Assembly: GCA_001792345.1 (NCBI GenBank)
Contig: MGGJ01000001.1
Coordinates: 48,486 to 112,485, forward strand
Origin: Candidatus Woesebacteria bacterium RIFCSPHIGHO2_01_FULL_39_32
GTDB taxonomy: Bacteria > Patescibacteriota > Microgenomatia > UBA8517
Length of the DNA stretch: 64,000 nt
Reading direction: 5' to 3'
This document shows positions 1 through 64,000 of this stretch, piece by piece; position 1 is the first letter of the stretch; each line of letters begins with the position of its first letter. The translations under genes were made by a program, and so were the position numbers. The notes under the pieces were generated by a model. That model saw only the letters and a program-made list of their open reading frames with translations, was not told where the DNA came from and did not search any database.

Positions 1-135
1 TCCACCCGGATGTAAGCTTGTGAAGTATATTATTCCTCCAAGCCAACAACCTTCTGCACCATTTGGACTTATTGCTCCTCCACCGCCACGCTGCACTGGT
101 TGGTAATTGTAATTTTAAATTCTATTGAGTTGTTC

Positions 136-1146
136 TTATTTATATTTATTTTGAATTTCCGGGATGAGATATTCAGTGAAAGCACGCTCGATGTTGTAAT
201 CCGGCTTCCATCCCCAGTCTCTTTTTGCGGCGGAGTCGTCAATACTCGCTGGCCAGGAATCTACAATTTTTTGCCGTTTCGGATTGGGAACGTAGCTTAT
301 TGCAGAATCAGGATAAACTTTATTTACAAGCTCTGCTATCTCTAGTGCTGTTGCTGAGAATCCTGATACGTTGTATACATTTTGTGTGAGCTTTTCGGGA
401 GGTACTTCGACCAATTGAAGTAGAGATTTTACGGCATCAGGCATGACCATGAACGGTATGACAGTATCCGGTCGCACAAACGATTCGTATCCTTCCCCCT
501 TTGCCGCCGAGTGGATCATTTCAGGTGCATAGTCGCTTGTCCCTCCTGATGGAATGGTTAAGGCGCTAATTATTCCCGGAAATCGAACACAGCGAAAATC
601 AATAGGGGAAACGTTGTGGGTGGTGAGTTGTGAATAGTGAGAGGAATAATATTTGCCTAGCAGTTCACAATAAAGTTTATTTATTCCATACATAGTAATT
701 GGGGTATTATATTCTTCCTCTTTGAGCGCACGAGAACCCTTCTTTGTTTTTGCGTCTGGAATTCCGTAGACTGCAATCGTCGAAGGGAAGGTAAACTTAA
801 TCGTTCTCTTTTCTTCAGTTCCTACTCGATATGCAACACTCAGAAGATTGGCTGTTCCATTCACATTCACATCGTGCGCTCTCTCTGGATCGTTTTCGGC
901 TACGCTTGAGAGTAATGCGGCCAAATGGAAGATTATTTTTATTTGGTGTTCTTTGAGGAGATTTTCTATTACGGTTTTATCCAAAATGTCGGCTACAACG
1001 GTTTCATGAACATGCGGTTTTAAAGTATCGTCTAATTCTCGAATATCAAGTGCAACGAGATCGTATTTTTTTAATTTGGCTAGGGCTGGAATTAGGCCGT
1101 GACCTACTTCTCCGTTGGCTCCTGTCACAAGAATTACTTCCCCCAT
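136..1146 (-). CDS. NAD-dependent epimerase/dehydratase (extended SDR) family protein; probable L-threonine 3-dehydrogenase partner of Kbl
   Basis: N-terminal Rossmann motif VTGANGEVG; YxxxK (YGINK); co-oriented and 4 nt downstream of a kbl-like gene (classic tdh-kbl pair). Confidence 0.55.
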   Translation of the reverse strand: MGEVILVTGANGEVGHGLIPALAKLKKYDLVALDIRELDDTLKPHVHETVVADILDKTVIENLLKEHQIKIIFHLAALLSSVAENDPERAHDVNVNGTANLLSVAYRVGTEEKRTIKFTFPSTIAVYGIPDAKTKKGSRALKEEEYNTPITMYGINKLYCELLGKYYSSHYSQLTTHNVSPIDFRCVRFPGIISALTIPSGGTSDYAPEMIHSAAKGEGYESFVRPDTVIPFMVMPDAVKSLLQLVEVPPEKLTQNVYNVSGFSATALEIAELVNKVYPDSAISYVPNPKRQKIVDSWPASIDDSAAKRDWGWKPDYNIERAFTEYLIPEIQNKYK

Positions 1147-1150
1147 ATTT

Positions 1151-2356
1151 TCAGGATATCACACCTAATTTCTTTCCGACATTAGAAAACACTTCAAGAG
1201 CTTTGTCTAAATCATTTTTGCTATGTGCAGCACTCATCATTACTCTGATTCGAGCGGAACCTTCCGGGACTGTTGGGTAACCGATAGCCATAGCAAAAAT
1301 GCCATTTTCAAACAATCTTTTACTAAATTCTTGTGCCAGTTTCACTTCTCCCAGCATAACAGGAACAATCGGTGTTTTGCTTTTACCGATGTCAAAACCA
1401 AGCCCTTTAATCTTTTCTTTGAAATATTTTGTATTATCCCAAAGTTTTAAAACTTGCTTATCCGATTTTTGAAGAATTTTTACCGCGGATATACATGCAG
1501 CCACATCGGGTATGGTCATTGCACTTGAGAAAAGAAAGGGACGTGCGCGAAGTCTAAGCCAATCGATTATCACCTTTTCCCCAGCAACATATCCTCCTAC
1601 GACTCCTATGGCTTTACTCATTGTTCCGATCTCAATATCAACTTTTCCATGGAGGTTAAAATGATCCACTATTCCTCGTCCGTTTTTTCCAAGAACGCCT
1701 TCTCCGTGAGCATCATCGACCATAAGTATTGCATTATATTTTTCGGATAATTTCACTAATTCTGGAAGTGGAGAAATATCTCCATCCATACTAAAAACTC
1801 CATCGGTGACAATAAGGGTTTTCGATTTTAAGGGTATATTTAAGGGTAATTTTGACTTTATTTTATTTTCCAGGTCTTTGGTGTCCGTGTGGTTGTATCT
1901 CACCACTTCGACTTTGGATAGGCGGCAGGCGTCGATTATGCTTGCATGGTTAAGCTCATCTGAAAAAATTATGTCTCCCTCTCCGACTAGGGCTGGTATA
2001 GTCGCCAGATTTGCCATAAAACCTGATTGGAAAGTAATAACTGCCTCGGTTTTTTTAAACTTTGCTAGTTCTTCTTCGAGTTTTAAGTGAAGTTTTGTGG
2101 TTCCTGCGATAGTTCGTACCGCGGTCGGCCCAATTCCGTATTTATCAATTGCCTTTTTCGCTGCCTTTTTAAGTAGAGGATTATTCGCCAGACCTAAATA
2201 GTTATTGGAACAGAAGTTTAAAACCCATTTACCGTTTACTTTAATTTTCGCGCCCATTGGGGATTCAATTACACGCTTTTGTATCAAAAGACCCTTACTC
2301 CCCAATTCTTTGAGGTTTTCTGACAGCCAATTTAATTTGGTAGCTTGAGTTTTCAT
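1151..2356 (-). CDS. kbl: 2-amino-3-ketobutyrate CoA ligase / glycine C-acetyltransferase (alpha-oxoamine synthase family, PLP-dependent)
   Basis: 401 aa; PLP-lysine context GTMSKA; DDAHG and SMDG motifs typical of the Kbl/BioF family. Confidence 0.7.
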
Positions 2357-2419
2357 AGGGAATTAAAATCGGATACATTCGTAGATTAGTATTATATATA
2401 AATGTTATCATGATTAAAC

Positions 2420-4879
2420 ATGGAATTCTTAACCTGGCATTATAGTTATGGAATTGACTACTATATAAAAAGTTGGCTTGGATCTATATTATGGATTCGC
2501 CACTATTTTTCTTTATCTCTTCTTCTTAAAACTCTATTCGCTCCATGGAAACGTCTAGTTGAGACCGACACCTCCCCTGGATTTAACCTTCAAAAGAAGT
2601 TCGAAGTATTTACTTTTAATCTAATTTCTCGAGGAATAGGTGCGTTTGTACGACTAACACTTTTTGGCGCGGGTATCATTCTCGCTTTAATGACTATTTT
2701 TGGTGGAGCCGCCGGTTTTATTTTTTGGTTGACTTTGCCCTTTTTTGGACTTCCTGTCTTTGAAAAATACAAAAGGCAAAAAGAAAATTTTATGCTCGAG
2801 CTGATGTTTCGTATAAAGGAAAGCCACAAGCCTTACTTGGAAGTGATTTTTGATAACGAGGCCGGGTATTTCGTTCTTACACATATAGGTCTTACCCGAG
2901 AAGTACTTTTAGAAAATGCACGACCTGAAAAAATAAGCCTGGAAAAATTTTCCCCCAAATCATACAGAGAAATTATTGAAAAATTACTGGCGGAAAACGT
3001 TTGGAGCAACGAGTTTTTCAATAAGTATGAAGTTAGACCCGAAGACTTTTTATTAGCCGCCCAGTGGTGGGACAAAAAGACAGACGAGGAAACTCAGCTC
3101 GGGGATGGAGTACTGGGGCGACCAGGAATAGCGCTTGAACTTACCTTTGGATATACTCCCACGTTAAACCAGTACTCAGTTGACCTTTCCACACCACAAT
3201 CCTATTCCCACAGACTTATTGGGAGAGGTGACATTGTGAAACGAATGGAGAGAATCTTAAGCTCAGGTAATAATGTACTTATTATGGGACAGCCGGGAGT
3301 TGGTAAGAAAACGGTTATATTGGAGTTTGCTCGAAAAGCCGCAAGTGGTCAATTGGGAACAAAAATGGCTTTTAATAGGGTACTTGAATTTGACTATAAT
3401 TCGCTATTATCGGCAGCAACGGATCTTAACCAGAAAAAGACTAACTTAGCTTTAATTTTAGATGAGGCGGCAGCTGCAGGAAATATTATTTTAATGATTC
3501 GTGATATCCAGCGTTTGACTAATCCGGAAGTTGAAGGCTACGATTTTACTGATATTTTTGAGGAACATTTAGAGAAAAGAGAGTTAAAAATTATTGCGGT
3601 ATCATCAAACACCGAATACGAGCGATTCATTGCTCCAAACCTACGTCTTAGGAAATTTTTGGAAAAGGTGGAAGTTACACCCCCGAAGAAGAGTGAGGCG
3701 ATGGAAATTCTAATTGATGCTGCTAAACGTTGGGAGTCGTTAACTAGTCTAACCATAACCGTTCCCGCTTTAAGAAACATTTTAACCGAGTCTGATAAAT
3801 ACATTACGGAAGTACCATTTCCCGAGAAGGCAATTGAACTTTTGGACGCCGTGATTTCTTACAAAGAACAGGAGGGGGGTAATATCGTTATCGTAGAAGA
3901 TACGAATGCAGTTTTATCCGAAAAAACAGGAATTTCGTTCGCAAAACTTTCCTCAGAGGAGAAAGAACGCTTAAGTCGTCTTGAAGATATCATCCATCAG
4001 CGACTTATCGATCAAGATGCTGCAATTGAACTTATAGGTAAAACTCTTCGGGCAAAGACTGTCGGTATCGTTAAAGAGGAAAGACCACTGGGTTCATTTC
4101 TTTTTCTTGGACCAACTGGTGTTGGCAAAACTGAAACAGCAAAAGTATTAGCGCGAGTTTATTACGGAAGTATTGATGCCATGCTCCGTTTTGATATGGC
4201 GGAATACTCAGGTGTTGAGGGGCTAGAACGTCTAATTGGGTCTGTTTCCAATAACATTCCGGGTGTTTTGACAACGGCAATCAAAAATCGTCCCGCAAGC
4301 CTACTTCTTCTAGATGAAATAGAAAAAGCTTCAAAGGAAATTTCCAACTTATTTTTAGCTCTTCTAGATGAAGGAGTGATTACTGACGCGTTCGGGAAAA
4401 AAATTATGTGCCGACATCTATTTGTAATAGGGACGTCAAACGCCGGAGCCGAATACACTCGACAACTTGTAAGTCGCGAAATTAAAGGCGATGAGTTGCA
4501 GAAAGAAGTTGTAAATCACGTATTGGAAAAGGAAATCTTTTCACCCGAGTTCATCAATCGTTTTGATGGTGTTGTCGTTTACGAACCACTTGGAGAGAAA
4601 GAACTTGTTAAAATCGCACACCTAATGCTTGCGGATCTTTCTCAAAATTTAAGTTTGAAAAACATAACCTTAACAGTTACCGACGAAACGGCACAAAAAT
4701 TAGCCAAAGACGGATTTGATCCCGCATTTGGTGCAAGACCTATGAGAAGAATTGTTAACATAGTTTTGGGAGACTTGATAGGACATGCAATGCTGACTGG
4801 TGAGATAAAAGAGGGTGATAAAATAAGAGTTATTCCAGGGGAAGCAAAAGAAGAATTCAAATTCGAAAAGATTACATAA
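2420..4879 (+). CDS. Hsp100/Clp-family double AAA+ ATPase with N-terminal transmembrane region
   Basis: Two Walker A motifs (GQPGVGKKT, GPTGVGKTE); Walker B ILDE / LLLLDEIEKA; C-terminal GARPMRR D2 small-domain signature; first ~130 aa are hydrophobic helices instead of a Clp N-domain. Confidence 0.6.
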   Translation: MEFLTWHYSYGIDYYIKSWLGSILWIRHYFSLSLLLKTLFAPWKRLVETDTSPGFNLQKKFEVFTFNLISRGIGAFVRLTLFGAGIILALMTIFGGAAGFIFWLTLPFFGLPVFEKYKRQKENFMLELMFRIKESHKPYLEVIFDNEAGYFVLTHIGLTREVLLENARPEKISLEKFSPKSYREIIEKLLAENVWSNEFFNKYEVRPEDFLLAAQWWDKKTDEETQLGDGVLGRPGIALELTFGYTPTLNQYSVDLSTPQSYSHRLIGRGDIVKRMERILSSGNNVLIMGQPGVGKKTVILEFARKAASGQLGTKMAFNRVLEFDYNSLLSAATDLNQKKTNLALILDEAAAAGNIILMIRDIQRLTNPEVEGYDFTDIFEEHLEKRELKIIAVSSNTEYERFIAPNLRLRKFLEKVEVTPPKKSEAMEILIDAAKRWESLTSLTITVPALRNILTESDKYITEVPFPEKAIELLDAVISYKEQEGGNIVIVEDTNAVLSEKTGISFAKLSSEEKERLSRLEDIIHQRLIDQDAAIELIGKTLRAKTVGIVKEERPLGSFLFLGPTGVGKTETAKVLARVYYGSIDAMLRFDMAEYSGVEGLERLIGSVSNNIPGVLTTAIKNRPASLLLLDEIEKASKEISNLFLALLDEGVITDAFGKKIMCRHLFVIGTSNAGAEYTRQLVSREIKGDELQKEVVNHVLEKEIFSPEFINRFDGVVVYEPLGEKELVKIAHLMLADLSQNLSLKNITLTVTDETAQKLAKDGFDPAFGARPMRRIVNIVLGDLIGHAMLTGEIKEGDKIRVIPGEAKEEFKFEKIT

Positions 4880-4882
4880 TCT

Positions 4883-4898
4883 GTGATATTAATCACAT
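4883..4898. promoter_or_regulatory. Perfect CRP-type dyad TGTGA-N6-TCACA
   Basis: tgtgaTATTAAtcaca read directly; 4 nt after the clp stop and ~110-135 nt upstream of the glycogen-synthase-like gene. Confidence 0.35.
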
Positions 4899-5006
4899 AG
4901 GATGTACCGCTGAGATTTACCCTGAGTTTGGCGAAGGGCAAAATTGCCTCTTTTAAAGGTATTGAATCCTCTGCTAATATGGTAGTAATCGGGACAAAGA
5001 TGTTAA

Positions 5007-6215
5007 ATGTACCGCTACCCCCGAGAATTAGTAATGGCTTACAAAGTCCTCATGTTGGGTTGGGAACTGTACCCTTTTAATAGTGGTGGCCTGGGTGAGG
5101 CTTGTTTGGGACTTGCTAATGCTTTATCAAAAAAAGGAATTGATCTAACCTTCGTGCTTCCCAGAAAAGTAGATATAACAGTTGATGGTTTTAGGGTAGT
5201 TTTTGCAGATGTGGATGAAGATATATTAAAAACACTTGGTGCGTATACGACCTCGCCTCTTTGGAGTCATATAATAAACCGCGACGAACTTCCACCGGAT
5301 TTTGTTAGAGCAGCCTTTAAGTATGCCGAGAAAATGAAGAAGTTAGTAAAAAAGCAAAAGGCCGACATTATACATACGCACGATTGGATGACTTATCCTT
5401 CCGGGGTAATGGCAAAGAGCTATCTCAAAAAACCGATGGTGGCACATGTTCACTCAACTGAATATGACCGGACTGGAGGTTATTACCCGAACCCTTACGT
5501 ATATAAAATAGAGAAGGAAGGACTGTTATCTTCCGATAGAGTTTTGCCAGTGGGAGGTTTCATGAAAGAAATTTTGGTAAAAAACTATGGGGTAGACGAG
5601 CAGAAGATAAGAGTGGTATATAACGGGATAAATGAGGATTTTGGAAAGCGTCTTCCTCCAGCGCTAACGAAATTCAAGGAACTTGGGTTTAAAATTGTGC
5701 TTTTCTTGGGAAGAATTACCTTACAAAAAGGTCCTGAATATTTTGTAAGAGCAGCCAAACTGGTTTCTGCCTATAATCCCAAAACTTTGTTTGTTGTCGC
5801 AGGTTCAGGGGATATGGATGGTTATATGATGTCAGAAGCAGCAAGGCTCGGTGTTATGGATAAATTTTTATTTACAGGATTTTTGAGAGGAAATGAAAGA
5901 AATCAAATTTTTCAATCAGCTGACATATTTGTTATGCCTTCGGTTTCCGAACCTTTTGGGATTGTAGCATTAGAGGCAGCTATTTCTGGTACGCCTGTCC
6001 TTGTTTCAAAACAATCTGGAGTAGCGGAAGTAATGAAAAATATTCTTAAAGCAGACTTTTGGGATATCGAAGAAATGGCAAATAAAATTCTTGCAGTACT
6101 AAAGTTTGATGCACTACCTCAGGATTTGAAGTGGGAAAGTGGTAAAGAAGTTAGAAACTTCAGCTGGTCGCGTGCTGCTGATGAGGTAATTAATGTTTAT
6201 GATCAGTTGATTTGA
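5007..6215 (+). CDS. Glycogen/starch synthase-like glycosyltransferase (short archaeal-type GT5/GT4)
   Basis: N-terminal NSGGLGEAxxGLANAL matches the GlgA KTGGLxDVxxALPxAL motif; C-terminal GT-B E-x7-E region (PSVSEPFGIVALEA). Start may be the ATG at 5034 (MAYKVLML). Confidence 0.6.
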   Translation: MYRYPRELVMAYKVLMLGWELYPFNSGGLGEACLGLANALSKKGIDLTFVLPRKVDITVDGFRVVFADVDEDILKTLGAYTTSPLWSHIINRDELPPDFVRAAFKYAEKMKKLVKKQKADIIHTHDWMTYPSGVMAKSYLKKPMVAHVHSTEYDRTGGYYPNPYVYKIEKEGLLSSDRVLPVGGFMKEILVKNYGVDEQKIRVVYNGINEDFGKRLPPALTKFKELGFKIVLFLGRITLQKGPEYFVRAAKLVSAYNPKTLFVVAGSGDMDGYMMSEAARLGVMDKFLFTGFLRGNERNQIFQSADIFVMPSVSEPFGIVALEAAISGTPVLVSKQSGVAEVMKNILKADFWDIEEMANKILAVLKFDALPQDLKWESGKEVRNFSWSRAADEVINVYDQLI

Positions 6216-6237
6216 AAAAGAAAGTCCGAAGAAAACT

Positions 6238-7473
6238 ATGCCATCCGTATGTCTTTATTTTCAGGTTCATCAACCGCTAAGGATTAAACGTTTCCGAGTT
6301 TTTGACGTTGGTTGGGACCCAGAATATTTTAACGACCGATCCGATACAAATCTTAATAACAAAAAGGTTTTAGGTAAAGTTGCCGGTAAATCATATCTGC
6401 CAACAAATAATCTCTTTTTAAATCTATTAAAGAAGTATCCCGAATTAAAGCTTTCCTTTTCTTTTTCAGGAATTTTGCTTGAGCAGCTGGAGAAAGATTT
6501 TCCCCAAGTACTTGATTCCTTTAAAAAACTTGTTGACACGGATAGAGTTGAAATACTTTCAGAAACCTATCATCACTCACTGGCCTTTTTTTATTCCAAA
6601 AGTGAATTTGAAAAACAAGTTGACCTTCATCGTGCCAAAGTTAAAGAAATATTCGGGGTTAAGCCGCGCGTTTTTAGAAATACCGAACTTGCTTACAACA
6701 ATGAGCTTGCTACCTGGGCTGACTCTAAGGGCTATCAGGCGATTCTCGCAGAAGGCTGGGATTCATTTTTGGGTTGGCGCAGTCCCAACTTTGTTTACAG
6801 ACCCAAAAATACAAACAAAATTAAAATCTTACTCAAAAATTACAAACTTTCCGACGACATAGCCTTTCGCTTTTCCGACAAAAGCTGGCGAAGTTGGCCG
6901 CTAACTGCTGATAAGTTTGCGCATTGGGTATCGGCAATAAACGGCAATGGACATGTGGTTAATCTTTTTATGGACTACGAAACTTTCGGCGAGCATCAGT
7001 GGGAAGCTCATGGAATCTTCAATTTCCTAAGTTCGTTGCCCAGAGAAATATTAAAGCATCCGGATAATGACTTTGCGACGGTATCGGAAGTCGTGCAGAA
7101 ATATCCTGCGATGGACGAAGTTGACGTTCCTTCGATTGTCACATGGGCAGACACTGAAAGAGATCTGTCCGCATGGGTGGGAAATGCAATTCAAACATCG
7201 GCAATTAGCTTTCTTTATTCGTTAGAAGATAGGATTCTTAAAGTGGGTGATGCCAAACTCATCGACAAATGGAGAAAACTTCAAACGTCTGATCATTTTT
7301 ACTACATGTGTACGAAGTGGTTTTCCGATGGTGATGTTCACAAATACTTTAACCCTTATGAGAGCCCTTATGATGCGTTTATATCATTCATGAATGCAGC
7401 AAATGATTTGAAATTAAGATTAGAAAAAAAGAGTAAAGGAAGAATAAGAAAGTTTGATTTAAGATATGCCTAA
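6238..7473 (+). CDS. Glycoside hydrolase family 57 protein (alpha-glucan-active)
   Basis: N-terminal LYFQVHQP motif characteristic of GH57; 411 aa. Confidence 0.55.
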   Translation: MPSVCLYFQVHQPLRIKRFRVFDVGWDPEYFNDRSDTNLNNKKVLGKVAGKSYLPTNNLFLNLLKKYPELKLSFSFSGILLEQLEKDFPQVLDSFKKLVDTDRVEILSETYHHSLAFFYSKSEFEKQVDLHRAKVKEIFGVKPRVFRNTELAYNNELATWADSKGYQAILAEGWDSFLGWRSPNFVYRPKNTNKIKILLKNYKLSDDIAFRFSDKSWRSWPLTADKFAHWVSAINGNGHVVNLFMDYETFGEHQWEAHGIFNFLSSLPREILKHPDNDFATVSEVVQKYPAMDEVDVPSIVTWADTERDLSAWVGNAIQTSAISFLYSLEDRILKVGDAKLIDKWRKLQTSDHFYYMCTKWFSDGDVHKYFNPYESPYDAFISFMNAANDLKLRLEKKSKGRIRKFDLRYA

Positions 7474-9448
7474 ATCTATAAGCTTAGGAAATGGAACGGT
7501 TCTTATCGGGCTTGATCGCTTTGGACAGGTCAAAGACTTTTATTTTCACTATCCGGGACTTGAGAATCACGTCAGCGAGTATTTAACTCACAAAATCGGT
7601 ATTTTTGTTGAGGAAACCTTTTCTTGGATTGACGACGGAAGTTGGATTGTTACGGTTTTATCCGAAAAGGATACGATGGCCTCGGATATTACCGCCAAAA
7701 ACGATGGAGTTGGAATCGAGCTACATTTCAAAGATATCCTCTATAACGAAAAAAACATTTTCATAAGAGAAATTTCAATAAAAAACTTATTTGATCGAAA
7801 ACGGAAATTGAAGATTTATTTCAATCAGCAATTTAATATTAGCCAAACTCACACTGGGGAAACGGCTTACTATGATCCTAGGGGGAAGAGCATTGTTCAT
7901 TATAAAGGGAGACGAGTTTTTTTAATTAATGCTCTTTTTGAGGATAAAGAATTTGATGAATATAGTGTTGGGCTTTTGGGAATAGAGGGGAAAGACGGTA
8001 CCTATAGGGATGCGGAAGACGGATTGTTATCAGGAAATCCGATTGAACATGGCCAAGTCGATTCAGTAATAGGAAAACTAATAGAAATTCCTCCAAAGGA
8101 AGAGAAAAAAATTTATTATTGGATTTGTGTAGCAAAATCAATTGAAAAAGCAAAAAAATTGGATGAAGAGATACAAGGACGACACCCTAGTCAAATAATT
8201 GAATCGACAGTTAATTATTGGAAAGCGTGGGTCAATGTGCAGAATTTTAGTTTTTATGGATTGGGGGACGAGATAATAGAGCTTTTTAAACAGTCTCTTT
8301 TTAACATACGTGCCCACGTAAGCGGAAACGGAGCAATTATTGCTTCGGGTGACTCGGAAATGCTTCAGTTCGGGCGTGATTACTATGAATATGTTTGGCC
8401 TCGCGATGGGGCTTTTTCTTCCTTGGCGCTTGAGAAGGCTGGAGATTTCAATGCCTCGCGGCGCTTTTTTGAATTTTGTAATGATGTAATTACAAAAGAA
8501 GGGTACTTTATGCATAAGTATAGACCAGACAAAAGCTTGGGCTCTTCCTGGCACCCTTGGGTAAGCGGTGGACAAAAACACTTTCCTATACAGGAGGACG
8601 AAACTGCGTTGGTTATCTATAGTTTATGGAAACACTATGAATTATCTCGGGATATCGAGTTTATTGAAGGAGTTTACAACTCTTTGGTTAAAAAAGCGGC
8701 AGAGTTTATGGTTTCTTTCAGAGACGAAAAAACCGGTTTACCTCACGCAAGTTACGATGTTTGGGAACGAGGCTATGGGATTAGTACTTATACCGCCAGC
8801 AGTGTATATGGGGCCCTTATCACTGCAGCACGTTTTGCAAAACTTTTGGGTAAATTCGAAGGCGAGAAAAAGTACAGAGAGGTAGCAGAGGATATTAAAA
8901 AGTCGATTCTTAAATACCTTTACGACAAAGACCAAGAGATTTTTTACAAATTAATCGATACAGACAAGTCACCAGCTTTAATAGATAAAACTATTGATAT
9001 GTCTAGTATTTATGGGATTTATAAATTCGAGGTTTTACCGGTTGACGATCCGAAGGTAACAAAGGCAATGGAAAAAACCATCGAAAGACTTGAGGTGAAG
9101 ACTGAGGTCGGAGGGATAGCTAGATTTGAGGGAGACTCATACCACCACAAGGGTGGAAACTATCCTGGAAATCCTTGGGTCAATACTACAATGTGGCTGG
9201 CTCAATATTATATTGCACTTGCCAAAAAAGAATCAGACTTAGGGGAAGTTCATAAATGGATTTCTTGGGTATCAACGCATGCTTCCCCTTCCAGAACTTT
9301 GCCGGAACAGTTTGACCCTTACACGGGTGAACATTTATCTGCTTCTCCTCTGGTTTGGAGTCACGCAGAATTTGTGACGACTATTGTCAATTATCTTGAA
9401 AAGTTGGAGGAGTTGGGAGTTTGTAAAGCCTGCTATCCTATTGCCTAA
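7466..9448 (+). CDS. Glycoside hydrolase family 15 (glucoamylase/glucodextranase-like)
   Basis: 660 aa; WPRDGAFSSLAL and (alpha/alpha)6-barrel-like C-terminal region typical of prokaryotic GH15. Confidence 0.6.
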   Translation: MPKSISLGNGTVLIGLDRFGQVKDFYFHYPGLENHVSEYLTHKIGIFVEETFSWIDDGSWIVTVLSEKDTMASDITAKNDGVGIELHFKDILYNEKNIFIREISIKNLFDRKRKLKIYFNQQFNISQTHTGETAYYDPRGKSIVHYKGRRVFLINALFEDKEFDEYSVGLLGIEGKDGTYRDAEDGLLSGNPIEHGQVDSVIGKLIEIPPKEEKKIYYWICVAKSIEKAKKLDEEIQGRHPSQIIESTVNYWKAWVNVQNFSFYGLGDEIIELFKQSLFNIRAHVSGNGAIIASGDSEMLQFGRDYYEYVWPRDGAFSSLALEKAGDFNASRRFFEFCNDVITKEGYFMHKYRPDKSLGSSWHPWVSGGQKHFPIQEDETALVIYSLWKHYELSRDIEFIEGVYNSLVKKAAEFMVSFRDEKTGLPHASYDVWERGYGISTYTASSVYGALITAARFAKLLGKFEGEKKYREVAEDIKKSILKYLYDKDQEIFYKLIDTDKSPALIDKTIDMSSIYGIYKFEVLPVDDPKVTKAMEKTIERLEVKTEVGGIARFEGDSYHHKGGNYPGNPWVNTTMWLAQYYIALAKKESDLGEVHKWISWVSTHASPSRTLPEQFDPYTGEHLSASPLVWSHAEFVTTIVNYLEKLEELGVCKACYPIA

Positions 9449-9450
9449 TT

Positions 9451-10293
9451 ATGTACCTACTCTTTGATATTGGCGCAACCAAGATGCGTCTTGGGTTATC
9501 CAACGATGGAAAGACAATCGGTGAAACGAAAATTGTTGCGACTCCACAAAATTTTGAAAAAGCCATTGCCAAATTTCGAGATTTATTTAATGAAATTGTA
9601 GGGCATCAAAAAATTGATAAATCAGCAGGTGGCATAAGGGGGGTTTTAAACAAAAATAAAGACAAATTAGTGAAAGATGTGCTATTGGCTGATTGGATGG
9701 ATAAACCTTTAGGCAAAAAAATCGCCGAGATAACAAGCTCTCGAGTTTATTTAGAAAACGATACAGCAATGTGTGGGTTGGGCGAGGCAGTATATGGGGC
9801 AGGTAAGGGAAAGAGAATTGTAGCTTACATAACAATTAGCTCGGGCGTTGGGGGTGTTAGGATTGTAAATAATGAAATTGACAAAAGCACTTTCGGGTTT
9901 GAACCGGGTCACCAAATAATTGACGCTGATGCAAGCTTATTTAAAGATAGTAAAAAAGAATTTCTCGAACTCGAAGATTGCATTTCAGGAAAGTCGTTAC
10001 AAAAGCGTTTTAGGATAGATCCGAGAGACATAACCGAAGCTAAAGTCTGGCGGGAAATTGAAAAATTTACCGCGGTTGGGCTTACAAACTCGATTCTTCA
10101 TTGGTCACCAGAAGTAGTCGTTATTGGTGGTGGAATTGCGCAGGATCCTCAATTTTCCATCGTGCGAATTAATAAATATATGAGAAAATTTTTAAAGGTT
10201 TTCCCTATTTTACCGGAAATTAAAAAGGGTGAATTGGAGGATTTTGCGGGACTTTATGGTGCGCTTTATCGCCTTAGACAGTTGACAACTTAA
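9451..10293 (+). CDS. ROK/BadF-type sugar kinase (putative glucokinase)
   Basis: N-terminal LFDIGATKMRLGL ATPase motif; DTAMCGLGEA; ROK-like glycine-rich segments; adjacent to the alpha-glucan genes. Confidence 0.55.
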   Translation: MYLLFDIGATKMRLGLSNDGKTIGETKIVATPQNFEKAIAKFRDLFNEIVGHQKIDKSAGGIRGVLNKNKDKLVKDVLLADWMDKPLGKKIAEITSSRVYLENDTAMCGLGEAVYGAGKGKRIVAYITISSGVGGVRIVNNEIDKSTFGFEPGHQIIDADASLFKDSKKEFLELEDCISGKSLQKRFRIDPRDITEAKVWREIEKFTAVGLTNSILHWSPEVVVIGGGIAQDPQFSIVRINKYMRKFLKVFPILPEIKKGELEDFAGLYGALYRLRQLTT

Positions 10294-10320
10294 GTAATAT
10301 AGGTCTATACTGCCGCAAGT

Positions 10321-11001
10321 ATGGAAGAGGAAAATACACAAGGTCAGGCTGGTCAAAGTCCAGGTGATCAATCTCCAAGAACGAGAGTCGGATTTCCTCA
10401 GCAACAGGAACCTAAAAAATTTCCAACCAAGCTTATAGTAGTTATTATTGTTCTAATTCTACTAGTGGGAGGTGGCTGGTTTATTTTCGGAAGAAGCCGG
10501 GATGATGCAAATCTTGAATCGGAACTTTCACCCACCCCATTTGAAATAAAAGAATCCACTCCTACTCCAACCCCAGAGAAGATAGAGAGGGAAGAAATTA
10601 AAATTCAGGTTTTAAACGGGACAGGAATAACTGGGGGCGCAGGTAGTTTAAAAACAAAATTGGAGAAATTAGGATATTCTCAGATTGAAGTTGGTAATGC
10701 ACCAACATCGAATTTTACTGCAACTGAGCTTATTTTTAATGATGATGTTCCCAAAACTGTCCGAGATGAAATCCAGGAACTCCTTGAAGATACTTACCAG
10801 GATGTTGAAGTTGAAGAGAACTCTTTAGATAAATATGATATTAGAATTACTACCGGACTTCCAAAAGGTCAAACCGCAACTCCTACAAAAGCAAAAACTA
10901 CTCCGACTCCGACTCCGAAGGTAACTGTAAAGCCAACTGGTGGAACTGGGACCCCTACACTTACTCCAACCACCACCACTTCTCCAACACCTACTCCCTG
11001 A
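10321..11001 (+). CDS. LytR_C (cell-envelope-related attenuator C-terminal) domain protein, membrane-anchored, Pro/Thr-rich tails
   Basis: TM helix; IKIQVLNGTGITGGAGSLKTKLEKLGY matches the LytR_C pattern; PTPTPTP low-complexity linkers. Confidence 0.5.
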   Translation: MEEENTQGQAGQSPGDQSPRTRVGFPQQQEPKKFPTKLIVVIIVLILLVGGGWFIFGRSRDDANLESELSPTPFEIKESTPTPTPEKIEREEIKIQVLNGTGITGGAGSLKTKLEKLGYSQIEVGNAPTSNFTATELIFNDDVPKTVRDEIQELLEDTYQDVEVEENSLDKYDIRITTGLPKGQTATPTKAKTTPTPTPKVTVKPTGGTGTPTLTPTTTTSPTPTP

Positions 11002-11020
11002 GGTATAATCAAGATCTGTC

Positions 11021-11533
11021 ATGGAGGAACAAAATTCTCAAATAGCTTTTGACTGGAAGAATATAACTCGCGTTTTCGTAAGCGTTGCAGTAATTTTAGG
11101 TGCAATAGTTGGACTTATCTTTGTTAGTTCTATAATTGGAGGTAGAATTGGGACTGACCAAACTATGGATTTTTCGAATACTACTTCAGAATCACAAGAA
11201 CTCAAAATCGAAGATATTAGTGTCGGAGAAGGCGTTGAAGTGGGAGAAGGAGATTTCGTGACAGTTCACTATACAGGGACGCTTACGGATGGCGCGAAAT
11301 TTGACAGCTCCATTGATAGGGGTGAACCTTTTTCTTTTAAAGTAGGAGCGGGGGAGGTTATAGAAGGTTGGGATAAAGGACTCCTGGGAATGAAGGTAGG
11401 AGGAAAACGCAAATTAATAATTCCTTCTGAACTTGGTTATGGCCAAGAGGGAGCAGGAGGTGACATCCCCCCCAATTCAACCTTAATTTTTGAGATTGAA
11501 CTTCTTAAAGTCGAAAAATCAACCGGAGCTTGA
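11021..11533 (+). CDS. FKBP-type peptidyl-prolyl cis-trans isomerase, membrane-anchored
   Basis: VTVHYTGTLTDGAKFDSS...FSFKVGAGEVIEGWDKGLLGMKVGGKRKLIIPSELGYG is a canonical FKBP domain; N-terminal TM helix. Confidence 0.8.
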   Translation: MEEQNSQIAFDWKNITRVFVSVAVILGAIVGLIFVSSIIGGRIGTDQTMDFSNTTSESQELKIEDISVGEGVEVGEGDFVTVHYTGTLTDGAKFDSSIDRGEPFSFKVGAGEVIEGWDKGLLGMKVGGKRKLIIPSELGYGQEGAGGDIPPNSTLIFEIELLKVEKSTGA

Positions 11534-11571
11534 CAGTAATTAAGGATAACTCTTGTGATATCATTTAGGTA

Positions 11572-12036
11572 ATGGATCCCCTCAAATTTTTGAATAAATC
11601 ATTCGGTGTTTATAACATTAGAGGAATTTATGTTGAACCTACCTATTGGATGGCTGGAGCAATAGTACTTTTAATCTTTTTACTACTATTTACTGTCGCA
11701 CGTATACGATGGTTGTATGTTCACTGGAATTTAGGTAAATCATCGATGTCTATGCTTTTTTGGGGGTTTCTTCTGGCGTTTATTGTGGAAGGCTTTTTTA
11801 TCTTAGGCGGCAGAACTCTTTTTACCGAAATCCTAGGATGGAAAAGTGCACCCAAACCTATAAGTACTCTTTTGGATATTAGCCGTGCAAAAATGATCGG
11901 AGTTATGGGGGTAACAGACGAAATACCGGATTCATCTGCAAAAGAGCCTCCAACATATCAAAGTATAGTCGGAGATTTTGAAAGCTTATCTTCTGATGAT
12001 AAAGAAGCAGCAAAAAACTTCATTTGCGCTCCTTGA
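11572..12036 (+). CDS. Hypothetical membrane protein
   Basis: 154 aa, two predicted TM helices, no recognisable motif. Confidence 0.3.
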   Translation: MDPLKFLNKSFGVYNIRGIYVEPTYWMAGAIVLLIFLLLFTVARIRWLYVHWNLGKSSMSMLFWGFLLAFIVEGFFILGGRTLFTEILGWKSAPKPISTLLDISRAKMIGVMGVTDEIPDSSAKEPPTYQSIVGDFESLSSDDKEAAKNFICAP

Positions 12037-12056
12037 ATTGATATACTCAGTTTCTT

Positions 12057-13133
12057 ATGAACGATTTAAATCAGAAAGTAAAAGAACTTGCCGAAAGAAT
12101 AGAAAAGGTAAAGAAAAATTTTAATCTTGAAGAAAGAAAGAAGAAACTTCTTGAATTGGAAGCAGCTTCAATGGATCCGAATCTTTGGGACGATCAGGAA
12201 AAGGCAAGGAAGCTAATGCAGGATCTGGATACTTTGAAAAAAGAAATTGATGAATTGGAAAAACTGGATGGAGAAGTATCTACCTTAGTTACACTTTCTA
12301 AAGATAAAGAATTAGCTTCAGATTTTGTAAAGGATGTAAGGGAGTTGGAAAAAAGATTAGAAAAACTAGAGCTCAAGTCTTTTTTGTCAGATCCATATGA
12401 TTCCAAAAATGCTATTCTTTCAATTCACGCCGGTCAGGGGGGAACAGAGGCTATGGATTGGGCGAATATGCTTTACAGAATGTATTTGCGGTTTTGCGAA
12501 AAAAGAGGGTGGAGTACTGAGACAATTGATGTTTCCGAAGGCGAGGAAGCAGGAATTAAAAGTGTAACATTTAAAGTTGAAGGGGCATATGCTTATGGAT
12601 ATTTAAATGGTGAGGCAGGTACTCACAGACTTGTTCGTCAATCTCCGTTTAATGCGGACAATCTTCGGCAAACATCTTTTGCGCTTGTCGAAGTTTTACC
12701 TGAACTTGAGCAGGAAGATTTGCCTCATATTGAAATAAAAGAAGAGGATCTGGATTGGCAATTTTTTCGTGCATCTAGCCAAGGAGGGCAAAATGTTCAA
12801 AAAGTTTCGACTGCAGTGCGACTTAAACATAAACCAACAGAGATCGTTGTTACTGCCCAAACAGAGCGCTTTCAAGAACAAAACAGGAAAATTGCTTTGA
12901 ATTTGCTCCGCGCAAAATTATGGGCGCGTGAACAAGCGATGAAAGAAAAGAAAGTTAAAGAGTTAAAAGGCGAATATCGGCCTGCTTCTTGGGGCAATCA
13001 AATTCGCTCTTACGTTCTACACCCTTATAAAATGGTTAAAGACTTGCGAACAGAAGTCGAAGTTTCAAATCCCGATGCGGTTCTGAACGGAGAACTCGAC
13101 CCCTTCATCGAAGCCGAGATTCAACAGCTTTAA
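12057..13133 (+). CDS. prfB: Peptide chain release factor 2
   Basis: GGQ motif (SSQGGQNVQKV) and the RF2-specific SPF motif (RQSPFNADN); single uninterrupted ORF with no +1 frameshift site. Confidence 0.85.
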   Translation: MNDLNQKVKELAERIEKVKKNFNLEERKKKLLELEAASMDPNLWDDQEKARKLMQDLDTLKKEIDELEKLDGEVSTLVTLSKDKELASDFVKDVRELEKRLEKLELKSFLSDPYDSKNAILSIHAGQGGTEAMDWANMLYRMYLRFCEKRGWSTETIDVSEGEEAGIKSVTFKVEGAYAYGYLNGEAGTHRLVRQSPFNADNLRQTSFALVEVLPELEQEDLPHIEIKEEDLDWQFFRASSQGGQNVQKVSTAVRLKHKPTEIVVTAQTERFQEQNRKIALNLLRAKLWAREQAMKEKKVKELKGEYRPASWGNQIRSYVLHPYKMVKDLRTEVEVSNPDAVLNGELDPFIEAEIQQL

Positions 13134-13221
13134 GTGATTACTGGATTCTAATCTATTGTGGCACGTTTAATTAATGAGATGAATATTCAGCTCTTGTGAT
13201 TAATTTACCCTTCGTGGTATA

Positions 13222-13734
13222 TTGAATGTTATGGACAGCCCGAATGGAAGTGACTATACATCTCAAGAAAAACTTTCACAAACGGTGAAACCAAACGTTA
13301 TGAAAAATTTTCCAGGAAGGCAAAGCAAAACAAACCTCTCTTTGATTCTCGCTGCGTTTGTAGTTGTTCTTGCTGGCGTTGCTACGGGTTGGTTTCTGAC
13401 TGGTTCGAGTTTAGGTTCAACCCGAGAAGGCGCTGTAGTTGTACCTCAAGAGGAAAAAGAAAAACTTGCCGAAGGAGAATTGGGAATTCCAGTAGAGGAC
13501 TTGTCAGGCGCGGTTAAGGAAGTAGAAGGGACTTTAGTTGAGGGCGGAATAGAAGGGGAAGGAACACACCATTTGGAGCGGCCGGGTGGGCCAAGTCAAA
13601 ATGTATATTTGACTTCAACTGCGATTGATCTTCAATCACTTGTTGGTAAGAAAGTTCATGTTTGGGGGGAAACGTTATCAGGAATTAAAGCTGGTTGGTT
13701 GATGGATGTTGTTAAAGTTAAAGTATTAGATTAA
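13222..13734 (+). CDS. Hypothetical membrane-anchored/secreted protein
   Basis: TM helix then Gly/Glu-rich segment; no recognised family. Confidence 0.3.
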   Translation: MNVMDSPNGSDYTSQEKLSQTVKPNVMKNFPGRQSKTNLSLILAAFVVVLAGVATGWFLTGSSLGSTREGAVVVPQEEKEKLAEGELGIPVEDLSGAVKEVEGTLVEGGIEGEGTHHLERPGGPSQNVYLTSTAIDLQSLVGKKVHVWGETLSGIKAGWLMDVVKVKVLD

Positions 13735-13813
13735 TTTTTCCCTCAGACTTCTTTTCGAGACTAGTCATATTGAAAATCTTCTGGTAATCTTGTTAGGTAG
13801 ATAAACTTACTGT

Positions 13814-14524
13814 ATGTTGGAATTAATAAACGTTACTAAGACCTTTGGAGACATTGCAGCGCTTTCTGACATATCTTTTAAAGTCGATGACGGGGAATTT
13901 GTTTTTATAAGTGGACCCTCCGGCGCGGGTAAAACAACACTTCTTAGACTTTTACTCAGAGAAATCAAACCTAATCAAGGAGAAATTATATTGGATGGTA
14001 AAAATATTGCTAAATTGTCTTCGAAAGAAGTTCCAAGACTACGTCAACATATAGGGACAATTTTTCAGGATTTCAAGGTTATTCCTGAAAGGACAGTTGC
14101 AGAAAACGTTGAAGTCGCTTTAGCCGTTATCGGATTACCAAAAAATGAATGGCCGGCCAGGACGGAGCATGTACTTCGTTTAGTTGGATTGTCTGACCGC
14201 GCGAACCTTTTCCCCTCCCAGCTTTCTGGTGGTGAACTTCAGCGTGTCTCAATGGCAAGGGCGCTTGTCGTAAATCCTAAAATTATTCTGGCCGATGAGC
14301 CTACGGGTAATCTTGACTGGGAAACGGCAGACAAAATAATGGATCTTTTTGAAAAAATTAATCAGGAAGGAAAAACTATAATTATGGCTACTCATCACAA
14401 GTTAATCATCAATAAATTAAAAAAAAGAGTTATTGAATTGAAAGACGGTAAAGTTATAAGTAGAGGTGCAAGCCTCCCGCAAAAAAAAGAAAAAAAGGTA
14501 GATGAATCCGAAAAAGAGATGTAA
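13814..14524 (+). CDS. ftsE: Cell-division ABC ATPase FtsE
   Basis: Walker A GPSGAGKTT; ABC signature LSGGELQR; Walker B ILADEPT; precedes an FtsX-like permease. Confidence 0.8.
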   Translation: MLELINVTKTFGDIAALSDISFKVDDGEFVFISGPSGAGKTTLLRLLLREIKPNQGEIILDGKNIAKLSSKEVPRLRQHIGTIFQDFKVIPERTVAENVEVALAVIGLPKNEWPARTEHVLRLVGLSDRANLFPSQLSGGELQRVSMARALVVNPKIILADEPTGNLDWETADKIMDLFEKINQEGKTIIMATHHKLIINKLKKRVIELKDGKVISRGASLPQKKEKKVDESEKEM

Positions 14525-14529
14525 CTAAA

Positions 14530-15444
14530 ATGACAAGAATTCATATTAAAACCGCATGGGATCATATGAGACGTGCTCCATTTCAAGCGCTTTCTGCCAT
14601 ATTTGTTTTGTCGATAACCTTTTTCGTTATAACGGTTCTTTCTGCTTTGGTTTACGCATCGGGTGAAACTTTGAAATATTTTGAAACGCGTCCCCAAGTC
14701 ATTGCGTTTCTCAAAGATACAGCTACAACCGAGCAGATTTCTCAACTTCAGACGAGGTTGCAGCAGGATTCCCGTATAAATGATGTTAGTTTTATAACAA
14801 AGGAGGAAGCTCTCGAAATTTATAAAGAAGCAACTGCCGATAATCCCCTTCTTTCGGAGCTGGTAAGTCCGTCCATTTTTCCTGCCAGTTTGGAATTCTC
14901 ATTAACCGATTTAGCATTTGCTGAGGATGTTATTCAGGAAGTAAAACAAGAAGAAATCGTTGATCAAATAGGTTTTACCGCTAGTTTGGGAGGAGAAAAT
15001 ACACTTTCCGATGTGGTTAGTAGACTGCGAACTATAACTTTTTACATTAGACTAGGAGGAGGAGCTTTTGCCTTTCTACTGGCTTCGACATCTTTTTTGG
15101 TCCTTATCGTGATTATTGGAATGAGAATGACTACACGACGCGGAGAAATTGAAATACTTGATTTAATAGGGGCAACGCCGGGTTTTATTCGTAGCCCAAT
15201 TATACTTGAGGCAATTATGTATGCACTCACCGGAGTATTTGTCGGCTGGCTTTTAGCATTTTTGCTGGTTTTATACTCGACTCCTACGATAGTAGGCTAC
15301 TTTGGTGAAATTCCGGTTTTGCCTCGGGATACGCTACAACTGTTTACATTGTTTGGTATTATGCTGGGTGGGGAACTTCTTACAGGTTTCTTTCTTGCAC
15401 TTTCCGGAAGTGCCTTAGCTGTTTCCAGAGTGAAACGTAGATGA
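14530..15444 (+). CDS. ftsX: Cell-division permease FtsX
   Basis: 304 aa; TM1, large extracellular loop, then three C-terminal TM helices; follows ftsE. Confidence 0.7.
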   Translation: MTRIHIKTAWDHMRRAPFQALSAIFVLSITFFVITVLSALVYASGETLKYFETRPQVIAFLKDTATTEQISQLQTRLQQDSRINDVSFITKEEALEIYKEATADNPLLSELVSPSIFPASLEFSLTDLAFAEDVIQEVKQEEIVDQIGFTASLGGENTLSDVVSRLRTITFYIRLGGGAFAFLLASTSFLVLIVIIGMRMTTRRGEIEILDLIGATPGFIRSPIILEAIMYALTGVFVGWLLAFLLVLYSTPTIVGYFGEIPVLPRDTLQLFTLFGIMLGGELLTGFFLALSGSALAVSRVKRR

Positions 15445-16619
15445 AAAGGAAAGGAAAATTATTCTTTCTCTTATTACTTAGCATCCTAGTCTTTGCGGGA
15501 GGTATTTTTCTTAGCGGTAAGTTTACTGTTAGTGCCGAAACCGAGGCAGAGAAACTTGAAAAATTAACAAAAGAAATTCAGCAGTATGAACAAGAGATTA
15601 CAAAACTTAAATCGCAAGCTAGCACGTTATCGAACCAAATAGCTCAATATGATGCACAAATCCGTCTAACCGTACTAAAGATTAGTCAGACTGAAGAAAA
15701 AATTTTACTTCTCGGTGGCAGAATTGATCAACTTGAGACTTCTCTCCAAGCACTGACCACGGCATTTGCTTCTCGAGTCGTCCGAACATACAAAATGGCA
15801 AGATTCAACGAGCCAACGTTAATGCTGGTACTTTCCCCCGATTTGAACTCAGCCGTGTCAAGCTATCATTATATTCAAAAAATTCAGGAAGCTGATAGAG
15901 ACTTATTAGTTAGACTTGAAAAAGCTCAGGGGGAATATGAAGAAGAAAAGGTTGATCAAGAGGTTCTTCAGCAGGAGTTAGAAAAACAAAAGAACGTACT
16001 GGGATCTCAAAAAGCGGCGAAGTCAACGCTCTTGGAACAGACGAAGAATGACGAAAAAAAATATCAACAACTTCTGGCAGCCGTAAAAAGCGAATTTGAA
16101 GCTATTCAGGCAATTTTAGCTGGAAAAGGTACTGAAGAGGAAGCCGGCAAAGTATCTGCGGGGCAGAAAATTGCAACGGTTATACAAGGTGCTTCTTGCA
16201 ACTCAAGTGGATCACACGTTCATTTTATCGTTGGCCAAAATGGAAGTACACAAAACCCATTTAATTATCTGAAAAGTGGTGTGGATTTTGAGAACTGTTC
16301 GGGAAGTTCTTGTGGTTCAAGCGACGGTGATTCATTTAACCCTGGTGGTTCTTGGGATTGGCCTATAAGCCCAAAAATAAAATTTTCCCAAGGCTATGGA
16401 TCAACTTGGGCAGTAAGAAACACCTGGGTTGGAAGGATTTATCAGTTTCATAACGGTATAGATATAAATAGTAATTCTTCTTCCGAGGTTAAAGCTGTCT
16501 ACTCGGGAACTCTTTATAGAGGAAGTTATGGTGGAAGTGGTGGCTGTCGTCTGCGTTACGTTCGTATCGATCATGATGATTCCGACCTAGACACATTTTA
16601 TTTGCATATCAATTACTAA
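15441..16619 (+). CDS. Coiled-coil plus M23/LytM-domain protein (EnvC/PcsB-like FtsEX-associated murein hydrolase factor), LytM probably degenerate
   Basis: Signal/TM; long heptad coiled-coil (aa ~30-220); C-terminal LytM with HxxxD (HNGID) but the HxH motif reduced to a single His (YLHINY); start overlaps ftsX by 4 nt. Confidence 0.55.
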   Translation: MKRKGKLFFLLLLSILVFAGGIFLSGKFTVSAETEAEKLEKLTKEIQQYEQEITKLKSQASTLSNQIAQYDAQIRLTVLKISQTEEKILLLGGRIDQLETSLQALTTAFASRVVRTYKMARFNEPTLMLVLSPDLNSAVSSYHYIQKIQEADRDLLVRLEKAQGEYEEEKVDQEVLQQELEKQKNVLGSQKAAKSTLLEQTKNDEKKYQQLLAAVKSEFEAIQAILAGKGTEEEAGKVSAGQKIATVIQGASCNSSGSHVHFIVGQNGSTQNPFNYLKSGVDFENCSGSSCGSSDGDSFNPGGSWDWPISPKIKFSQGYGSTWAVRNTWVGRIYQFHNGIDINSNSSSEVKAVYSGTLYRGSYGGSGGCRLRYVRIDHDDSDLDTFYLHINY

Positions 16620-16637
16620 AATTGTTTAATAGAGTAG

Positions 16638-17498
16638 GTGAATAAACTACTTCTTTTGATTTTTATTTCCTTTTTTCTTCTTACGAACACCGCCTCAGCC
16701 CAGGTGGTTATTAATGAAGTGTTACCAAACCCATCAGGTGATGAGAGTGGAGCTGAATGGGTTGAACTCTATAACTTAAACCCCGGAATAACCCCTCTTA
16801 CGGATTGCATTTTATATCTCCATGAAACAAATAATAACCAGAAGGTAGTATTTAGTCAGGAAAACTTTATAGAAAAATTTAAAGTAATTTCTTGGGACGG
16901 AAGTTGGTTAAATAATAGTGGTGATAGGGTTAGACTTGAATGCGGTTCTTTCACTGATTCTTTGTCTTACGGTGATGCTACGGAATCTGTTGTTTCTAAA
17001 CCAAATGAAGGGGGTTCAATTGGCCGGAGTCCTGACGGAACAGGTAATTTTTATCTTTTATCTTATGTTACGATAAATGAGGCCAATGCGGTTCCGCCTA
17101 CGCTTTCTCCACGACCAACAGACTCCCCGACTTCTACGCCAAAACCAACAAATACTTCTACCCCGCCACCCACTTCGAAACCTTCAAAAACTCCTACTCC
17201 AACTGCAAAAAAGGAAACTGGTGTTCCCACTAACCCGGTTGAGGCAAAAGACGATACTACAGAAAATGAGATTGTATTAAGTGGGGATAATCAGACAGAA
17301 GTACTGGGGATTCAGGAAACTTCTCTACAGAATTTGTCTCCGACTCCAACTGAAAAAAATGATGGAAGCGGAAAGAAATTTCCCATCATGGCTGGAATAT
17401 TAATAGTTGCAGGGATCGGGCTAACAGGAGCCGCATTCTATCCTATTTTCAGAAAGAGAAGACTAAGTTACAATTTGAAGGATGAAAAAGAAAATTGA
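16638..17498 (+). CDS. Lamin-tail-domain (LTD) surface protein with Pro/Thr-rich stalk and C-terminal TM anchor
   Basis: Signal peptide; VVINEVLPNPSGDESGAEWVELYN LTD signature; PTPT linker; C-terminal hydrophobic helix plus RKRR. Confidence 0.55.
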   Translation: MNKLLLLIFISFFLLTNTASAQVVINEVLPNPSGDESGAEWVELYNLNPGITPLTDCILYLHETNNNQKVVFSQENFIEKFKVISWDGSWLNNSGDRVRLECGSFTDSLSYGDATESVVSKPNEGGSIGRSPDGTGNFYLLSYVTINEANAVPPTLSPRPTDSPTSTPKPTNTSTPPPTSKPSKTPTPTAKKETGVPTNPVEAKDDTTENEIVLSGDNQTEVLGIQETSLQNLSPTPTEKNDGSGKKFPIMAGILIVAGIGLTGAAFYPIFRKRRLSYNLKDEKEN

Positions 17499-17892
17499 TA
17501 CTTGGGCACCTCCTATTGTTTGGATGGTTCTAATTTTTTCCTTCTCGTCGCTAGCCACAAACCCAGTATCTGTTATTCACTGGAAAGATTTTATTGTGAA
17601 AAAAACAGGACACGTTTTGATATATGCAATTCTTACTATACTTATCTACCGAGCGTTTAGGGAAGGAAGAACACATAGGAAAAAGGCAGCTTTCTACTCT
17701 ATTTTCTTTGCAGTTGCCTACGGAATTTCCGATGAATATCATCAATCCTTTACTCCGGGGAGAGATCCTCAAATGCGCGATGTCATTTTTGATACAATAG
17801 GTAGCATCCTAGCAATATACATAGTATGGAAATTATTACCGAAGGTACCTCCGAAACTCAAGAGTTTGGCAGAAAGTTTGCACATTCTTTAA
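17482..17892 (+). CDS. VanZ-family membrane protein
   Basis: 136 aa; 4 TM helices; GISDEYHQSFTPGRDPQMRDV matches the VanZ DExHQ region. Confidence 0.5.
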   Translation: MKKKIDTWAPPIVWMVLIFSFSSLATNPVSVIHWKDFIVKKTGHVLIYAILTILIYRAFREGRTHRKKAAFYSIFFAVAYGISDEYHQSFTPGRDPQMRDVIFDTIGSILAIYIVWKLLPKVPPKLKSLAESLHIL

Positions 17893-18269
17893 CCGAAAAA
17901 GAGGTGACCACGGTGACAATTGCACTAGTTGGTGATTTGGGTGCAGGGAAAACGACATTCATACAAGGATTTGCTCAAGGGCTGGGTATTGATCAACGTA
18001 TAATCTCTCCGACATTTATATTAATGAGAAAATATGATGTTAAAATCCCAGGAAAGCTTCAAAATTTTTACCACGTTGATTTATATAGAATTGAGGAAAA
18101 TGTACACGAAGAAGTGACAAATTTAGGTTTACAAGATGTTTGGAAAGTAGCTGGGAATGTTGTTGCAATTGAATGGGCAGAGAAGGTAAAAGTATTAGTT
18201 CCGACAGATACAATTTGGATAAATTTTGAGAGTTTAGGAGAAAACAGAAGGAAAATAACGGTTAGTTAA
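17826..18269 (+). CDS. tsaE: tRNA threonylcarbamoyladenosine (t6A) biosynthesis protein TsaE
   Basis: P-loop VGDLGAGKTTF; SPTFIL and HVDLYRIE motifs typical of YjeE/TsaE; 5' end overlaps vanZ, so the start is uncertain. Confidence 0.7.
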   Translation: MEIITEGTSETQEFGRKFAHSLTEKEVTTVTIALVGDLGAGKTTFIQGFAQGLGIDQRIISPTFILMRKYDVKIPGKLQNFYHVDLYRIEENVHEEVTNLGLQDVWKVAGNVVAIEWAEKVKVLVPTDTIWINFESLGENRRKITVS

Positions 18270-18282
18270 CTGTTTAATTAAG

Positions 18283-19290
18283 ATGAGAAAGATTTTGGTT
18301 ACAGGAGGGGGCGGATATATAGGTTCCGTTGCAACATATCTACTTCTTAAAAAAGGCTGCGAAGTTGTTGTTATTGACAATTTTTCTACTGGTTATAGTG
18401 AACCTCTGGAATTTTTCAAACAAAAATTTGGTAAGAAAAATTTCAGGTATTACGAAGTTGATTTAAAGAAATCTCTAAACAGCACTTTAAGCAAAGAGAA
18501 AAGAATTGATGCGGTAATGCATTATGCAGCTAGCTGCAGCGTTAATGAATCTATGGAAAATCCTAAAAAGTACTTTGAGAATAACATTTGTGGATCAGAA
18601 AATTTACTCTCAAGCGCTTTGTCGCAAGGTATAAAAAACTTCATATTTTCTTCAACTTGCGCTGTCTATGGTGAAACTCAGTATGTTCCTGTTGACGAGT
18701 CACATCCCATAAATCCGTTAAATCCCTATGGAGCTTCTAAGAGAATGGTTGAAGAAATCATTGAGTGGTATGGGAAGCTAAAGGGACTAAATTACGTGAT
18801 ACTAAGATATTTTAACGTTTGCGGAGCAAGTGACGATGGAATTATGGGGGATTCAAAAAAACCATCGCTTTTACTCATGCAAAATGCTGTAAGAGGAGCC
18901 TTGGGAATAGAGTCTTTCTATTTAACTTGTCCAAAAGTTGCAACTCCTGATGGTACTCCAATAAGAGATTATATAAATGTTGTCGATTTGAACGAAGCAC
19001 ATCTTCTGGCACTCGACTATTTATTAAATGGGGCTAAAAGTGAAGTAATTAATCTAGGTACAGGTACAGGAAACTCTGTCATGGAGGTAATAGAAAAAAC
19101 GCAAAAAATTACAGGAGAAAAATTTGATGTAAAAAAAGGTACTGCTCGCCGCGGAGAATATGCAAGAATATATGCCGATATTAACAAGGCGAAGAAAATT
19201 TTAGGTTGGGAACCAAAAAGAAGCTTAGAAGATTCTGTTAAAAGCTTGGTGAAATGGTATAAAAAACATCCTCACGGATGGGATAAATAA
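18283..19290 (+). CDS. galE: UDP-glucose 4-epimerase
   Basis: VTGGGGYIGS Rossmann motif; YGASK catalytic YxxxK; 335 aa. Confidence 0.75.
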   Translation: MRKILVTGGGGYIGSVATYLLLKKGCEVVVIDNFSTGYSEPLEFFKQKFGKKNFRYYEVDLKKSLNSTLSKEKRIDAVMHYAASCSVNESMENPKKYFENNICGSENLLSSALSQGIKNFIFSSTCAVYGETQYVPVDESHPINPLNPYGASKRMVEEIIEWYGKLKGLNYVILRYFNVCGASDDGIMGDSKKPSLLLMQNAVRGALGIESFYLTCPKVATPDGTPIRDYINVVDLNEAHLLALDYLLNGAKSEVINLGTGTGNSVMEVIEKTQKITGEKFDVKKGTARRGEYARIYADINKAKKILGWEPKRSLEDSVKSLVKWYKKHPHGWDK

Positions 19291-19295
19291 CTTAA

Positions 19296-19601
19296 ATGAA
19301 ATTGTATATAGATACTTCAGATACAGACAAAATTATTTTGGGTATTAACGACAAGAAATTTGAGACAAATGCTCGTAATGAAAAATCTCAAAAACTACTC
19401 ACCTTTCTGGAAGAAGTCTTAAAAAAAGAGAACTTTGAATTAGCAGATATAAGAGAAATTAAAGTTCACACTGGACCTGGATCTTTTACCGGACTTAGAG
19501 TTGGAATATCTGTTGCAAACACATTAGGTTGGACGTTGGGAGTGCCTGTAAATGGGAAAGATTTAAGTAAAGGAGAAATGACAGACCTAAAGTACGAATA
19601 G
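19296..19601 (+). CDS. tsaB: Truncated (N-terminal-half-only) TsaB/YeaZ-like protein
   Basis: LGIDTS-like start (YIDTSDTDKIILGI); HTGPGSFTGLRVGISVANTLGW matches the TsaB N-lobe; ORF ends at 101 aa and the next ORF is unrelated. Confidence 0.5.
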   Translation: MKLYIDTSDTDKIILGINDKKFETNARNEKSQKLLTFLEEVLKKENFELADIREIKVHTGPGSFTGLRVGISVANTLGWTLGVPVNGKDLSKGEMTDLKYE

Positions 19602-19647
19602 CGATTATCTGATGAACTTGCACCTTTGTAGTAGAATGAATTAATAT

Positions 19648-20112
19648 ATGCACCTAATAATTACGGCCGCAGCGATTAGTATATTAGCTATCGGAATTTT
19701 TTTCAGCCAGCGAGATGAACCTACCGAGGTTGTACCCTCTACGGACGGAGAAAAAGTGCTTTCCGAAGACTCCGAACTATCTGAAACTTCAACCCCTTAT
19801 CCTACTAAAACTTCTGACCAGGTGTCGAATTTATTTATTGAAGATTACACGTACCCAGGAGCGACCATTACCAGTACCAGTGCAAATACTTTGACTTTAG
19901 AATCACAAGGAAATGTTGATGCGATAACCGATTGGTACAAAGACAAAATTCAAAGTACAGGTATGAATGTCAAAACATTCGTCGTAACAAAAGCCAATGA
20001 TAATGTGTTAAATAAACTTGGTGGTTCAAACTCCGATCAAGAGGTTAATGTAGAGATTGAAAAGAAATTTGGAGAATCGAAAGTGTTAATAAGAGTTACG
20101 ACTGGGTTATGA
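19648..20112 (+). CDS. Hypothetical secreted protein
   Basis: N-terminal signal/TM; Ser/Thr-rich; no known motif. Confidence 0.3.
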   Translation: MHLIITAAAISILAIGIFFSQRDEPTEVVPSTDGEKVLSEDSELSETSTPYPTKTSDQVSNLFIEDYTYPGATITSTSANTLTLESQGNVDAITDWYKDKIQSTGMNVKTFVVTKANDNVLNKLGGSNSDQEVNVEIEKKFGESKVLIRVTTGL

Positions 20113-20265
20113 TTACTTTGTTTGTTAAATTAAAGTAGCTGTCTAACTACTTCTTGACAAGTTAGCTAAGCTTGGTTAACATACTTCCACTATAACTTCT
20201 GCCCTTATGAAAGGATTTTTCTTAACTAACTACTACTTTCTTTCAGTAAACAAGAATATAGACTT

Positions 20266-21033
20266 ATGGTTTTCAAAAATATTTCATTACAATTACCGCT
20301 TCCAATACCAAGTTTCTTTCCAAAACTTGCTCATTCGTTTGAAAGACTTAATAATAGTATTCGTTCATCCACTCCAGTTCTCAAGGGATATATCTTTACA
20401 GTTTTTGCAAGCTTACGAGAGATGAGAGAAAAGCGGAGAGCATCGGTTGAGTCAAATGTCCAAGGTTTTCAGGAAGGAAAACCAAAGCTTCGAGTTAGAA
20501 AGTACATTAAGCCCCTTTTTATAATTGGGATATTAGCTATAGCATTTATTTTGGGTGTTAGAGCACTTAGTCGTAGAGGTAATGTGGCAGGGGATCAGAT
20601 CGAAATAGGCATTGCCGAGAAAACTTTGGATGTTAATAAAGAGTTTGCTTTTCCCCTGAAAGATTCTGAAGGAGAAAAAGTAGCGGAAATTAAATACATA
20701 GTAGAGAAAGCCGAGCTTAGAGACGAAATTATAGTAAAAGGGAAAAGAGCTACTGCAATCAAAGGAAGAACCTTTTTAATCTTTAATCTCAAGGTATCTA
20801 ATGAATTCACGCAATCCATAAACATTAATTCCAAAGATTACATCAGGCTATCTGTGAATGGAAACGAGGAAGTGTGGTTGGCGCCTGATATTCACAACGA
20901 TCCGGTTGAAGTTCAGGCAATCTCCACAAAATACACCCGAGTTGGTTTTCCGATAAACGATACCGATACAAATTATGTTATTAGAGTAGGAGAAATAAAG
21001 GGTGAGAAAGAAAAGATCCCGCTTTCCTTTTAG
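20266..21033 (+). CDS. Hypothetical membrane-anchored extracellular protein (beta-sandwich-like C-terminal domain)
   Basis: Probable true start at the ATG at 20422 (MREKRR..), followed by a TM helix; rest unassigned. Confidence 0.3.
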   Translation: MVFKNISLQLPLPIPSFFPKLAHSFERLNNSIRSSTPVLKGYIFTVFASLREMREKRRASVESNVQGFQEGKPKLRVRKYIKPLFIIGILAIAFILGVRALSRRGNVAGDQIEIGIAEKTLDVNKEFAFPLKDSEGEKVAEIKYIVEKAELRDEIIVKGKRATAIKGRTFLIFNLKVSNEFTQSININSKDYIRLSVNGNEEVWLAPDIHNDPVEVQAISTKYTRVGFPINDTDTNYVIRVGEIKGEKEKIPLSF

Positions 21034-21036
21034 CAA

Positions 21037-21210
21037 ATGACATCAACAAACCTCTCTAGACAAAAAATATCTCATTCAGTTGTTGAAGAGATAACCTCGG
21101 CACTGAAAAGCGTTAGGCATTTTGGTAGCGTAGAAATTTACATCCAAAAGGGAGTTGTAACTCAGATCACAGTCAGAAACATCAAAAAGACAAATAGTAA
21201 GATCAAATAG
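21037..21210 (+). CDS. Small YezD-like (DUF2292-like) protein, 57 aa; absent from the ORF track
   Basis: ATG 3 nt after the upstream stop; MTSTNLSRQKISHSVVEEITSALKSVRHFGSVEIYIQKGVVTQITVRNIKKTNSKIK; the FGSVEIxIQxGVVTQI core matches the remembered YezD pattern. Confidence 0.4.
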   Translation: MTSTNLSRQKISHSVVEEITSALKSVRHFGSVEIYIQKGVVTQITVRNIKKTNSKIK

Positions 21211-21331
21211 ATTGTATTTCTTCAAATTACACAATACCTATTTTAATACCAAAAGGGTTTAATGTTGTCTATTAGGAATAAAACTATAATTATTTGCTTA
21301 TATAGGGATTATAGTTTGATAAGAGAACCTA

Positions 21332-21360
21332 TTGACAAAGCTAAGTAAGATTGTTATATA
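21332..21360 (+). promoter_or_regulatory. Sigma-70-like promoter (TTGACA-17-TATATA with TGn extended -10)
   Basis: ttgacaAAGCTAAGTAAGATTGTtatata read directly; AT-rich UP-like region upstream. Confidence 0.5.
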
Positions 21361-21368
21361 TATTTATG

Positions 21369-21391
21369 TAGGTTAGTTAATTACTAACCTA
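21369..21391. promoter_or_regulatory. Perfect inverted repeat TAGGTTAGT-N5-ACTAACCTA (candidate operator at +9..+31)
   Basis: 9-bp perfect arms read directly, immediately downstream of the -10 element. Confidence 0.4.
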
Positions 21392-21440
21392 TAAATAAAA
21401 CGAGTGAGCTGCCCCAATAATTTACTCGATATATTTATAG

Positions 21441-21600
21441 TATTGAGAGCTGACCGCAAACGGAGGCTCTCCGGTTTGAACTTATCCGCCAGCTGGCGGA
21501 GTCGAATCGGGGCGCCTCCGTTTTCGTTTGAAAACGGGCGATTAAGGTGAAGTGCCTTTCTCGACAATAGTCGGGAGGACCATTAAAGAAAGGGGGTGAA
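21441..21600 (+). promoter_or_regulatory. GC-rich structured 5' leader (riboswitch/attenuator-like, unclassified) of the repeat-protein operon
   Basis: A 13-bp long-range helix (21455-21467 with 21514-21526) encloses a three-way junction (hairpin 21485-21500 CCGCC-AGCU-GGCGG; CUCCG/CGGGG helix). An alternative hairpin 21519-21536 (CGUUUUC-GUUU-GAAAACG) reuses the 3' strand of the long helix. SD GGGGGTG lies 10 nt before the ATG at 21609. Confidence 0.45.
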
Positions 21601-21608
21601 ATGAAAAT

Positions 21609-22859
21609 ATGACAGATTTACAGAAAAAATTTGCATCTGCTGTTGCGGCAGGGACGTTACTTCTGAACCTCGTTACCCCGGCTTTTGCTGGTTACACTTT
21701 TGAAGTATCCGGAAACGGATCCGACTCTGAAAGCGAAGTTAAATTCGAACAAAAGAATGAAGTCAAAGTTGATCAGCAAAACTGGGCTGAGGTTCTTAAC
21801 GATGTCAAAGTTAAAGCCAATACGGGCGACAACGAAGCCAATGATAATACCGGCGGCAAGGTAGAAATAGAAACTGGCGATTCTGAAACTAATGTTTCGG
21901 TTTCAAACGTTTTGAACTCTAATGTTGCAAAGGTAGACGCGTGTTGTGTCAAAAATGTCGAAGCTAAAATTTCCGGCAACGGTTCTGATTCTGAAAATGA
22001 AATCGAACTCGAACTGGAAAATGAAGTGAAACTAAATCAGTACAACAATGCTGTAGTTTTAAACTACGTTGAAACAAAGTCAGAGACTGGAGATAACGAG
22101 GCTGAAGACAACACCAACGGCGACGTATCTATCAAAACAGGCAATGCCAAAACGACCGTAGCTGTTTCAACCGCAGCTAACTCCAATTCTGCTTGGATTT
22201 CAGGTGGAAGCGGGGGCGGCGGCAGTCTTTCTGCGATAATTTCCGGCAACGGTTCTGATTCTGAAAATGAAATCGAACTCGAACTGGAAAATGAGGTTGA
22301 GCTCGATCAGCAAAACTGGGCTGCAATTCTCAATGACGTTGAGGTTGAATCCGAAACTGGAGACAACGAGGCAGAAGACAATACAGGCGGCGAGGTTGAG
22401 ATAGAGACAGGCGATGCCGAAGCCGATGTTACTGTTGACAATATGGTCAACTTTAACTGGGCAGATATTGATGCCTGTGGATGCATCGAAGATATTTTGG
22501 CCAAAATTTCAGGCAATGGTACAGACTCAGAAAATGAGATAGAGGCCGAGCTTGAAAGTGAGTTGGAAGTTGATCAGTACAACGACTTTGACTGTAAAGG
22601 CGAGTTTAAAGATGCATGTGCAGAAGTTGATGTTGAACTGGAAACTGGAGACAATGAAGCTGAGGACAACACACTTGGCGGAGATGATCCAGCCATTGAT
22701 ACTGGTGACGCCGATGCTGGAGTACATGTCAGCAATACCGGCAACTCTAACGTTTTTGGCGCAGCTCCCGAATTAGATTGGGAAATGCCATGGGGATTTG
22801 ATTTCAATTTCAACTTTTCGTTTGATTTGGAAGATCTCCTAGCAGCTCTTTTGGGCTAA
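21609..22859 (+). CDS. Secreted acidic repeat protein 1 (four ~90-aa SGNGSDSEN...TGDNEAEDNTGG..I.TGDA...CC repeats)
   Basis: Signal peptide ending AFA; 4 tandem repeats; Cys pairs; pI strongly acidic; no recognised family. Confidence 0.7.
   Translation: MTDLQKKFASAVAAGTLLLNLVTPAFAGYTFEVSGNGSDSESEVKFEQKNEVKVDQQNWAEVLNDVKVKANTGDNEANDNTGGKVEIETGDSETNVSVSNVLNSNVAKVDACCVKNVEAKISGNGSDSENEIELELENEVKLNQYNNAVVLNYVETKSETGDNEAEDNTNGDVSIKTGNAKTTVAVSTAANSNSAWISGGSGGGGSLSAIISGNGSDSENEIELELENEVELDQQNWAAILNDVEVESETGDNEAEDNTGGEVEIETGDAEADVTVDNMVNFNWADIDACGCIEDILAKISGNGTDSENEIEAELESELEVDQYNDFDCKGEFKDACAEVDVELETGDNEAEDNTLGGDDPAIDTGDADAGVHVSNTGNSNVFGAAPELDWEMPWGFDFNFNFSFDLEDLLAALLG
21968..22294 (+). repeat. 57-nt perfect intragenic direct repeat (21968-22024 and 22238-22294) inside repeat protein 1
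   Basis: Identical DNA aatttccggcaacggttctgattctgaaaatgaaatcgaactcgaactggaaaatga at both positions. Confidence 0.8.
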
Positions 22860-22949
22860 GCCAACCTAAGGGAAACGGGCTGGTCTGCTAGCACTTCGGC
22901 GGACCACCCGGAACCCAAAGGAAAAGATAAAAGTTATTACATATAAAAA

Positions 22950-25259
22950 ATGTCTGCCCTAGTAAAAGAATTTGAAGAAATCGAAATACGATTAATAAAT
23001 GAGTCAATATATAGTGGTTTTTTTGACAGAATATTAAACCAAGCAAAAACAATTCTTGAAAAGGTGAAAAATAGATTAAATATAATGAACAATAAAGTAA
23101 ATAAAGCAAAAAATTTTGTAGCAGTTTTAATGGTCGTATTGGTTTTATTTGTATATAATCAATACTCTTTCGTTTTAGCACAAACTGCTCCTGAACCACC
23201 TGCTCCACCATCTGCTCCCGAGGCACCGTCTGCACCCTCTGCTCCCGAATCCCCATCTGACAACAATTGGGAAAGTGAAAATCAGGGCGGTGGGGATGAG
23301 GAAAACCATCGTAGATATAGAGACGACGACGAGGAAGACGAAAATGAAAACACTCAGTCCGAAACCACGAACCATCCAAGTCCTACTACAGAGAGTAGTG
23401 GAAATGAAGATGGTAGCGGTAATGTTGGAGATACCCAAATAACTACTGGTGATGCAGTAAATGATGCAGGAATTACAACTTCAGCAAACGAGAATTATTC
23501 AGGAAGTTCTTTACTTCCACAAAATAGTGGAGGTGGAGCTTCGGTATCAAATAAAGATAACGGATCCGGCTCGACTAATTCTGGGTCGGTGAGTTTAACA
23601 AACGACGATACTACTCAACAAACCAATAGCACAGTTGTTGGAAATAATCTTTGGCAGGAAACTGAAACAGGGGACAATTCGGCCTCAAGGAATGTTGGAA
23701 ACTCCACGATAAATACAGGCGATGCAAATACAACAGGGACAATAATTACTTCGGTTAATACAAACATAGATGGTTTGCTAGTAAATGAATTTAATGTCGC
23801 CGATGATCATGTAGGAGACATTATTTTAGATTTCGGGAGTTGTATTTTTGGATGCGCTCCTGGTGATTTAACGGCGCAAAATTCTGGGAATGGTACGGGA
23901 TCAAATAACCAGGCAGAGATTGATTCAAACGTTGATAGTTTTACTTTTCAAAATAATGACGCGGTTGTTGAAAATAATATGACTCTTTCTTCTGATTCAG
24001 GACATAATGACGCTGATAGAAATACCGGCGGAGATTCAGAAATTGTAACTGGAGATGCAAATGTATCTGCAAACGCTTTAACATTTGCCAACAATAATAT
24101 TTCCGGCAACGTAATCTACTCGGTAGTAAATATATTTGGAAAATTAATTGGCGACATCCTACTACCGGAAGGATTTTGCTGTTTCAATACAGTTTCTGCA
24201 GAAAATTCTGGAAATGGTTCTGAATCGCTAAACATTGCAGATATTAATCTAACAAACACCGATTTAACTTACCAATTTAATGCAGCCGATATTCAGAATA
24301 ACCTTATTTTATATGCGAACACAGGAGAAAACGATACAAGTAAAAATACAGGTGGTACATCCTCTATAAAAACAGGTTCGGCGAGCGCAAAAGCACAGGT
24401 TGTTAATGTTGCCAATACCAATATTGATGGTGGGGATTGGTGGTTAGTTATTGTAAACGAAGCAGGTAATTGGGTAGGTAAAATTATCGGAGCACCGCTG
24501 GGTTCATTATTTGGCGGGTCCGAAGGTTTTGTATTTGGAGTTTCTGATTCTGGTGAAATAACAGCGACCAATTCAGGTAATGGTTCAGATTCCCAGAACA
24601 CTTCTGGAGTTAGTCAGCAGACTTCAAATACTACGATTCAAAATAACGATGCCACCATTGTTAATAACCTTGATCTTTCTGCAAATACGGGAGCAAACTC
24701 TGCTAGTAGAAATACCGGTGGGGATTCCACAATAAAAACCGGCGATGCCAATATAATCGCAAACTTAGTTAATTTTGTAAATAATAACATTGTGGGAACA
24801 GGTAAACTTTTTGTAACCGTCGTAAACGTATTCGGAAGTTGGTTAGGTGATTTTGTTGGTCCTGGTATGGTAAAAGAGAATGATAATAATAGCCAGCAAG
24901 CGTTGGGTGGTCCAGCGCCTTCTCAAGAAAGTAGTGTAGGCGGCAACGGTAATAGTCAGAGTAAAAGCAGTACGGTGGCAAATGTATCTTTAACACAAAA
25001 TCCACTGCCATCTAGTTCGACACCAGATTCATCGGAGAATTACATTCTTGGGATCTTGAATACTTCAGATGTTGGAGTTTCAGGAGGAGAGGGAGAAGGA
25101 GAAATTGCGGTGGTAGCCGGAACAAATACTCTCAGTCAGGACTCAACTCAGGGTAAAAAGGTTGTTAAAATCAATCTTGCCTGGTTATTGTTCGGAATAC
25201 CAATGGTTGCTTTATACCTAATTCGACGCAAAAGGCTTAATGCTGATCACACTGCCTAA
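22950..25259 (+). CDS. Secreted/anchored repeat protein 2 (paralogue with NSGNGS...NTGGDS.IKTGDAN... repeats, C-terminal TM anchor)
   Basis: Alternative start at 23085 (MNNKV.. then a hydrophobic signal); Pro-rich APEPPAPPSAPE stalk; ≥4 repeats; C-terminal hydrophobic helix plus RRKR. Confidence 0.65.
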   Translation: MSALVKEFEEIEIRLINESIYSGFFDRILNQAKTILEKVKNRLNIMNNKVNKAKNFVAVLMVVLVLFVYNQYSFVLAQTAPEPPAPPSAPEAPSAPSAPESPSDNNWESENQGGGDEENHRRYRDDDEEDENENTQSETTNHPSPTTESSGNEDGSGNVGDTQITTGDAVNDAGITTSANENYSGSSLLPQNSGGGASVSNKDNGSGSTNSGSVSLTNDDTTQQTNSTVVGNNLWQETETGDNSASRNVGNSTINTGDANTTGTIITSVNTNIDGLLVNEFNVADDHVGDIILDFGSCIFGCAPGDLTAQNSGNGTGSNNQAEIDSNVDSFTFQNNDAVVENNMTLSSDSGHNDADRNTGGDSEIVTGDANVSANALTFANNNISGNVIYSVVNIFGKLIGDILLPEGFCCFNTVSAENSGNGSESLNIADINLTNTDLTYQFNAADIQNNLILYANTGENDTSKNTGGTSSIKTGSASAKAQVVNVANTNIDGGDWWLVIVNEAGNWVGKIIGAPLGSLFGGSEGFVFGVSDSGEITATNSGNGSDSQNTSGVSQQTSNTTIQNNDATIVNNLDLSANTGANSASRNTGGDSTIKTGDANIIANLVNFVNNNIVGTGKLFVTVVNVFGSWLGDFVGPGMVKENDNNSQQALGGPAPSQESSVGGNGNSQSKSSTVANVSLTQNPLPSSSTPDSSENYILGILNTSDVGVSGGEGEGEIAVVAGTNTLSQDSTQGKKVVKINLAWLLFGIPMVALYLIRRKRLNADHTA

Positions 25260-25267
25260 ATTGATGA

Positions 25268-26452
25268 ATGACCAAGTTTAAGGCAGAAATTAAAAACAGA
25301 TTCTTCTTTTTAATAAGCTTGCTGTCTATTTTGACCTATCTTTTTTTACCGACAGTACAAGCTGATGAATTAGTGATTACAGATAATGGTTCCGGTTCTA
25401 CTAACGAAGTTCAAGTTCAATCCGAAAGTCAAACAAATATTAACCAAAACAATGAGAGCAATGTTACAAATGAAGTCAATACCTCTGTAAATACCGGCGA
25501 TAATTCTGCGTCTGGCAATACAAATGGGGATGTTGCTATTACAACTGGTGATAGTAACACTCAGATTACTATAGAAAATACCGCAAACACATCTACAGTT
25601 GAGACTCGATGTTGTACTTCTGGGACCACTGCACAAATTTCTGGCAATGGCGCTAATTCAACCAATCAGATTAATACTTCTTCTACTTCAACAACAAATA
25701 TCATAGTTTATCAGAATGCTACCATTACTAATAATATTACTGGATACGTAAATACTGGTAATAATAGCGCCGATGACAATGCTGGTGGGAATGTAGAAAT
25801 AACAACAGGGAACATAAAGGTTCAAGGAAATATTATAAACGGCCCAATAAACTATTCTAATATTGAAACCGCTTTCGGCCTTGCTAGTTTTGTGTCTAAG
25901 ATTTCAGATAATGGTACGAATTCTGAAAACAAAATAAATGTAAATTTTGATTACCAAAGAAACATTAACACCAATTTTAACGCGGATTTAGATAATTACG
26001 TTACATGGGACCTAAATACCGGAGGTAATTCTGCAGATGGAAATACTGAGGGTGATGTGACTATAAATACGGGAGATATATCGCTTGACTTCTTTATTAA
26101 AAATTTTGTAAATCTTGGAAAAGTAGAAGTATCTTGTTGTCCTACTAAAAAAGAGAAAGAGGAGGAAAAACCACCCCCCGGAGTACCACCATATGAAGAA
26201 GAAAAGGAAAATGGTGGGGTGAGTGGTGGAGTTGGTGGAGGCGGTGGCGGTGGTGGTGGCGGGGGAGGAGGTCAAATACTACCAGAAGCTGCAGCGGTAG
26301 AAGCGGGAGGACCAGGAATCGATGGATTATCTGTTACTTCCGGTAGTGGATTTCAATCTCTATTATTCTTCATCGGTCTTGCTATGGTCACATTTGGTGG
26401 TAAAATTGCTACCAATGAACTTTTCCAAAATACTTCAGAAAGGAAAAAGTAA
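25268..26452 (+). CDS. Secreted repeat protein 3 (paralogue; poly-Gly tract; LPEAA/LSVTSG segment, TM and basic tail at C-terminus)
   Basis: Signal peptide ..TVQA; repeats ISGNGANS...NTGNNSADDNAGGNVEITTGN; CC pairs; a 20-residue Gly tract; C-terminal hydrophobic helix plus ERKK. Confidence 0.65.
   Translation: MTKFKAEIKNRFFFLISLLSILTYLFLPTVQADELVITDNGSGSTNEVQVQSESQTNINQNNESNVTNEVNTSVNTGDNSASGNTNGDVAITTGDSNTQITIENTANTSTVETRCCTSGTTAQISGNGANSTNQINTSSTSTTNIIVYQNATITNNITGYVNTGNNSADDNAGGNVEITTGNIKVQGNIINGPINYSNIETAFGLASFVSKISDNGTNSENKINVNFDYQRNINTNFNADLDNYVTWDLNTGGNSADGNTEGDVTINTGDISLDFFIKNFVNLGKVEVSCCPTKKEKEEEKPPPGVPPYEEEKENGGVSGGVGGGGGGGGGGGGGQILPEAAAVEAGGPGIDGLSVTSGSGFQSLLFFIGLAMVTFGGKIATNELFQNTSERKK
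26211..26272 (+). repeat. GGN-codon homopolymeric Gly tract (low-complexity DNA, slippage-prone)
   Basis: ggtggaggcggtggcggtggtggtggcgggggaggagg encodes GGGGGGGGGGGGGG. Confidence 0.7.
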
Positions 26453-27011
26453 GTCTAAAAAGGATAAAACATCTCCATTAAGACTCGCACTTGGATTAAC
26501 CTTGGTTTTGATCGGTCTAGTTATTATTTTAGGAAGAGACAATCTTCCTACTATATATAGTACAAGTTTTGAGAGCGAACCGGTTAAAATAGAAGGTTTA
26601 TCGTTTAGTGAATTAAAAGAAGAGAAAATACCAAAACGGATAGTGATTCCTCAAATTTTTACCGATCTGGAAGTAAAAAAGTCAAATATAGTTGGAGGTT
26701 ACTGGGAAGTTTTTGAGGACACGGCGGGATGGGGAATTGGATCTGGTATACCTGGGGAAAAAGGCAATCAAGTAATATTTGCACACGCGAAAGAGGGTCT
26801 TTTTTTACCACTTCGATCAATTAAAGTAGGCAGTCAAATTTATGTCCTTACCGATTCTGACTGGTATAAATATGAAATTAAAGAAATAAAAGAAGTTTAT
26901 CCTAATCAGGTAGAGGTAATTGCTCCGACAGAAGACGAGACTTTGACGCTGTACACCTGCTCTGGTTTTGCCGATACAAAACGCCTTATAGTCGTTGCAA
27001 AACCTTCTTGA
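26415..27011 (+). CDS. Sortase-family transpeptidase
   Basis: TM anchor; VIFAHAKEG (catalytic His region); TLYTCSGF (TLxTC catalytic Cys motif); ORF-track start at 26322 overlaps the upstream gene, so the ATG at 26415 is preferred. Confidence 0.65.
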   Translation: MNFSKILQKGKSKSKKDKTSPLRLALGLTLVLIGLVIILGRDNLPTIYSTSFESEPVKIEGLSFSELKEEKIPKRIVIPQIFTDLEVKKSNIVGGYWEVFEDTAGWGIGSGIPGEKGNQVIFAHAKEGLFLPLRSIKVGSQIYVLTDSDWYKYEIKEIKEVYPNQVEVIAPTEDETLTLYTCSGFADTKRLIVVAKPS

Positions 27012-27055
27012 ACTTCGATATTGAAAGGTAGATCAGTAAGCGATAAGATGAAAGC

Positions 27056-28036
27056 ATGGATTTTGCTTTTGAGCTGCGTCATTATTTTTTTCCAGGACAT
27101 TCGAATAATCATAAAGCTAAGATTCTTCATTCGACCAGCCTTTTATTAATTGCATTGTTTCTAATTACATATCAGGTAATTTTAGGGGTTTTCCCCCTAA
27201 CTGGAGTAAAAATCTTGGGTTATGCGGCAAACATACCACCAGACACGATTATTTCTTTAACAAATCAAAAACGCGTAGAAGCTGGAGTGCCGGCCTTAAT
27301 TAACAGTGCCCAACTTTCTCAAGCTGCACAATTAAAGGGACAACATATGATAGCACTAGACTATTGGGCGCATGTTGCTCCGGATGGAACCGAACCTTGG
27401 AAGTTTTTCAGCGACGTTGGTTATAAATATCGCTACGCTGGTGAAAATTTGGCTCGAGATTTTTCTAACCCGCAAGATGCTATAAACGCCTGGATATCTT
27501 CGCCCTCTCATAAAGATAATATGCTCTCTACTAAATATAAAGAAATCGGTGTAGCTGTAGTGGAAGGAGATTTGGGTGGTGTTGACACAACAATAATTGT
27601 TCAACTTTTTGGAACACAGTTAACAGATACTGCTCCAGAGCTTCCTATTGCTGAAGCAAAACCTGTAGTTACTGTGGTTCCTTCTCCGACCCAAGCACAA
27701 AAACCTACTTTAACTCCAACCCTTACATTAACACCAACATTAATACCGGTAATTGTTCAAACTTCCCCGGCGCTTCAACCCGGAAATATAAATCCGGAAG
27801 GTGTTCCAGCACGGCAGAGTGCAAATACCTTTCAAATTTTGATATCCCCATTTGAAAGTACTCGGGGGGTTGCTATTACTACGACTTTACTACTATTAAT
27901 AGTAATGACAGTTGATGGGTTAATTGTTGCAAGAAGGAAAATTCCAAGACTTTCCGGAAGAACATTCGCTCATATAGCGTTTTTGGGAATGATATTAGCA
28001 ATACTTTTAATAGCAAAAGCTGGAAAGATACTATAA
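27056..28036 (+). CDS. CAP/SCP (PR-1-like, YkwD-type) domain protein with Pro/Thr linker and C-terminal TM anchor
   Basis: GENLARDF..AWISSPSHKDNML..YKEIGVAVV matches the CAP domain; PTLTPTLTLTP linker; C-terminal TM. Confidence 0.6.
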   Translation: MDFAFELRHYFFPGHSNNHKAKILHSTSLLLIALFLITYQVILGVFPLTGVKILGYAANIPPDTIISLTNQKRVEAGVPALINSAQLSQAAQLKGQHMIALDYWAHVAPDGTEPWKFFSDVGYKYRYAGENLARDFSNPQDAINAWISSPSHKDNMLSTKYKEIGVAVVEGDLGGVDTTIIVQLFGTQLTDTAPELPIAEAKPVVTVVPSPTQAQKPTLTPTLTLTPTLIPVIVQTSPALQPGNINPEGVPARQSANTFQILISPFESTRGVAITTTLLLLIVMTVDGLIVARRKIPRLSGRTFAHIAFLGMILAILLIAKAGKIL

Positions 28037-28078
28037 TTTAGTAGTTAGTTATGAGTAGTGAGTAGTTAGTAAAAAGAT

Positions 28079-28339
28079 ATGAGAAGAATTACAAGACATT
28101 TACAACACTATTTACCTTTATTGGGGATACTTGGTGCCGGCTTGGTTGGATTTACCGTATTTTCTTATGATACTAATTTCCAGATGGCACTACTTTTCGC
28201 AACAGCCTTGGGTTACGTTTCTTGGGGAATCGTTCATCACTACATTCATGGAGATTTACACACGTCTATCATTTTGGAGTATATAGTTATTGCTCTTTTG
28301 GGTGTCGTAATCGTATCTTCAATTCTTCTCAGAGTTTGA
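28079..28339 (+). CDS. Small membrane protein (3 TM), hypothetical
   Basis: 86 aa, hydrophobic. Confidence 0.3.
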   Translation: MRRITRHLQHYLPLLGILGAGLVGFTVFSYDTNFQMALLFATALGYVSWGIVHHYIHGDLHTSIILEYIVIALLGVVIVSSILLRV

Positions 28340-29228
28340 GATTTTTCAGAAATTCTGCAAAATCGTGTCCTAAATCTTCTCGCTGAAGTGCAAAACGGAC
28401 CTGTGTCTTCATGTATCGAAGAGGGTCCCCCGTTGTTAGCCATTCACCAATAATTGGTTGCGCAATTACCTTTTTGCCTTTTTTAGCTAAATTATTCAAG
28501 ACATCTGCTACCCAAAGTTCGTTATCCTTTCCGGTCGGTGTTTTTTTGACCTCCTTTATAACATCATAACTAAAAACAAATCTGCCAAACTGAGCCATAT
28601 TGGATGGATTTTTTCCCAAAGGCATTTTTTCTAGAAGAGCTTTTATCTCATATTTGTATTTACCATCACTCTTGTATTCAACGGTTGCGTATCGTTCAAC
28701 CTCGCTGTCCGGAACTTTCTGCACAGCCAAGATCGCAGAGGGTTTTTCTTGGTAATAAACATCAATGAGTTGTTTTGTGACCGGTGCTTTCGAAATTGTT
28801 AGATCATCCCCGAACATGTATACGAATGCCTCATCATCGTCAATTAAAGGTGCTGCTACTAAAAGGGGAGTACCGTTTCCATAAGGAAGATTTTTCTTTT
28901 GCCTAACATAAACAAAGTTTGCAAGTTGTGGAATCTCTCGGACGGTTTTTAAAAGAGCTTCTTTGCCGTTTACATCAAGCATATACTCAAGTTCAAGGTG
29001 GCTGTCAAAGTAGTCTTCCATTATCCCCTGCCCACTACGGGTTACTATAATGATGTCTGTAATTCCAGAGGCAACACATTCCTCTACCAGGTGATGAATT
29101 ATGGGTTTATCAATAATTGGTAGCATTTCTTTGGGCTGATTTTTCGTAGCCGGTAGAAATCGGGTACCGTATCCCGCTGCGGCGATTATTGCCTTTTTAA
29201 TTTTTTGAAATTTTATTTTCACAAGCAT
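28329..29228 (-). CDS. galU: UTP--glucose-1-phosphate uridylyltransferase
   Basis: KAIIAAAGYGTRFLPATKNQPKEMLPIIDKP is a canonical GalU N-terminus; the ATG at 29228 with a GAGGTG SD is preferred over the track's TTG at 29246. Confidence 0.8.
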   Translation of the reverse strand: MLVKIKFQKIKKAIIAAAGYGTRFLPATKNQPKEMLPIIDKPIIHHLVEECVASGITDIIIVTRSGQGIMEDYFDSHLELEYMLDVNGKEALLKTVREIPQLANFVYVRQKKNLPYGNGTPLLVAAPLIDDDEAFVYMFGDDLTISKAPVTKQLIDVYYQEKPSAILAVQKVPDSEVERYATVEYKSDGKYKYEIKALLEKMPLGKNPSNMAQFGRFVFSYDVIKEVKKTPTGKDNELWVADVLNNLAKKGKKVIAQPIIGEWLTTGDPLRYMKTQVRFALQREDLGHDFAEFLKNLKL

Positions 29229-29287
29229 CAAAATTATACACCTCAAAGGAATTGTTTCCCAAATGCGTTCGAGGTATAATTTGGGCT

Positions 29288-29794
29288 ATGATTGCAAAAC
29301 CAAACGGACATTTTTATAGCCCTACAAAGGGTTTAATGACTAACTCGGACATGATTTCCGAGATATCTTCATTTGTTGACGAAGATCCTGGTAAGTTTTA
29401 TAGACTTGTCATTGGAACAGATAGTCAAACAAGAAAGACCAATGGAGAATCAGAGGTGGATTTTGTCACCGCAATTATCGTTCACAGAATCGGACGTGGA
29501 GCCCGATATTTCTGGAGGAAGGAAAAAAGAAACGGTCACCCACCTGTTTTAAGGGATAAGATTTATACAGAAACTCTGATGAGTCTTGAAACCGCACAAA
29601 AACTTGTGCCCGAAATCAGAAAAGCAATTTCCCCTGCAAAATATGATCTTGAGATTCACATCGACGTTGGTCCTCTTGGCCCAACTCGGGAAATGATCCG
29701 CGAAGTAGTAGGGATGGTAAACGGGAATGGGTTTGTTGCCAAAACCAAACCAGATTCCTGGGGTGCTTCTTCTGTTGCCGACAAACACACGTAA
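29288..29794 (+). CDS. YkuK/DUF458-like (RNase-H-fold) protein
   Basis: VIGTDSQ...VDFVTAIIVHR..ARYFW pattern; ATG at 29288 preceded by GAGGTA and a TATAAT-like box; the track start at 29252 is less likely. Confidence 0.4.
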   Translation: MIAKPNGHFYSPTKGLMTNSDMISEISSFVDEDPGKFYRLVIGTDSQTRKTNGESEVDFVTAIIVHRIGRGARYFWRKEKRNGHPPVLRDKIYTETLMSLETAQKLVPEIRKAISPAKYDLEIHIDVGPLGPTREMIREVVGMVNGNGFVAKTKPDSWGASSVADKHT

Positions 29795-29811
29795 ATAGCT
29801 GAAAGTTTAAA

Positions 29812-30276
29812 GTGCAAAATGCAAAGTTAAGAAATAAGTTTAAATTTCTTCCTGACATAGCTACTGCTGATCTTGCTTTTGAGGCTTTTGGAAAAGATGC
29901 TTCTGAATTATTTGAAAATGCTGGACTTGCACTTGAATCTGCTATGGTTGAATCGGATAGTTTGAAAACTCGGGAAGTAAAAGAAATTAATCTTAAAAAT
30001 GAAAACTTAGAGAATCTTTTGTCTTCATTTTTGGAGGAGCTTGTGTTTTTGAAAGATTCAGAACAACTTTTATTTAATAGTATAACCTGCGAGATAAGAA
30101 GTGAGAGTAATAGTAGGAAAAACTCGTATGAGTTGGAAAGTAAACTTGGTGGTGAAAAGATCAACCACAAGAAACATAAACTGGGGGTAGATGTTAAAGC
30201 CGTCACAAAACATCTATTTAAGATCGAACAGCTTGGCGATAAAACTTACCATTGCTTGGTAGTTTTAGATGTTTAA
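29812..30276 (+). CDS. Archease (RtcB activator)
   Basis: N-terminal FKFLPDIATADLAFEAFG matches the archease YxYLxHTADxxxxAYG motif; directly precedes rtcB. Confidence 0.6.
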   Translation: MQNAKLRNKFKFLPDIATADLAFEAFGKDASELFENAGLALESAMVESDSLKTREVKEINLKNENLENLLSSFLEELVFLKDSEQLLFNSITCEIRSESNSRKNSYELESKLGGEKINHKKHKLGVDVKAVTKHLFKIEQLGDKTYHCLVVLDV

Positions 30277-30300
30277 CTTTCGCAAAAACCTTATATTTTG

Positions 30301-30324
30301 TTCTATTGTTCTAGAACAGTAGAA
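30301..30324. promoter_or_regulatory. Near-perfect 24-bp palindrome TTCTATTGTTCTAGAACAGTAGAA upstream of rtcB
   Basis: Perfect 12-bp core TGTTCTAGAACA with symmetric flanks; 46 nt before the rtcB ATG. Confidence 0.35.
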
Positions 30325-30369
30325 CATTGTACGTTAGGTCTAGGATATCGGTGCTAAAATAAGTTTATC

Positions 30370-31824
30370 ATGGATGCAAATCTTCTTTCTGAGTTCAAGG
30401 AGATAGAAAAGGGTATTTGGGAACTTCAGAAAAGTTTTAAAAAGAAGATGCGCGCTCCACTCCGTATTGTTGCAACAGAGAAATTACTTTCCGATATGGA
30501 TGACGGAGCCGTTGAACAGGGCATAAATGTTGCGAGTTTGCCGGGAATAGTAGGATCTTCCTGGATGATGCCCGATGCCCATTGGGGTTATGGCTTTCCC
30601 ATTGGCGGAGTTGCAGCGTTTGATCTTAAAGAAGGCATAATATCGCCCGGCGGAATTGGTTTTGACATCAATTGCGGAATGAGACTCCTAACGACAAATC
30701 TTACTGAGAAGGAAGTAAGACCGAGAATTGAGCAAATTATTAATGATCTTTTTGATGTAATTCCGGTGGGCGTCGGAGGAGCGGGAAGTGTAAGGCTTTC
30801 TAAAAAGGAATTCAAAGAAGTTATAGTCAAAGGCGCAGCTTGGGCGGTTGAGAATGGTCTAGGTCGGCAGGAAGACTTAAGGCAGATTGAGGAGGGAGGT
30901 TTTATAAAGGATGCAGACCCGTCTGCAGTAAGTGATCGTGCAATTACCCGTGGTATTAATCAACTGGGTACATTGGGGTCGGGCAACCACTATCTTGAAG
31001 TCCAGAAAGTTGAAACTATATTTGATGAAAAAATTTCTCAAGAGTTGGGAATTTTAGAGTCCGGACAAATTGCAGTAATGATTCATTGCGGTAGTCGTGG
31101 TTTTGGACACCAGATTGGTACAGATTACCTAAATTCTTTTGAGCCTGCGATGAAAAAATATAAAATTGAAGTACCCGATAGACAACTTGCGTGTATGCCA
31201 ATTAGTTCTCCCGAAGGGAAAAAGTATTTTTCTGCAATGGCCTGTGCTGCAAATAACGCATTCGCAAATCGACAAATCATTGCTCATAAAGTGAGAGAAG
31301 TTTTCGCTCACATTTTCGGCAGATCTTCCGAGGATTTAGAAATGGATTTGGTTTACGACGTTGCCCACAATATAGCTAAGATAGAGAAACACTCAATAAA
31401 CAATAAGCGGAGCTTGGCCGACGAAGTCGGTAAACAAAAAACAATAAAGGAAGTAATGGTGCATAGAAAGGGGGCGACGAGGGCATTCCCTGGCCAACCC
31501 GTTATTTTGGGTGGATCTATGGAAACTGGCTCGTATCTTTTGATGGGAACAGAAGGGGCAATGCAAAAAACTTTTGGTTCCACCGCTCATGGGTCGGGTA
31601 GGACGATGAGTAGAACTAGGGCAAAACAAATAGTCCGAGGTGAGGAACTTCAGAAAAAAATGAAGAAACGCGGAATTTACGTAAAAACTGCATCATTTTC
31701 AGGATTAGCAGAAGAAGCGGGATTTGCATACAAAGATATCAATGAAGTGGTAACAGCTCTCTCAACTGCCGACATTTCTCAATCAATAGCTTCTTTTAAA
31801 CCTCTGGGAAATATAAAAGGTTAA
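30370..31824 (+). CDS. rtcB: RNA-splicing ligase RtcB
   Basis: 484 aa; GSGNHY, HCGSRGFGHQ and TAHGSGR motifs of the RtcB family. Confidence 0.85.
   Translation: MDANLLSEFKEIEKGIWELQKSFKKKMRAPLRIVATEKLLSDMDDGAVEQGINVASLPGIVGSSWMMPDAHWGYGFPIGGVAAFDLKEGIISPGGIGFDINCGMRLLTTNLTEKEVRPRIEQIINDLFDVIPVGVGGAGSVRLSKKEFKEVIVKGAAWAVENGLGRQEDLRQIEEGGFIKDADPSAVSDRAITRGINQLGTLGSGNHYLEVQKVETIFDEKISQELGILESGQIAVMIHCGSRGFGHQIGTDYLNSFEPAMKKYKIEVPDRQLACMPISSPEGKKYFSAMACAANNAFANRQIIAHKVREVFAHIFGRSSEDLEMDLVYDVAHNIAKIEKHSINNKRSLADEVGKQKTIKEVMVHRKGATRAFPGQPVILGGSMETGSYLLMGTEGAMQKTFGSTAHGSGRTMSRTRAKQIVRGEELQKKMKKRGIYVKTASFSGLAEEAGFAYKDINEVVTALSTADISQSIASFKPLGNIKG
31784..31820 (+). repeat. 37-bp direct repeat copy 1 (last 12 codons of rtcB)
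   Basis: caatagcttcttttaaacctctgggaaatataaaagg; matches 32580-32616 at 36 of 37 positions. Confidence 0.85.
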
Positions 31825-31844
31825 TTTACAAAGGTTAACAAATC

Positions 31845-31872
31845 TTGACAACTTGACAAGAAAATGTAGAAT
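31845..31872 (+). promoter_or_regulatory. Sigma-70-like promoter TTGACA-16-TAGAAT (tandem TTGACA) for the TA pair
   Basis: cttgacaacttgacaagaaaatgtagaat read directly; ATG 13 nt downstream. Confidence 0.4.
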
Positions 31873-31884
31873 TAGAATTAAATT

Positions 31885-32136
31885 ATGAAAGTATTAACTG
31901 TTGGCGAATTTAAATCTAAGTTTTCTGAAGTAATAAATCAGCTTCTAATAGGTAAGGAAGTTGGAGTTACCTATGGCAAGAGTAAAAAACCTATTGGAGT
32001 TTTTGTACCTTATAAATCATATAAAAAGAAAAATAAAATAAAATTGGGATTACTGAAGGGTAAAGCTTCTTTTAAGATAAAAAAAGGGTTTAAAATGACT
32101 ATAGATGAGTTCTTGAATTTGAAAGACACAACTTAA
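31885..32136 (+). CDS. Type II antitoxin (Phd/YefM-like)
   Basis: 83 aa; N-terminal MKVLTVGEFKSKFSEVINQL resembles Phd/YefM; precedes a PIN toxin. Confidence 0.5.
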   Translation: MKVLTVGEFKSKFSEVINQLLIGKEVGVTYGKSKKPIGVFVPYKSYKKKNKIKLGLLKGKASFKIKKGFKMTIDEFLNLKDTT

Positions 32137-32161
32137 AGTTCTTAAATACTCTTAAAGCTGA

Positions 32162-32560
32162 ATGAATTATCTCCTTGATACCCATGTTTTATTGTGGAGT
32201 GTTATTAGCCCAACTAAACTTTCAGAGAGGGTGAGAGAAATTCTCTTTAGTGCGGAGGGAACTAAATTTGTAAGCGCTTTGTCTTTATGGGAAATTTCTT
32301 TGAAGTATTCAATTGGTAAGTTAGAGTTAAAACCAGTAAGCCCGTTAGAGTTTTTGGGTTATATTAAGAAATCTGGATTTAAAACACTATCATTAACTTC
32401 TGAAACAGCCTCCTCTTTTTATAATTTACAAATACTGAAAAATAGAGACCCTTTTGATTTAATGTTAGCGTGGCAAGTAATTCGTGGAGGTTATATTCTC
32501 TTGTCAAAAGATAAGGGATTTGATGATTATCAAAAAGACGGCTTGAAAAGAATTTGGTAA
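32162..32560 (+). CDS. vapC: PIN-domain toxin (VapC-like)
   Basis: LLDTHVLLW start (first acidic Asp); later acidic residues consistent with PIN; 132 aa. Confidence 0.6.
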   Translation: MNYLLDTHVLLWSVISPTKLSERVREILFSAEGTKFVSALSLWEISLKYSIGKLELKPVSPLEFLGYIKKSGFKTLSLTSETASSFYNLQILKNRDPFDLMLAWQVIRGGYILLSKDKGFDDYQKDGLKRIW

Positions 32561-32579
32561 GAAACCGAAATCTTCCAGC

Positions 32580-32616
32580 CAATTGCTTCTTTTAAACCTC
32601 TGGGAAATATAAAAGG
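32580..32616 (+). repeat. 37-bp direct repeat copy 2
   Basis: caattgcttcttttaaacctctgggaaatataaaagg followed by tga; encodes the same ..SFKPLGNIKG* as the rtcB end. Confidence 0.85.
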
Positions 32617-32622
32617 ATGAAT

Positions 32623-32847
32623 TTATCGTCCGTATATATCATCGTCTTCATCACCAAATCTTGGGGGCCATATGGAGCCCGGGAGATATTTAACAAGACC
32701 TTCAGGAGTTAATACGGTAGTTTCTTTCAGGCTAGGATCATTTGGATCACCGGGCAGCTTTAATTCTTTAAACATCTTCTCTCTCGTTGTAAACGGAAGA
32801 AGAATTGGCTTCGAATCAACTTCTTGCACAGGATTATATTTTACCAC
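32623..32847 (-). CDS. Hypothetical small protein (74 aa)
   Basis: ORF with non-repetitive composition, divergent from the rml genes; no motif. Confidence 0.25.
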   Translation of the reverse strand: MVKYNPVQEVDSKPILLPFTTREKMFKELKLPGDPNDPSLKETTVLTPEGLVKYLPGSIWPPRFGDEDDDIYGR

Positions 32848-32888
32848 TTATTGACTATAGTTTGGGGAATTTGGTATTATGCGGGTAT

Positions 32889-33618
32889 TGTGAAAGGTGT
32901 TGTACTTGCTGGAGGACTCGGAACCCGTCTTTATCCTCTTACTTACACCACGAATAAGCATTTACTTCCTATTTATGATCAGCCAATGATTTTTTACCCC
33001 ATTCGGACATTAGTAAAAGCAGGTATAAAGAGTGTCATGGTGGTGGTTAGTGGTCCCCATTCTGGTCAGTTCATACAAATTTTAAAAAATGGAAAAGAGT
33101 TGGGTTTAGAACATTTAGAATATGGTTATCAAGAAAATCCTATGGGCGGCTTGGCAGATGCTTTAAAAGTAGCGGAAGATTTCGCAGATGATGAATCGGT
33201 GACACTGATTCTCGGGGACAATACGACAGACGCTGATGTTTCAAAGGAAATTGCCTCATTTGAAAAAGGTTCAATAATGTTTCTCAAAAAAGTTTCCGAT
33301 CCGGAGCGTTTCGGAGTTCCGATATTCGACAGGAAAGAAAAGCAGAAGATTGTGGGCATCGTCGAAAAACCAAAAAAACCACCATCACAATATGTATCTA
33401 CCGGTTTATATGTTTTTGATAGTAGATGTTTTAACATCGCCAAAGGATTAAAACCATCAAAAAGAGGACAACTTGAAATTGTAGATGTCCAGGATTATTA
33501 CATTAAAGAAGGGACGATGAAGTGGTATGAATTAAAGGGCTATTGGCACGACGTTGGAACTTTTGATAGTCTTTTAGAAGCAAACAAATATTGGGCAAGT
33601 AAGTCGTTAAACCATTAA
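32889..33618 (+). CDS. rmlA: Glucose-1-phosphate thymidylyltransferase-like sugar nucleotidyltransferase (short form)
   Basis: KGVVLAGGLGTRLYPLT...LLPIYDQPMIFYPI; probable GTG start at 32889 (track start 32824 adds an implausible hydrophobic leader). Confidence 0.65.
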
Positions 33619-34625
33619 TGAAACTTCTAGTTACAGGTGGTGCAGGATTCATTGGATCGAATTTTATTCGTTACTGGTTGAAAAAATATCCTAACGATAA
33701 AATTGTTAATCTCGACAAGCTAACATACGCCGGACATCTGTCTTCAACCAAAGACTTTTCGGATAATCCCAAGTGTACATTTATAAAGGGCGATATTTGT
33801 AGCAGTGAACTGGTCCATGAAATCATGAAAGCTATCGATATCGTTGTCCACTTTGCAGCGGAGTCACACGTCGACCGTTCAATAGTAGGACCTGCAACCT
33901 TTGTAAAAACTAATATTTTAGGCACACAAGTCTTATTGGACGCAGCGGTTAAGAATAAAGTAAAAAGATTTCATCATGTCTCAACAGATGAAGTATTTGG
34001 GTCACTTCCATTAAATAGTAAAGCAAAGTTTTCTGAAAAGACAATTTATGATCCAAAGAGTCCGTATTCTGCTTCAAAAGCAGCATCCGATCATCTGGTT
34101 CGTGCTTATCACAATACTTATGGTTTGGATATTACGATAACTAACACCTCAAATAACTACGGTCCTTATCAAGACCCTGAAAAATTTCTGCCCCGAATGA
34201 TTACTAATTTAATTGACGATAAAGAAATTCCTATTTACGGTGACGGTAAATACGTTAGGGATTGGATTTATGTTGAAGATCACTGTAGAGCAATTGACAT
34301 TGTATTACAGAAAGCTAAGGTGGGTGAAACATATCTTGTGGGTGGGTTGACTAAGGATGTTAATAATTTGCAAATCGCTAAAAAGCTTCTGAAGATTTTT
34401 CGATATGATGAATCATATTTGAAGTTTGTAAAAGATAGGCCAGGACATGATAGAAGGTATGCTGTTAATTGGAGTAAAATAAAGCTAGAATTGGGGTGGA
34501 AACCAAAATACGATTTTGATACGTGGCTTGAAAGAACAGTAGAATGGTATAAATATAATGAGTGGTGGTGGAGACCGATTAAAAAGGAAGCGGAGAAATT
34601 ATATGCAAAAACTGGACAAAAATAA
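33618..34625 (+). CDS. rmlB: dTDP-glucose 4,6-dehydratase
   Basis: VTGGAGFIGSNF; YSASKAASD (YxxxK); 335 aa. Confidence 0.8.
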   Translation: MKLLVTGGAGFIGSNFIRYWLKKYPNDKIVNLDKLTYAGHLSSTKDFSDNPKCTFIKGDICSSELVHEIMKAIDIVVHFAAESHVDRSIVGPATFVKTNILGTQVLLDAAVKNKVKRFHHVSTDEVFGSLPLNSKAKFSEKTIYDPKSPYSASKAASDHLVRAYHNTYGLDITITNTSNNYGPYQDPEKFLPRMITNLIDDKEIPIYGDGKYVRDWIYVEDHCRAIDIVLQKAKVGETYLVGGLTKDVNNLQIAKKLLKIFRYDESYLKFVKDRPGHDRRYAVNWSKIKLELGWKPKYDFDTWLERTVEWYKYNEWWWRPIKKEAEKLYAKTGQK

Positions 34626-34627
34626 CT

Positions 34628-35170
34628 ATGGACCCTGATAAAATAACAGTTGAATGGTTACAAAATCAAGAAACAGTAGGTAAGTTTCAGGTACAAAATA
34701 TTTATAAACCTCCGACTATTGAAGGTGTAATTTTAAAAGAGTTAAATCCGTTAGTTGATGGTAGGGGTGATGTGATCGAACTTTGGAGTAAGCCTTGGGT
34801 TGAAAAGGAGGGTTTTGTAGTTCCAACACATTGTTATCAAAGCGCAACGGACTTCGGTGTTGTCAAATGTTGGCATCTTCATAAAATTCACACAGATCAA
34901 TTTACTGTTACTCGGGGTAAGTTACAAGTTTCATTAGTCGATATAAGAAAGGATTCAAAGACTTTTGGGCATGTAAATTTAGTTTTTTTGGGAGTTCAGC
35001 GACCCAGGCTTCTTAAAATTCCTCCAGGAATTATGCATGGATGGAAAGCTCTGACTAAACCCGAGGTTATTGTTGTTAATTTTCAGTCGCATGTTTATGA
35101 TGCAATGGATGAATATAAATTTCCCTGGAATTGTGTATTAGAAAATATTTGGGAACCGAAAAATGGATAA
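34628..35170 (+). CDS. rmlC: dTDP-4-dehydrorhamnose 3,5-epimerase (cupin)
   Basis: 180 aa; RmlC-like cupin; positioned between rmlB and rmlD. Confidence 0.6.
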   Translation: MDPDKITVEWLQNQETVGKFQVQNIYKPPTIEGVILKELNPLVDGRGDVIELWSKPWVEKEGFVVPTHCYQSATDFGVVKCWHLHKIHTDQFTVTRGKLQVSLVDIRKDSKTFGHVNLVFLGVQRPRLLKIPPGIMHGWKALTKPEVIVVNFQSHVYDAMDEYKFPWNCVLENIWEPKNG

Positions 35171-35173
35171 ACT

Positions 35174-36088
35174 ATGAAAGGATTAATTTTAGTTACCGGT
35201 TCTGAGGGCTTGGTTGGCTCCAGGTTTGTGGAGCTGTCCGAACTAAAAGATTCACTTCATTTGCCAAAAGAAGTTGAACTCGACATAACCGATAAGTCAG
35301 AACTGAAAGCAGTCTTTAGAAGTTTTGATTTCCGTGCTGTTGTTCATTTTGCGGCTTTTACTGATGTTGCTAAGGCCGAAGAGGAAAGAGGGGATAAATA
35401 TGGAGATTGCTGGCAGGTCAATGTGGAAGGGACAAGAAATCTAGTAGAAGCTGTTAAACCTCATAAGGCTAGAATTCATTTTATCCAGATTTCGACAGAC
35501 ATGGTCTTTTCGGGTAGTACCTGGGATCCTGGGGCGTATAAAGAGGATCATTCTCCTGAGAAAGATTCGAACAAAGTTTCATGGTATGGTTTTACAAAAG
35601 CAGAAGCTGAGCGGATAGTTCAAAGCACTTTAGGTGCATCCGCAACAGTTTTAAGAATTATTTACCCCGTACGTGCTAAGTTTGATAAAAAATTGGACTA
35701 TATTAGAAAGCCTTTACAACTATACGACGAAGGTAAACTATATCCAATGTTTACAGATCAACAAATATCAATAAGTTTTGTTGACGAAGTCAGTTTAGCG
35801 CTAGATAAAATTATAATAGAAGGATATAGGGGAATCTTCCATGCTGCTTCCCGCGATACTACAACTCCACATAAACTCCTAAGCTTTTGTTTAGAAAAGA
35901 CCCGCGGTATTAAAAATGCTGTAAAGCCAACCACCTTAAAGGAGTTTTTACAAAAAACCGAAGCATCAGCCCAACGTTACCCTAAATTTGGTGGTTTGAG
36001 AGTGGAAGAGACGGAGCAAAAACTAGGCATGAGGTTTAGTACTTGGAAACAGATAGTTGAAAAATTAGTAAATCAAGGTTTGGGGTGA
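35174..36088 (+). CDS. rmlD: dTDP-4-dehydrorhamnose reductase
   Basis: ILVTGSEGLVGS Rossmann motif; 304 aa; operon context. Confidence 0.65.
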   Translation: MKGLILVTGSEGLVGSRFVELSELKDSLHLPKEVELDITDKSELKAVFRSFDFRAVVHFAAFTDVAKAEEERGDKYGDCWQVNVEGTRNLVEAVKPHKARIHFIQISTDMVFSGSTWDPGAYKEDHSPEKDSNKVSWYGFTKAEAERIVQSTLGASATVLRIIYPVRAKFDKKLDYIRKPLQLYDEGKLYPMFTDQQISISFVDEVSLALDKIIIEGYRGIFHAASRDTTTPHKLLSFCLEKTRGIKNAVKPTTLKEFLQKTEASAQRYPKFGGLRVEETEQKLGMRFSTWKQIVEKLVNQGLG

Positions 36089-36128
36089 CAACAGAAAACC
36101 TATAACAATTCATTATTATCCTCTATAG

Positions 36129-36157
36129 TTGAAATACTAAATATCCTCTAGTATAAT
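36129..36157 (+). promoter_or_regulatory. Sigma-70-like promoter TTGAAA-17-TATAAT
   Basis: ttgaaaTACTAAATATCCTCTAGtataat read directly; ~65 nt before the megaprotein ATG. Confidence 0.5.
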
Positions 36158-36224
36158 ACCTTACCTTCGAATGTGCCTGATTTAAACTGCCTTGGCTTTT
36201 CGTGGGTAAATAATTATTGTTATA

Positions 36225-39200
36225 ATGCCCAAACTAGATGTAGTTATACCTGCTCATAACGAATCCGATAATATTATTGAATTATTGGTAAGGCTCGAAA
36301 GAGCGCTATTTAATGCTGGAATAAAATACAACATTTTTGTTGTTGATAATCGCTCTTCTGACGGAACTGATGAAAGGGTAAAAGAATACATAAATAGTTC
36401 GAATTCTTCGTCGATAAAACTCTTGTACAAAAAAGATAAACAGGGAAAGGCATATGCAATTCTGGAAGGTACACATTACGGTAAAGCGCCCTATATAGCC
36501 ATGATTGATGGAGATCTTCAGTATCCCCCGGAAGTGTTACCTGAGATGTTTAAACTTGTTAAAAAATTTGGGGTCGTTGTGGCAAACAGAAAAAAGAATG
36601 GTGCTGGATTTTTAAGAAAAATAGGCACCAGGCTTAACAGATACATCTTCGAGAAAAAACTTTTGGGTTTGAATTGTGATACGCAATCAGGCCTGAAGGT
36701 TTTTAAGCGAGAGATTATACGTTATTTACATGAGGCTGATGTAAAACCATGGTCTATAGATATGCCTCTCTTGGTTACCGCTAGGCGCCTTGGCTACAAA
36801 ATTGCAACCGTCGATATCGAATTTGCCAAGAGAAAATCAGGTTTATCAAAGGTTAGTTTTCTAAAAACAGGTTTTCAGATAGCGACAACTGCAATCTCAC
36901 TAAAACTTTCAGAAAAAAAACCATTTAAAGTATTACCCAAAAACGAACGTTCACCAATCGGAGCTGGGGTAGTTTACAAAGGTCGAAGGTTTACTACCCA
37001 CACAAACCTTCCATTCTCGGAGACTGCTTTGAAGACCCTTAATATTCGTCAGAAATTATTACTGGGTGCAGTAGTTTTACTACTAACTGCTGGTCTTTTT
37101 ATAAACGCGAAGGGTACCGTGATTATACTCATAGCACTTCTATCCGCACTGTATTTTTTGGATTTTATTTTTACAACTTTTATTCTTCTTAGGAGTTTGT
37201 CTAAGAATATCGAAATTAAATTTTCGAAAAAGTCATTGGGACAGTTAAATGACAAAAGTCTTCCCAAATACAGCATTTTGTGTCCGCTTTACAAAGAGGC
37301 TAACGTATTACCTGACTTTGTAAAAGCAATAAATAATTTAGACTGGCCAAAGGATAAGCTTGACGTTATTTTGCTCCTTGAAGAAAACGATAAAGAAACA
37401 CAAAAGGCTGCGGAAAACCTTTCCGATCAGAGTCATTTTAGAGTACTCGTGGTACCCCATTCTCTTCCTAAGACTAAACCTAAAGCTTGCAATTACGGTT
37501 TAGCGTTTGCAAAGGGAGAATATGTAGTTGTCTATGATGCAGAGGATAGACCCGATCCGATGCAACTGAAAAAAGCATACATTGGTTTTAAAAGATCCGC
37601 CTCAAAAGTCGTTTGTCTACAATCAAAACTGAATTACTACAATCCGGATCAAAATTTTTTAACAAAGCTTTTTACAGCAGAATATTCATTATGGTTTGAT
37701 TTGATCTTACCTGGACTTCAGTCGGTGAAAACCATAATCCCGCTTGGTGGGACAAGCAATCATTTTAAACTTTTCGTTTTAAGAGATTTAGGAGGTTGGG
37801 ACGCTTTTAATGTTACAGAGGATTGTGAATTGGGGACGCGCCTTTTTAGAAAGGGTTTTACAACGGCAATAATTGATTCTACGACTTATGAAGAAGCAAA
37901 TAGCAAGGTCAAAAGTTGGTTAAAACAACGTTCACGTTGGATTAAAGGGTATCTGCAAACTTATTTCGTTCACACAAGACATCCTCTTAGTTTTGTTGTT
38001 GATCATGGGGTCCAGGCATTTATATTCCAACTAGTTATTGGAATGCGGATGATCTTCATCATGATAAACCCCATTCTTTGGCTAGTTACTATTTCTTATT
38101 TTATGTTTAGGCCGACTCTTGGGTTAACAATTGAATCTTTATATCCAACACCAATTTTTTATATGGCGGTTTTTCCTATGATCTTTGGGAATTTTCTTTA
38201 CCTTTATAACTACATGATAGCCTTAGCAAAAAGAGAAAAGTGGTACCTAATAAAATACGTTTATTTAGTTCCTTTTTACTGGGTAATGGTGAGTTTTGCG
38301 TCATTTATCGCACTCTATCAGTTGATTGTTAAACCTCACTATTGGGAAAAGACAGAACATGGGTTTCATCTTGCACCAAAGAAAAAAGAATCTAAGTCAC
38401 CAGGGCTTGCTATTTCCTTATCTATTCCTTCCCTGCAAGAATCTTTTTTTGATTCGGTAAGAAATTTACTGAAGAAGGAAAACTTTGCTTTGGGAGCAAT
38501 TTTACTAATTATTTCTTCCGGTTTAGTAAATTTTATTGACTTTCTTTATAACGCGTATCTGGGAAGAAAATTAGAAATTGTGGAGTTTGGAAACGTAGCA
38601 CTCCTTGGAAATTTCATAACAATTGCTGGAATTTTAACAAGCGCCCTAATGAGAGTTACAACCCATAAGGCAAGTTACTTCTTTGGGAAACATAACGCTC
38701 CGGCCAAGGAATTTTGGAGAAGAATTAAGAAGTGGGTTTGGTTCGGATCTTTGGCAGCAACGTTTGTCTGGGTTATTTCTATCCCGTCATTAGGAAATTA
38801 TTTTAATATCGGTGGCTTAATGCAGTTTGTTCTCTTCACTCCGTTTTGGACAGTTGGTTTTCTGGCCGGACTAAATATAGGCTTTTTAGGAGGAAACTTT
38901 AAATTTAGTGTGATTGCATTAATTTCATTTGTTGAAGTACTTACAAAATTACTTATTGCTGTAGTTACAGTAGAAATGGGATATCCCTCACTCGTTTATA
39001 TTTCTTTACCAATCTCAGTAGTTATTGCGTTTTTCATTAGTTACATCGTCATTTCCAGGATGCAGGATGCGAAGGATTACAAAGATAAAGAAAGCGACCT
39101 AACTTTCCCGCGCGGATTTTTCCTTGCATCCTTACTAACCAATGTGTCGATAGTTGCCTTTTTATCAATCGATGTTGTACTTGCAAAACATTATCTTTCT

Positions 39201-40931
39201 CCCGTCGAGGCCGGGAATTATGCGCTTTTATCTTTGTCAGGGAAAATCATTTATTTTTTGGGCGGTCTTTTTATTCAGTTTGTAAATCCTCTTATTAGTA
39301 GACAGGAAGGTCAAGGAAGAGTATCCCGTAGAACTTTTTACCTTTTATTTATCAGTTCTTCGACTGTTAGCTTAATGGGTTATGTGGGAATTGGACTATT
39401 CGGTAAGGTAACGATGCCTCTACTTTTTGGAGATAAAGCTAATGCAATTCTTCCTATTCTGCCGTTATATGGACTTGGTATTGCCGCATATTCTATAGCT
39501 AGCTTTTTTACCATCTACCATCAAGTCAGAAAACACTATATTTTCTCGGTACTTGCAATTCTAGTTTCGGCTGCACAGATATTTTATATCGCTCTATTCC
39601 ATTCTTCTACCGAAATGATTGCTATGGTTACAACATTGACGGGAATAGGATTTCTAATCTACTCAATTATTCTTCACCTGTCATATAAGCAGTTAACTAG
39701 CATCTCGAATAACATTTTGGACTTCTTTGATCTCTTCGGTCCATCAGCTCCTATATCTTCGGATAAAATTAAAATCCTCATTTTCAACTGGAGGGACGTA
39801 AAACATGTTTGGGCCGGAGGGTCAGAAATTTATATTCACGAGATTGCAAAGCGTTGGGTCAGAAAAGGTCATCAGGTAACTCTATTTTGTGGAAATGACG
39901 GTAAAAACAAAAGAGAAGAAAAAGTTGCGGGAGTTAAAGTAATTAGAAGGGGTGGATTTTATACAGTCTATTTATGGGCTTTTTTATACTATATTTTTCG
40001 GTTTAGAAAAAAGTTTGGTGTAGTAATCGATTGTGAGAATGGGATACCCTTTTTCACTCCTTTATATGTGAAGGAACCGCATGTTTTATTAATGCATCAT
40101 GTACACAAAGATATTATTTTGAAGGAAATGAAACTTCCAAAATTGCTTCTTCCGGTCGCTTTTGTGACAAAGAAGCTTGAGGAAGTACTGATGCCAGTAT
40201 TGTATAGAAAGTCAAGGATTATAGCTGTTTCTAAATCTACGAAAGATGACTTAGAAAAAATTGGTTTGGGAACAAAGGAAAAAATATCCGTCGTAAACCC
40301 TGGTGTCGAATTGGAGAAATTCAAAGTTGGGAAGAAAACTGCCTACCCCTCAATCCTTTATTTGGGAAGATTAAAGCAATACAAGTCTATCGACACTATT
40401 ATTAAGGCAATGCCTACGGTTTTAGCCAAACATCCAAGTGCAATTCTACATATTGCAGGTTTTGGCGAAGCGTATAGATACTTAGAAAAGTTGGCACGAA
40501 AACTATTACCCGATAAAAGTTTCATGTTTTGGGGAAAAGTAAGCGATGGAGTTAGGGCAAAACTTATGAGTTCTTCCTGGGTATTTGTTTACCCTTCGAC
40601 AATGGAAGGTTGGGGAATTTCTGTAATTGAAGCAAATGCTTGCGGGACTCCTGTTGTGGCCTCAAATGTTCCGGGATTGCGTGACTCTGTAAAAAATCCA
40701 TCAAGCGGGTTTCTAGTTGCTCCGAAAAATAGCGACGAATTTGCAGAAAAAATAAATCTGATTCTCTCGGATATAAGGTTAAGGACTACTTTATCAAAAG
40801 AAAGTCTTAAATGGGCAACTGGATTCACTTGGGACAAAAGCGCCGAGGAATTTATGAAAGTTTTAATTGATACCATAGCTATTGGAGAGGGTTATTCGTT
40901 GATGCCGAATGCCAGTTTATCAAAACAGTGA
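36225..40931 (+). CDS. 1568-aa multidomain glycan-synthesis protein: GT2 (DPM1-like) - TM - GT2 (processive, QxxRW) - MOP/Wzx-like flippase - GT4
   Basis: aa 1-230: VVIPAHNESDNI, DGD (DxD); aa 340-600: DAEDRPD, TED, QRSRW (nt ~37926) flanked by TM helices; aa ~730-1130: >10 TM helices with AGNYALLSLSGK (Wzx G.Y motif); aa ~1150-1568: GT4 with EGWGISVIEANACGTPVVAS; continuous ORF, no internal stop. Confidence 0.7.
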   Translation: MPKLDVVIPAHNESDNIIELLVRLERALFNAGIKYNIFVVDNRSSDGTDERVKEYINSSNSSSIKLLYKKDKQGKAYAILEGTHYGKAPYIAMIDGDLQYPPEVLPEMFKLVKKFGVVVANRKKNGAGFLRKIGTRLNRYIFEKKLLGLNCDTQSGLKVFKREIIRYLHEADVKPWSIDMPLLVTARRLGYKIATVDIEFAKRKSGLSKVSFLKTGFQIATTAISLKLSEKKPFKVLPKNERSPIGAGVVYKGRRFTTHTNLPFSETALKTLNIRQKLLLGAVVLLLTAGLFINAKGTVIILIALLSALYFLDFIFTTFILLRSLSKNIEIKFSKKSLGQLNDKSLPKYSILCPLYKEANVLPDFVKAINNLDWPKDKLDVILLLEENDKETQKAAENLSDQSHFRVLVVPHSLPKTKPKACNYGLAFAKGEYVVVYDAEDRPDPMQLKKAYIGFKRSASKVVCLQSKLNYYNPDQNFLTKLFTAEYSLWFDLILPGLQSVKTIIPLGGTSNHFKLFVLRDLGGWDAFNVTEDCELGTRLFRKGFTTAIIDSTTYEEANSKVKSWLKQRSRWIKGYLQTYFVHTRHPLSFVVDHGVQAFIFQLVIGMRMIFIMINPILWLVTISYFMFRPTLGLTIESLYPTPIFYMAVFPMIFGNFLYLYNYMIALAKREKWYLIKYVYLVPFYWVMVSFASFIALYQLIVKPHYWEKTEHGFHLAPKKKESKSPGLAISLSIPSLQESFFDSVRNLLKKENFALGAILLIISSGLVNFIDFLYNAYLGRKLEIVEFGNVALLGNFITIAGILTSALMRVTTHKASYFFGKHNAPAKEFWRRIKKWVWFGSLAATFVWVISIPSLGNYFNIGGLMQFVLFTPFWTVGFLAGLNIGFLGGNFKFSVIALISFVEVLTKLLIAVVTVEMGYPSLVYISLPISVVIAFFISYIVISRMQDAKDYKDKESDLTFPRGFFLASLLTNVSIVAFLSIDVVLAKHYLSPVEAGNYALLSLSGKIIYFLGGLFIQFVNPLISRQEGQGRVSRRTFYLLFISSSTVSLMGYVGIGLFGKVTMPLLFGDKANAILPILPLYGLGIAAYSIASFFTIYHQVRKHYIFSVLAILVSAAQIFYIALFHSSTEMIAMVTTLTGIGFLIYSIILHLSYKQLTSISNNILDFFDLFGPSAPISSDKIKILIFNWRDVKHVWAGGSEIYIHEIAKRWVRKGHQVTLFCGNDGKNKREEKVAGVKVIRRGGFYTVYLWAFLYYIFRFRKKFGVVIDCENGIPFFTPLYVKEPHVLLMHHVHKDIILKEMKLPKLLLPVAFVTKKLEEVLMPVLYRKSRIIAVSKSTKDDLEKIGLGTKEKISVVNPGVELEKFKVGKKTAYPSILYLGRLKQYKSIDTIIKAMPTVLAKHPSAILHIAGFGEAYRYLEKLARKLLPDKSFMFWGKVSDGVRAKLMSSSWVFVYPSTMEGWGISVIEANACGTPVVASNVPGLRDSVKNPSSGFLVAPKNSDEFAEKINLILSDIRLRTTLSKESLKWATGFTWDKSAEEFMKVLIDTIAIGEGYSLMPNASLSKQ

Positions 40932-42048
40932 GAGTAAAAATATGAGAATTAAACCAAAGATTGTCATAAGCTCATACGACGATTTGAAAAACCCCTACTA
41001 TGCGGGAGGTGGAGCGCGTGCAATTCACTCGATAGCCAAAAGATTAATTAAAAAATATCGAGTTGTGATTGTAACTTCTAAATATCCAAGATCTAAGGAT
41101 GAAATTATTGACAATGTTAGATACAAAAGAATTGGAGTTTCCTGGGCAGGTCCTAAATTGGGACAATTAGTTTATCATCTCTTTTTGGTAAAAACGGTTC
41201 TTACTGAAGAATTTGATCTGTGGGCTGAAAGTTTTACTCCTCCCTTCTCGACAACTTTCCTGCCGTTATTCACAAAAAAACCTGTTGTTGGTCTTGTCCA
41301 TATGCTTTCTTCGGAGGATATGATAAGAAAGTATAAACTTCCTTTTAGCATTGTAGAAAACTTTGGACTTAGTTTTTATAAATATTTTATTGTTCTAAGT
41401 CGGGTTACTAGAAGAAAGATTTCAGATTCAAATCCAAAGGCACATTTTTTTGTAATACCTAATGGAGTTGATTTACCTAATCAGATTAAAGTTAAAAAAA
41501 GCAAAAGAGTACACATATTATTTATTGGTAGAATTGAGATAAATCAAAAGGGTTTGGATCTTCTGCTTAAATCTTTTAAGTTGATTTCAAGTAAGGTTAA
41601 GAAAAAGTTGGTTATAGCCGGAACTGGAACTACTAAGGAAATTCATGAGTTACGTGAATTGGTAAGTTCTCTTGATTTAACAAAAGATGTTGAGCTGGTT
41701 GGTCGTGTGCAAGGTAGAGAATGGGAAAAAGTATTGAAAGCTGCCTGGGTTGTTGTAATCCCATCTCGTTTTGAAACATTTCCGCTTGTTGCGCTTGAGG
41801 CCTTAGCGTACCAATCTCCGGTTGTATGTTTTGATATCGAAGGTTTAAAATGGTTGCCGAACACAGTTAGTTTAAAGGCAAAAAAGTTTAATACTAATCA
41901 ACTTGCAGAGTCAATTTTGAAGTTGTCTTCAAATTCAGCAGCCAGGAGGCGGTTATTGAAAGATACTTCGGAGTTTATTGCCCAACATTCGTGGAAAAAT
42001 GTTGCGACCAAGTACGACAATGCATTTCGATCAATCCTTTCAAGTTAA
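40909..42048 (+). CDS. Glycosyltransferase family 4 (GT-B)
   Basis: ETFPLVALEALAYQSPVVCFD (E-x7-E region); 379 aa. Confidence 0.65.
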   Translation: MPVYQNSESKNMRIKPKIVISSYDDLKNPYYAGGGARAIHSIAKRLIKKYRVVIVTSKYPRSKDEIIDNVRYKRIGVSWAGPKLGQLVYHLFLVKTVLTEEFDLWAESFTPPFSTTFLPLFTKKPVVGLVHMLSSEDMIRKYKLPFSIVENFGLSFYKYFIVLSRVTRRKISDSNPKAHFFVIPNGVDLPNQIKVKKSKRVHILFIGRIEINQKGLDLLLKSFKLISSKVKKKLVIAGTGTTKEIHELRELVSSLDLTKDVELVGRVQGREWEKVLKAAWVVVIPSRFETFPLVALEALAYQSPVVCFDIEGLKWLPNTVSLKAKKFNTNQLAESILKLSSNSAARRRLLKDTSEFIAQHSWKNVATKYDNAFRSILSS

Positions 42049-42052
42049 TATT

Positions 42053-42844
42053 ATGGAAAGAAAAAACTACAAGTTGTTAGAACAAATCGTCAGGAATAAA
42101 ATTCCTTGCTTATTTATCTCTCCTCATTTTGATGATGCGGCTTTAAGCTGCGGAGGGCTGATTTCGTATCTTTCAGATAAAACAAAGGTCGTAGTTGTTA
42201 ATGTTTTTACCGAGGCAAATGAGCCTCCTTATACACTTTCTACAAAAGTGTTTTTGGGAAGATGTGGTTATAAGAATGCTAAGAAACTGTTCGAGCAAAG
42301 AAAGTTAGAGGACTCACTAAGTTTTAAGAATTTAAAAGTTCAGATAATCAATCTAGGATTTGTCGACGCTTTATGGAGAAAAGATGCTAACGTTGGTTTA
42401 CTAATTAAATTTTTGGGGAGGTTTATCCCCGAAATAATCCATGTTTATAAAACAGGAAGACTGCATGTTTTAAAGGGAAAAGTATCGGAAAAGGACGATC
42501 AAATTATGTTGCAGATCAAGAAAAGAATATCAGACATAGTTAGGGGGGAAAACGCGGTCCTTTTTTTACCGCTTTCGATCGGTAATCATGTAGACCATGT
42601 CATTGTTAAAGATGTTTGTAGCCAATTAAATTTAACTAAAGTTTTCTGGTTAGATTACCCATACAGTCTGAAGTCTAAGGTGACAAATGGTTTTTGGGAT
42701 AAATATAAATTTAATACTCTAAGTTTTAACGAAAATCAGGACGATAGAATGAAACTTATTAAAGGATATAAAACTCAAATTTCCGGTTTATTTCCAGGTG
42801 GAAATATAAAGTTAGTTCCGGAAAAATATTTTTGGAAAGTTTAA
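42053..42844 (+). CDS. PIG-L/LmbE-family N-acetylglucosaminyl deacetylase
   Basis: CLFISPHFDDAALSCGG is the PIG-L signature; ATG at 42053 chosen (the track start at 41978 overlaps the preceding GT4). Confidence 0.65.
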   Translation: MERKNYKLLEQIVRNKIPCLFISPHFDDAALSCGGLISYLSDKTKVVVVNVFTEANEPPYTLSTKVFLGRCGYKNAKKLFEQRKLEDSLSFKNLKVQIINLGFVDALWRKDANVGLLIKFLGRFIPEIIHVYKTGRLHVLKGKVSEKDDQIMLQIKKRISDIVRGENAVLFLPLSIGNHVDHVIVKDVCSQLNLTKVFWLDYPYSLKSKVTNGFWDKYKFNTLSFNENQDDRMKLIKGYKTQISGLFPGGNIKLVPEKYFWKV

Positions 42845-43749
42845 TTAGTATGAATAAATCAAACAAACTATCAGTTATTGTAGCCATTCCGGCTTTTAAC
42901 GAGGAAGCTAACATTGTAAAACTCATTAAGTCGATAAGAATGCAGGATAGGAAATACTATGATTTGAGTGAATTCTGGATCTATTCCGACGGCAGTACCG
43001 ATAATACAGTTAGTTTAGTTCGAAAACATTTTAAAGACGTAAAAGTTTTTGATTTCAAAAAGAATATGGGGAAAAACAAAAGAGTAAACCAGATTTTAAG
43101 ATCATTTAAAGGTGATGTATTAATCCAAGTTGACGCAGATATAAAAATAATCCACAAAAATGTCATTGATAACTTAGTCAAACCCTTTTACGAAAACAGA
43201 AATCCAGGAATAGTATGTGCTTACCACTTAGCAAGTTTTCCTAACTCATTTGTTGAAAAGGTGGCTTACTTTGGTTTTTCCGTTTGGAACAGATCAAGAA
43301 ATTCCTTGGGAGAAAAAGGAATTAGATATTTCTGCGAAGGAGGCTTGCGAGCTTTTTCTAAAGATTTTACTAAAATCTTTAGATTACCTGAGGGAAAAGC
43401 TGCAGGAGAAGATTCGTACAGTTTCTATTTCGCGGCAACAAAAGGGTTTAATGTTGAGATTTCCAAAAATTCAAAAGTATATATCGACCTAGCTGGAAAT
43501 TTTCGGGATTACGTAAGGCAGATGAAACGTTTTCTGATACATCATGGTATGATGTTGGAATATTTTGACGCCAGAGTTATTAGAAAGTATGAGATCCTAA
43601 GTTTCTATCCAAAATTTACAGCACTCGTAGTCGAGCTTATCAAAACTCCCTTAATAGGGATTTTTTATCTTTTGCTCCAAGCTTTTGTTAAAGTTCAAAT
43701 GCCGTTTTATAAACCAAATATAAGTTGGGTGCCTGTAAAACGTAAATAA
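42832..43749 (+). CDS. Glycosyltransferase family 2
   Basis: LSVIVAIPAFNEEANI; DGSTDNT; DAD. Confidence 0.65.
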   Translation: MESLISMNKSNKLSVIVAIPAFNEEANIVKLIKSIRMQDRKYYDLSEFWIYSDGSTDNTVSLVRKHFKDVKVFDFKKNMGKNKRVNQILRSFKGDVLIQVDADIKIIHKNVIDNLVKPFYENRNPGIVCAYHLASFPNSFVEKVAYFGFSVWNRSRNSLGEKGIRYFCEGGLRAFSKDFTKIFRLPEGKAAGEDSYSFYFAATKGFNVEISKNSKVYIDLAGNFRDYVRQMKRFLIHHGMMLEYFDARVIRKYEILSFYPKFTALVVELIKTPLIGIFYLLLQAFVKVQMPFYKPNISWVPVKRK

Positions 43750-43751
43750 AC

Positions 43752-45107
43752 ATGATAAAACCTTTGTCGGTAAAAATTTTAATGTACTTACTTAATCAAG
43801 TATCCAAGGTGAAACTATTGAATAAAATTTCGCCCGAGCAATCGCATGACTTGGTGCTTTGTTATCATGATGTAGGGAATTCAAATTGGGAATTTATAGT
43901 GACAAAAAATAATTTTAAAAAGCAAATTAACTTTTTAGTTAAAAAGTTTAATGTTGTTGGTTTGAGAGAAATATTAAAGTCTAATAACTTGGGTAGAAAA
44001 CCTAGAGTTGCAATAACTTTTGACGATGGTTTATCGGGGGTTTATAAAAATGCGTTTCCGATTTTAGAAAAACTTGGAGTTCCTGCTACCGTATTTTTAA
44101 TTAGAGGAAATCTTGGGACTACTGGTTATATGCATATTACCCAAATAAAAAAACTTATTAAAAGCGGGTGGGAGATAGGTTATCATACTGCCTCTCATAA
44201 AGATCTCACTAAATTGACGGGGAATGCTTTAATAAAAGAAATCGGCGGTAAAAATATTTTAGAGAAAGAACTTGGAGTACAAATATCTTATTTCGCATAT
44301 CCTCACGGTAAATATAAAAATGAGACTGTTTCGATCGTTTCTAAATCTAACTTTTTGTTTGCTTTTACGACTAGTGGCAGGAAGGTTAGCCACCTAAAGA
44401 AATATAAATTTATACTAGGAAGAATAACAATTAGCAACTTTTTTAGTCAAGATAACTTTGAATCTTTGTTTACCACAACAGGTTTTATAATCAATCTAAT
44501 TTTTACTTATTTTTGGAGTTTGAAAGATAATTTCAACGATTTTACTCGTTATAATTTGAGAAATATTAAGAGAGATTTAATCTTAATTTATAAAGCTCCC
44601 ACTGGGTACTTTTTTAGCTTCTTGGAATCGACAACGGAGAAAGTTGGAATAGAAAACTATGATCCGAGATCAACACTAGTTGGAAGGAAAATTGTTCGTG
44701 ATATTAAAAAACATATACCAAATCTTAAGGTACATTTTCATGGATCTTCCGCTTTACAAATTCAAGGACAAAACGACATAGATTTACTGCTTGAAGGCAA
44801 GCTTGAGGAATTCGACAAGTTTTTACCAGAATTAACACAGCTATTTGGCAAACCAATAAAACGGGGAAAGAAATATATTGAATGGCATTTTAGAAGAGAG
44901 AAATATAAAGTTGAATTATTACTTATTGATCCGAAAAGTCGAATGTTCAAGGAGTTAATTACAGTCTATCTAGTTCTCAGATCTGATAAGAAATTATTGA
45001 AAGAATACGAACAGATAAAACTTAATTCGAACGGTTTGTCTCCAAGGGAATATCAAAAAAATAGGCTTGAATTTTATAACAAGTTATTGTCCGTAAAACT
45101 TTCCTAG
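43752..45107 (+). CDS. Fusion: CE4 polysaccharide deacetylase (NodB homology) plus C-terminal GrpB (UPF0157 nucleotidyltransferase-fold) domain
   Basis: VAITFDDGLSG and YHTASH (NodB motifs 1 and 3); C-terminal HFHGSSALQIQGQNDIDLLL matches the GrpB HxGSTAV..IDI pattern. Confidence 0.55.
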   Translation: MIKPLSVKILMYLLNQVSKVKLLNKISPEQSHDLVLCYHDVGNSNWEFIVTKNNFKKQINFLVKKFNVVGLREILKSNNLGRKPRVAITFDDGLSGVYKNAFPILEKLGVPATVFLIRGNLGTTGYMHITQIKKLIKSGWEIGYHTASHKDLTKLTGNALIKEIGGKNILEKELGVQISYFAYPHGKYKNETVSIVSKSNFLFAFTTSGRKVSHLKKYKFILGRITISNFFSQDNFESLFTTTGFIINLIFTYFWSLKDNFNDFTRYNLRNIKRDLILIYKAPTGYFFSFLESTTEKVGIENYDPRSTLVGRKIVRDIKKHIPNLKVHFHGSSALQIQGQNDIDLLLEGKLEEFDKFLPELTQLFGKPIKRGKKYIEWHFRREKYKVELLLIDPKSRMFKELITVYLVLRSDKKLLKEYEQIKLNSNGLSPREYQKNRLEFYNKLLSVKLS

Positions 45108-45115
45108 GTAATAAA

Positions 45116-46645
45116 ATGAAAAATTTTTTATTAATATTAACAGTTTTTATTTCTGCAATATTCCTTGTTGCTGCTATTCGTGGAATATCTGGGAGTCCGT
45201 CGGTGGATGATCTTAATAGTATCACTTGGAAAGAAAACGGTCCTTTTGAGCTTTCACCGGAGCGAGGAAGATTTGCGTTAACATATTCTTTAGTAGAAGA
45301 AAGATCTTTGAATTTCTCGACAGCTCTTGCCCGATTTGTAACACCTGATTTAGGGTATTGGGACGGTAAGTACGTTTCTCTTTTTGCGCCCGCAGTATCA
45401 TTTTTGGTAATTCCTGGTTATTTACTAGGAAAGTTTATTGGTATATCTCAAGTTGGATCTTTTTTCATAATTTCTTTGTTTGCCATTGCTAACTTTATTT
45501 TAATTGTAAAAATATCTGAAACATTAGGTGCAAATAACAGGGCTTCGGTGTTGGCTGGGCTAATTTTTCTTTTTGCAACACCATCCTTTGCTTACGCAAT
45601 AAATCTTTATCAACATCATATTTCTACTTTTCTTATACTTCTTTGTAGCTTTCTTTTAATCAAGAAAGACAAAAGTTGGTTACAACTTCTTATTGTATGG
45701 TTTCTAATTACTTTCTCCTTGGTTGTAGACTATCCTAACTTTTTCTTAATGTTTCCCTTAGGTTTAGCGGCTTTAATTAAAGTCTTAAAATTCAGACAAA
45801 CCACTAAGATCTATAAAATTTCCTTTAAATTTTCTTCTTTATTAAGCCTATCGAGTGCTTTCCTGCCATTAATTCTATTTGGCATATTTAACTTTTACTC
45901 ATACGGGAGCCCGTACAGATTGTCGGGAACTATAGCAAGCGTTTCTTCGATAGATTCAGGGGGAGAACCTATTTTTCCACTAGATATAAAAGAGACATTC
46001 GGTAACGACTTTCAAGGTAAAGGGGAATCAGCCTTGGGTTTTTTTAGGACAAGAAATATTGTGAACGGTCTATATGTACATTTATTAAGTCCGGATAGAG
46101 GAGTCGCTATCTTTTCCCCCGTTATTTTGTTTGGGATACTTGGAATATATTTTCTACATAAAAATAAATTTACTGTTTTATTTCTTAGTATTGTAGTTAT
46201 GAATATAATTCTCTATTCAATGTGGGGTGATCCATGGGGTGGATGGGCTTTTGGCTCTAGATATCTAATTCCAGGTTATGCGATTATGTCGATATTTATT
46301 TCAATTGCTCTTACTAAATTATCTAAGAACAAGACCCTTTTAATTTTTTTCAGTTTACTGCTTACCTACTCTATAGCAGTTAATACTCTGGGGGCGATCA
46401 CAACAAGCACCAACCCTCCGAAAATTCAAGCAATTCCGCTTCAAGATGTTACTGGAAAAATTGAAAGATACTCTTACGACAGAAATTGGGAGTATCTCAA
46501 TACATTTGGCTCTAAATCCTATGTCTTTCGAGAGTATGTTTCTTCCTATATTAATGCAAGGTCATATTATTTTGTATTAACAACACTTATCTCGGGGTTA
46601 TCGTTGGGGATAATACCTTTACTGTATTTGAGTAAAACAAAATAG
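45116..46645 (+). CDS. Polytopic membrane protein, putative glycan polymerase/GT-C-like
   Basis: 509 aa, ≥12 TM helices, glycan-locus context; family not assignable. Confidence 0.3.
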   Translation: MKNFLLILTVFISAIFLVAAIRGISGSPSVDDLNSITWKENGPFELSPERGRFALTYSLVEERSLNFSTALARFVTPDLGYWDGKYVSLFAPAVSFLVIPGYLLGKFIGISQVGSFFIISLFAIANFILIVKISETLGANNRASVLAGLIFLFATPSFAYAINLYQHHISTFLILLCSFLLIKKDKSWLQLLIVWFLITFSLVVDYPNFFLMFPLGLAALIKVLKFRQTTKIYKISFKFSSLLSLSSAFLPLILFGIFNFYSYGSPYRLSGTIASVSSIDSGGEPIFPLDIKETFGNDFQGKGESALGFFRTRNIVNGLYVHLLSPDRGVAIFSPVILFGILGIYFLHKNKFTVLFLSIVVMNIILYSMWGDPWGGWAFGSRYLIPGYAIMSIFISIALTKLSKNKTLLIFFSLLLTYSIAVNTLGAITTSTNPPKIQAIPLQDVTGKIERYSYDRNWEYLNTFGSKSYVFREYVSSYINARSYYFVLTTLISGLSLGIIPLLYLSKTK

Positions 46646-46647
46646 TT

Positions 46648-48252
46648 ATGGAAATTTCATTTTCAAAAAACAAAATAAGTAAACTTGCTTTACAATTAGA
46701 AAAAAAAGCCACCATTTTTATCTTTTGTTTTCTATCGTCCATTTCGATTATCTTCTTTTATGCTTACTATATAAACGGTTTGGGTTTAGCTTATAACGAT
46801 GCAAGATCCCACCTCGATATTGGAAGACGTGTTGTAGAGGGTTTAAAACCGGGCTTAGCTCAATTGGGTTCTGTATGGCTACCATTAAACCATGCTCTGA
46901 TGATTCCCACTATTTGGAATAACTGGATGTGGCATTCAGGCCTTGCCGGTGCGGTACAATCTATGATTTCCTTTGTAATAACAGGAGTAGTTGTATATAA
47001 ATTCTTAGAGAAACTTAATGTAGGTTTACTGGCTAGAGTTTTTGGAGTCTTGGTATTTATATTAAATTTAAACGTTTTATATCTTCAGTCGACTGCAATG
47101 ACTGAGCTACTTCTTTTATCAACAATGACTGCTGGGTGTTATTATTTGGTTCTCTGGGCAAAAAACGATGATCTGCTTTCTTTGATAAAATCTGCCCTTT
47201 TTATCATGCTTTCTACATTGGTACGCTACGATGGTTGGTTTTTACTTTTTGTTACAACGGCAATTGTAGCCTTTAATGTATTCAGAAAAAAAGGATACAA
47301 ACAGATGGAGGGTAAAGTGATTTTGTTTGTAACCCTAGGAGTTTTTGGAGTCGCTCTATGGTTTCTGTGGAATCTATTGATTTTCAACGACCCTTTATAT
47401 TTTGCACTAGGACCTTTTTCTGCCCACGCCCAGCAGTCGCAATTAAGTGAGGCAGGCGATTTACCGACAAAATTCAACTTACTACTATCCTTGAAGATTT
47501 ATGTTTATGCTTTACTTTACAATTCATATACTATTCCAGCCATACTTGGTGTAAGTGGGATGGTTTTATTCCTTTTAGATAAAAAAATTAAAAGGGAGAT
47601 TAGAATAGCCAGTCTTTCCTTGATAGCCCCTTTTGGATTTAATGTTCTTGCACTTTTTCTAGGTTTTTCTGTTCTCTTTGTGCAAGGTATATCAGGGAAT
47701 TCTTTGTTCAACGTTCGCTACGGTGTAATGCTCGCTCCATCAATTGCGATTTTTATCGGATATCTGGTAGATAAAGTAAAAAGCCTTAGAATTCCCCTTA
47801 TCGGATTAGCTTCCTTTATAATATTTTTTGCATTTGTGAATCAAGATGCGGTAACAATTGACGATGCCAGGGTTGGTTCAAGCCAAAAAAACGTTAGTGA
47901 AGTTTCGGGTTGGCTTAGTCAAAATACAAGCGATAAAGATGGTTTCGTTTTGATTTCCGCCGCAAGTCACGACGCTATAATTTTTTCTTCTGGTCTTCCA
48001 ATGAAAAAATTTATTCACGAAGGAACGGGTTTGTATTGGGAGAGCGCAACAACAGCTCCAGACAAGTGGGCTCGCTGGATAGTTTTACGTACATACGACG
48101 ACAATGATTTAACGTTTAGACTTATTAAAGATGCCCCCGGTTTCAAACGATTTGAATTAGTTGATAGCTATCCGTTTGCTGATATTTATCAATTGAAAGA
48201 AGAATACTTAGGCAATTTGAATACAAAACCTGTATTTTCTAATCAAAAGTAA
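46648..48252 (+). CDS. Polytopic membrane protein, putative GT-C (ArnT/PMT superfamily-like) glycosyltransferase
   Basis: 534 aa; first loop DARSHLDIGRRVV resembles the GT-C DExRY-type loop; many TM helices. Confidence 0.35.
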   Translation: MEISFSKNKISKLALQLEKKATIFIFCFLSSISIIFFYAYYINGLGLAYNDARSHLDIGRRVVEGLKPGLAQLGSVWLPLNHALMIPTIWNNWMWHSGLAGAVQSMISFVITGVVVYKFLEKLNVGLLARVFGVLVFILNLNVLYLQSTAMTELLLLSTMTAGCYYLVLWAKNDDLLSLIKSALFIMLSTLVRYDGWFLLFVTTAIVAFNVFRKKGYKQMEGKVILFVTLGVFGVALWFLWNLLIFNDPLYFALGPFSAHAQQSQLSEAGDLPTKFNLLLSLKIYVYALLYNSYTIPAILGVSGMVLFLLDKKIKREIRIASLSLIAPFGFNVLALFLGFSVLFVQGISGNSLFNVRYGVMLAPSIAIFIGYLVDKVKSLRIPLIGLASFIIFFAFVNQDAVTIDDARVGSSQKNVSEVSGWLSQNTSDKDGFVLISAASHDAIIFSSGLPMKKFIHEGTGLYWESATTAPDKWARWIVLRTYDDNDLTFRLIKDAPGFKRFELVDSYPFADIYQLKEEYLGNLNTKPVFSNQK

Positions 48253-48258
48253 TCTACT

Positions 48259-49560
48259 ATGTTACCAACACAAAGTTTGGGTAATCGTTTAGATATTAGT
48301 CGTAGTCGCTTGATGTTTGCCGAGTTTTTTATATCAATTCTTATTATCGTGGTGTGTATTTATATAATTTTGAATATATTCACTCGAGGAAAAACGATCG
48401 CAGAAGAAAAATTCACTTTGTGGAAAGTACAGGCCATCGATACGGTCAAATACTCTCGTGACCTTGCTCGGGAGAAGCAAAGCGACACTTCATTTGATGG
48501 AGTTATTGAAAGCCAAGTGCACTCGATTGCTGAGCTGGGAGCTACGCATGTTTCCATTGGCACACCATATGATGAGGAGTTTATACCCTACTTGCGGCGC
48601 TGGGTTTATGCTTCAAGGAAAAATAACCTTAAGGTGTGGTTTAGAGGAAACTTATCAGGCTGGGAGGGATGGTTTGATTACGGTCCGATTACAAGGCAAG
48701 AGCATAAAGATAAGATTAAGAACTTTATTCTTAGAAACCCAGATTTATTTGAAGACGGAGATATATTCACGACATGTACTGAGTGCGAAAACGGTGTCGT
48801 AGGTGATCCAAGACAAACAAAAGATGTTTACGGATTTCGTCGATTTCTTATAGAAGAATATATGCTTGCAAAAGAAAGCTTTAGGATTATTGATAAAGAA
48901 GTTTCCGCAAACTATTTTTCCATGAATGCTGATGTTGCAAGGATTGTAATGGATAAAGAAACAACAAAAAAACTTGATGGTATTGTCGTAATAGATCATT
49001 ATGTCGCAAGTCCTGAAAAATTAGATAATGACATCCGAGAAATTTCTCAAAAAAGCGGAGGTAAAGTAGTTTTAGGTGAGTTTGGGGCGCCTATTCCTGA
49101 CATTCATGGAAAAATGTCAGAGGATGAACAAGTAGAATGGATTTCTGATGTAATGCTACGAATCTCCGAAAATAAAAATTTATTAGGAGTAAATTATTGG
49201 ACAAGCTTTGGTGCTTCTACTCAAATTTGGGACGAGAATGGTAACGTGCGCAAATTCGGGGACGTCTTAAAAAAGTATTACCAACCCAAGATTTTTAAAG
49301 GTATTATTAAAAACGAGATAGGCTATCCGCTAAAGGGAGTTGCAATATCAACGGACGAGCGAAGCACGCATACAAATGAGGAAGGCACTTTTTCCTTACC
49401 TTATATTGAAGATGACCTTCTGGTAAAAATATGGGTTAGTGGATATAAGGAAGATAAATACCTTATAGTGGATAAACAAGATGTTGTAATTTTATTGAAA
49501 AAAGAAAAAGAAGATGCTCTTTTTAAGATCATAAAGAATATCTACAAAGCCTTTAATTAA
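48259..49560 (+). CDS. Membrane-anchored putative glycoside hydrolase (clan GH-A/GH5-like TIM barrel) with C-terminal carboxypeptidase-regulatory-like beta-sandwich
   Basis: TM; VVLGEFGAP resembles the GH5 nucleophile xEFG motif; C-terminal IKNEIGYPLKGVAIST...EGTFSL prealbumin-like domain. Confidence 0.35.
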   Translation: MLPTQSLGNRLDISRSRLMFAEFFISILIIVVCIYIILNIFTRGKTIAEEKFTLWKVQAIDTVKYSRDLAREKQSDTSFDGVIESQVHSIAELGATHVSIGTPYDEEFIPYLRRWVYASRKNNLKVWFRGNLSGWEGWFDYGPITRQEHKDKIKNFILRNPDLFEDGDIFTTCTECENGVVGDPRQTKDVYGFRRFLIEEYMLAKESFRIIDKEVSANYFSMNADVARIVMDKETTKKLDGIVVIDHYVASPEKLDNDIREISQKSGGKVVLGEFGAPIPDIHGKMSEDEQVEWISDVMLRISENKNLLGVNYWTSFGASTQIWDENGNVRKFGDVLKKYYQPKIFKGIIKNEIGYPLKGVAISTDERSTHTNEEGTFSLPYIEDDLLVKIWVSGYKEDKYLIVDKQDVVILLKKEKEDALFKIIKNIYKAFN

Positions 49561-49566
49561 TAAAAT

Positions 49567-49595
49567 TTGCATCCCTAATTATGTTTTGTTATAAT
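49567..49595 (+). promoter_or_regulatory. Sigma-70-like promoter TTGCAT-17-TATAAT (near-leaderless)
   Basis: ttgcatCCCTAATTATGTTTTGTtataat; ATG at 49612. Confidence 0.45.
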
Positions 49596-49611
49596 CCTAT
49601 ATCTAACTACT

Positions 49612-50253
49612 ATGAACAGACAATTTGTTTTGTCGCAGATACTTATAATTCCGTTATTACTCTTTCTTTATATTTCTTTATTTGCCCCAAATACTGTTTA
49701 CGCAACGGAATTACCGTCTTTTCCTTTCTGTTCTAATCCGCAGGGAGAAATAAAAGTGTCTTATGATTCAGGGACGCACGGCGTCGTGGGAAGTCAAACA
49801 CAATATCAAGGAAAAGACACAGTCTACTTTGTGGGCGAAAATAACTATCTTCAGTGTCTTTGTACAGATCAAGGTGAGGGAATTCAAACTGGTTGGTTGA
49901 AGTTAGGAAATTTATCAAATAATGAAATTGATGAACTTCGTAATGAAGGGTGGCAATACGTTCCCGACGGAACTCTTTGGGGACTTGCGGGCGGTGATTA
50001 TCTTGCGAAAAATAGCCCATATTCCTGCAATGGCGAGGGCGGGAACACTACACCCACACTAACCCCCACTCCCACAAGTTCAACGATCTCTTCAACTTCA
50101 GGCGATCCGGGTATCGGTGGGAGTGTTATTGCAGCCTCCGCGCCGTTACTTGCCGCTACAGGCACTTCTACACTTTTTTATTCGCTTTTAGCATTTGGTT
50201 TAGCCTCTTTTGGTTTGGGGCTTGTTCTTCGTAAGAAAGATAAAATAAACTAA
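49612..50253 (+). CDS. Sortase substrate: secreted Cys-containing protein with C-terminal LAATG sorting signal
   Basis: Signal peptide; C-terminus PLLAATG (nt 50149-50163) followed by a hydrophobic helix and an RKKDK tail. Confidence 0.6.
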   Translation: MNRQFVLSQILIIPLLLFLYISLFAPNTVYATELPSFPFCSNPQGEIKVSYDSGTHGVVGSQTQYQGKDTVYFVGENNYLQCLCTDQGEGIQTGWLKLGNLSNNEIDELRNEGWQYVPDGTLWGLAGGDYLAKNSPYSCNGEGGNTTPTLTPTPTSSTISSTSGDPGIGGSVIAASAPLLAATGTSTLFYSLLAFGLASFGLGLVLRKKDKIN

Positions 50254-50264
50254 TAACTTTTCTC

Positions 50265-50834
50265 ATGAGAAGAGCATTAGGCAATATATTAGTAATTCTA
50301 GGTATAATTTCACTCGGACTTAGCCTGTTTTTTTATTGGCAAAGGGTAACTCCTCGGAGGCTTAGTTTTAATATCGACAATTTGGGTGAAAGTGAAGTAG
50401 TCGGAGAGAGTAGTAAGCCGACGGCACTACTAATCTCAGATTTGGGAATTTCTCTTCCTATTTTTCCCGCTAAAATTCAAAATGGCAAATGGGAAGCGAC
50501 AAGTAAGGGTGTTTCTTACTTAAGCACGTCTTCTATTCCGGGAGAGCTCGGAAATAGTGTCATTTACGGCCACAACTGGAAGAGTCTTTTAGGAAACCTA
50601 ACTAAAGCGAAGCCCGGCCAGGAGATTATGATTTATTATTCAAACGGAACCAAAAAAACTTTTAAAATTACCCATACGCAGGTTGTAACACCTAATCAGA
50701 CAAAGATATTAGATCGAACAGATGACAGAAGAATTACTCTCTACACCTGCACTGGGTTTTTAGATACGAAGAGGTTTGTTGTTACGGCTATCTACGAAGA
50801 AGATCGGGGCGCGACTTCTTTGTCCTCTCAATAG
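50265..50834 (+). CDS. Sortase-family transpeptidase
   Basis: TM anchor; VIYGHNW (His); TLYTCTGF (TLxTC); immediately downstream of the LAATG substrate. Confidence 0.65.
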   Translation: MRRALGNILVILGIISLGLSLFFYWQRVTPRRLSFNIDNLGESEVVGESSKPTALLISDLGISLPIFPAKIQNGKWEATSKGVSYLSTSSIPGELGNSVIYGHNWKSLLGNLTKAKPGQEIMIYYSNGTKKTFKITHTQVVTPNQTKILDRTDDRRITLYTCTGFLDTKRFVVTAIYEEDRGATSLSSQ

Positions 50835-51501
50835 ATTGCTCTTTTCTCCACTTTTCAATTTCTTTGTGATTTCCGGAAAGAAGGACTTTGGGGACTTCCC
50901 AGCCACGGTATTCTTTGGGGCGAGTGTATTGGGGATACTCTAAGAGTGTAGCTGGTAGCTTGTAGTTAGTAGCTTGGGAAAAACTTTCAAATTCTGTAGC
51001 TTCGGATTTTTCTAAAACACCAGGAATAAGTCGAACAATTGCATCGGTAATAACCATTGCTGGGAGTTCACCTCCTGTTAGAACGTAATCTCCTATTGAA
51101 ATTACCTCGTCAGCTAATTTTTCATGAACTCTGTAGTCTACTCCTTCGTAGCGACCTGCAATTAAGATTAAATGATCAAGCATTGATAATCTTTTCGCAT
51201 ACTTTTGAGTAAAATTTTTTCCTCCTGCATCCAAAAGAACAATTTTAGTGTTCGGTGTTCGGTGATCTGTGGTTAGTGATGAAATTGCTCTATCAATAAC
51301 GTCAAGCTTTAAAATCATGCCAATCCCGCCACCAAAGGGCCTATCATCAACTGTTTTATGTTTATCTTTAGCCCAATCACGAAGATTGTGAATATTTATT
51401 TCAACCAACCCCTTTTCTTGAGCTCTTTTAAGTATTGATTCGTCAAAAGGTCCTTTAAACATATCAGGAAAAAGTGTCAAGATATCAACTTTCATATTCA
51501 T
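50788..51501 (-). CDS. trmD: tRNA (guanine37-N1)-methyltransferase
   Basis: MKVDILTLFPDMF; RPFGGGIGM; SPOUT-fold TrmD motifs. Confidence 0.85.
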   Translation of the reverse strand: MNMKVDILTLFPDMFKGPFDESILKRAQEKGLVEINIHNLRDWAKDKHKTVDDRPFGGGIGMILKLDVIDRAISSLTTDHRTPNTKIVLLDAGGKNFTQKYAKRLSMLDHLILIAGRYEGVDYRVHEKLADEVISIGDYVLTGGELPAMVITDAIVRLIPGVLEKSEATEFESFSQATNYKLPATLLEYPQYTRPKEYRGWEVPKVLLSGNHKEIEKWRKEQSIERTKKSRPDLLRR

Positions 51502-51548
51502 ATTGTAGCATTTAACAGTTTTACAAGAGGGAGTAGAATAAAGTTAGT

Positions 51549-51965
51549 ATGAATAATAATTCCAGACTAAATAGAAAGTATTTAACACTATCCGCATTTT
51601 TTCTTACCGCTGTTGCACTTTCTCTATTTTCGTCACTTATAGTTATTAACGTCGGTTGCGGCTCTGTAAGGATACTTGATTGCGGCTATTATGCAGGTTT
51701 TCCCGTTCCTTACGCAAAATTTGACGATAAAGCCTTCCAACTTAAAGGAAATAAACTTATTGTTAGTCCTACTTTGTATTATAAATATAAGTTTTCTCCG
51801 ATCAAAAACGATCAGGAATTTGCTAAAAAATTTTTGTCTGATGGGATACTAATGCCATTTTTTCTTTTCGATTTATCTTTATATAGCGTAAATATATTTT
51901 CTTTTATTCTTAATATTATTATTTGGCTTCTGCCCGCTGGATTCTTAATCGGAGTTTTTTTCTGA
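51549..51965 (+). CDS. Hypothetical membrane protein
   Basis: 138 aa; N- and C-terminal TM helices. Confidence 0.3.
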   Translation: MNNNSRLNRKYLTLSAFFLTAVALSLFSSLIVINVGCGSVRILDCGYYAGFPVPYAKFDDKAFQLKGNKLIVSPTLYYKYKFSPIKNDQEFAKKFLSDGILMPFFLFDLSLYSVNIFSFILNIIIWLLPAGFLIGVFF

Positions 51966-51969
51966 TTCA

Positions 51970-52716
51970 ATGTATCAAATTCCCGAACTTCTTAAGTTCC
52001 CAAAACTTTTCCATGCTTTTTCGACAAAAGATGATGGTGATTTGTCGGCTAATTTTGATTTGGAAAGTAAAACTGTTCAAAGACGAGGGAAGTTTTTGGG
52101 GAAGTTAAAACTAAAATTAGATGATTGTATAAAAATGCAGGTTGCTCATGATGACGAGATTGTTGAAGCGAATGAAGAGTTAAAAGGAATAAGTCTTCGT
52201 GATTGGAAAAAATCAGTTAATGTCGATGGTTTGGTAACCAATAGAAATGGTATTTTCCTCTTTCTCTTAATCGCAGATTGTTTACCGATAATTTTTTATG
52301 ATCCACTTAACAAAGCGGTGGGGTTAATCCACGCTGGTTGGAAAGGCGCTGATTTAAATATAGTTGGAAAAGCTATCAAGAAATTAAATACTCTATACGC
52401 AACAAATCCCAAAGATTTAATTGTCGGAATAGGTCCGGCTGCGAGAAAAGACTCCTTCGTTAAAGAAAATCCTTCTCAAAAAGATGATACCAAGTGGAAT
52501 GGGTTTATCGAAAACGTTGGCAATAATAAGTATAAAGTTGATTTTGTAGAATTGTGTAAAAAACAGTTAATTGATGTAGGGGTTCCTATAGAAAATATTT
52601 TTGATTCCAGAATCGACACAGTTAAAGACGAAAGATTTTTCTCGCATGTTAGGGAAGGAAAATTAACCCCAAGTCTACAAGGTCGGTTCGCTTGTGTTGT
52701 CGGACTGAGGGGTTAA
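51970..52716 (+). CDS. pgeF: YfiH/PgeF (DUF152) purine-nucleoside phosphorylase / peptidoglycan editing factor family
   Basis: LIADCLPIIFYD and GLIHAGWKG motifs of DUF152. Confidence 0.65.
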   Translation: MYQIPELLKFPKLFHAFSTKDDGDLSANFDLESKTVQRRGKFLGKLKLKLDDCIKMQVAHDDEIVEANEELKGISLRDWKKSVNVDGLVTNRNGIFLFLLIADCLPIIFYDPLNKAVGLIHAGWKGADLNIVGKAIKKLNTLYATNPKDLIVGIGPAARKDSFVKENPSQKDDTKWNGFIENVGNNKYKVDFVELCKKQLIDVGVPIENIFDSRIDTVKDERFFSHVREGKLTPSLQGRFACVVGLRG

Positions 52717-53373
52717 TATCTTTAAGTTTTGACAGTTTTCTTGCTCGAAGTACCCTTTGTTTTTATTAAACTCATACCTTTTTGTAAATGGCGGATTTAT
52801 ACTAGGGTAAATTTTGACTGTATCTAACAAACTTATAGACTTATTTGCAGCTTCAAGGAAAGTTTCAACTGCGTAGTAAAAACAGTCTCTAGTAACCCAG
52901 CTTGCTCCTTGATCAGACGATTCGATAAGTTTTGCAACTCCTTCGCCGCTACCCGCCCCGTTTGTATCAACAATAAGAATATAAATCAGTCCGTTTTCAA
53001 TTGCTACGTAGTAAGGATTGTTTTTGTTTCGTGGTTGGTCTTCTATTTCGAGTAGGATTTTCCAATTTGTATCGCCTTCGTTAGCAACCAAAACTCCAGA
53101 CCTTTGAACATCGCTACTTACGGGAAAGTTAAGATTGCTCTTCTGAAAAATGGCAAAATATTGATCCCTAAATTTGTATGTGTCTGAAATTTGCTGTTTC
53201 TCTAATCCAGGAGGCAACTCTAAATTTAATGGCTCGACTTTGTTTTTAGTAATCCACCCCGCCTTTAGACTTTCATTGGATTGTGGCGTTTCATCACTAT
53301 TTCCTTTTCTCGTTATCGCTAGGAAAAGTAATGCAAAACTAATTGCTAGCAAAAAGATAAGTATTTTTTTCAT
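52675..53373 (-). CDS. Hypothetical secreted protein
   Basis: Signal peptide MKKILIFLLAISFALLFLA; no motif. Confidence 0.35.
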   Translation of the reverse strand: MKKILIFLLAISFALLFLAITRKGNSDETPQSNESLKAGWITKNKVEPLNLELPPGLEKQQISDTYKFRDQYFAIFQKSNLNFPVSSDVQRSGVLVANEGDTNWKILLEIEDQPRNKNNPYYVAIENGLIYILIVDTNGAGSGEGVAKLIESSDQGASWVTRDCFYYAVETFLEAANKSISLLDTVKIYPSINPPFTKRYEFNKNKGYFEQENCQNLKILTPQSDNTSEPTL

Positions 53374-53446
53374 AAGCCTCTTTCTACACTTTATTATACC
53401 TCTTATAGAGAGTAAAATAGCTTGGCGCTAAACCAATAGCGTTTTT

Positions 53447-54481
53447 TTGTGCAAGTTTATGGGATTAATAAAAAGATTTTTTAAAACAAGAAGACGCGTA
53501 GTGATTTTCTTGATAATTACCACAGCGGTGATTTTAGGATGGAGATATTTTGCTTCAAAAAGAAACGGTGAAGTTGAAACAGCAAGAGTATATAAGGGTA
53601 CTGTACGTGAGGAATTAATTTTATCCGGCGAGATTAAGGCTGAGATGCATGCAAGTCTTAATTTCCTTTCATCTGGGGAGCTGGACTATATTGGTGTAAG
53701 TGAGGGGGAACAGGTTAAAAAAGGACAGGTTTTGGCAAGACTTGATACGACAGCTGCCAATCAAACCTACCTTCAGGCAGAGGCAGATTTAAGGAGATAC
53801 GAAGCCTCTCTTGATAAGACCTATGATGATGTTCGGGGGCACGAGAAAGATGAAAGTTTTGCACAGCGTGAGACCAGAACTATTGCCGAAACAAATAGAG
53901 ACAAAGCCTACAGATCCTACTTGATAGCTCAAAAAAATTTGGGGAATTCTTCACTGAAAGCACCTTTCGATGGGATAGTCGCAAGTATTACCCATCCTTT
54001 TAGTGGAATAAATACCACCCTTACGGAATCGCAGATCGAGATAGTTAATCCCCAAACAATTTATTTTGAAGTGAGTGCGGATCAAACTGAAGTGAACCAA
54101 ATTTCTAATGGCCAGAGGGTTACGATGATTTTGGATTCATTTCCAGACCAAGAGTATGAGGGAAGTGTGGAATTCGTGGGATTAACTCCCAAACAAGGCG
54201 AGACTGGGGATATTTATAAGGTAAAGGTGAAAATGTCTTCAGAGAATTTCGAAGTAACTAAATTTAAAATTGGAATGACCGGAGATGCCAAATTTGTTTT
54301 ATCGCAGAAAGAGAATGTGCTTTTTATCCCGCCTGAATTTGTAAATTCTGATACTACCGGGAAATATCTAAAAGTGGGTAATGTAAAGAACAAAACCTTC
54401 ATCGAAATTGGATTAGAAGGCGAAGAAGCTACAGAAATAATAAGCGACAAAATTAAAGAAGGCGACATAGTGTATGATTAA
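53447..54481 (+). CDS. HlyD/MacA-like periplasmic adaptor (membrane fusion protein)
   Basis: TM anchor; coiled-coil hairpin; beta-barrel segments; precedes the ABC ATPase and permease. Confidence 0.55.
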   Translation: MCKFMGLIKRFFKTRRRVVIFLIITTAVILGWRYFASKRNGEVETARVYKGTVREELILSGEIKAEMHASLNFLSSGELDYIGVSEGEQVKKGQVLARLDTTAANQTYLQAEADLRRYEASLDKTYDDVRGHEKDESFAQRETRTIAETNRDKAYRSYLIAQKNLGNSSLKAPFDGIVASITHPFSGINTTLTESQIEIVNPQTIYFEVSADQTEVNQISNGQRVTMILDSFPDQEYEGSVEFVGLTPKQGETGDIYKVKVKMSSENFEVTKFKIGMTGDAKFVLSQKENVLFIPPEFVNSDTTGKYLKVGNVKNKTFIEIGLEGEEATEIISDKIKEGDIVYD

Positions 54482-55151
54482 GCTTCAAAATGTTTCCAAA
54501 TCGTTTCTTTTCGGCGAGGAAGAGGTTAAGGCAGTTGATAATATTAGTCTTACGATAAAAGAAAAAGAGTTCATAGGAATCCTCGGATCTTCAGGTAGCG
54601 GTAAGTCAACTTTGATGCATATAATTGGGCTTCTTGAACAACCTACATCTGGGAAAGTAATACTGGAAGGCAAAGACGTCTCAAAACTAAGCGATGCAGA
54701 GTTGTCAAAAATTAGAAATAAAACAGTGGGTTTTGTTTTTCAGTCATTCAATCTAATAAATCGGTTCACTGTTTTGGAAAATATTTTATTACCGACTAAA
54801 TATGCAAAAGATAGTTTAGATTTCGACCCCATAAAGAGATCGGAGGACCTTTTAAAGAGGTTTGGGATATTTGAGCGAAGAAACTTTTTCCCAAATAAAA
54901 TTTCTGGCGGGCAGCAGCAAAGAGTTGCAATTGCACGAAGCTTAATTATGCAACCTAAAATAATTTTAGCAGATGAACCAACTGGAAACTTAGATAGTAA
55001 GACGGGTGATGAAATTATAGATATTCTTAAAAACCTAAATAAAGAATTTGGTGTAACAATGATTATAGTTACGCACGAGAAGGATATTGCAGCTCAAACA
55101 AAAAGGCAGATTTACATTAAAGACGGGAAAATAGTTGATAAATATTTGTAA
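54474..55151 (+). CDS. ABC transporter ATP-binding protein (MacB/LolD-type)
   Basis: GSSGSGKST; LSGGQQQRVAIARS; ILADEPT. Confidence 0.85.
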   Translation: MIKLQNVSKSFLFGEEEVKAVDNISLTIKEKEFIGILGSSGSGKSTLMHIIGLLEQPTSGKVILEGKDVSKLSDAELSKIRNKTVGFVFQSFNLINRFTVLENILLPTKYAKDSLDFDPIKRSEDLLKRFGIFERRNFFPNKISGGQQQRVAIARSLIMQPKIILADEPTGNLDSKTGDEIIDILKNLNKEFGVTMIIVTHEKDIAAQTKRQIYIKDGKIVDKYL

Positions 55152-55153
55152 AT

Positions 55154-56371
55154 ATGAAAGTACAAAACGGTTGGACTCATTTACTAAAAGCCGCACTAGA
55201 AGACTTCAGAAGAAATAAAGTTCGTACTGCGCTGACTTCTTTGGGGATAATGATTGGAGTACTATCAGTTGTTCTACTTATTGCCTTGGGACTTGGACTG
55301 AAAAACTATTTGAAGCAACAATTTGAAAGTTTGGGTGCCAACCTGATCATTATTTTTCCCGGTAATATTTCTTCGAGCGAAGAAGGAGGAGGTTTAGCAA
55401 ATTTTGGAGTCGGCTTTGCGGGAGGCGCAACTTTTGACGAAAAAGATTTGAACAGTTTGTCGAGAATTAGCGAAGCTGAATATACTGTCCCGATGTTTAT
55501 GAAGTCTATGGTAATTGAGACAAACGGACAAAGAAAACTGGGTTATATAATAGGCACTAATGAAGAGTCTTTTAAAATCCTCAACTTACAATTGCTTACT
55601 GGAGAATTTTTTAAAAAGGGGGATATAACAGCTAGTTCAAAAAATGCGGTATTGGGTTTTAGTTTGGCAGATGGATTATTTGATAAACCAGAGGATGCTT
55701 TGGGAAGAACGATTCGAGCGGGGGATCAGAGGCTCAAAGTAATTGGGGTTGTAAAGAAAAAGGGTGATCGGGAGCAAGACAATTCGGCAGTAATTCCGTA
55801 TACAACAACTTTTGGAAAGTTAAACCCGGACAAATCTTTCTTTACAATATATCTGGGTACTACTAACGAAGATGAAGTTGATATTATTAAAAAGAGGGCC
55901 AAGGAGGTACTTTTAAAAAGGTATGAAGAAAACGATTTTACCGTAACAGAGCAAACAGAAATTCTCTCAACTGTAAATCAGATATTTAATATCGTAAACG
56001 GAGTACTCATTGCAATAGGTTCCATTTCGTTAATTGTTGGCGGAATCGGAATCATGAATATTATGTATGCAACGGTTGTTGAGCGAACCAAGGAGATTGG
56101 AATAAGACGTGCGGTTGGAGCAACAGAAAACGATATCTTAAGACAGTTTTTAACTGAATCGGTTCTTCTTTCTCTATTTGGAGGTATTTTGGGATTACTT
56201 TTGGCAACAGGAATAGTTGCCATTGTACGCATATTTTTCCCAGCTTCAATTAACGTCTTTGCAGTGTTAATTTCCTTAATTGTTTCTTCTGCTATAGGAA
56301 TTTTCTTTGGAGTTTTCCCCGCCCGCCGTGCTGCCAAACTCCCACCCATAGAAGCAATCAGGTACGAATAG
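55154..56371 (+). CDS. ABC transporter permease, MacB/FtsX-like
   Basis: 405 aa; N-terminal TM, large periplasmic domain, three C-terminal TM helices; conserved MYATVVERTKEIGIRRAVGA. Confidence 0.75.
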   Translation: MKVQNGWTHLLKAALEDFRRNKVRTALTSLGIMIGVLSVVLLIALGLGLKNYLKQQFESLGANLIIIFPGNISSSEEGGGLANFGVGFAGGATFDEKDLNSLSRISEAEYTVPMFMKSMVIETNGQRKLGYIIGTNEESFKILNLQLLTGEFFKKGDITASSKNAVLGFSLADGLFDKPEDALGRTIRAGDQRLKVIGVVKKKGDREQDNSAVIPYTTTFGKLNPDKSFFTIYLGTTNEDEVDIIKKRAKEVLLKRYEENDFTVTEQTEILSTVNQIFNIVNGVLIAIGSISLIVGGIGIMNIMYATVVERTKEIGIRRAVGATENDILRQFLTESVLLSLFGGILGLLLATGIVAIVRIFFPASINVFAVLISLIVSSAIGIFFGVFPARRAAKLPPIEAIRYE

Positions 56372-56397
56372 TAGTATACGTTGGGCGTTTGCTTAAA

Positions 56398-56421
56398 CTT
56401 AATTAATATATAGTAATTAAG
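56398..56421. promoter_or_regulatory. Imperfect palindrome CTTAATTA-N8-TAATTAAG downstream of the TrpR-like gene
   Basis: Shares the TATATAGTA core with the site at 56876-56899. Confidence 0.3.
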
Positions 56422-56424
56422 TAT

Positions 56425-56874
56425 TTAGAATTCGCTTTTAAGCTGTGCTATCTTTTGTTCTCTTGAAATTCTTCTTTTGAAACTTTCGGGTGATCTTAGC
56501 GAGCCTTTAGTGGGTATATCAAATAAACTCTCAATCTCTTTCCAGATTATTCGTGCTGCTTCTTTTTTGAAAATACCTTCTATTACTGGATGTAAACCCT
56601 TTCCTTCGTATTTGACTTTTAAGCTCATTTTGGCAATAGTGGGAGGGCTAATTCTAAGTATTTGTCTAATGCTTTGATAATCATGACTTTTTGCAAGTAA
56701 AACAGTTAATGCCAGACGCTTAGCAAACATAATTTTTTCTGTCGGGGAGAAGAAATCGTCGACAAAAGCCGCAAATTTCTGCTTGTCTTTTAGATCTGCC
56801 AATGTTTCTATGAATAAATCAAATATTCTTTCCCAAACATCTGTCCTTAAAGGAATTCTAGAAATCTTTGTCAT
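56425..56874 (-). CDS. TrpR/YerC-like small HTH DNA-binding protein
   Basis: 149 aa; SHDYQSIRQILRISPPTIAKMS helix-turn-helix; overall resemblance to Trp-repressor-related YerC/YecD proteins (recollection-based). Confidence 0.4.
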   Translation of the reverse strand: MTKISRIPLRTDVWERIFDLFIETLADLKDKQKFAAFVDDFFSPTEKIMFAKRLALTVLLAKSHDYQSIRQILRISPPTIAKMSLKVKYEGKGLHPVIEGIFKKEAARIIWKEIESLFDIPTKGSLRSPESFKRRISREQKIAQLKSEF

Positions 56875-56875
56875 A

Positions 56876-56899
56876 CTTAAATACTATATAGTATTTAAG
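56876..56899. promoter_or_regulatory. Perfect 24-bp palindrome CTTAAATACTAT|ATAGTATTTAAG
   Basis: Read directly; begins 2 nt upstream of the TrpR-like start codon. Confidence 0.45.
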
Positions 56900-57029
56900 T
56901 ATTTTGCAATATAGATATAGCCATTAACTCTTCTTAATTGAAGTTGCGACTTTACTAACTTTTTTGTCAACTGCTGTTTGAATATTTTCCCCTTGTTTTG
57001 GCTCAAACATTTCTGTTACGATTTAATAT

Positions 57030-58184
57030 ATGGAACGAGTTGTGATTGTAATGGCTGCTTGGAACGAAGCAGAAAATATCAAGCGGATGATTGATACCTT
57101 ATTTGACGAGGTATTCCCCAAAATTAACGCAGAAATGCACCTTCTTGTCGCCGATAATAATTCAACCGATGGGATGACCCAGATTGTGGAAGGGGAAATG
57201 AAGAAAAGGAAAAATCTTCACATTGTTCAGCAGGGTGAGAAAAAAGGATTAGGAAACGCGTATGTCACGGGATTTAAATATGCGATTTACAAACTTGGTG
57301 CCGATGCTGTCATGGAAATGGATGCAGATGGACAACATCCGCCGCAATTCGTCAAACCGATGGTTGATGCATATCTGTCGGGTGCAGATTATATTATTGG
57401 TTCGAGATATATCCCTGGGGGTTCGGTTCCAAAAGAATGGGCATTTTTCAGAAAATTTATCAGCTTTGCAGGCAATTTATTTATCCGTTTAGTTTTTCTT
57501 AAGCCTTCAATTCACGACTTAACGACGGGATTCAGATTAACAAGAATCAGAGGAGTATTAGATAAAATCGACCTTGATAACTTAATGGAAAAAGAAAGAT
57601 TTGCATATAAAGTTGATCTTTTATACCAGTCTATTAAAAACGCAAAAAAGACGGTTGAAGTTCCATTAGAATTTAGACCAAGGACAACTGATAAATCAAA
57701 GTTTAATACAAAGGAGATGATTGCAACCTTCAAAATTGCGATCATTTTGGGAATCAAGGATAAGGCTAAGTTTATTAAGTTCGGAACAGTTGGTTTTGCG
57801 GGGTATTTGGTCAATGCAATTGGTTTGTGGCTTTTTACGAAATGGCAATGGCCAGGACCGTTAGTTTGGGGAGCTTCAACTGAGCTCGCGATAATAAATA
57901 ATTTTATTTTTAACAATATTTGGACATTCAAAACTGAAAAAATAACCGGATTAACAAATTTAGTCAAGAAATTCTTTCAGTTTAATCTGACTAGCGCTGG
58001 AGCACTTATCATTCAGGTTGTTTTCGGGAGCCTATCTGATATTATTTTTGGTCCGCAATATAGACAACTTGCTCTCCCCATTATAATTGTGTTTCTTGTA
58101 CTTCCTTACAACTACTTCATGTACAACGTAGTTATCTGGAAAAGCTGGAATCTTGCAAAGATTTTTAAGAAAAATAGATCCTAA
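57030..58184 (+). CDS. GT2 dolichyl/undecaprenyl-phosphate sugar synthase (DPM1-like) fused to a C-terminal GtrA-like 4-TM domain
   Basis: VVIVMAAWNEAENI; DNNSTDGM; EMDADGQH; C-terminal KFGTVGFAGYLVNAIGLWLF (GtrA motif). Confidence 0.65.
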   Translation: MERVVIVMAAWNEAENIKRMIDTLFDEVFPKINAEMHLLVADNNSTDGMTQIVEGEMKKRKNLHIVQQGEKKGLGNAYVTGFKYAIYKLGADAVMEMDADGQHPPQFVKPMVDAYLSGADYIIGSRYIPGGSVPKEWAFFRKFISFAGNLFIRLVFLKPSIHDLTTGFRLTRIRGVLDKIDLDNLMEKERFAYKVDLLYQSIKNAKKTVEVPLEFRPRTTDKSKFNTKEMIATFKIAIILGIKDKAKFIKFGTVGFAGYLVNAIGLWLFTKWQWPGPLVWGASTELAIINNFIFNNIWTFKTEKITGLTNLVKKFFQFNLTSAGALIIQVVFGSLSDIIFGPQYRQLALPIIIVFLVLPYNYFMYNVVIWKSWNLAKIFKKNRS

Positions 58185-58255
58185 TCCATTTCTCCTTTTA
58201 CGTGGGTTTACTCCATATTTAACCGACTAATAATTAGTTTCGAAGAAATGAGAGT

Positions 58256-59203
58256 ATGACTCTGGAATACGAAGATACTACTCAAGAAACAAAAGGTTCT
58301 TCCTATTATGATCCTTTTGTTTGGGCTTATTTCAAGTTAGGATCTGTAGATACGGTAATCAGATTACACCCTCAACATGGGGTGTCATTTGCAGAGTTGC
58401 ACAGAGAACTAGATAAGAGAGGAATAATTAAACTGAAAGGTTACAATTCCGGTATGAAGCATGCCTTCTATTTCTTTCAGGAAATTGTAAGTAGCAAACT
58501 GCCTATTGAGAGATTGTATAAATCTATGCCTCCAAGCTTGAAAGAAAAAGTATCATTTCCAACTCTACATAGAATTTGGCAAAATCTAGCCTTCACCGAT
58601 ACTCCGGAGGAGGAAATCAGGAGATTTGGAACAATGTTAGTTATACAACCAGAAGGAAACGAAGATGTTGTACTTGTCGGAAGAGACGTATCACCTCCAA
58701 ACGATAAATACGGGAAGAAATTTGGTGCATGGACCTTCCCAATGGGTTTTAGTTCAAAAGGAATACCTAGAGAAGGGGCTTTGAGGATTTTCCAGCAGGA
58801 AGTAGCTACACCTTGGGCGGTAAATGGATTTCTCTCAGCTCGTGGTAGTCTTATGGGATTAATTCTGCCTGAGGATAGATTACCTTTTATGAGACTTAAT
58901 ATAGCGGATGTTGGGGTTAATGCATTTCAAATTACCTTACCGCGAGAATTGTGTGATCTTGATAATTTAGACAGCTTCAAGCTTACAGACTACAGATGGA
59001 CAGAGGTCTCGGAATTAGCTTTACAGTCTCCCGAAGATCCTATCTACAGGAGTGGCGTCGTAGACGTTGCACGCAAGTATTTGAATCTTTTGAGTTATAG
59101 AGAAGAAAGACTTCCTATTTGTCAAAATTCAACTCTCAATTCCAGACTTCGCGAACTTTTTGTTCTGCCAGTTTTCAAGCAAACAGTATGGGCTAGAACT
59201 TAG
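58256..59203 (+). CDS. Hypothetical protein (weak Nudix-like segment)
   Basis: GFSSKGIPREGALRIFQQEV only loosely matches the Nudix box; otherwise unassigned. Confidence 0.25.
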   Translation: MTLEYEDTTQETKGSSYYDPFVWAYFKLGSVDTVIRLHPQHGVSFAELHRELDKRGIIKLKGYNSGMKHAFYFFQEIVSSKLPIERLYKSMPPSLKEKVSFPTLHRIWQNLAFTDTPEEEIRRFGTMLVIQPEGNEDVVLVGRDVSPPNDKYGKKFGAWTFPMGFSSKGIPREGALRIFQQEVATPWAVNGFLSARGSLMGLILPEDRLPFMRLNIADVGVNAFQITLPRELCDLDNLDSFKLTDYRWTEVSELALQSPEDPIYRSGVVDVARKYLNLLSYREERLPICQNSTLNSRLRELFVLPVFKQTVWART

Positions 59204-59280
59204 AAGAATAAATCATCCATGTTCCTTTTCTAAAACCAGTTCGGCCGAAGTATCGCAATTGTATAATACCAATTAATTAT

Positions 59281-60477
59281 TTACAAAAGCGGGGCCCAGT
59301 CGGAGATAGGCATAACATTTTGGGAAATGTAGGATAGGGAAAAAAGATATATTGGAATTAGTAAGATGGCCATAACCAGTTTAAATTCTTTTTTAACTAG
59401 GGTATCCGAAAATGCTGCAAATAAAAACGGAACAATGGGTAGCGAGTAACGGATGAGATCTCGGTGAGATACAAAAAGTATAGAGAAAAAGAAGATTCCC
59501 ACAAACCACGCGATCTGAGTTTCCTTCATTTTTATTAATTTAAGAAGACCTAAGATGCCAAAAAGATAGACAAAAATTACTTCTTCCAACCAAAAAGTTC
59601 CTACCCAAGGAGCCGAGTAATTAAAAATTTGAAATGGGGGAAAGAAAAGATGAATGTTGTCCCCCGAATGAAAGTATGCCAGAAAGTCATTTAATTGTAT
59701 TTTATAAAAAATAAAAACAGAGAGAAGTGCTATTGGAATTAAACATATTGAGAAAATCTTTTTGAAATCGACTGTTGTAGCCAACTTGGAGGCAGTGATA
59801 GTAGCTAATGTTTTAAGTTTGGGTAATGTTAAGTAAAGGAAATAAGCAATAAAAAGTAAAATTGCAGGAGACTTTGTAATTTGTGCAATTGCGCCCCAAA
59901 ACCCTGCTAATAGATACCTTTCTTTTCTGAAATAATGTAGCGAAGCGATAATTGAGGCTAAAAATAAGGGTTCTACTGATCCAACTGAGCGGACGACTAA
60001 CCACCGAGCTGGGAATAAGGCAAATATAAAAGTAACCCAAAGTGCGTTTTCTTTTTTAACAAATTCCTGAATAAAGACATAAAAAAAGTATGTTGCAATG
60101 ATGGAGCTGAGTAAGGTGACGAAGAGCATTGAATAGGGAAATCCGGAAATAGGCGCAAATGTTCTTACAAGTAAAGGGTAAAGAGGGAAGTGGGCCGCAT
60201 AGTATTGGCTTGGAAGTCCGAATTCGTAGTTGCCAACTAATTCCGGATTATAAAGAGTCTTTGCGACTACTAAATATAGCGGTCCATCGTAGTTGGCTAC
60301 GATTGTTCCCATTCCATTTGGTGGTATCGGGATTCCCCAAACGCTTTGTAATCTAACAAAAAATGGAATCCACAACAAAATTGTGGGGAGAAGTGAAATA
60401 AATACAATGCTTAAAATTTTTTTTAATTTCACGGTTACCTTAGTCAAAATGATATAACGTTTTCGTCTATTTAACAA
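59281..60477 (-). CDS. Polytopic membrane protein, putative glycosyltransferase (GT-C-like)
   Basis: 398 aa, ~10 TM helices; no firm motif. Confidence 0.3.
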   Translation of the reverse strand: MLNRRKRYIILTKVTVKLKKILSIVFISLLPTILLWIPFFVRLQSVWGIPIPPNGMGTIVANYDGPLYLVVAKTLYNPELVGNYEFGLPSQYYAAHFPLYPLLVRTFAPISGFPYSMLFVTLLSSIIATYFFYVFIQEFVKKENALWVTFIFALFPARWLVVRSVGSVEPLFLASIIASLHYFRKERYLLAGFWGAIAQITKSPAILLFIAYFLYLTLPKLKTLATITASKLATTVDFKKIFSICLIPIALLSVFIFYKIQLNDFLAYFHSGDNIHLFFPPFQIFNYSAPWVGTFWLEEVIFVYLFGILGLLKLIKMKETQIAWFVGIFFFSILFVSHRDLIRYSLPIVPFLFAAFSDTLVKKEFKLVMAILLIPIYLFSLSYISQNVMPISDWAPLL

Positions 60478-60500
60478 ATAGACCTAAGTTTTGAAGTTTT

Positions 60501-61469
60501 TCAGTAATTTTTTGCTCCCGATTTTAAGCGGAATCTAAAACCCGCTTTTTTTGCCCAATCATCAGTATTTGTTGTAAGAAGAAGCATTACGAGGTGTTTC
60601 CATTTCCCCCATTTTTTATCAGCAAAATTCCTGAGTTTTTCATCTGGGAGGACCTTGCCTTTGAAGTAAAATTGGTAAAGTGCTTCACGGCTAAATAAAT
60701 CCAGATGAAAAGTTGGAAGGCGAAATCCTATTCCAATAGTTAAATCGGCTGTATATGGACCAACACCAGGCAACTCTATAAGTTTTTCTCTGATTTTTTC
60801 AATGTCTTTAATTTTACGAAGATCATCGAGGTTTATTTTCTCTTTAACAATCTTTTCGGCAACACCTTTTATGTATTTATCTCTATATCCTACTTTACAA
60901 GCACGTATATCAGAAATATCAACCTTTGCGAGCGTTTCAAGTGAGGGAAATGTGTAATAGACTTTGCCTTTAAATTTTTGTTTTTCTCCAAATCGTTCAC
61001 AAAGAAGTCTTTGCATCTCGTAAATTCTTTTGAATAAAACATTCTGAGCAACAATTACTCCCAGCACAGACTCAAAAACGTAAGGGTCTGTCCGCAAGTG
61101 TGCACCGTAAATTTCTTCGGAAGCGGCTTTTAAAACTGGATCTTCCTGACAAATAACTTCATAAAAGTATTTAACTTCTTCATTCACATCAAAAATCCAC
61201 GTTAATAATTCAATAAGACGTTTTTGTTCGTCATTGATTAGCATATTTTTAGAGTAAAGTGTAATTATAAGAGAAGGCTTAGGCTTTTCTTTAAAACCAG
61301 TTCTGGTCAGTACAAATTTCCCTGAGTCGAGTTTAAACAATCGAACAAGTTCGTTTCCTTCAACAACCCAGGGCGCAAAAACGTAGTGGGTCAGAAAGAA
61401 ATTAAAATTATACGGCTGTGATTTTTCGGGAACTGGAACAAAAAATTTTTTACTTATTACCTTTTTCAT
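60501..61469 (-). CDS. HhH-GPD superfamily DNA glycosylase (AlkA/Ogg-like)
   Basis: LIELPGVGPYTADL helix-hairpin-helix followed by a catalytic Asp (FHLDLFS). Confidence 0.55.
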   Translation of the reverse strand: MKKVISKKFFVPVPEKSQPYNFNFFLTHYVFAPWVVEGNELVRLFKLDSGKFVLTRTGFKEKPKPSLIITLYSKNMLINDEQKRLIELLTWIFDVNEEVKYFYEVICQEDPVLKAASEEIYGAHLRTDPYVFESVLGVIVAQNVLFKRIYEMQRLLCERFGEKQKFKGKVYYTFPSLETLAKVDISDIRACKVGYRDKYIKGVAEKIVKEKINLDDLRKIKDIEKIREKLIELPGVGPYTADLTIGIGFRLPTFHLDLFSREALYQFYFKGKVLPDEKLRNFADKKWGKWKHLVMLLLTTNTDDWAKKAGFRFRLKSGAKNY

Positions 61470-61878
61470 CGGGCCAAGGATAAGGCATTAATTCGGAAAT
61501 TGGAATTTGTTTGATTTTTCCTTTTTCCTTGAGAATAACTAGTGTATCAATACCGCTTCTTAAACTGCTTTCCCAAATAAGTTGTTTGCAAATATGACAA
61601 TTCGGTCCGGTTATCGCAATGATTTCTGTTTCCCCGTGGTTAGCGGCGTGGGCTAAAGCAGAAGCTTCCGAGTGCATAGTTAATGTGGCAGTGTCCGATC
61701 CGTATGAAGCCCCGGTATAAATATTTCCGGATTTAGTCAAAAGAGCTACAGAGAATCCAACACCCTTTTCCGGATAAGTATTCTGGATTGCTTTTGTTCC
61801 AGCTTTAAAGAGTTTTTCACACTCAATTAATGAAAGTGTATAAACTTCTTTTCTGTTGATTATTTTCTTCTGCATCAT
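61450..61878 (-). CDS. cdd: Cytidine/deoxycytidylate deaminase family protein
   Basis: Zinc-binding HSEASAL (H-x-E) and PNCHICKQ (PCxxC) motifs. Confidence 0.55.
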   Translation of the reverse strand: MMQKKIINRKEVYTLSLIECEKLFKAGTKAIQNTYPEKGVGFSVALLTKSGNIYTGASYGSDTATLTMHSEASALAHAANHGETEIIAITGPNCHICKQLIWESSLRSGIDTLVILKEKGKIKQIPISELMPYPWPDEKGNK

Positions 61879-61921
61879 TTAGATTTTCGTCTTTTATTTG
61901 GCCTGTGTCAATATGGAACTT

Positions 61922-61947
61922 GTATCCGTGGACTAGTCTACGGATAC
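61922..61947. promoter_or_regulatory. 26-bp near-perfect palindrome GTATCCGTGGACTAGTCTACGGATAC in a divergent intergenic region
   Basis: 8-bp perfect outer arms plus a palindromic GACTAGTC core; 13 nt before the ATG at 61961. Confidence 0.4.
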
Positions 61948-61960
61948 AAACAAACTATTT

Positions 61961-62710
61961 ATGGAATCTTCCGTGGTCAATATGCTAGACTTTGAGCGTA
62001 TGGCGAAATTAATTAAAGAAATTTCGGTGTTTTTTCCTGCTTACAATTTAGAATCTAAAATTGAAAAAACTGTAAAAGACGCCTTTGAGGCAATTCCTAA
62101 GTTAGCAGACAAATACGAAATAATTGTTATTAATGATGGAAGTAAGGACAAAACAGGAAATAAACTCGCTGATTTAAGAGCTAAGTTCAATAATTTAAGA
62201 ATAATTACACATAAAGTAAATAAGGGTTATGGTGGGGCATTAAAGTCCGGATTTTATAATTCTAAATATTCTTGGATCGCTTTTACTGATGCTGACGGGC
62301 AGTTTGATATTTCTGAACTGCCGCAACTTATAAGAAAACAAAAGCAAACGAATGCAGATTTAGTTGCGGGTTTTTATTTAAAAAGAGCAGTTCCATGGTG
62401 GCGTAAATTAAATACCTGGTTATGGCAGTTATTTGTTAGATTACTTTTCGGCTTAAATGTAAGAGACGTAGATTGTGGATTTAAGTTAATTAGTAAGAAG
62501 GTTATAGATACTATTCCTAAACTGGAATCCGAAAGAGGTGCATTCATATCAAGCGAGTTTTTAATTAAGGCTCAGAAATACGGTTTTAAAATCGCTGAAG
62601 CCGGTGTGCATCATTACCCAAGAACAGAAGGAAAAGGAACAGGAGCCGATTTGAACGTAATAGTTAAAAGCTTTGTAGATCTTTTTAAATTATGGCGGAA
62701 ATTAAAATAG
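61961..62710 (+). CDS. GT2 glycosyltransferase (DPM1-like polyprenyl-phosphate sugar synthase)
   Basis: SVFFPAYNLES; VINDGSKDKT; TDADGQ. Confidence 0.65.
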   Translation: MESSVVNMLDFERMAKLIKEISVFFPAYNLESKIEKTVKDAFEAIPKLADKYEIIVINDGSKDKTGNKLADLRAKFNNLRIITHKVNKGYGGALKSGFYNSKYSWIAFTDADGQFDISELPQLIRKQKQTNADLVAGFYLKRAVPWWRKLNTWLWQLFVRLLFGLNVRDVDCGFKLISKKVIDTIPKLESERGAFISSEFLIKAQKYGFKIAEAGVHHYPRTEGKGTGADLNVIVKSFVDLFKLWRKLK

Positions 62711-64000
62711 CAATAAACAATAAACAAGAAGCGATAAGAAACTGGGTTAAGAAAAACCGCTTGGAGGCAATACTTATTGCAATCATAATTCTTGTTGGAG
62801 CGTACTTACGACTTTACCGCATTGATGAGTACATGACCTTTTTGGGAGATGAGGGGAGAGATGTAATTGTTGTCAGAAAACTTTTAGTAGATTTTGATCC
62901 AATACTGGTCGGTCCAGGAACCTCAATCGGAGATATGTACTTGGGGCCTTTGTACTACTACATGATGGCCCCAGCACTTTTATTGGCAAACTTTTCTCCG
63001 GTAGGACCCGCCGTGATGATTGCACTTTTAGGTATATTGACGATATTTCTTGTTTGGAAAATTACAAGGGAATGGTTTGGTCCCGCAGCTGCGGGATTAT
63101 CCGCACTTCTTTATGCGACTGCACCAATAGTCATTATTTATTCCCGATCTTCGTGGAATCCAAATATTATGCCCTTTTTTGCGCTTCTATGTATTTACGC
63201 TACTTGGGAAATATGGCAAAAACATGAGTGGAAGTGGTTAATTGTTTTGGGAATTTCTTACGCCTTCGTTCTCCAGTCGCATTATCTAGGATTATTGCTA
63301 GCGCCGGTAATCGGATTTTTTTGGTTATTAACATACTTAAAGATTAAAGGTAAAACTCATGTTGTGAAAGAATTTTTAAGAAAATCTTTTTTTGGTTTTG
63401 GAATATTTGCGATATTAATGTCACCATTATTAATATTTGATGCTCGCCACGGATGGAGGAATTTTTCGGCAATAAGAAGATTTTTCTTTGAACGACAAAC
63501 AACCGTATCCGCAAGACCCTGGACAGCATTACCAAAACTTTGGTCAATCATTGAAAAGATAACCACAAGACTACTTAGCGGAACATATTTTTTGGTCGGA
63601 AAGTTTATTTCCATCTTCTTTGTTCTTGGTTTTCTACTGGCAGTTGTTAGACAAGTTTCATTACGTTTAACGAATTCTACATCTCAACATAGAACTGTAG
63701 AAAAATTAACAAAAGATAAGTTTAGTTCAGCAGCATTTTTAGTGCTCTTTGTTTGGATTGGAGTAGCTTTAATAGGCTTAGGTGTTTATAAGCAAGAAAT
63801 TTATGATCATTATTACGGCTTTTTCTTTCCTGCTCCTTTCATTCTTTTTGGAGGCATAATAGCAACTTTAACAGAAACCGTAAAAGAAAAAATATTTATA
63901 TTGAGGTGGTTAACATATTTGATAATTTTTCTAGCGATATTCTTTTTGGTATTACTAAATATTCGTTATTCTCCTTTACGGTATCCTCCGAATAGACAAC
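62692..64000 (+). CDS. GT-C membrane glycosyltransferase, ArnT/PMT (GT83/GT39)-like, 3'-truncated by the window end
   Basis: Open frame from the ATG at 62692 to the window end (not in the ORF track); first loop FLGDEGRDVIVVRKLL parallels the ArnT DExRYxxxxRxM motif; many TM helices. Confidence 0.5.
   Translation, partial: MAEIKIAINNKQEAIRNWVKKNRLEAILIAIIILVGAYLRLYRIDEYMTFLGDEGRDVIVVRKLLVDFDPILVGPGTSIGDMYLGPLYYYMMAPALLLANFSPVGPAVMIALLGILTIFLVWKITREWFGPAAAGLSALLYATAPIVIIYSRSSWNPNIMPFFALLCIYATWEIWQKHEWKWLIVLGISYAFVLQSHYLGLLLAPVIGFFWLLTYLKIKGKTHVVKEFLRKSFFGFGIFAILMSPLLIFDARHGWRNFSAIRRFFFERQTTVSARPWTALPKLWSIIEKITTRLLSGTYFLVGKFISIFFVLGFLLAVVRQVSLRLTNSTSQHRTVEKLTKDKFSSAAFLVLFVWIGVALIGLGVYKQEIYDHYYGFFFPAPFILFGGIIATLTETVKEKIFILRWLTYLIIFLAIFFLVLLNIRYSPLRYPPNRQ

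Follow-up and report, generated by a model that had tools for sequence, protein, structure and literature searches.

A conserved Microgenomates gene cluster of paralogous secreted repeat proteins and a sortase, preceded by a structured leader RNA

Gene order at the locus and across Microgenomates

The window, which is the whole 64,000-nt stretch of Candidatus Woesebacteria DNA that was analysed, carries a promoter, a structured leader, three consecutive genes for paralogous secreted proteins (ORF1, ORF2 and ORF3) and a sortase gene (Table 1). This unit had been proposed in a preliminary description made from the sequence alone; it was recovered here, the three protein sizes were reproduced by ORF calling, and the gene order proved to be conserved across Microgenomates. 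The true start of the ORF2 gene is probably M46, because its homologues open with a plain signal peptide, and that of the sortase gene is probably the downstream one, because homologues are 165-220 aa long.

Table 1. Features of the cluster and its surroundings, with coordinates counted from the first nucleotide of the window.
Feature	Coordinates	Strand	Basis or remark
Upstream neighbour, 154 aa, N-terminal membrane helix, no Pfam match	19648..20112	+	Homologue upstream in most related loci
Upstream neighbour, <=255 aa, one membrane helix	20266..21033	+	Directly upstream of leader in nearly every locus
DUF2292 (YezD-like) protein, 57 aa	21037..21210	+	PF10055, 31.8 bits (cut-off 22)
Sigma-70-type promoter, TTGACA-17-TATATA	21332..21360	+	Consensus boxes, window-unique
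Perfect 9+9 inverted repeat, 5-nt spacer, at predicted transcript 5′ end	21369..21391	+	Repeat search
Second leader hairpin, 17-nt arms (88%), enclosing CUGCCCC (21409-21415)	21389..21440	+	Repeat search, MFE fold
Near-invariant leader RNA core, CUGACCGCAAACGGAGGC	21450..21467	+	Single window match; conserved alignment block
P1, 22-bp hairpin (21458-21480 with 21501-21523)	21458..21523	+	Covariation
U-run GUUUUCGUUUG after P1, and P2 hairpin CCGUUUUC/GAAAACGG	21520..21537	+	Terminator-like site by scan; P2 arms
Two small hairpins, the first with conserved GAAGUG (21549-21554) in its loop	21544..21576	+	Fold
Shine-Dalgarno GGGGGUGA, 9 nt before ATG of ORF1	21592..21599	+	Conservation
ORF1, secreted, anchorless, very acidic, four modules (416 aa)	21609..22859	+	
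Stable hairpin after ORF1 stop (-31 kcal/mol), without U-run	22865..22921	+	Fold
ORF2 (769 aa; probable start 23085)	22950..25259	+	ORF call, module HMM
ORF3 (394 aa), predicted sortase substrate	25268..26452	+	ORF call, module HMM, sorting motif
Membrane-anchored sortase (ORF opens 26322; likely start 26415, 198 aa)	26415..27011	+	Pfam
CAP/YkwD-domain membrane protein	27056..28036	+	Follows sortase in many relatives
86-aa membrane protein	28079..28339	+	Follows CAP/YkwD gene in many relatives

The three genes upstream of the leader are also syntenic, so that the order 154-aa gene, gene of up to 255 aa, (DUF2292 gene), leader, ORF1, ORF2, ORF3 and sortase recurs in 80+ loci of Woese-, Gottesman-, Levy-, Davies-, Curtiss-, Roizman- and Chisholmbacteria and is shared by every Microgenomates class sampled. 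A DUF2292 gene of 58-67 aa occupies the equivalent place in L003, L084, L086 and L087. The protein encoded directly before it in the window has no Pfam or NCBIfam match, and the true start of its gene is probably internal. At the other end the sortase had been thought to close the unit; the sortase is present, but the end is not a clean one, as further genes are syntenic in many relatives. Judged from the sequences sampled, the cluster is almost universal in uncultured Microgenomates bacteria. No paper describing it was found in the literature and no named family was matched, which agrees with the earlier impression that the system had not been described before.

Repeat modules, anchors and sortase

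The three secreted proteins are built from one module of ~85 aa, of which the module HMM finds four copies in ORF1, four and a weak fifth in ORF2, three in ORF3 and none in the window's remaining ORFs. Alignment of 11 modules over ~85 residues (invariant positions N8, G9, S12, G45, N47, N52, I59, T61, G62 and N75) reproduces the motif from which a shared module had first been suggested. Two further traits ascribed to the proteins apply in part. Cysteine pairs, reported at module ends, do exist (112/113 and 290/292 in ORF1, 298/302 and 410/411 in ORF2, 115/116 and 290/291 in ORF3), but not in every module, those of ORF1 following modules 1 and 3. Extreme acidity holds for ORF1, with 94 D+E against 18 K+R (89/33 in ORF2), but not for ORF3, which is moderately acidic (42/20). 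The module family has two main architectures and is represented by about 3,300 (3,297) clusters. Pfam, NCBIfam and PDB sequence searches with the module gave no match, and no Pfam domain was found in any cluster representative, in line with the initial statement that no named domain could be recognised. The AlphaFold model of ORF1 (pLDDT 79) is a beta-solenoid, as had been guessed, and the family is predicted to consist of unannotated beta-helix repeat proteins.

In one alternative, the proteins would form a functional amyloid resembling curli, or a fibre outside the cell, in which the modules of ORF1 stack end to end and are nucleated on the anchored ORF2 and ORF3. This is decidedly unlikely, because Foldseek reaches E-values of just 0.02, at TM < 0.1, hhalign gives the module profile a probability of 0.2% against a manually entered E. 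coli CsgA sequence, no Curlin_rpt Pfam match is obtained, and the module measures ~85 aa, not ~22.

The ends of the three proteins differ. ORF1 homologues share a conserved FNFSFDLxDLL tail; in the window the protein ends in the soluble FNFSFDL...LLG and has no sorting signal. ORF2 consists of a signal peptide, a Pro-rich PAPS linker, an acidic stretch and 4-5 modules with hydrophobic inserts, and closes with INLAW, followed by a membrane helix and the basic tail RRKR; N[LFI]AW is found in 59 of 72 homologues. In ORF3, a signal peptide and three modules are followed by a Gly-rich linker, ILPEAAA...GLSVTSG, a membrane helix and ERKK. Among the genes at this position in 56 loci, 31 encode LPx[TS]G and 20 a motif resembling L[AS]xT[SG]. 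The anchor-like ends noted earlier on two of the proteins are thus of anchor type in both ORF2 and ORF3, and ORF3 orthologues supply the canonical LPxTG. In the lineage of the window, the ORF3 signal is degenerate (LSVTS / LPEAA), which makes cleavage by the sortase less certain there, and ORF3 matches no NCBIfam or Pfam anchor model.

The sortase itself is well recognised by PF04203 (7e-23; 81.1 bits, cut-off 26.6) and TIGR01076 (47.9, cut-off 39.35), and its catalytic triad is formed by H124 (FAHA), C182 (TLYTC) and R190 in the 198-aa form. It falls below every NCBIfam class cut-off from A to F, the best being class E (46 against 160 bits), with classes D and F also far below. A dedicated sortase after three paralogous secreted proteins, together with a distinct SpaA-type locus that has a sortase to itself and lies nearby in L003, calls to mind a sortase-polymerised pilus of the Gram-positive type with major and minor pilins. 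Such a pilus is highly improbable, since ORF1, the likely major subunit, lacks any sorting signal, no SpaA, Cna-B or pilin Pfam domain is found, and the sortase scores 41 bits where class C requires 160.

Promoter and leader RNA

The strong promoter claimed earlier was found again as a single copy in the window, against 0 expected from shuffles, and is invariant in eight close relatives. Of 71 loci, 66 have a promoter scoring at least 10/12 at a distance of 15-136 nt upstream of the RNA motif, and in nearly all of these the -35 box is a perfect TTGACA. The palindrome that follows had been called operator-like and placed at +9 to +31. The repeat is indeed perfect, but if transcription starts ~7 nt after the -10 box, as assumed here, it spans about +2 to +25. 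Nor is it a conserved operator: it is present only in the close lineage of the window, is absent where the -10 box lies 15-20 nt before the core motif, and drifts in sequence and in spacer or loop length between relatives (L084, L086 and L087). Because the repeat is preserved while sequence and loop length vary, the palindrome is probably a 5′ hairpin of the RNA.

The leader (21366-21610, ~240 nt) folds with -95 kcal/mol (z = -6.8 against shuffles), and its GC content over 21444-21609 is 0.52, compared with about 0.37-0.40 for the window. The GC-rich structured leader of the preliminary description is therefore real, and its GC-rich element, there merely "structured", is the conserved, presumably regulatory part. 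At its 5′ side, CUGACCGCAAACGGAGGC forms a conserved block in two alignments (A2 and A4), and the 16-nt GACCGCAAACGGAGGC occurs with up to three substitutions in 73 of 86 loci. P1 has an invariant GC-rich base and a covarying upper stem, with compensatory pairs such as GGAGGU/ACCUCC and GGAGAU/AUCUCC; 94.6% of cells are paired, 94 show double changes (30 +/- 5 in shuffles), and the covariation score is 0.52 against 0.17 or less for slid partners. P2 overlaps the 3′ arm of P1. At least seven of nine nucleotides of the U-run are U in 67 of 73 leaders. Downstream, AAACGG is found in 26 of 74 leaders (2.5 expected), and GAAGTG follows the 3′ arm of P1 in 48 loci. In the MFE fold, CUGCCCC of the second hairpin pairs with the Shine-Dalgarno sequence; the CUGCC block is preserved among Woesebacteria-like relatives. 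Nearly all loci have GG(A/G)GGUGA ahead of the ORF1 start, and essentially all ORF1 homologues combine this site with a signal peptide.

A covariance model of the leader has matches upstream of ORF1 in ~72 of 85 sources and one match in the window. Extra copies of the leader precede ~200-aa two-module paralogues (L003 and L032), and in metagenomes an ORF1 homologue follows every complete leader motif with enough flanking DNA; the motif was found only before genes of the ORF1-3 module family. Rfam gave no gathering-score match in the window, and none on the + strand of 21200-21700 at E values up to 10. On this comparative evidence the leader is a conserved RNA motif, previously uncatalogued and absent from Rfam.

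With a GC-rich stem and then a U-run between promoter and gene, the leader has the anatomy of an intrinsic terminator. The consensus sigma-70 promoter would drive a transcript in which the 5′ arm of P1 overlaps the invariant recognition sequence, and a factor, more likely a protein or an RNA than a small ligand, may decide whether polymerase reads through P1. Alternatively, the factor may control the availability of the CCUCC arm for masking the ribosome-binding site. By either route it would set the output of ORF1, which may be inducible.

For the leader alone, it is possible, though less likely than not, that P1 is no switch and serves as a constitutive 5′ stabiliser or processing stem, of the kind that S-layer and cry3A (STAB-SD) transcripts have, on an mRNA of very high abundance. 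P1 is close to the 5′ end in many lineages, where just 15-20 nt separate the -10 box from the motif; the lineage of the window has an additional 5′-terminal hairpin, and GGAGG is part of the motif. The stabilising role also gains from the weak support for the candidate antiterminator helix P0: 69% of it is paired compared with 65% in shuffles, a slide by +2 scores equally, and its positive permutation test is confounded by the relatedness of the sequences. A stabiliser would, however, need neither the invariant 18-nt sequence nor the U-run, and the arrangement AAACGG / CCGUUU / AAACGG permits alternative pairing.

Possible role in the envelope and comparison with known systems

Microgenomates are a very large bacterial group, almost all of it uncultured, and to our knowledge nothing is known about their envelope proteins. 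With a probability of about one half, the cluster is a core envelope operon of these CPR bacteria that builds an acidic surface layer or fibre anchored in both wall and membrane, the major subunit of which is gated by the terminator-type leader. ORF1, a very acidic, anchorless, four-module beta-solenoid, would be the abundant outer subunit, its consensus promoter and Shine-Dalgarno sequence being indirect signals of abundance. Because ORF2 and ORF3 share its module, module-to-module pairing of both with ORF1 is conceivable. The neighbouring sortase would cut ORF3 at its LPxTG or L[AS]xT[SG] signal and link it to the wall; INLAW, the membrane helix and the basic tail would hold ORF2 in place; and the three proteins together would form the layer or fibre. 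The genes may be co-transcribed; the stable hairpin after ORF1, weakly conserved in L051, L017, L018 and L021, suggests that ORF2 to sortase may instead be transcribed separately or at a different level.

ORF1 identity across class-level lineages is 45-58%, which is unusually high conservation for an S-layer protein and counts against a surface layer, and no known S-layer or SLH-type domain is found in ORF1-3. The same conservation bears on another function, in which an episymbiotic CPR cell uses the proteins as adhesins for attachment to its host and sortase-anchored beta-helical stalks present a host-binding surface. This is unlikely: adhesins are usually variable and patchy, whereas the cluster keeps a fixed architecture and order throughout the superphylum at ~50% identity, and the strongest expression signals belong to the anchorless ORF1.

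More far-reaching, and doubtful, is the proposal that the leader is a new riboregulator confined to Microgenomates, the invariant 18-nt loop of which is read by a protein, RNA or ligand and gates terminator read-through, coupling synthesis of the main surface beta-solenoid to the state of the envelope; that INLAW, helix and basic tail are a new sorting signal for the unclassified sortase or another enzyme; and that together these define the surface layer of OP11-type ultra-small bacteria.

The cluster is among the most conserved lineage-specific loci of Microgenomates. It supplies candidate components of a surface structure, namely one secreted subunit, two anchors and a sortase, offers a defined sorting-signal variant to test, and contains a compact, conserved element of RNA, ~160 nt long and absent from Rfam, that lends itself to in vitro assays. 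Because all its parts can be expressed heterologously, CPR envelope architecture and regulation become approachable by experiment.

As in the LPXTG wall-anchored proteins of Gram-positive bacteria, an N-terminal signal peptide is combined in ORF3 with a motif, hydrophobic helix and basic tail, many orthologues have the canonical LPx[TS]G, and a membrane-anchored His-Cys-Arg sortase is adjacent. Unlike in those systems, the passenger consists of beta-solenoid modules without annotation, the window has LSVTS / LPEAA as its motif, the sortase stays below all class cut-offs, ORF2 has the unrelated juxtamembrane INLAW, and the presumed major protein is anchorless. ORF1-3 resemble curli CsgA/CsgB, FapC, the TpsA adhesins (EtpA/FHA) and the RTX S-layer protein RsaA in their predicted repetitive beta-solenoid with Asn/Gln/Gly ladders, in being acidic and secreted, and in pairing a secreted subunit with anchored paralogues. 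They differ in having no sequence or profile similarity to these proteins, in an 85-aa module with Cys pairs, and in belonging to a monoderm organism; the cluster also lacks genes for curli, Fap or two-partner secretion.

The leader is most readily compared with attenuators in which a recognition sequence overlaps a terminator arm, namely the RAT/LicT type, the T-box and the LoaP- and EAR-type processive antitermination of surface-polymer operons. Unlike these, it has no Rfam match and its antiterminator helix is only putative; no PRD, NusG-paralogue or other antiterminator gene was identified for it. It also holds an SD / anti-SD pair and could act on translation instead. Like the attenuators, it combines a promoter, an invariant short sequence over the 5′ arm of a GC-rich hairpin, a long U-run and a ribosome-binding site, and it is dedicated to one presumed envelope-building gene family.

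Module proteins, sortase and gene cluster

The description of the unit as three secreted proteins closed by a sortase is borne out by four ORFs in a row, the last of which was identified as a sortase by its Pfam match (see the table). Translation of ORF2 most likely starts at M46, because in its homologues a plain signal peptide comes first and a PAPS-rich linker next, and that of the sortase probably at an internal codon, because homologues are 165-220 aa long. ORF2 and ORF3 are separated by 8 nt and the ORFs of ORF3 and the sortase overlap; from this spacing alone we infer co-transcription of the cluster. A GC-rich hairpin without a U-run (-31 kcal/mol) lies directly 3' of the ORF1 stop codon and is weakly conserved in four related loci (L051, L017, L018 and L021); it could serve as a 3' stabiliser or as a partial read-through barrier that fixes the ORF1:ORF2 ratio.

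Coordinates of features in the window and, where a locus number is given, in related loci
Feature	Coordinates	Strand	Remarks
DUF2292 (YezD-like) ORF	21037-21210	+	57 aa; 31.8 bits; below default ORF length cut-off
Promoter	21332-21360		TTGACA-17-TATATA
Inverted repeat	21369-21391		9 bp, perfect
CUGCC(C/U) block	21409-21415		CUGCCCC
P1 hairpin	21458-21480 with 21501-21523		22 bp
P2 hairpin	21518-21537		overlaps P1 3' arm
Shine-Dalgarno (SD) sequence	21592-21599
ORF1	21609-22859	+	416 aa
Post-ORF1 hairpin	22865-22921	+
ORF2	22950-25259	+	769 aa; likeliest start M46 (23085)
ORF2 linker repeat	23178-23259		tandem, in frame; (P-A/S-A-P)
ORF2 hydrophobic inserts	24050-24110, 24440-24500, 24800-24860		residues ~387-410, ~497-520, ~617-640
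ORF3	25268-26452	+	394 aa
ORF3 linker repeat	26223-26272		tandem, in frame; 13-residue Gly run
Sortase ORF	26322-27011	+	Pfam Sortase 7e-23; probable start 26415
Glycosyltransferase region	36225-40931 and 45116-49560	+
Two-module paralogue, L003	11755-12529	-
Two-module paralogue, L032	2670-3453	+
Two-module paralogue, L037	12004-12731	-
Weaker leader match, L025	6626-6789
Weaker leader match, L029	6642-6801
Weaker leader match, L043	6660-6797
SpaA-type gene and sortase, L003	1-5296

The repeat motif recognised earlier in all three proteins was reproduced by an alignment of their eleven modules, which extends across ~85 residues with ten invariant positions; an HMM of the module finds four copies in ORF1, four and a further weak one in ORF2, three in ORF3 and zero in the rest of the window. 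Cysteine pairs and acidity are as described, but ORF3 is merely mildly acidic. Likewise, the statement that no named family could be recognised was upheld, as ORF1-3 have no relative in Pfam, NCBIfam or PDB sequences, queries of the PDB by sequence and by profile, with ORF1 and two alignments (A1 and A5), gave zero matches, and nine of the largest family relatives contain no Pfam domain. Homologues of ORF1 of close length number in the hundreds, every one annotated 'hypothetical', and the named ones belong to Woese-, Gottesman- and Amesbacteria and other Patescibacteria. A word-indexed profile search for the 85-aa module yielded just 3 fragments and was uninformative; searched exhaustively, a profile of the modules in the window matched 3,297 cluster representatives, 814 of them at E <= 1e-30, with two main architectures (~410 aa with four modules and ~750 aa with five).

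Read directly from the sequence, ORF1 has a signal peptide of the A-x-A type (AFA followed by G) and a conserved soluble C-terminal tail, FNFSFDLxDLL, without an anchor. Homologues of ORF2 carry at the C terminus a juxtamembrane INLAW motif, then a membrane helix and lastly a basic tail (N[LFI]AW in 59/72). In 31 of 56 loci, the gene at the ORF3 position encodes LPx[TS]G followed by a helix and basic tail, and in 20 of the 56 an L[AS]xT[SG]-like motif; in the window, ORF3 ends in ILPEAAAVEAGGPGIDGLSVTSG, a helix and ERKK. The sortase retains His124, Cys182 (TLYTC) and Arg190, and scores below every class-specific NCBIfam cut-off. In a Gottesmanbacteria genome (L003), a SpaA-type protein of 1,840 aa and a separate sortase for it are encoded just upstream of the cluster; therefore, at least two sortase systems are present in these organisms.

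Hydrophobic inserts follow three of the ORF2 modules (G.V.YSVVNIFGKLIGD, GGDWWLVIVNEAGNWVGKIIG and GKLFVTVVNVFGSWLGDFVG) and are absent from ORF1 and ORF3; such an insert could serve for docking or lie close to the membrane. The linkers of ORF2 and ORF3 are encoded by in-frame tandem DNA repeats and are likely to be length-variable spacers. Elsewhere in the window, three glycosyltransferase domains (GT2, GT2 and GT4) are joined in one protein of 1,568 aa, which is followed by a further GT4, a polysaccharide deacetylase and three 430-530-aa ORFs without a Pfam match; this region is probably an envelope polysaccharide locus.

Conservation of the locus and a possible surface layer

Scanning a single genome for each species identified 155 relatives, from which 80 loci were kept, exclusively of Microgenomates classes. 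Dozens of the MAG records (L004-L083) are titled 'uncultured Gammaproteobacteria', evidently a labelling artefact, or 'Pseudomonadales' or 'Nanoarchaeia archaeon', which look like default or wrong taxonomic labels. Gene order is near-invariant: a 154-aa membrane protein, a second of ~200-250 aa, a small DUF2292 protein (58-67 aa in relatives), a gap of 270-430 nt, and then ORF1, ORF2, ORF3 and the sortase, often followed by a ~200-aa two-module paralogue on the opposite strand and by a CAP-domain protein with an 86-aa membrane protein. It is conceivable that the DUF2292 protein has a part in leader regulation. The two-module paralogue, found in many relatives and absent from the window, has a lysine-rich second module and CGC/CCC between its modules.

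A core structural role, as opposed to that of a variable adhesin, is suggested by the near-universal presence in the superphylum, the fixed architecture, the consensus promoter and ribosome-binding site that serve the anchorless subunit (ORF1), and the two putatively anchored paralogues (ORF2 and ORF3) accompanied by a dedicated sortase. The most parsimonious model has beta-solenoids forming an abundant, acidic layer or fibre, in which ORF1 would be kept on the cell by contacts of its modules with those of ORF3, linked to the wall, and of ORF2, held in the membrane. What had been observed of the proposed inducible surface-protein system is confirmed, and its interpretation is supported in part. 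Cryo-EM by Luef and co-workers in 2015 reportedly revealed a distinct surface layer on ultra-small groundwater cells, including OP11, and the operon is a candidate source of this layer. Literature searches on the operon, CPR S-layers and sortase substrates turned up general remarks alone, with no description of the operon or its leader.

A conserved RNA motif in the leader

Both the strong promoter and the GC-rich structured leader of the preliminary description are present. TTGACA-17-TATATA occurs at this sole site in 64 kb (chance expectation, none), the RNA from the inverted repeat through the ATG has a predicted folding energy of -95 kcal/mol (z = -6.8), and GC content in the 3' half of the leader is 0.52 vs 0.37-0.40 for the window. 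The operator-like palindrome is a perfect repeat, but its position is roughly +2 to +25 if transcription starts ~7 nt past the -10 element. In three loci (L084, L086 and L087) the inverted repeat is kept with changed sequence and loop length, which fits an RNA 5' hairpin better than an operator; being lineage-specific, with covarying arms, the palindrome was dropped as an operator acting as the main regulator. In the same lineage, the CUGCC(C/U) block pairs with the SD sequence in the MFE fold and tracks its variant (GCCC with GGGGG, GCCU with GGAGG), a co-change that may represent a single evolutionary event.

A search by nhmmer with the window leader gave matches immediately upstream of ORF1 in > 45 loci. 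The alignments contain, in order, near-invariant AGCUGACCGCAAACGGAGGCU, a variable hairpin top, GCCUCCGUUUU plus further U, a variable hairpin, GAAGUG in a hairpin loop, another hairpin and AAAGG(A/G)GGUGA. The P1 hairpin is 94.6% paired, with 94 double-change cells vs 30 +/- 5 in shuffles; its covariation score is 0.52 vs <= 0.17 for slid partners, and even the invariant lower end of the stem has compensatory changes in some lineages (GGAGGU/ACCUCC, GGAGAU/AUCUCC). Past P1, at least 7 of 9 nt are U in 67/73 leaders. Because a promoter scoring >= 10/12, almost always with a perfect TTGACA at -35, sits 15-136 nt upstream of the motif in 66/71 loci, P1 and the U-run lie inside the 5' UTR; since this promoter falls between the upstream DUF2292 gene and P1, the reading of P1 as a mere terminator of that gene was rejected.

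A covariance model of the motif matches upstream of ORF1 in ~72/85 sources and once in the window. It also matches ahead of the two-module paralogues (52-55 bits in L003 and L032; ~31 bits in L037), a gene that has its own leader RNA in at least L003 and L032. In L025, L029 and L043, weaker matches (~30-35 bits, E ~1e-3 to 7e-3) suggest that the main copy is preceded by a second. The 120 matches from a 16-mer scan of metagenomes include 37 with the complete hairpin; an ORF1 homologue follows in every one of these with sufficient flanking DNA, and also in five more that fail the strict 3'-arm test. The others, mostly without the CU/CC prefix or an ORF1-like gene, look like chance matches.

Possible action of the leader and comparison with known systems

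Alternative pairing is suggested by three features of the leader. The 3' arm of P1, CCGUUUU, has two possible partners, the AAACGG on its upstream side (P1) and a further AAACGG downstream (P2), the latter present in 26/74 leaders vs 2.5 expected. In an alternative antiterminator helix, P0, the 5' flank would pair with a CUCUC-type segment just past GGAGG; several distinct complementary pairs occur among leaders, and pairing is 69% vs 65%, a weak test in which a +2 slide scores equally. One arm of P1 mimics an SD sequence (GGAGG) and the other is an anti-SD (CCUCC), and therefore translational masking is also possible. A leader peptide past the internal GGAGG was rejected: a TTG-initiated 24-codon frame exists in the window, but is stopped early in L051. 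The leader may act by attenuation, translational control or pure stabilisation; the invariant sequence and the U-run count against a plain stabiliser with no switch.

Gathering and permissive scans of Rfam with the leader gave no relevant family. The leader is therefore best listed as a new candidate among cis-regulatory RNAs, of a general type that is known. As judged from its sequence, it is built like an intrinsic terminator, with an invariant 18-nt sequence that the 5' arm overlaps, and this layout, a recognition sequence overlapping the terminator 5' arm, is common to factor-dependent attenuators. ORF1-3 are a new, large, unannotated family deployed in a known way, as predicted secreted beta-helix proteins that would be anchored by a sortase.

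Follow-up and report, generated by a model that had tools for sequence, protein, structure and literature searches.

A conserved leader RNA of Microgenomates bacteria, placed before surface-protein genes, in which a small hairpin overlaps a terminator-like stem

What is encoded by a short GC-rich island that lies between two genes of an AT-rich bacterial genome, and could it control the gene that follows? The island is found in a 64,000-nucleotide, AT-rich stretch of DNA (the window), inside a 400-nt gap between a DUF2292 gene (21037-21210) and a gene for a protein of 416 aa (21609-22859). As the initial annotation had noticed, the G+C content of 21400-21600 (0.49-0.58) is far above that of the intergenic DNA just upstream (0.23-0.29). 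The 416-aa product is a signal-peptide protein with four repeats of ~88 aa, its gene is followed on the 3' side by genes for two further repeat proteins and a sortase, and the identical locus with the exact 416-aa gene was present in more than 20 public assemblies. Homologs of the protein are annotated in Woesebacteria, Gottesmanbacteria, Amesbacteria and other Microgenomates-group candidate phyla and, judging by these relatives, the source is a Microgenomates-group (CPR/Patescibacteria) bacterium. The RNA discussed here, ~240 nt long, is the 5' leader of this surface/secreted-protein operon. Its features are as follows.

21037-21210, plus strand: DUF2292 (YezD/OscA-like) gene, 57 aa, upstream neighbour (Pfam PF10055, E = 1.1e-7).
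21332-37 and 21355-60, plus strand: likely promoter, TTGACA and TATATA with a 17-nt spacer, read from the sequence.
21370-21390, plus strand: hairpin near the 5' end of the transcript, AGGUUAGU-UAAUU-ACUAACCU, likewise read by eye.
21445-21471, plus strand: hairpin A, candidate antiterminator or sensor, GAGAGCU-GA-CCG-CAAA-CGG-A-GGCUCUC.
21458-21523, plus strand: P1, a long rod-like hairpin or terminator stem, from the minimum-free-energy (MFE) fold.
21521-21529, plus strand: U run UUUUCGUUU, 7 U of 9, right after the last G-C pair of P1.
21518-21537, plus strand: P2, CCGUUUUC-GUUU-GAAAACGG, -10.4 kcal/mol.
21546-21581, plus strand: 3' domain with a closing helix GGU/ACC (21546-48 / 21579-81), the loop GAAGUGC (21549-55) and the GC hairpin P3.
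21588-21611, plus strand: extended Shine-Dalgarno sequence GAAAGGGGGUGAA (21588-21600) and start codon ATG (21609).

The plus strand of 21441-21610 folded with -68.5 kcal/mol, compared to -49.0 ± 3.6 kcal/mol for 200 dinucleotide shuffles (z = -5.5), none of which was as good. A feature of the minus strand was rejected; folding there was weaker (z = -4.3), and many G.U pairs would turn into A.C. A U-G pair is present in hairpin A at 30 of 51 loci and many G.U pairs occur in P1 as well. Because such pairs are frequent, we assign the structure to the plus-strand RNA.

Several ordinary identities were considered and rejected. A scan for tRNA and tmRNA was empty, SRP RNA and 6S RNA did not fit on their conserved motifs and gave no Rfam hit either, and a repeat or mobile element was discarded since neither a repeat search nor a covariance model run with filters off found a second copy in the window. 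Open reading frames at 21404-21550 (plus strand) and 21373-21567 (minus strand) overlap the element; no start codon or frame is kept in the homologs, and a leader peptide was dropped. The initial annotation had been unable to match the element to a described class, and the same was found with Rfam 15, which covers T-box, glycine, ZTP, guanidine I-IV, c-di-GMP, preQ1, HMP-PP, raiA and the 224-motif set. There was no match at the gathering score in the whole window, none at E <= 10 with permissive filters over 21200-21800 (which includes 21441-21600) and 11 homologous loci had none at E <= 1 either. A full-text literature search with the core sequence returned no match, and searches for DUF2292/YezD and for CPR or Microgenomates riboswitches returned nothing relevant.

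Loci were picked via the downstream protein and not via the RNA, which makes them an unbiased sample of leaders. The protein has hundreds of homologs; from an alignment of 19, 76 species-representative genome loci were fetched. BLAST and pattern searches showed that a 21-nt block, AGCUGACCGCAAACGGAGGCU (21448-21468, block A), is identical or near-identical in most of the loci while its surroundings have diverged. Block A was found at 63 loci by pattern search, and two weak, divergent covariance-model hits (L059 and L060) bring the carriers to 65 of the 74 usable homologous loci. The conservation upstream of related genes for which the initial annotation had called is thus there. A covariance model of the conserved 5' part had a single match in the 64-kb window (43 bits, E = 2e-11), the next best scoring 13 bits. 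The leaders share a modular order of promoter, hairpin A, P1, P2, GAAGUG(Y) domain, A-rich stretch, GAAAGGRGGUGAA and start codon. These results describe a conserved and apparently undescribed RNA of Microgenomates (CPR) bacteria.

An exact TTGACA, a spacer of 16-18 nt and a -10 box of the TAnnnn/TATAnn type were present no more than 130 nt upstream of block A at 47 of the 63 homologous loci, with 12-98 nt (median 43) between the end of the -10 box and the block. A consensus promoter scan passed over the site in the window, where the -10 box ends in A; transcription from it would start near 21367. The hairpin at 21370-21390 is specific to the lineage of the window. At the other end of the leader, GAAAGGRGGUGAA is kept in the homologous loci as an extended Shine-Dalgarno sequence. 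With a consensus promoter and an 11-nt Shine-Dalgarno sequence, the 416-aa gene looks like a very highly expressed one.

Hairpin A is a side of the structure that the initial annotation had overlooked; it competes on the 5' side of the long helix described there. The 27-nt hairpin consists of a lower stem GAGAGCU/GGCUCUC, an internal loop GA/A, the pairs CCG/CGG and the loop CAAA. At -15.3 kcal/mol, this hairpin is the MFE structure that the nascent transcript adopts until ~21500. Among 51 single-unit genome loci, 84% of the lower-stem cells were paired, compared to 49% at most when the partners were slid, and 39 changes affected both sides of a pair compared to 17.7 ± 3.2 in shuffles. An independent metagenome set of 45 distinct sequences, chosen on block positions 5-20 only so that the outer pairs of hairpin A were unselected, gave 82% paired and 33 both-side changes (17.9 in shuffles). 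The lower stems differ by lineage, among them GAUAG/CUAUC (with a bulge), AAAUAAACC/GGUUUGUUU, UUACC/GGUAA and AUCUAUC/GAUGGAU (L060). Block position 20 has changed from C to U at L057 and L058. In hairpin A, a G-to-A substitution in the 5' flank compensates for this and gives an A-U pair, while in P1 nothing more than a G.U wobble is left; this argues that hairpin A itself is under selection. The hairpin is not uniform. In a fixed register about 40% of the cells of the outermost lower-stem pairs are unpaired, at some loci the stem has just 3 + 3 bp, and the six core pairs (CCG/CGG and GC/GC) never vary and are uninformative for or against structure.

Only three unpaired nucleotides of hairpin A (G5, A6 and A17) are conserved, each at 90% or more, and A17 pairs with U in P1. 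The terminal loop varies (CAAA, CGAA, UACA, CACA, CUAA, CCAG, CAAU and others). With so few conserved unpaired nucleotides a metabolite pocket is poorly fitted, and hairpin A fits a protein-binding or purely kinetic antiterminator better.

The initial annotation had centred on a long helix, and most of its pairings were recovered. The 13-position helix 21455-67 / 21514-26 is present with its single C.U mismatch exactly placed (C21457.U21524), as are the pairs CUCCG/CGGGG (21469-73 / 21508-12) and the apical hairpin (U)CCGCC-AGCU-GGCGG(A) (21485-21500). The three-way junction that these were said to form was not. Instead, CUCCG/CGGGG runs on via GUUUGA/UCGAAU into the apical hairpin, giving a single long rod with small internal loops. 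The MFE fold shows this rod, and so does the consensus that RNAalifold gives for six close relatives, where GC and AU pairs replace each other in compensatory changes. We define P1 as 21458-21523, with the apical loop AGCU at 21491-94; the extension in the initial annotation spans 21455-21526. The 5' strand of P1, AAACGGAGGC (21458-67), is the 3' half of hairpin A, and its 3' strand is GCCUCCGUUU (21514-23). The energy of P1 is -44.6 kcal/mol, with GGAGGC/GCCUCC at the base.

P1 is supported by covariation as well. At 51 loci, 88% of the cells were paired compared to 56% at most when slid, and 121 both-side changes were counted compared to 26 ± 7 in shuffles. Most of this comes from the six inner pairs, with 12-22 both-side changes per pair; for the eight basal pairs, the strand was located by complementarity and the count is circular, whereas the inner pairs are independent. 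Compensatory changes are seen in close relatives too. The interior of P1 keeps neither sequence nor length among the homologs, where this hairpin is variable, has ACGGAGGC/GCCUCCGU as its closing strands and precedes the U run. An interior that differs wholly between homologs, with base pairing alone kept, is evidence against reading the long helix as an aptamer. Of the switch proposed in the initial annotation, then, the conserved structured 5' leader with mutually exclusive helices stands, and the long helix with a three-way junction as ligand-binding domain does not.

A U run, UUUUCGUUU, directly follows the long helix itself, which had also escaped the initial annotation. P1 thus has the G+C-rich stem-loop and the immediately 3' U-rich tract of an intrinsic terminator, and a terminator scan flagged 21508-21520 plus tail as terminator-like. 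At ~28 bp P1 is unusually long for a terminator, and the U run of the window is interrupted by CG; in most homologs the run reads GUUUUUUUG / UUUUUUUG. Downstream of block A, a strand complementary to block positions 14-21 with a U-rich tail was found at 63 of 63 loci in a search that demanded at least 4 U in 8. It lies 35-105 nt from block A, with one outlier at 167 nt where a second unit was picked. Since a promoter stands upstream of block A at 47 of 63 loci, the terminator-like P1 lies inside the transcription unit, and it probably terminates transcription there.

Nucleotides 21458-21471 belong to both hairpin A and P1, each of which is backed by covariation in the same columns; the overlap is seen at other loci too. 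The two helices are therefore mutually exclusive, and hairpin A would be the element that is controlled.

The second alternative helix, P2, acts on the other strand of P1. The hairpin CGUUUUC-GUUU-GAAAACG (21519-36) that the initial annotation had set against the long helix is present and overlaps its 3' strand; the full register is CCGUUUUC/GAAAACGG (21518-37). P2 pairs the U run and the end of the terminator 3' strand with a downstream copy of AAACGG (AAAACGG), which excludes the base of P1. In the homologs, UCCGUUUU pairs with a downstream AAAACGGA around a variable insert. When the segment from the terminator strand to GAAGUG was folded, the MFE structure paired CCG with the downstream CGG in 33 of 39 leaders, together with a mean of 4.9 of 6 U-run bases, and of the remaining six at least four (L005, L006, L011 and L027) have a CUCC/GGAG variant of P2. 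These counts are MFE-based; a pair count from a spliced alignment was dropped because of inner indels and because its anchors had been chosen by pairing, which is circular. In the homologs, the 3' strand of P2 closely copies the 3' half of hairpin A, CAAACGGAGG, so that the central strand GCCUCCGUUUU has a possible partner on either side, upstream in P1 and downstream in P2. Being located past the termination point, P2 is excluded from the termination decision.

The 3' domain follows. P3 pairs 21557-65 with 21570-78 around the loop AAUA, and in other lineages the closing helix is GAU/AUC, GGAU/AUCC or GGC/GCC. A motif of the GAAGUG type ([GA][AG]AGTG) was found in most leaders, including those that lack hairpin A. 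A K-turn was considered for the GAAGUG loop and dropped on inspection, the required tandem G.A positions being absent.

In lineages without hairpin A and P1, the GAAGUG/P3 domain alone is retained, and one leader (L013) has lost hairpin A and P1 and kept P2. Such lineages apparently manage without an attenuator and, together with a gene that looks very highly expressed from its consensus promoter and extended Shine-Dalgarno sequence, they would suit a leader with no switch at all. The RNA would then be a constitutive structured 5' UTR, serving in exonuclease protection, as an insulating or leaky terminator or as a substrate for RNase processing, and the alternative pairings would be by-products of the repeated AAACGGAG / CUCCGUUU sequence. 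We consider this improbable. The 21-nt block is near-invariant across many Microgenomates candidate phyla while its surroundings have wholly diverged, three strands (5' flank, block A and the 3' strand of P1) covary, and the unit of hairpin and terminator is reused before unrelated genes, as described below.

Folding energies were compared for the competing forms. The initial annotation had expected folding to support the alternative helices, and in the window P1 alone (-44.6 kcal/mol) and hairpin A with inner P1 and P2 (-43.9 kcal/mol) are nearly isoenergetic. A P2 register compatible with P1 gives the window an MFE of about -50 kcal/mol. At the point where the U run has been made, the terminator conformer exceeds that of hairpin A in stability by 12.1 ± 3.4 kcal/mol on average (63 loci). 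When P2 is included, the gap is 8.2 kcal/mol on average, 3.7 kcal/mol in the window and 0.6 kcal/mol at L076. On thermodynamic grounds the much greater stability of the terminator conformer makes termination the default.

The reading that we favour, somewhat better than evenly, is that the core of the leader is a conditional transcription attenuator common to cell-envelope genes. The transcript would start at the near-consensus promoter and hairpin A (21445-21471) would fold first. The emerging 3' strand GCCUCCG would then invade hairpin A and complete P1, which together with the U run has the shape of a terminator, and transcription would end by default. If hairpin A were held closed, most likely by a bound factor, to which slow strand invasion may add, the terminator would stay incomplete and RNA polymerase would read into the gene. 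In the read-through RNA, P2 (21518-37) would pair AAAACGG with the U run and with CCG in the terminator strand and so keep the leader in the form with hairpin A and P2, and the GAAGUG/P3 domain and the extended Shine-Dalgarno sequence may then serve mRNA stability or translation. Against the attenuator, default-off control is not obviously sensible for a gene that is apparently very highly expressed.

As to what might hold hairpin A, a protein is more likely than a small ligand, since there are few conserved unpaired nucleotides, the loop is variable and the controlled genes give no hint of a metabolite. In a new riboswitch for a small molecule or ion, hairpin A, possibly together with the P2 loop, would be a minimal aptamer that the ligand stabilises against the terminator. 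Very small aptamers exist, as in preQ1-I and guanidine-II. The overlap of aptamer and terminator on which riboswitches rely has its counterpart here, with nucleotides shared between hairpin A and P1 and between P1 and P2; in the window the two states differ little in energy, and G5, A6 and A17 are both conserved and unpaired in hairpin A. These three are nevertheless the only such nucleotides, the terminal loop is variable, no Rfam class matches, and the genes encode structural surface or secreted proteins and glycan enzymes and not a transporter or a biosynthetic pathway. We regard a riboswitch as distinctly improbable.

A second arrangement of the leader bears on how the hairpin might act. 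At 12 two-unit loci, hairpin A is followed by a short canonical terminator and, 60-200 nt on, by a second unit (AACGGAGAC-hairpin-GYUUCCGUUUUU plus P2). A sigma70-like promoter was found in the spacer of only 1 of the 12, and it was weak. The spacers being essentially promoterless, the gene at these loci would be expressed by read-through only. Local overlap leaves passage through the second terminator-like hairpin unexplained, which is a further point against the attenuator. Two successive terminator-like hairpins with essentially no promoter between them would suit processive antitermination, in which a factor loaded at hairpin A, much as at boxB/nut, the LoaP hairpin or put RNA, makes RNA polymerase ignore P1 and later terminators. 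So would the position of the module, just past the promoters of long operons whose products are secreted or belong to the envelope, and common to several of them. The targets of NusG paralogs are known for such a promoter-proximal, multi-operon pattern. LoaP, too, depends on a small hairpin in the leader, ahead of an intrinsic terminator (PMC12691694). A loading site, however, needs no overlap, and hairpin A overlaps the 5' strand of the terminator in every case examined. Moreover, the window and 196 fetched loci yielded no NusG-like gene in a weak test that used tblastn with an approximate E. coli NusG query over a small part of each genome. While the two-unit loci favour processive antitermination, the universal overlap of hairpin A favours local competition, which we place ahead as the better account; processive antitermination seems unlikely, if worth keeping in mind.

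At two-unit and 'orphan' loci, the set of promoter, hairpin A and short canonical terminator looks self-contained, and it might be a separate trans-acting small RNA of ~60-110 nt, for example a protein sponge, whose position upstream of a gene is incidental. Yet the element is always oriented with the gene and lies directly upstream of it, the gene having essentially no promoter of its own. There is a single copy in the 64-kb window, and different genes follow on different contigs, which is the behaviour of a leader. A small RNA is therefore very improbable.

A metagenome scan with the 16-mer core GACCGCAAACGGAGGC returned 120 contigs. About half were GC-rich chance matches without hairpin or terminator. 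All of the ~55 AT-rich contigs of CPR type had the layout of hairpin A and terminator, and most of them carried the same syntenic locus (membrane protein, DUF2292, leader and repeat protein). Others of these contigs have the module, placed behind near-consensus promoters, before a GT2/GT4/deacetylase operon, a Peptidase_M73 gene (TasA/camelysin-like), PIG-L plus WbqC, a secreted S8 subtilase and other signal-peptide proteins. A bolder reading, possible yet doubtful, is that hairpin A serves as RNA operator for a hitherto unknown Microgenomates surface/secretome regulon with an effector of a new class, either DUF2292/YezD as an RNA-binding antiterminator or a small ligand. The regulon would take in repeat surface proteins, TasA-like fibres, proteases and glycosylation enzymes. 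DUF2292/YezD, a widespread family, would then gain a first function, or a new minimal class of riboswitch would be added.

DUF2292 is the only conserved neighbour without an obvious envelope role, and is a weak candidate for a trans-acting partner. Hairpin A and the DUF2292 gene occur together at 63 loci and are both absent from 8, with DUF2292 only at 1 and the hairpin only at 2; this co-occurrence is weak evidence, because the two are adjacent and one deletion removes both. An AlphaFold2 model of moderate confidence (pLDDT 81, pTM 0.53) predicts a helix and a beta-hairpin. An invariant TQITVRNIKKT patch, which includes the basic RNIKKT, lies on the beta-hairpin, and the protein has a K/R-rich basic tail. 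The model had no fold match in the PDB at E <= 0.001, the best being an AbrB N-domain at E = 0.98, no sequence relative was found in the PDB, and in NCBIfam DUF2292 matches OscA below threshold only. Given the moderate confidence and the lack of a PDB fold match, the predicted fold does not establish RNA binding.

The arrangement can be compared to known systems. In the RAT/terminator systems of BglG, LicT and SacY (B. subtilis licS, sacB and bgl), the terminator invades a hairpin during transcription unless this is held by protein (PMC5393181). RAT is a short promoter-proximal hairpin with an internal loop, its 3' part is the 5' strand of the terminator and the terminator is the more stable fold (PMC5393181), all of which resembles hairpin A and P1. 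The overlap that defines RAT corresponds here to the shared 21458-21471. The leader differs from RAT in that neither sequence nor internal loop shows a resemblance by inspection, in that the controlled genes are for surface or secreted proteins and not for sugar catabolism, and in the U-run-pairing helix P2, which has no RAT counterpart. We know of no PTS system or PRD-domain regulators in CPR bacteria.

The NusG paralog LoaP acts on long operons for exported products, and in the dfn leader it requires a small RNA hairpin to bring about read-through of an intrinsic terminator (PMC12691694). The present leaders are like the LoaP targets in having a small leader hairpin, an intrinsic terminator and one type of element across several operons (PMC12691694), and broadly like those of RfaH/ops and UpxY. 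Hairpin A, unlike the LoaP hairpin, overlaps the terminator and, in contrast to LoaP, RfaH and UpxY, no NusG paralog was found near the loci, weak as that test is. The comparison to RfaH has a further limit, as RfaH recognises non-template DNA and not RNA. Like preQ1-I, guanidine-II and the HMP-PP thiS leader, the RNA has a compact, hairpin-sized conserved element that overlaps a terminator stem in mutually exclusive helices; unlike them it has no Rfam match, few conserved unpaired nucleotides and genes without a metabolite hint. In the N-nut (boxB) systems of lambda and P22, a small hairpin lies between promoter and terminators and a small basic protein is encoded alongside. The position of hairpin A and the adjacent small DUF2292 protein, with its basic patch and tail, may be analogous, whereas no boxA or boxB sequence match was found and DUF2292 has no detectable relation to N. 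ANTAR-type leaders have two tandem small hexaloop hairpins, the second overlapping a terminator, while here there is a single hairpin with a 4-nt loop. Membership of RAT, LoaP or any Rfam family is not supported. The leader is an undescribed RNA family built on the familiar antiterminator/terminator principle; the class of mechanism is not new, and the extra helix that pairs the U run is unusual.

To our knowledge, almost nothing is known of gene regulation in CPR/Patescibacteria. These bacteria cannot be cultured alone and need surface contact with a host. An easily recognised, phylum-wide leader RNA between consensus promoters and genes for surface proteins, fibres, proteases and glycan enzymes gives a concrete handle on how CPR cells control their surface. 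Genome scans with the 36-nt model can supply a list of controlled genes, and RNA polymerase from a model bacterium is enough for an in vitro test of the switch between hairpin and terminator. The leader also offers a testable functional lead for the DUF2292/YezD/OscA family and, if the effector were a small molecule, it would be a new and very small riboswitch.

The leader lies within a gene cluster that is conserved across Microgenomates. The features of this region of the window considered here are as follows.

Features of the cluster and leader (coordinates within the window)
19648-27011: gene cluster conserved across Microgenomates
21037-21210: DUF2292/YezD-like gene, the fixed neighbour upstream of the leader
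21409-21415: CTGCCCC motif, inside a hairpin at 21401-21428, upstream of block A
21546-21581: GAAGUG(Y) and a GC hairpin inside a short closing helix
21588-21600: extended Shine-Dalgarno sequence GAAAGGRGGUGAA, unusually long and conserved in all homologous loci

The cluster encodes two membrane-anchored proteins (154 and 255 aa), the DUF2292 protein, the leader, three secreted repeat proteins and a sortase. No Pfam domain was found in any of the three repeat proteins (416, 769 and 394 aa). The 416-aa protein, whose gene follows the leader, consists of four repeats of ~88 aa with N-x-A-x-D-N-T-G-G motifs and is probably a major surface structure. The DUF2292/YezD-like gene was present upstream of the leader in 63 of the 74 homologous loci. 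This family is very strongly conserved, with an invariant GS.E..Q....TQIT.R.IKKT, and has neither a known function nor a solved structure; its sole named relative is the sulfur-starvation protein OscA, which scored below threshold.

Nearly all genes of the window (1-64000) are carried on the plus strand, and these 64 kb yielded neither a tRNA or tmRNA gene nor any RNA gene recognisable by Rfam. A 59-nt direct repeat (family D6) occurs at 31769-31827 and 32565-32623, as copies that are 83% identical and 796 nt apart; both are near ORF ends and unconnected with the leader.

Twelve loci (L018, L021, L022, L026, L033, L048, L050, L064, L066, L069, L070 and L072) have two-unit leaders, in which hairpin A, the candidate antiterminator, and a short terminator are followed by an AT-rich spacer and then by AACGGAGAC-hairpin-GYUUCCGUUUUU with P2, the helix that pairs the U run with a downstream strand. 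The single-unit form, to which the leader of the window belongs, resembles a fusion of both units via the common AAACGGAG sequence. Hairpin A and the terminator-shaped hairpin P1 were lost in Woesebacteria GW2011_GWB1_39_12 (locus L013, 2160-2500). DUF2292 and the promoter remain there, as do P2 (CCGUUUUCGUUUGAAAGCGG) and the GAAGUG domain. This natural deletion variant would be of use for comparison.

Many homologous records, titled 'uncultured Gammaproteobacteria' or 'Pseudomonadales' (L003, L004, L007, L012 and many others), are AT-rich and carry the Microgenomates-specific locus, which was also found under the titles Nanoarchaeia (L057) and Methylomirabilota (L066). The taxon labels of all these records look wrong.

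The GAAGUG(Y) domain was retained in most leaders of the 416-aa-protein gene family, even those without hairpin A and P1; it lies just upstream of the gene in L013, L019, L020, L046, L052, L054, L056 and L062. Its short enclosing helix covaries (GGU/ACC, GAU/AUC, GGAU/AUCC, GGC/GCC). In several hairpin-less loci a TAAGATA -10-like box precedes the domain by 4-8 nt, so the mature mRNA may begin at the domain. The CTGCCC(C/A) motif, which lies downstream of the promoter region and upstream of hairpin A, was found in 18 of the 63 loci with block A, including L005, L009, L015, L016, L025 and L032. Two direct copies separated by about 15-20 nt are frequent, above all in loci of the Gottesmanbacteria type without an obvious TTGACA promoter. 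The motif could be an alternative promoter or an operator.

The extended Shine-Dalgarno sequence is complementary to about 11 nt at the 3' end of 16S rRNA and, together with the consensus promoter, suggests very high expression of the downstream gene. RNAalifold proposed a long-range pairing between the 5' half of hairpin A (ACC.C, 21453-21457) and the ribosome-binding site (G.GGU, 21593-21597). Every position is invariant, which says nothing for or against this pairing. If real, it would couple the switch to translation.

What the first reader, a model, noticed from the sequence alone, without database searches (positions are those of the whole stretch)
21609..26452. Novel ~90-aa acidic repeat module with terminal Cys pairs, undergoing recent intragenic duplication
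Four modules occur in protein 1 and at least four in protein 2, with degenerate copies in protein 3. A 57-nt stretch is duplicated perfectly at DNA level (21968-22024 and 22238-22294). This implies very recent unit duplication, so module number probably varies between strains, as is typical of phase- or antigen-variable surface proteins. The Cys pairs (ACCV, ACGC, CCFN, RCCT, SCCP) at module boundaries suggest extracytoplasmic disulfide staples.
Basis: seen in the sequence. Interest (0 to 1): 0.7.

Follow-up and report, generated by a model that had tools for sequence, protein, structure and literature searches.

The report
Sortase-linked beta-solenoid surface protein family
Three adjacent genes of a Microgenomates (CPR) bacterium encode secreted proteins built from an undescribed ~88-residue beta-solenoid module, in a sortase-linked surface operon whose module numbers are fixed across the lineage; the perfect 57-nt repeat is a local gene-conversion patch, not evidence of variable copy number.

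Summary

In 80 species-level genomes spanning Microgenomates, P1 has 4 modules in 79. The gene order 255-aa TM protein, DUF2292, P1, P2, P3, sortase is conserved. Each module position keeps its own signature, and the Cys pairs sit at fixed junctions.

The two closest relatives lack the 57-nt tract. Twenty of 79 orthologues carry their own in-register exact tracts of 40 nt or more between varying module pairs. That is recurrent intragenic gene conversion at constant copy number, not recent duplication or phase/antigenic variation.

Best reading: a lineage-wide surface assembly. P3 is wall-anchored (LPXTG-like signal plus adjacent sortase), P2 is membrane-tethered (conserved INLAW-TM-basic tail), and acidic P1 is the unanchored partner, possibly disulfide-linked.

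In passing: a covarying, Rfam-absent 5' leader hairpin precedes P1 in most of the related loci.

The parts
20266..21033 (+). Conserved upstream gene: 255-aa ORF (the real start is probably the internal Met in 'MREKRR') with one TM helix and a beta-rich extracytoplasmic domain. No Pfam match.
   Evidence: A homologue lies on the same strand within 1.5 kb upstream of P1 in 77 related loci. No family hit.
21037..21210 (+). Small DUF2292 (YezD-like) gene, 57 aa. A conserved neighbour.
   Evidence: Pfam PF10055, E 1e-7. Present upstream of P1 on the same strand in 66 loci, and called in L001, L083 and L084.
21332..21360 (+). Sigma-70-like promoter candidate: TTGACA, 17 nt, TATATA.
   Evidence: Read from the sequence; 10/12 match. 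In 44% of related loci a match of at least 10/12 ends 15-45 nt upstream of the leader core, against 1% of random windows. Inferred, not shown.
21446..21527 (+). Conserved 5' leader RNA element. An invariant single-stranded core GCUGACCGCAAAC is followed by a long hairpin (ACGGAGGC...GCCUCCGU) and a U-run. It looks like a terminator or attenuator.
   Evidence: The 17-mer core, with up to 2 mismatches, occurs 77 times in 66 loci; 75 of these lie upstream of a P1- or P4-type gene. Covariation: 86.9% of cells paired vs 71.7% in shuffles, and 183 double-change cells vs 52 (0/500). The covariance model scores 65.9 bits here, E 1e-15, with plus-strand scores far above minus-strand scores. No Rfam match.
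21609..22859 (+). P1: secreted, acidic protein with no recognisable anchor. Signal peptide aa 1-27; four modules; conserved C-terminal tail FNFNFSFDLxDLLxxL.
   Evidence: 671 homologues, all unnamed or 'hypothetical' apart from one evidently mislabelled record. The AF2 model is all-beta with pLDDT 78.6.
21690..21953 (+). P1 module 1, ending in the ACC(V) Cys pair.
   Evidence: A Cys pair sits at junction 1|2 in 75/76 orthologues.
21954..22223 (+). P1 module 2, ending in a Gly-rich linker (GGSGGGGS) without Cys.
22224..22490 (+). P1 module 3, ending in NFNWADIDACGC (C290 and C292 are invariant).
22491..22769 (+). P1 module 4, with a Cys-pair loop insertion. The low-confidence tail follows at 22770-22856.
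21968..22024 (+). Copy 1 of the 57-nt exact tract (5' end of module 2). This is the recipient of the gene conversion.
22238..22294 (+). Copy 2 of the 57-nt exact tract (5' end of module 3). This is the probable donor.
   Evidence: Relatives have NEIELELE at module 3 but NDIDLELE or NDIDLDLD at module 2.
22865..22921 (+). Stable GC-rich hairpin between P1 and P2, with no U-tail.
   Evidence: MFE -31.3 kcal/mol, z -4.5. Weak sequence conservation in 6 loci. Its role is inferred: a partial terminator or a 3' stabiliser.
22950..25259 (+). P2: 769-aa ORF (alternative start Met46 at 23085). It has an N-terminal hydrophobic segment, a Pro-rich and acidic region, one degenerate module (~23289-23495) and four strong modules (23535-23783, 23865-24116, 24189-24440, 24555-24806). 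Each strong module is followed by a ~25-40 aa hydrophobic insert. The Cys pairs are CIFGC and CC.
25170..25259 (+). P2 C-terminal anchor: INLAW motif, hydrophobic helix, RRKR tail.
   Evidence: An NLAW-like motif lies in the last 90 aa of 63/72 P2 orthologues. No NCBIfam sorting-domain model matches.
25268..26452 (+). P3: signal peptide, then three modules (25367-25612, 25622-25873, 25886-26134) with CC after modules 1 and 3, then a Pro/Glu/Gly-rich stalk and a C-terminal sorting signal.
26327..26449 (+). P3 sorting signal: L-S-V-T-S-G (26327-26344), a hydrophobic segment, then a K...ERKK tail. LPEAA lies just upstream at 26279-26293.
   Evidence: P3 orthologues carry LPATG, LPVTG, LPITG, LPRTG or L[SA]xT[SG] followed by a TM segment and a basic tail. 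LPXTG-anchor HMM hits in orthologues are sub-threshold.
26322..27011 (+). Sortase (probable start Met32 at 26415), with an N-terminal TM segment and a TLYTC catalytic motif.
   Evidence: Pfam PF04203, E 7e-23. It falls below the cut-offs of every NCBIfam sortase class. It lies downstream of P1 on the same strand in 47 of the 52 loci with a sortase hit.
27056..28036 (+). CAP/YkwD-domain protein with a C-terminal TM segment. It is a neighbour only in close relatives.
   Evidence: Pfam PF00188, E 1e-15. Same position in L084. A hit in only 11 loci.

Best explanation
This is a lineage-wide surface-structure operon of Microgenomates (CPR/Patescibacteria), probably from a Woesebacteria-like genome. 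It is built from paralogous proteins that share one ~88-residue beta-solenoid module. Shown: the module family exists, it has no described relatives, the predicted fold is all-beta and solenoid-like, module numbers are fixed, the gene order is conserved, signal peptides and C-terminal anchors are present, Cys pairs sit at fixed junctions, and conversion tracts recur. Inferred mechanism: P3 is exported and attached to the cell wall by the adjacent sortase, through its LPXTG-like signal and a Pro/Gly-rich stalk. P2 stays tethered to the membrane by its INLAW-TM-basic tail. The highly acidic, anchorless four-module P1 is produced from its own promoter and leader; in many relatives so is a small, near-neutral (median pI 7.8) two-module paralogue, P4. 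These anchorless proteins dock onto the anchored paralogues through like-with-like contacts between solenoid modules, forming a fibre or coat. The conserved Cys pairs at every second module junction provide disulfide staples or cross-links. This logic resembles long anchored versus short secreted chaplins, or CsgB versus CsgA. The 57-nt perfect repeat is a recent, lineage-specific gene-conversion tract (module 3 copied onto the start of module 2). It is one instance of ongoing concerted evolution among modules that leaves copy number unchanged.
Confidence: 0.55

Rival explanations
1. The three proteins are independent, monomeric beta-helical adhesins. Each binds a host-cell or substrate ligand for the episymbiotic lifestyle, and they do not co-assemble. 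P1 would be released or loosely attached.
Against: The sequence, charge and module number are highly conserved across class-level divergence, and P1 is more conserved than the sortase. That is unusual for host-specific adhesins. The same module occurs in anchored and unanchored paralogues kept together in one operon, and Cys pairs are fixed in every paralogue. Both point to a common assembly.
Confidence: 0.2
2. P1 is the S-layer or sheath protein, forming a two-dimensional lattice. P2 and P3 are its membrane and wall anchors.
For: P1 is secreted, about 40 kDa, acidic (pI ~4) and anchorless, with its own promoter-like site and a long structured 5' leader. From general knowledge, S-layer genes typically have such leaders.
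Against: From general knowledge, S-layer proteins usually lack Cys and are not rod-like solenoids. No SLH or other known S-layer anchoring domain was found. No abundance data are available.
Confidence: 0.12
3. One reading: a phase- or antigen-variable surface protein whose module number changes between strains through recent unit duplication.
For: A perfect 57-nt intragenic repeat exists, and recombination between modules clearly occurs.
Against: P1 has 4 modules in 79/80 species, and all close relatives are 412-431 aa. Modules have position-specific identities. The tract covers only about a fifth of a unit. No simple-sequence repeat lies in P1. Conservation is high.
Confidence: 0.03
4. The modules are cation-binding (RTX-like) or ice- or mineral-binding beta-solenoids. 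Their main role would be binding Ca2+ or a surface rather than building a structure.
Against: No Pfam RTX (HemolysinCabind) or other match even at E<=1. The P2 and P3 modules are not acidic. The sortase and anchor context is unexplained by this model.
Confidence: 0.05

Closest known systems
Streptomyces chaplins (long ChpA-C with a sortase LAXTG anchor; short secreted ChpD-H)
   Same: One domain is shared by sortase-anchored and anchorless secreted paralogues. There is a conserved Cys pair. The proposed logic is that anchored copies hold or nucleate a surface assembly of secreted copies. The window's P3 motif L-S-V-T-S-G resembles LAXTG.
   Different: No sequence relationship: no DUF320 or other Pfam hit. 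Chaplin domains are ~40 aa and hydrophobic, whereas these modules are ~88 aa, polar or acidic, and predicted to be solenoids. The phylum differs. The genes here form one operon with the sortase.
Curli CsgA/CsgB and other functional-amyloid beta-solenoids (FapC)
   Different: hhalign of the module profile against E. coli CsgA gives probability 0.2%, and there is no Curlin_rpt Pfam hit. The repeat unit is 88 aa with five non-identical rungs rather than 22-aa rungs. It is a monoderm, sortase-based system with no CsgG/E/F. Cys pairs are present. The Foldseek matches are not significant.
Beta-helical adhesins (autotransporter passenger UpaB; Bacteroides 'putative adhesin' DUF4097-type structures such as 3ljy)
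   Different: High rmsd (7-12 A) and 8-13% identity. Secretion and anchoring differ: Sec plus sortase, with no beta-barrel translocator.
Sortase-dependent Gram-positive pili (SpaA-type pilins)
   Same: Co-encoded sortase, an LPXTG-like substrate, and several paralogous secreted proteins in one operon. One relative (L001) carries a SpaA-type cluster right next to this one.
   Different: P1 and P2 lack LPXTG. There is no pilin-type Ig (CnaB/SpaA) domain. The predicted fold is a solenoid. The sortase falls below the cut-offs of all curated classes.

Membership tests
LPXTG-type sortase substrate (applies to P3) | C-terminal pentapeptide LPXTG or LAXTG-like motif | tested here: met
   The window's P3 has L-S-V-T-S-G, a variant. 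Orthologues have LPATG, LPVTG, LPITG, LPRTG or L[SA]xT[SG] at the same place.
LPXTG-type sortase substrate (applies to P3) | Hydrophobic segment followed by a positively charged tail directly after the motif | tested here: met
   FQSLLFFIGLAMVTFGG followed by K...ERKK. The same layout occurs in 50+ orthologues.
LPXTG-type sortase substrate (applies to P3) | Match to the curated anchor model (TIGR01167 or related) above its cut-off | tested here: not met
   No hit for the window's P3. Orthologues score 13.2 bits (cut-off 15.9) and up to 31 bits on NF053819 (cut-off 47).
LPXTG-type sortase substrate (applies to P3) | Cognate sortase encoded nearby, and cleavage demonstrated | tested here: inconclusive
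   The sortase gene overlaps the P3 stop codon (PF04203, E 7e-23) and is syntenic in 47 loci. Cleavage cannot be tested with these tools.
Curlin repeat / CsgA family | Sequence membership (PF07012 or a profile match to CsgA) | tested here: not met
   No Pfam hit at E<=1. hhalign probability 0.2%.
Curlin repeat / CsgA family | Beta-solenoid fold of stacked strand-turn-strand rungs | tested here: inconclusive
Chaplins | Chaplin domain (DUF320) | tested here: not met
   No Pfam hit in P1-P3.
Chaplins | The same domain in sortase-anchored long forms and anchorless secreted forms | tested here: met
   P3 is anchored. P1, and P4 in relatives, are anchorless. All share the module. This is a functional analogy only.
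Phase- or antigen-variable repeat surface proteins | Repeat copy number differs between closely related strains or species | tested here: not met
   4 modules in 79/80 genomes. Relatives at 67-82% identity are 412-431 aa.
Phase- or antigen-variable repeat surface proteins | Near-identical tandem units, or a simple-sequence or invertible switch | tested here: not met
   Units 2 and 3 are 66% identical at the nt level apart from the 57-nt patch. TRF finds no array in P1.
RTX beta-roll | GGxGxDxUx nonapeptide repeats (Pfam HemolysinCabind) | tested here: not met
SpaA-type sortase-assembled pilins | CnaB/SpaA Ig-like domains, plus LPXTG on every polymerised subunit | tested here: not met
   No such domains. 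P1 and P2 have no LPXTG. The model is all-beta and solenoid-like.
Extracytoplasmic disulfide-stapled protein | Cys pairs conserved and located outside the cytoplasm | tested here: met
   Fixed Cys-pair positions in P1, P2, P3 and P4 orthologues. Signal peptides are present.
Extracytoplasmic disulfide-stapled protein | Disulfides actually form, and the partner Cys residues are identified | not testable with these tools
No DsbA/MdbA-like gene was seen in the window. MdbA-like and VKOR families are reported as common in CPR (PMC6744442).

The most novel reading that the evidence does not exclude
Microgenomates carry a monoderm counterpart of curli or chaplins. A sortase-anchored paralogue (P3) and a membrane-tethered paralogue (P2) nucleate polymerisation of a secreted, acidic four-module beta-solenoid subunit (P1), together with a small near-neutral partner (P4, median pI 7.8). 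The result would be a disulfide-cross-linked fibre or coat that defines the cell surface of this CPR lineage. Production of the subunits would be gated by a previously undescribed leader RNA attenuator found almost only upstream of the anchorless subunit genes (75 of 77 copies of its 17-mer core in the loci searched).
Probability: 0.25. Interest if true: 0.7.

Novelty: new member of a known kind. Interest (0 to 1): 0.45.

Why it matters
Almost nothing is known experimentally about the cell envelope of Microgenomates. Sortase is reported to be near-ubiquitous there, but its substrates are unnamed (PMC6744442). This locus supplies a concrete, lineage-wide candidate: a defined set of paralogous beta-solenoid proteins with fixed stoichiometric architecture, anchors, conserved Cys pairs and a dedicated leader RNA. 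The set is small enough to express, to model as complexes, and to look for in cryo-ET and metaproteomes. It would also provide a domain model for about 3300 currently unannotated protein clusters, a possible new C-terminal anchor motif (INLAW) and a new cis-regulatory RNA family. It is also a clean natural example of concerted evolution among intragenic repeats under a strict copy-number constraint.

Tried and rejected
- Pfam and NCBIfam scans of P1-P3 at E<=1 gave only noise.
- The PDB sequence search gave nothing at E<=10.
- Foldseek against PDB gave no significant hit.
Cys-Cys distances and rung geometry therefore could not be measured.
- hhalign of the module against E. coli CsgA (sequence from memory) gave no relationship.
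- The search for a sub-repeat within the module gave only weak signals at 2, ~8 and ~17.8 residues. The five-rung reading remains an inference.
- The search for a DsbA/MdbA-like CxxC protein in the window found none, but this was a crude screen.
- Rfam at gathering threshold over the whole window, and at E<=1 around the locus, found nothing.
- Three literature searches found no description of this family.
- I considered the leader hairpin as merely the terminator of the upstream DUF2292 gene and rejected it. A promoter-like site lies between them; the 5' flank is nearly invariant across the related loci; and the element also precedes P4 genes on the other strand.
- Assembly artefact was rejected: the units are only 66% identical and the architecture recurs in more than 80 assemblies.
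Full report
**1. What is in the sequence**

Three consecutive plus-strand ORFs fill the flagged interval: P1 21609-22859 (416 aa), P2 22950-25259 (769 aa) and P3 25268-26452 (394 aa). The next ORF, which overlaps the P3 stop, is a sortase (PF04203, E 7e-23). After it comes a CAP/YkwD-domain protein.

An HMM seeded on the P1 units recovers four modules in P1 (E 1e-38 to 1e-49). A family HMM finds four strong modules plus one degenerate copy in P2, and three clear modules in P3. No other ORF in the window carries a module.

The module consensus is ISGNGxxSxN-(~13)-QxNxAxxxNxVxxxxNTGDNxAxxNTGGxVxIxTGDAxxxVxVxNxxNxN, followed by a variable junction.

The 57-nt repeat (21968-22024 = 22238-22294) is exact and is the longest exact direct repeat in the 64 kb. 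Given the shared peptide, identical codon choice by chance has P about 6e-8. Over the whole unit, modules 2 and 3 are only 66% identical at the nucleotide level.

P3's copies are not degenerate. The Cys pairs follow alternate modules rather than every module.

**2. Is the module known?**

There is no Pfam or NCBIfam hit at E<=1 and no PDB sequence hit at E<=10.

A search of 5.8 billion proteins gave 671 homologues of P1. None of the 120 listed has a Pfam domain. Where named, all but one are 'hypothetical protein', from Woese-, Gottesman- and Amesbacteria and other Microgenomates or Patescibacteria. The one exception is an evidently wrong SNF2-helicase label.

A profile of the eleven window modules finds 3283 cluster representatives (E<=1e-3) among 1.84 billion. 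Three literature searches found nothing on the family. Meheust et al. 2019 note only that sortase is near-ubiquitous in Microgenomates, and that most Microgenomates-enriched families are hypothetical, many of them membrane-localised.

**3. Fold**

AlphaFold2 with a 42-sequence alignment gives mean pLDDT 78.6 and pTM 0.65. The model is all-beta, with low confidence only in the signal peptide and the last 30 residues.

Foldseek finds nothing significant. Its best hits are FapC and a CsgA. hhalign of the module against E. coli CsgA is negative.

I conclude that the fold class is a beta-solenoid, with no close solved relative. Hydrophobicity shows periods of about 2, 8 and 17.8 residues. This is compatible with five non-identical rungs per module, but that reading is an inference.

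**4. Comparative anatomy**

A genome-collection scan returned 80 species-level loci. They come from Gottesman-, Levy-, Woese-, Chisholm-, Curtiss-, Roizman-, Davies- and Amesbacteria.

- P1 has four modules in 79 of the 80 loci and five in one.
- P2 has four or five modules (~700-800 aa).
- P3 has three modules, or one in Gottesmanbacteria-type loci.
- 29 loci add P4, a ~200-aa two-module secreted paralogue with median pI 7.8. It sits on the opposite strand after the sortase. P4 is absent from this window.

Each P1 module position has its own conserved ending:

| Module | Conserved ending |
|---|---|
| 1 | VDCC |
| 2 | Gly-rich linker |
| 3 | NFNWADxDCGC |
| 4 | Loop insertion, then the tail FNFNFSFDLxDLLxxL |

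The gene order is conserved: 255-aa TM protein, DUF2292, P1, P2, P3, sortase. The 255-aa protein is found in 77 loci and the DUF2292 gene in 66. The sortase lies downstream of P1 in 47 of the 52 loci with a sortase hit.

P1 is more conserved (median 48% identity to the window protein) than the sortase (30%).

**5. Anchors**

P3 orthologues end in one of two signals. Some have LPATG, LPVTG, LPITG or LPRTG. Others have L[SA]xT[SG], which is the window's type (LSVTSG). In both cases a hydrophobic segment and a basic tail follow, and a Pro/Gly/Thr-rich stalk precedes. Curated LPXTG-anchor models score just below their cut-offs.

P2 orthologues end in a conserved K-x-[IV]-N-L-A-W motif running straight into a hydrophobic helix and a basic tail. 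This is seen in 63 of 72. The three-part layout is that of a sorting signal, but no model matches it.

P1 has no anchor.

**6. Cys pairs**

In 75 of 76 P1 orthologues a Cys pair (CC, CxC or CxxC) sits at junction 1|2 and another at junction 3|4. None sits at junction 2|3.

P3 has pairs after modules 1 and 3. P4 has one after module 1. P2 has them after its first two strong modules.

The basic unit therefore looks like [module-CysCys-module]. An extracytoplasmic disulfide role is plausible. An MdbA-like oxidoreductase and VKOR are reported as common in CPR. No such gene is evident in this window, and the partner Cys residues cannot be assigned.

**7. The 57-nt tract**

In the two closest relatives with DNA available, the same 66 nt of modules 2 and 3 are less alike than in the window:

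| Sequence | Protein identity to window P1 | Module 2 vs module 3, identical nt of 66 |
|---|---|---|
| Window | - | 61 |
| L083 | 82% | 49 |
| L084 | 75% | 42 |

In those relatives module 2 reads NDIDLELE or NDIDLDLD and module 3 reads NEIELELE. In the window both read NEIELELE. Module 3 was therefore copied onto module 2.

Across 79 orthologues, 20 carry exact intragenic repeats of 40 nt or more (maximum 78). Wherever listed, these are at corresponding positions of two modules, and the pairs vary (1-3, 2-3, 1-2, 2-4).

Within-protein identity between different module positions is 0.49-0.60. This exceeds between-species identity for different positions (0.39-0.44).

This is concerted evolution by gene conversion at constant copy number. 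It is not unit duplication, and nothing suggests phase or antigenic variation.

**8. Mechanism**

*Shown.* This is a conserved, sortase-linked set of secreted paralogues. They share a solenoid-class module, have distinct anchoring modes, and have fixed module numbers and Cys positions.

*Inferred.* P3 is wall-anchored by the sortase. P2 is membrane-tethered. Acidic P1, and P4 where present, are the anchorless partners that associate with the anchored ones through module-module contacts, possibly fixed by disulfides, to form a fibre or coat. The logic resembles long versus short chaplins, or CsgB versus CsgA.

Supporting hints are P1's own promoter-like site and a dedicated leader shared only with P4 genes. 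There is also a stable hairpin after P1 that could raise P1 transcript levels relative to P2 and P3.

Rival readings are monomeric adhesins, an S-layer, and cation binding. These cannot be excluded without multimer modelling or experiments.

**9. Side finding: a conserved leader RNA**

The region upstream of P1 contains a conserved RNA element at window 21446-21527. It has an almost invariant GCUGACCGCAAAC followed by a long hairpin (ACGGAGGC...GCCUCCGU) and a U-run.

- The 17-mer core occurs in 66 of 80 loci. Of 77 copies, 75 lie upstream of P1- or P4-type genes.
- The stem covaries strongly: 86.9% paired vs 71.7% in shuffles, 183 vs 52 double-change cells, 0/500. Slid controls score 0.11-0.23 against 0.55.
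- G-U pairs, and much higher plus-strand covariance-model scores, show it acts as sense-strand RNA.
- Promoter-like sites end 15-45 nt upstream of it in 44% of loci, against 1% of random windows.
- Rfam has no match.

It looks like a 5'-proximal attenuator or stabiliser specific to the anchorless subunit genes.

**10. Verdict**

'Novel extracytoplasmic Cys-paired repeat module' is supported. 'Recent duplication, variable copy number, phase or antigen variation' is refuted.

The locus is a new, uncharacterised family within a known kind: sortase-associated beta-solenoid surface proteins. It is of moderate interest as the likely main sortase-linked surface system of Microgenomates, with a more interesting, untested polymer-plus-riboregulator reading.

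Noticed in passing
window 21446-21527 (+), with conserved downstream motifs AAAACGG (~21533) and GAAGTGC (~21548): A conserved 5' leader RNA: a nearly invariant GCUGACCGCAAAC, a covarying long hairpin, then a U-run. It precedes P1 in 66 of the 80 related loci by its 17-mer core (more with the covariance model) and also precedes some P4 paralogue genes. It is absent from Rfam. It is a candidate attenuator or mRNA stabiliser. The invariant CCG-NNNN-CGG could form a mini-hairpin or a protein-binding site.
   Followed up: partly
window 22865-22921 (+): A stable GC-rich hairpin (z -4.5) in the P1-P2 spacer, without a U-tail. It is weakly conserved in six loci. It may set the P1:P2 transcript ratio.
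   Followed up: partly
window 25170-25259 (P2 C-terminus); P2 orthologues in L003-L082: A conserved K-x-[IV]-N-L-A-W motif runs directly into a TM helix and a basic tail in 63/72 P2 orthologues. The layout is that of a sorting signal, but no NCBIfam sorting-domain model matches it.
   Followed up: partly
e.g. L020 13094-13711 (-), L011 11755-12354 (-), L027 2845-3453 (+): A fourth paralogue, P4: ~200 aa, two modules joined by CxC or CCC, secreted, with median pI 7.8 and a Lys-rich second module. It is encoded divergently after the sortase in 29 loci, and some copies carry the same leader RNA. It is absent from this window.
   Followed up: partly
window 20266-21033 and 21037-21210 (+): A 255-aa single-TM protein with no family match and a 57-aa DUF2292 protein are conserved immediately upstream of P1, in 77 and 66 loci respectively. 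They may belong to the same system.
   Followed up: partly
window 49612-50253 and 50265-50834 (+): A second sortase (PF04203, E 4e-22), directly preceded by a 213-aa secreted protein with LAATG in its C-terminal region. This is an independent substrate-sortase pair with no module.
   Followed up: partly
window 31789-31820 and 32585-32616: A 32-nt exact direct repeat. One copy is in the 3' end of an RtcB-like gene (30370-31824). The other follows a small antitoxin-like ORF (31885-32136) and a PIN/VapC-like ORF (32162-32560). This looks like the footprint of an inserted toxin-antitoxin cassette. Gene identities were judged by eye only.
   Followed up: no
window 36225-40931 (+): A 1568-aa fusion of several glycosyltransferase domains (GT2 twice, GT4/GT1). 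It sits within a long run of sugar-nucleotide and glycosyltransferase genes, likely a cell-surface glycan locus.
   Followed up: no
L001 1-4788 (+): In a Gottesmanbacteria relative, a >1840-aa SpaA-domain protein with its own sortase lies immediately upstream of the P1 cluster. Two different sortase systems sit side by side.
   Followed up: no
record titles of L003-L005, L007, L014 and others: Many MAG records that carry this Microgenomates-type operon are titled 'uncultured Gammaproteobacteria' or 'Pseudomonadales'. These are evidently placeholder or wrong taxonomic labels. One P1 homologue (P0119) is named 'SNF2 domain/helicase... protein' by NCBI, which is also evidently wrong.
   Followed up: no
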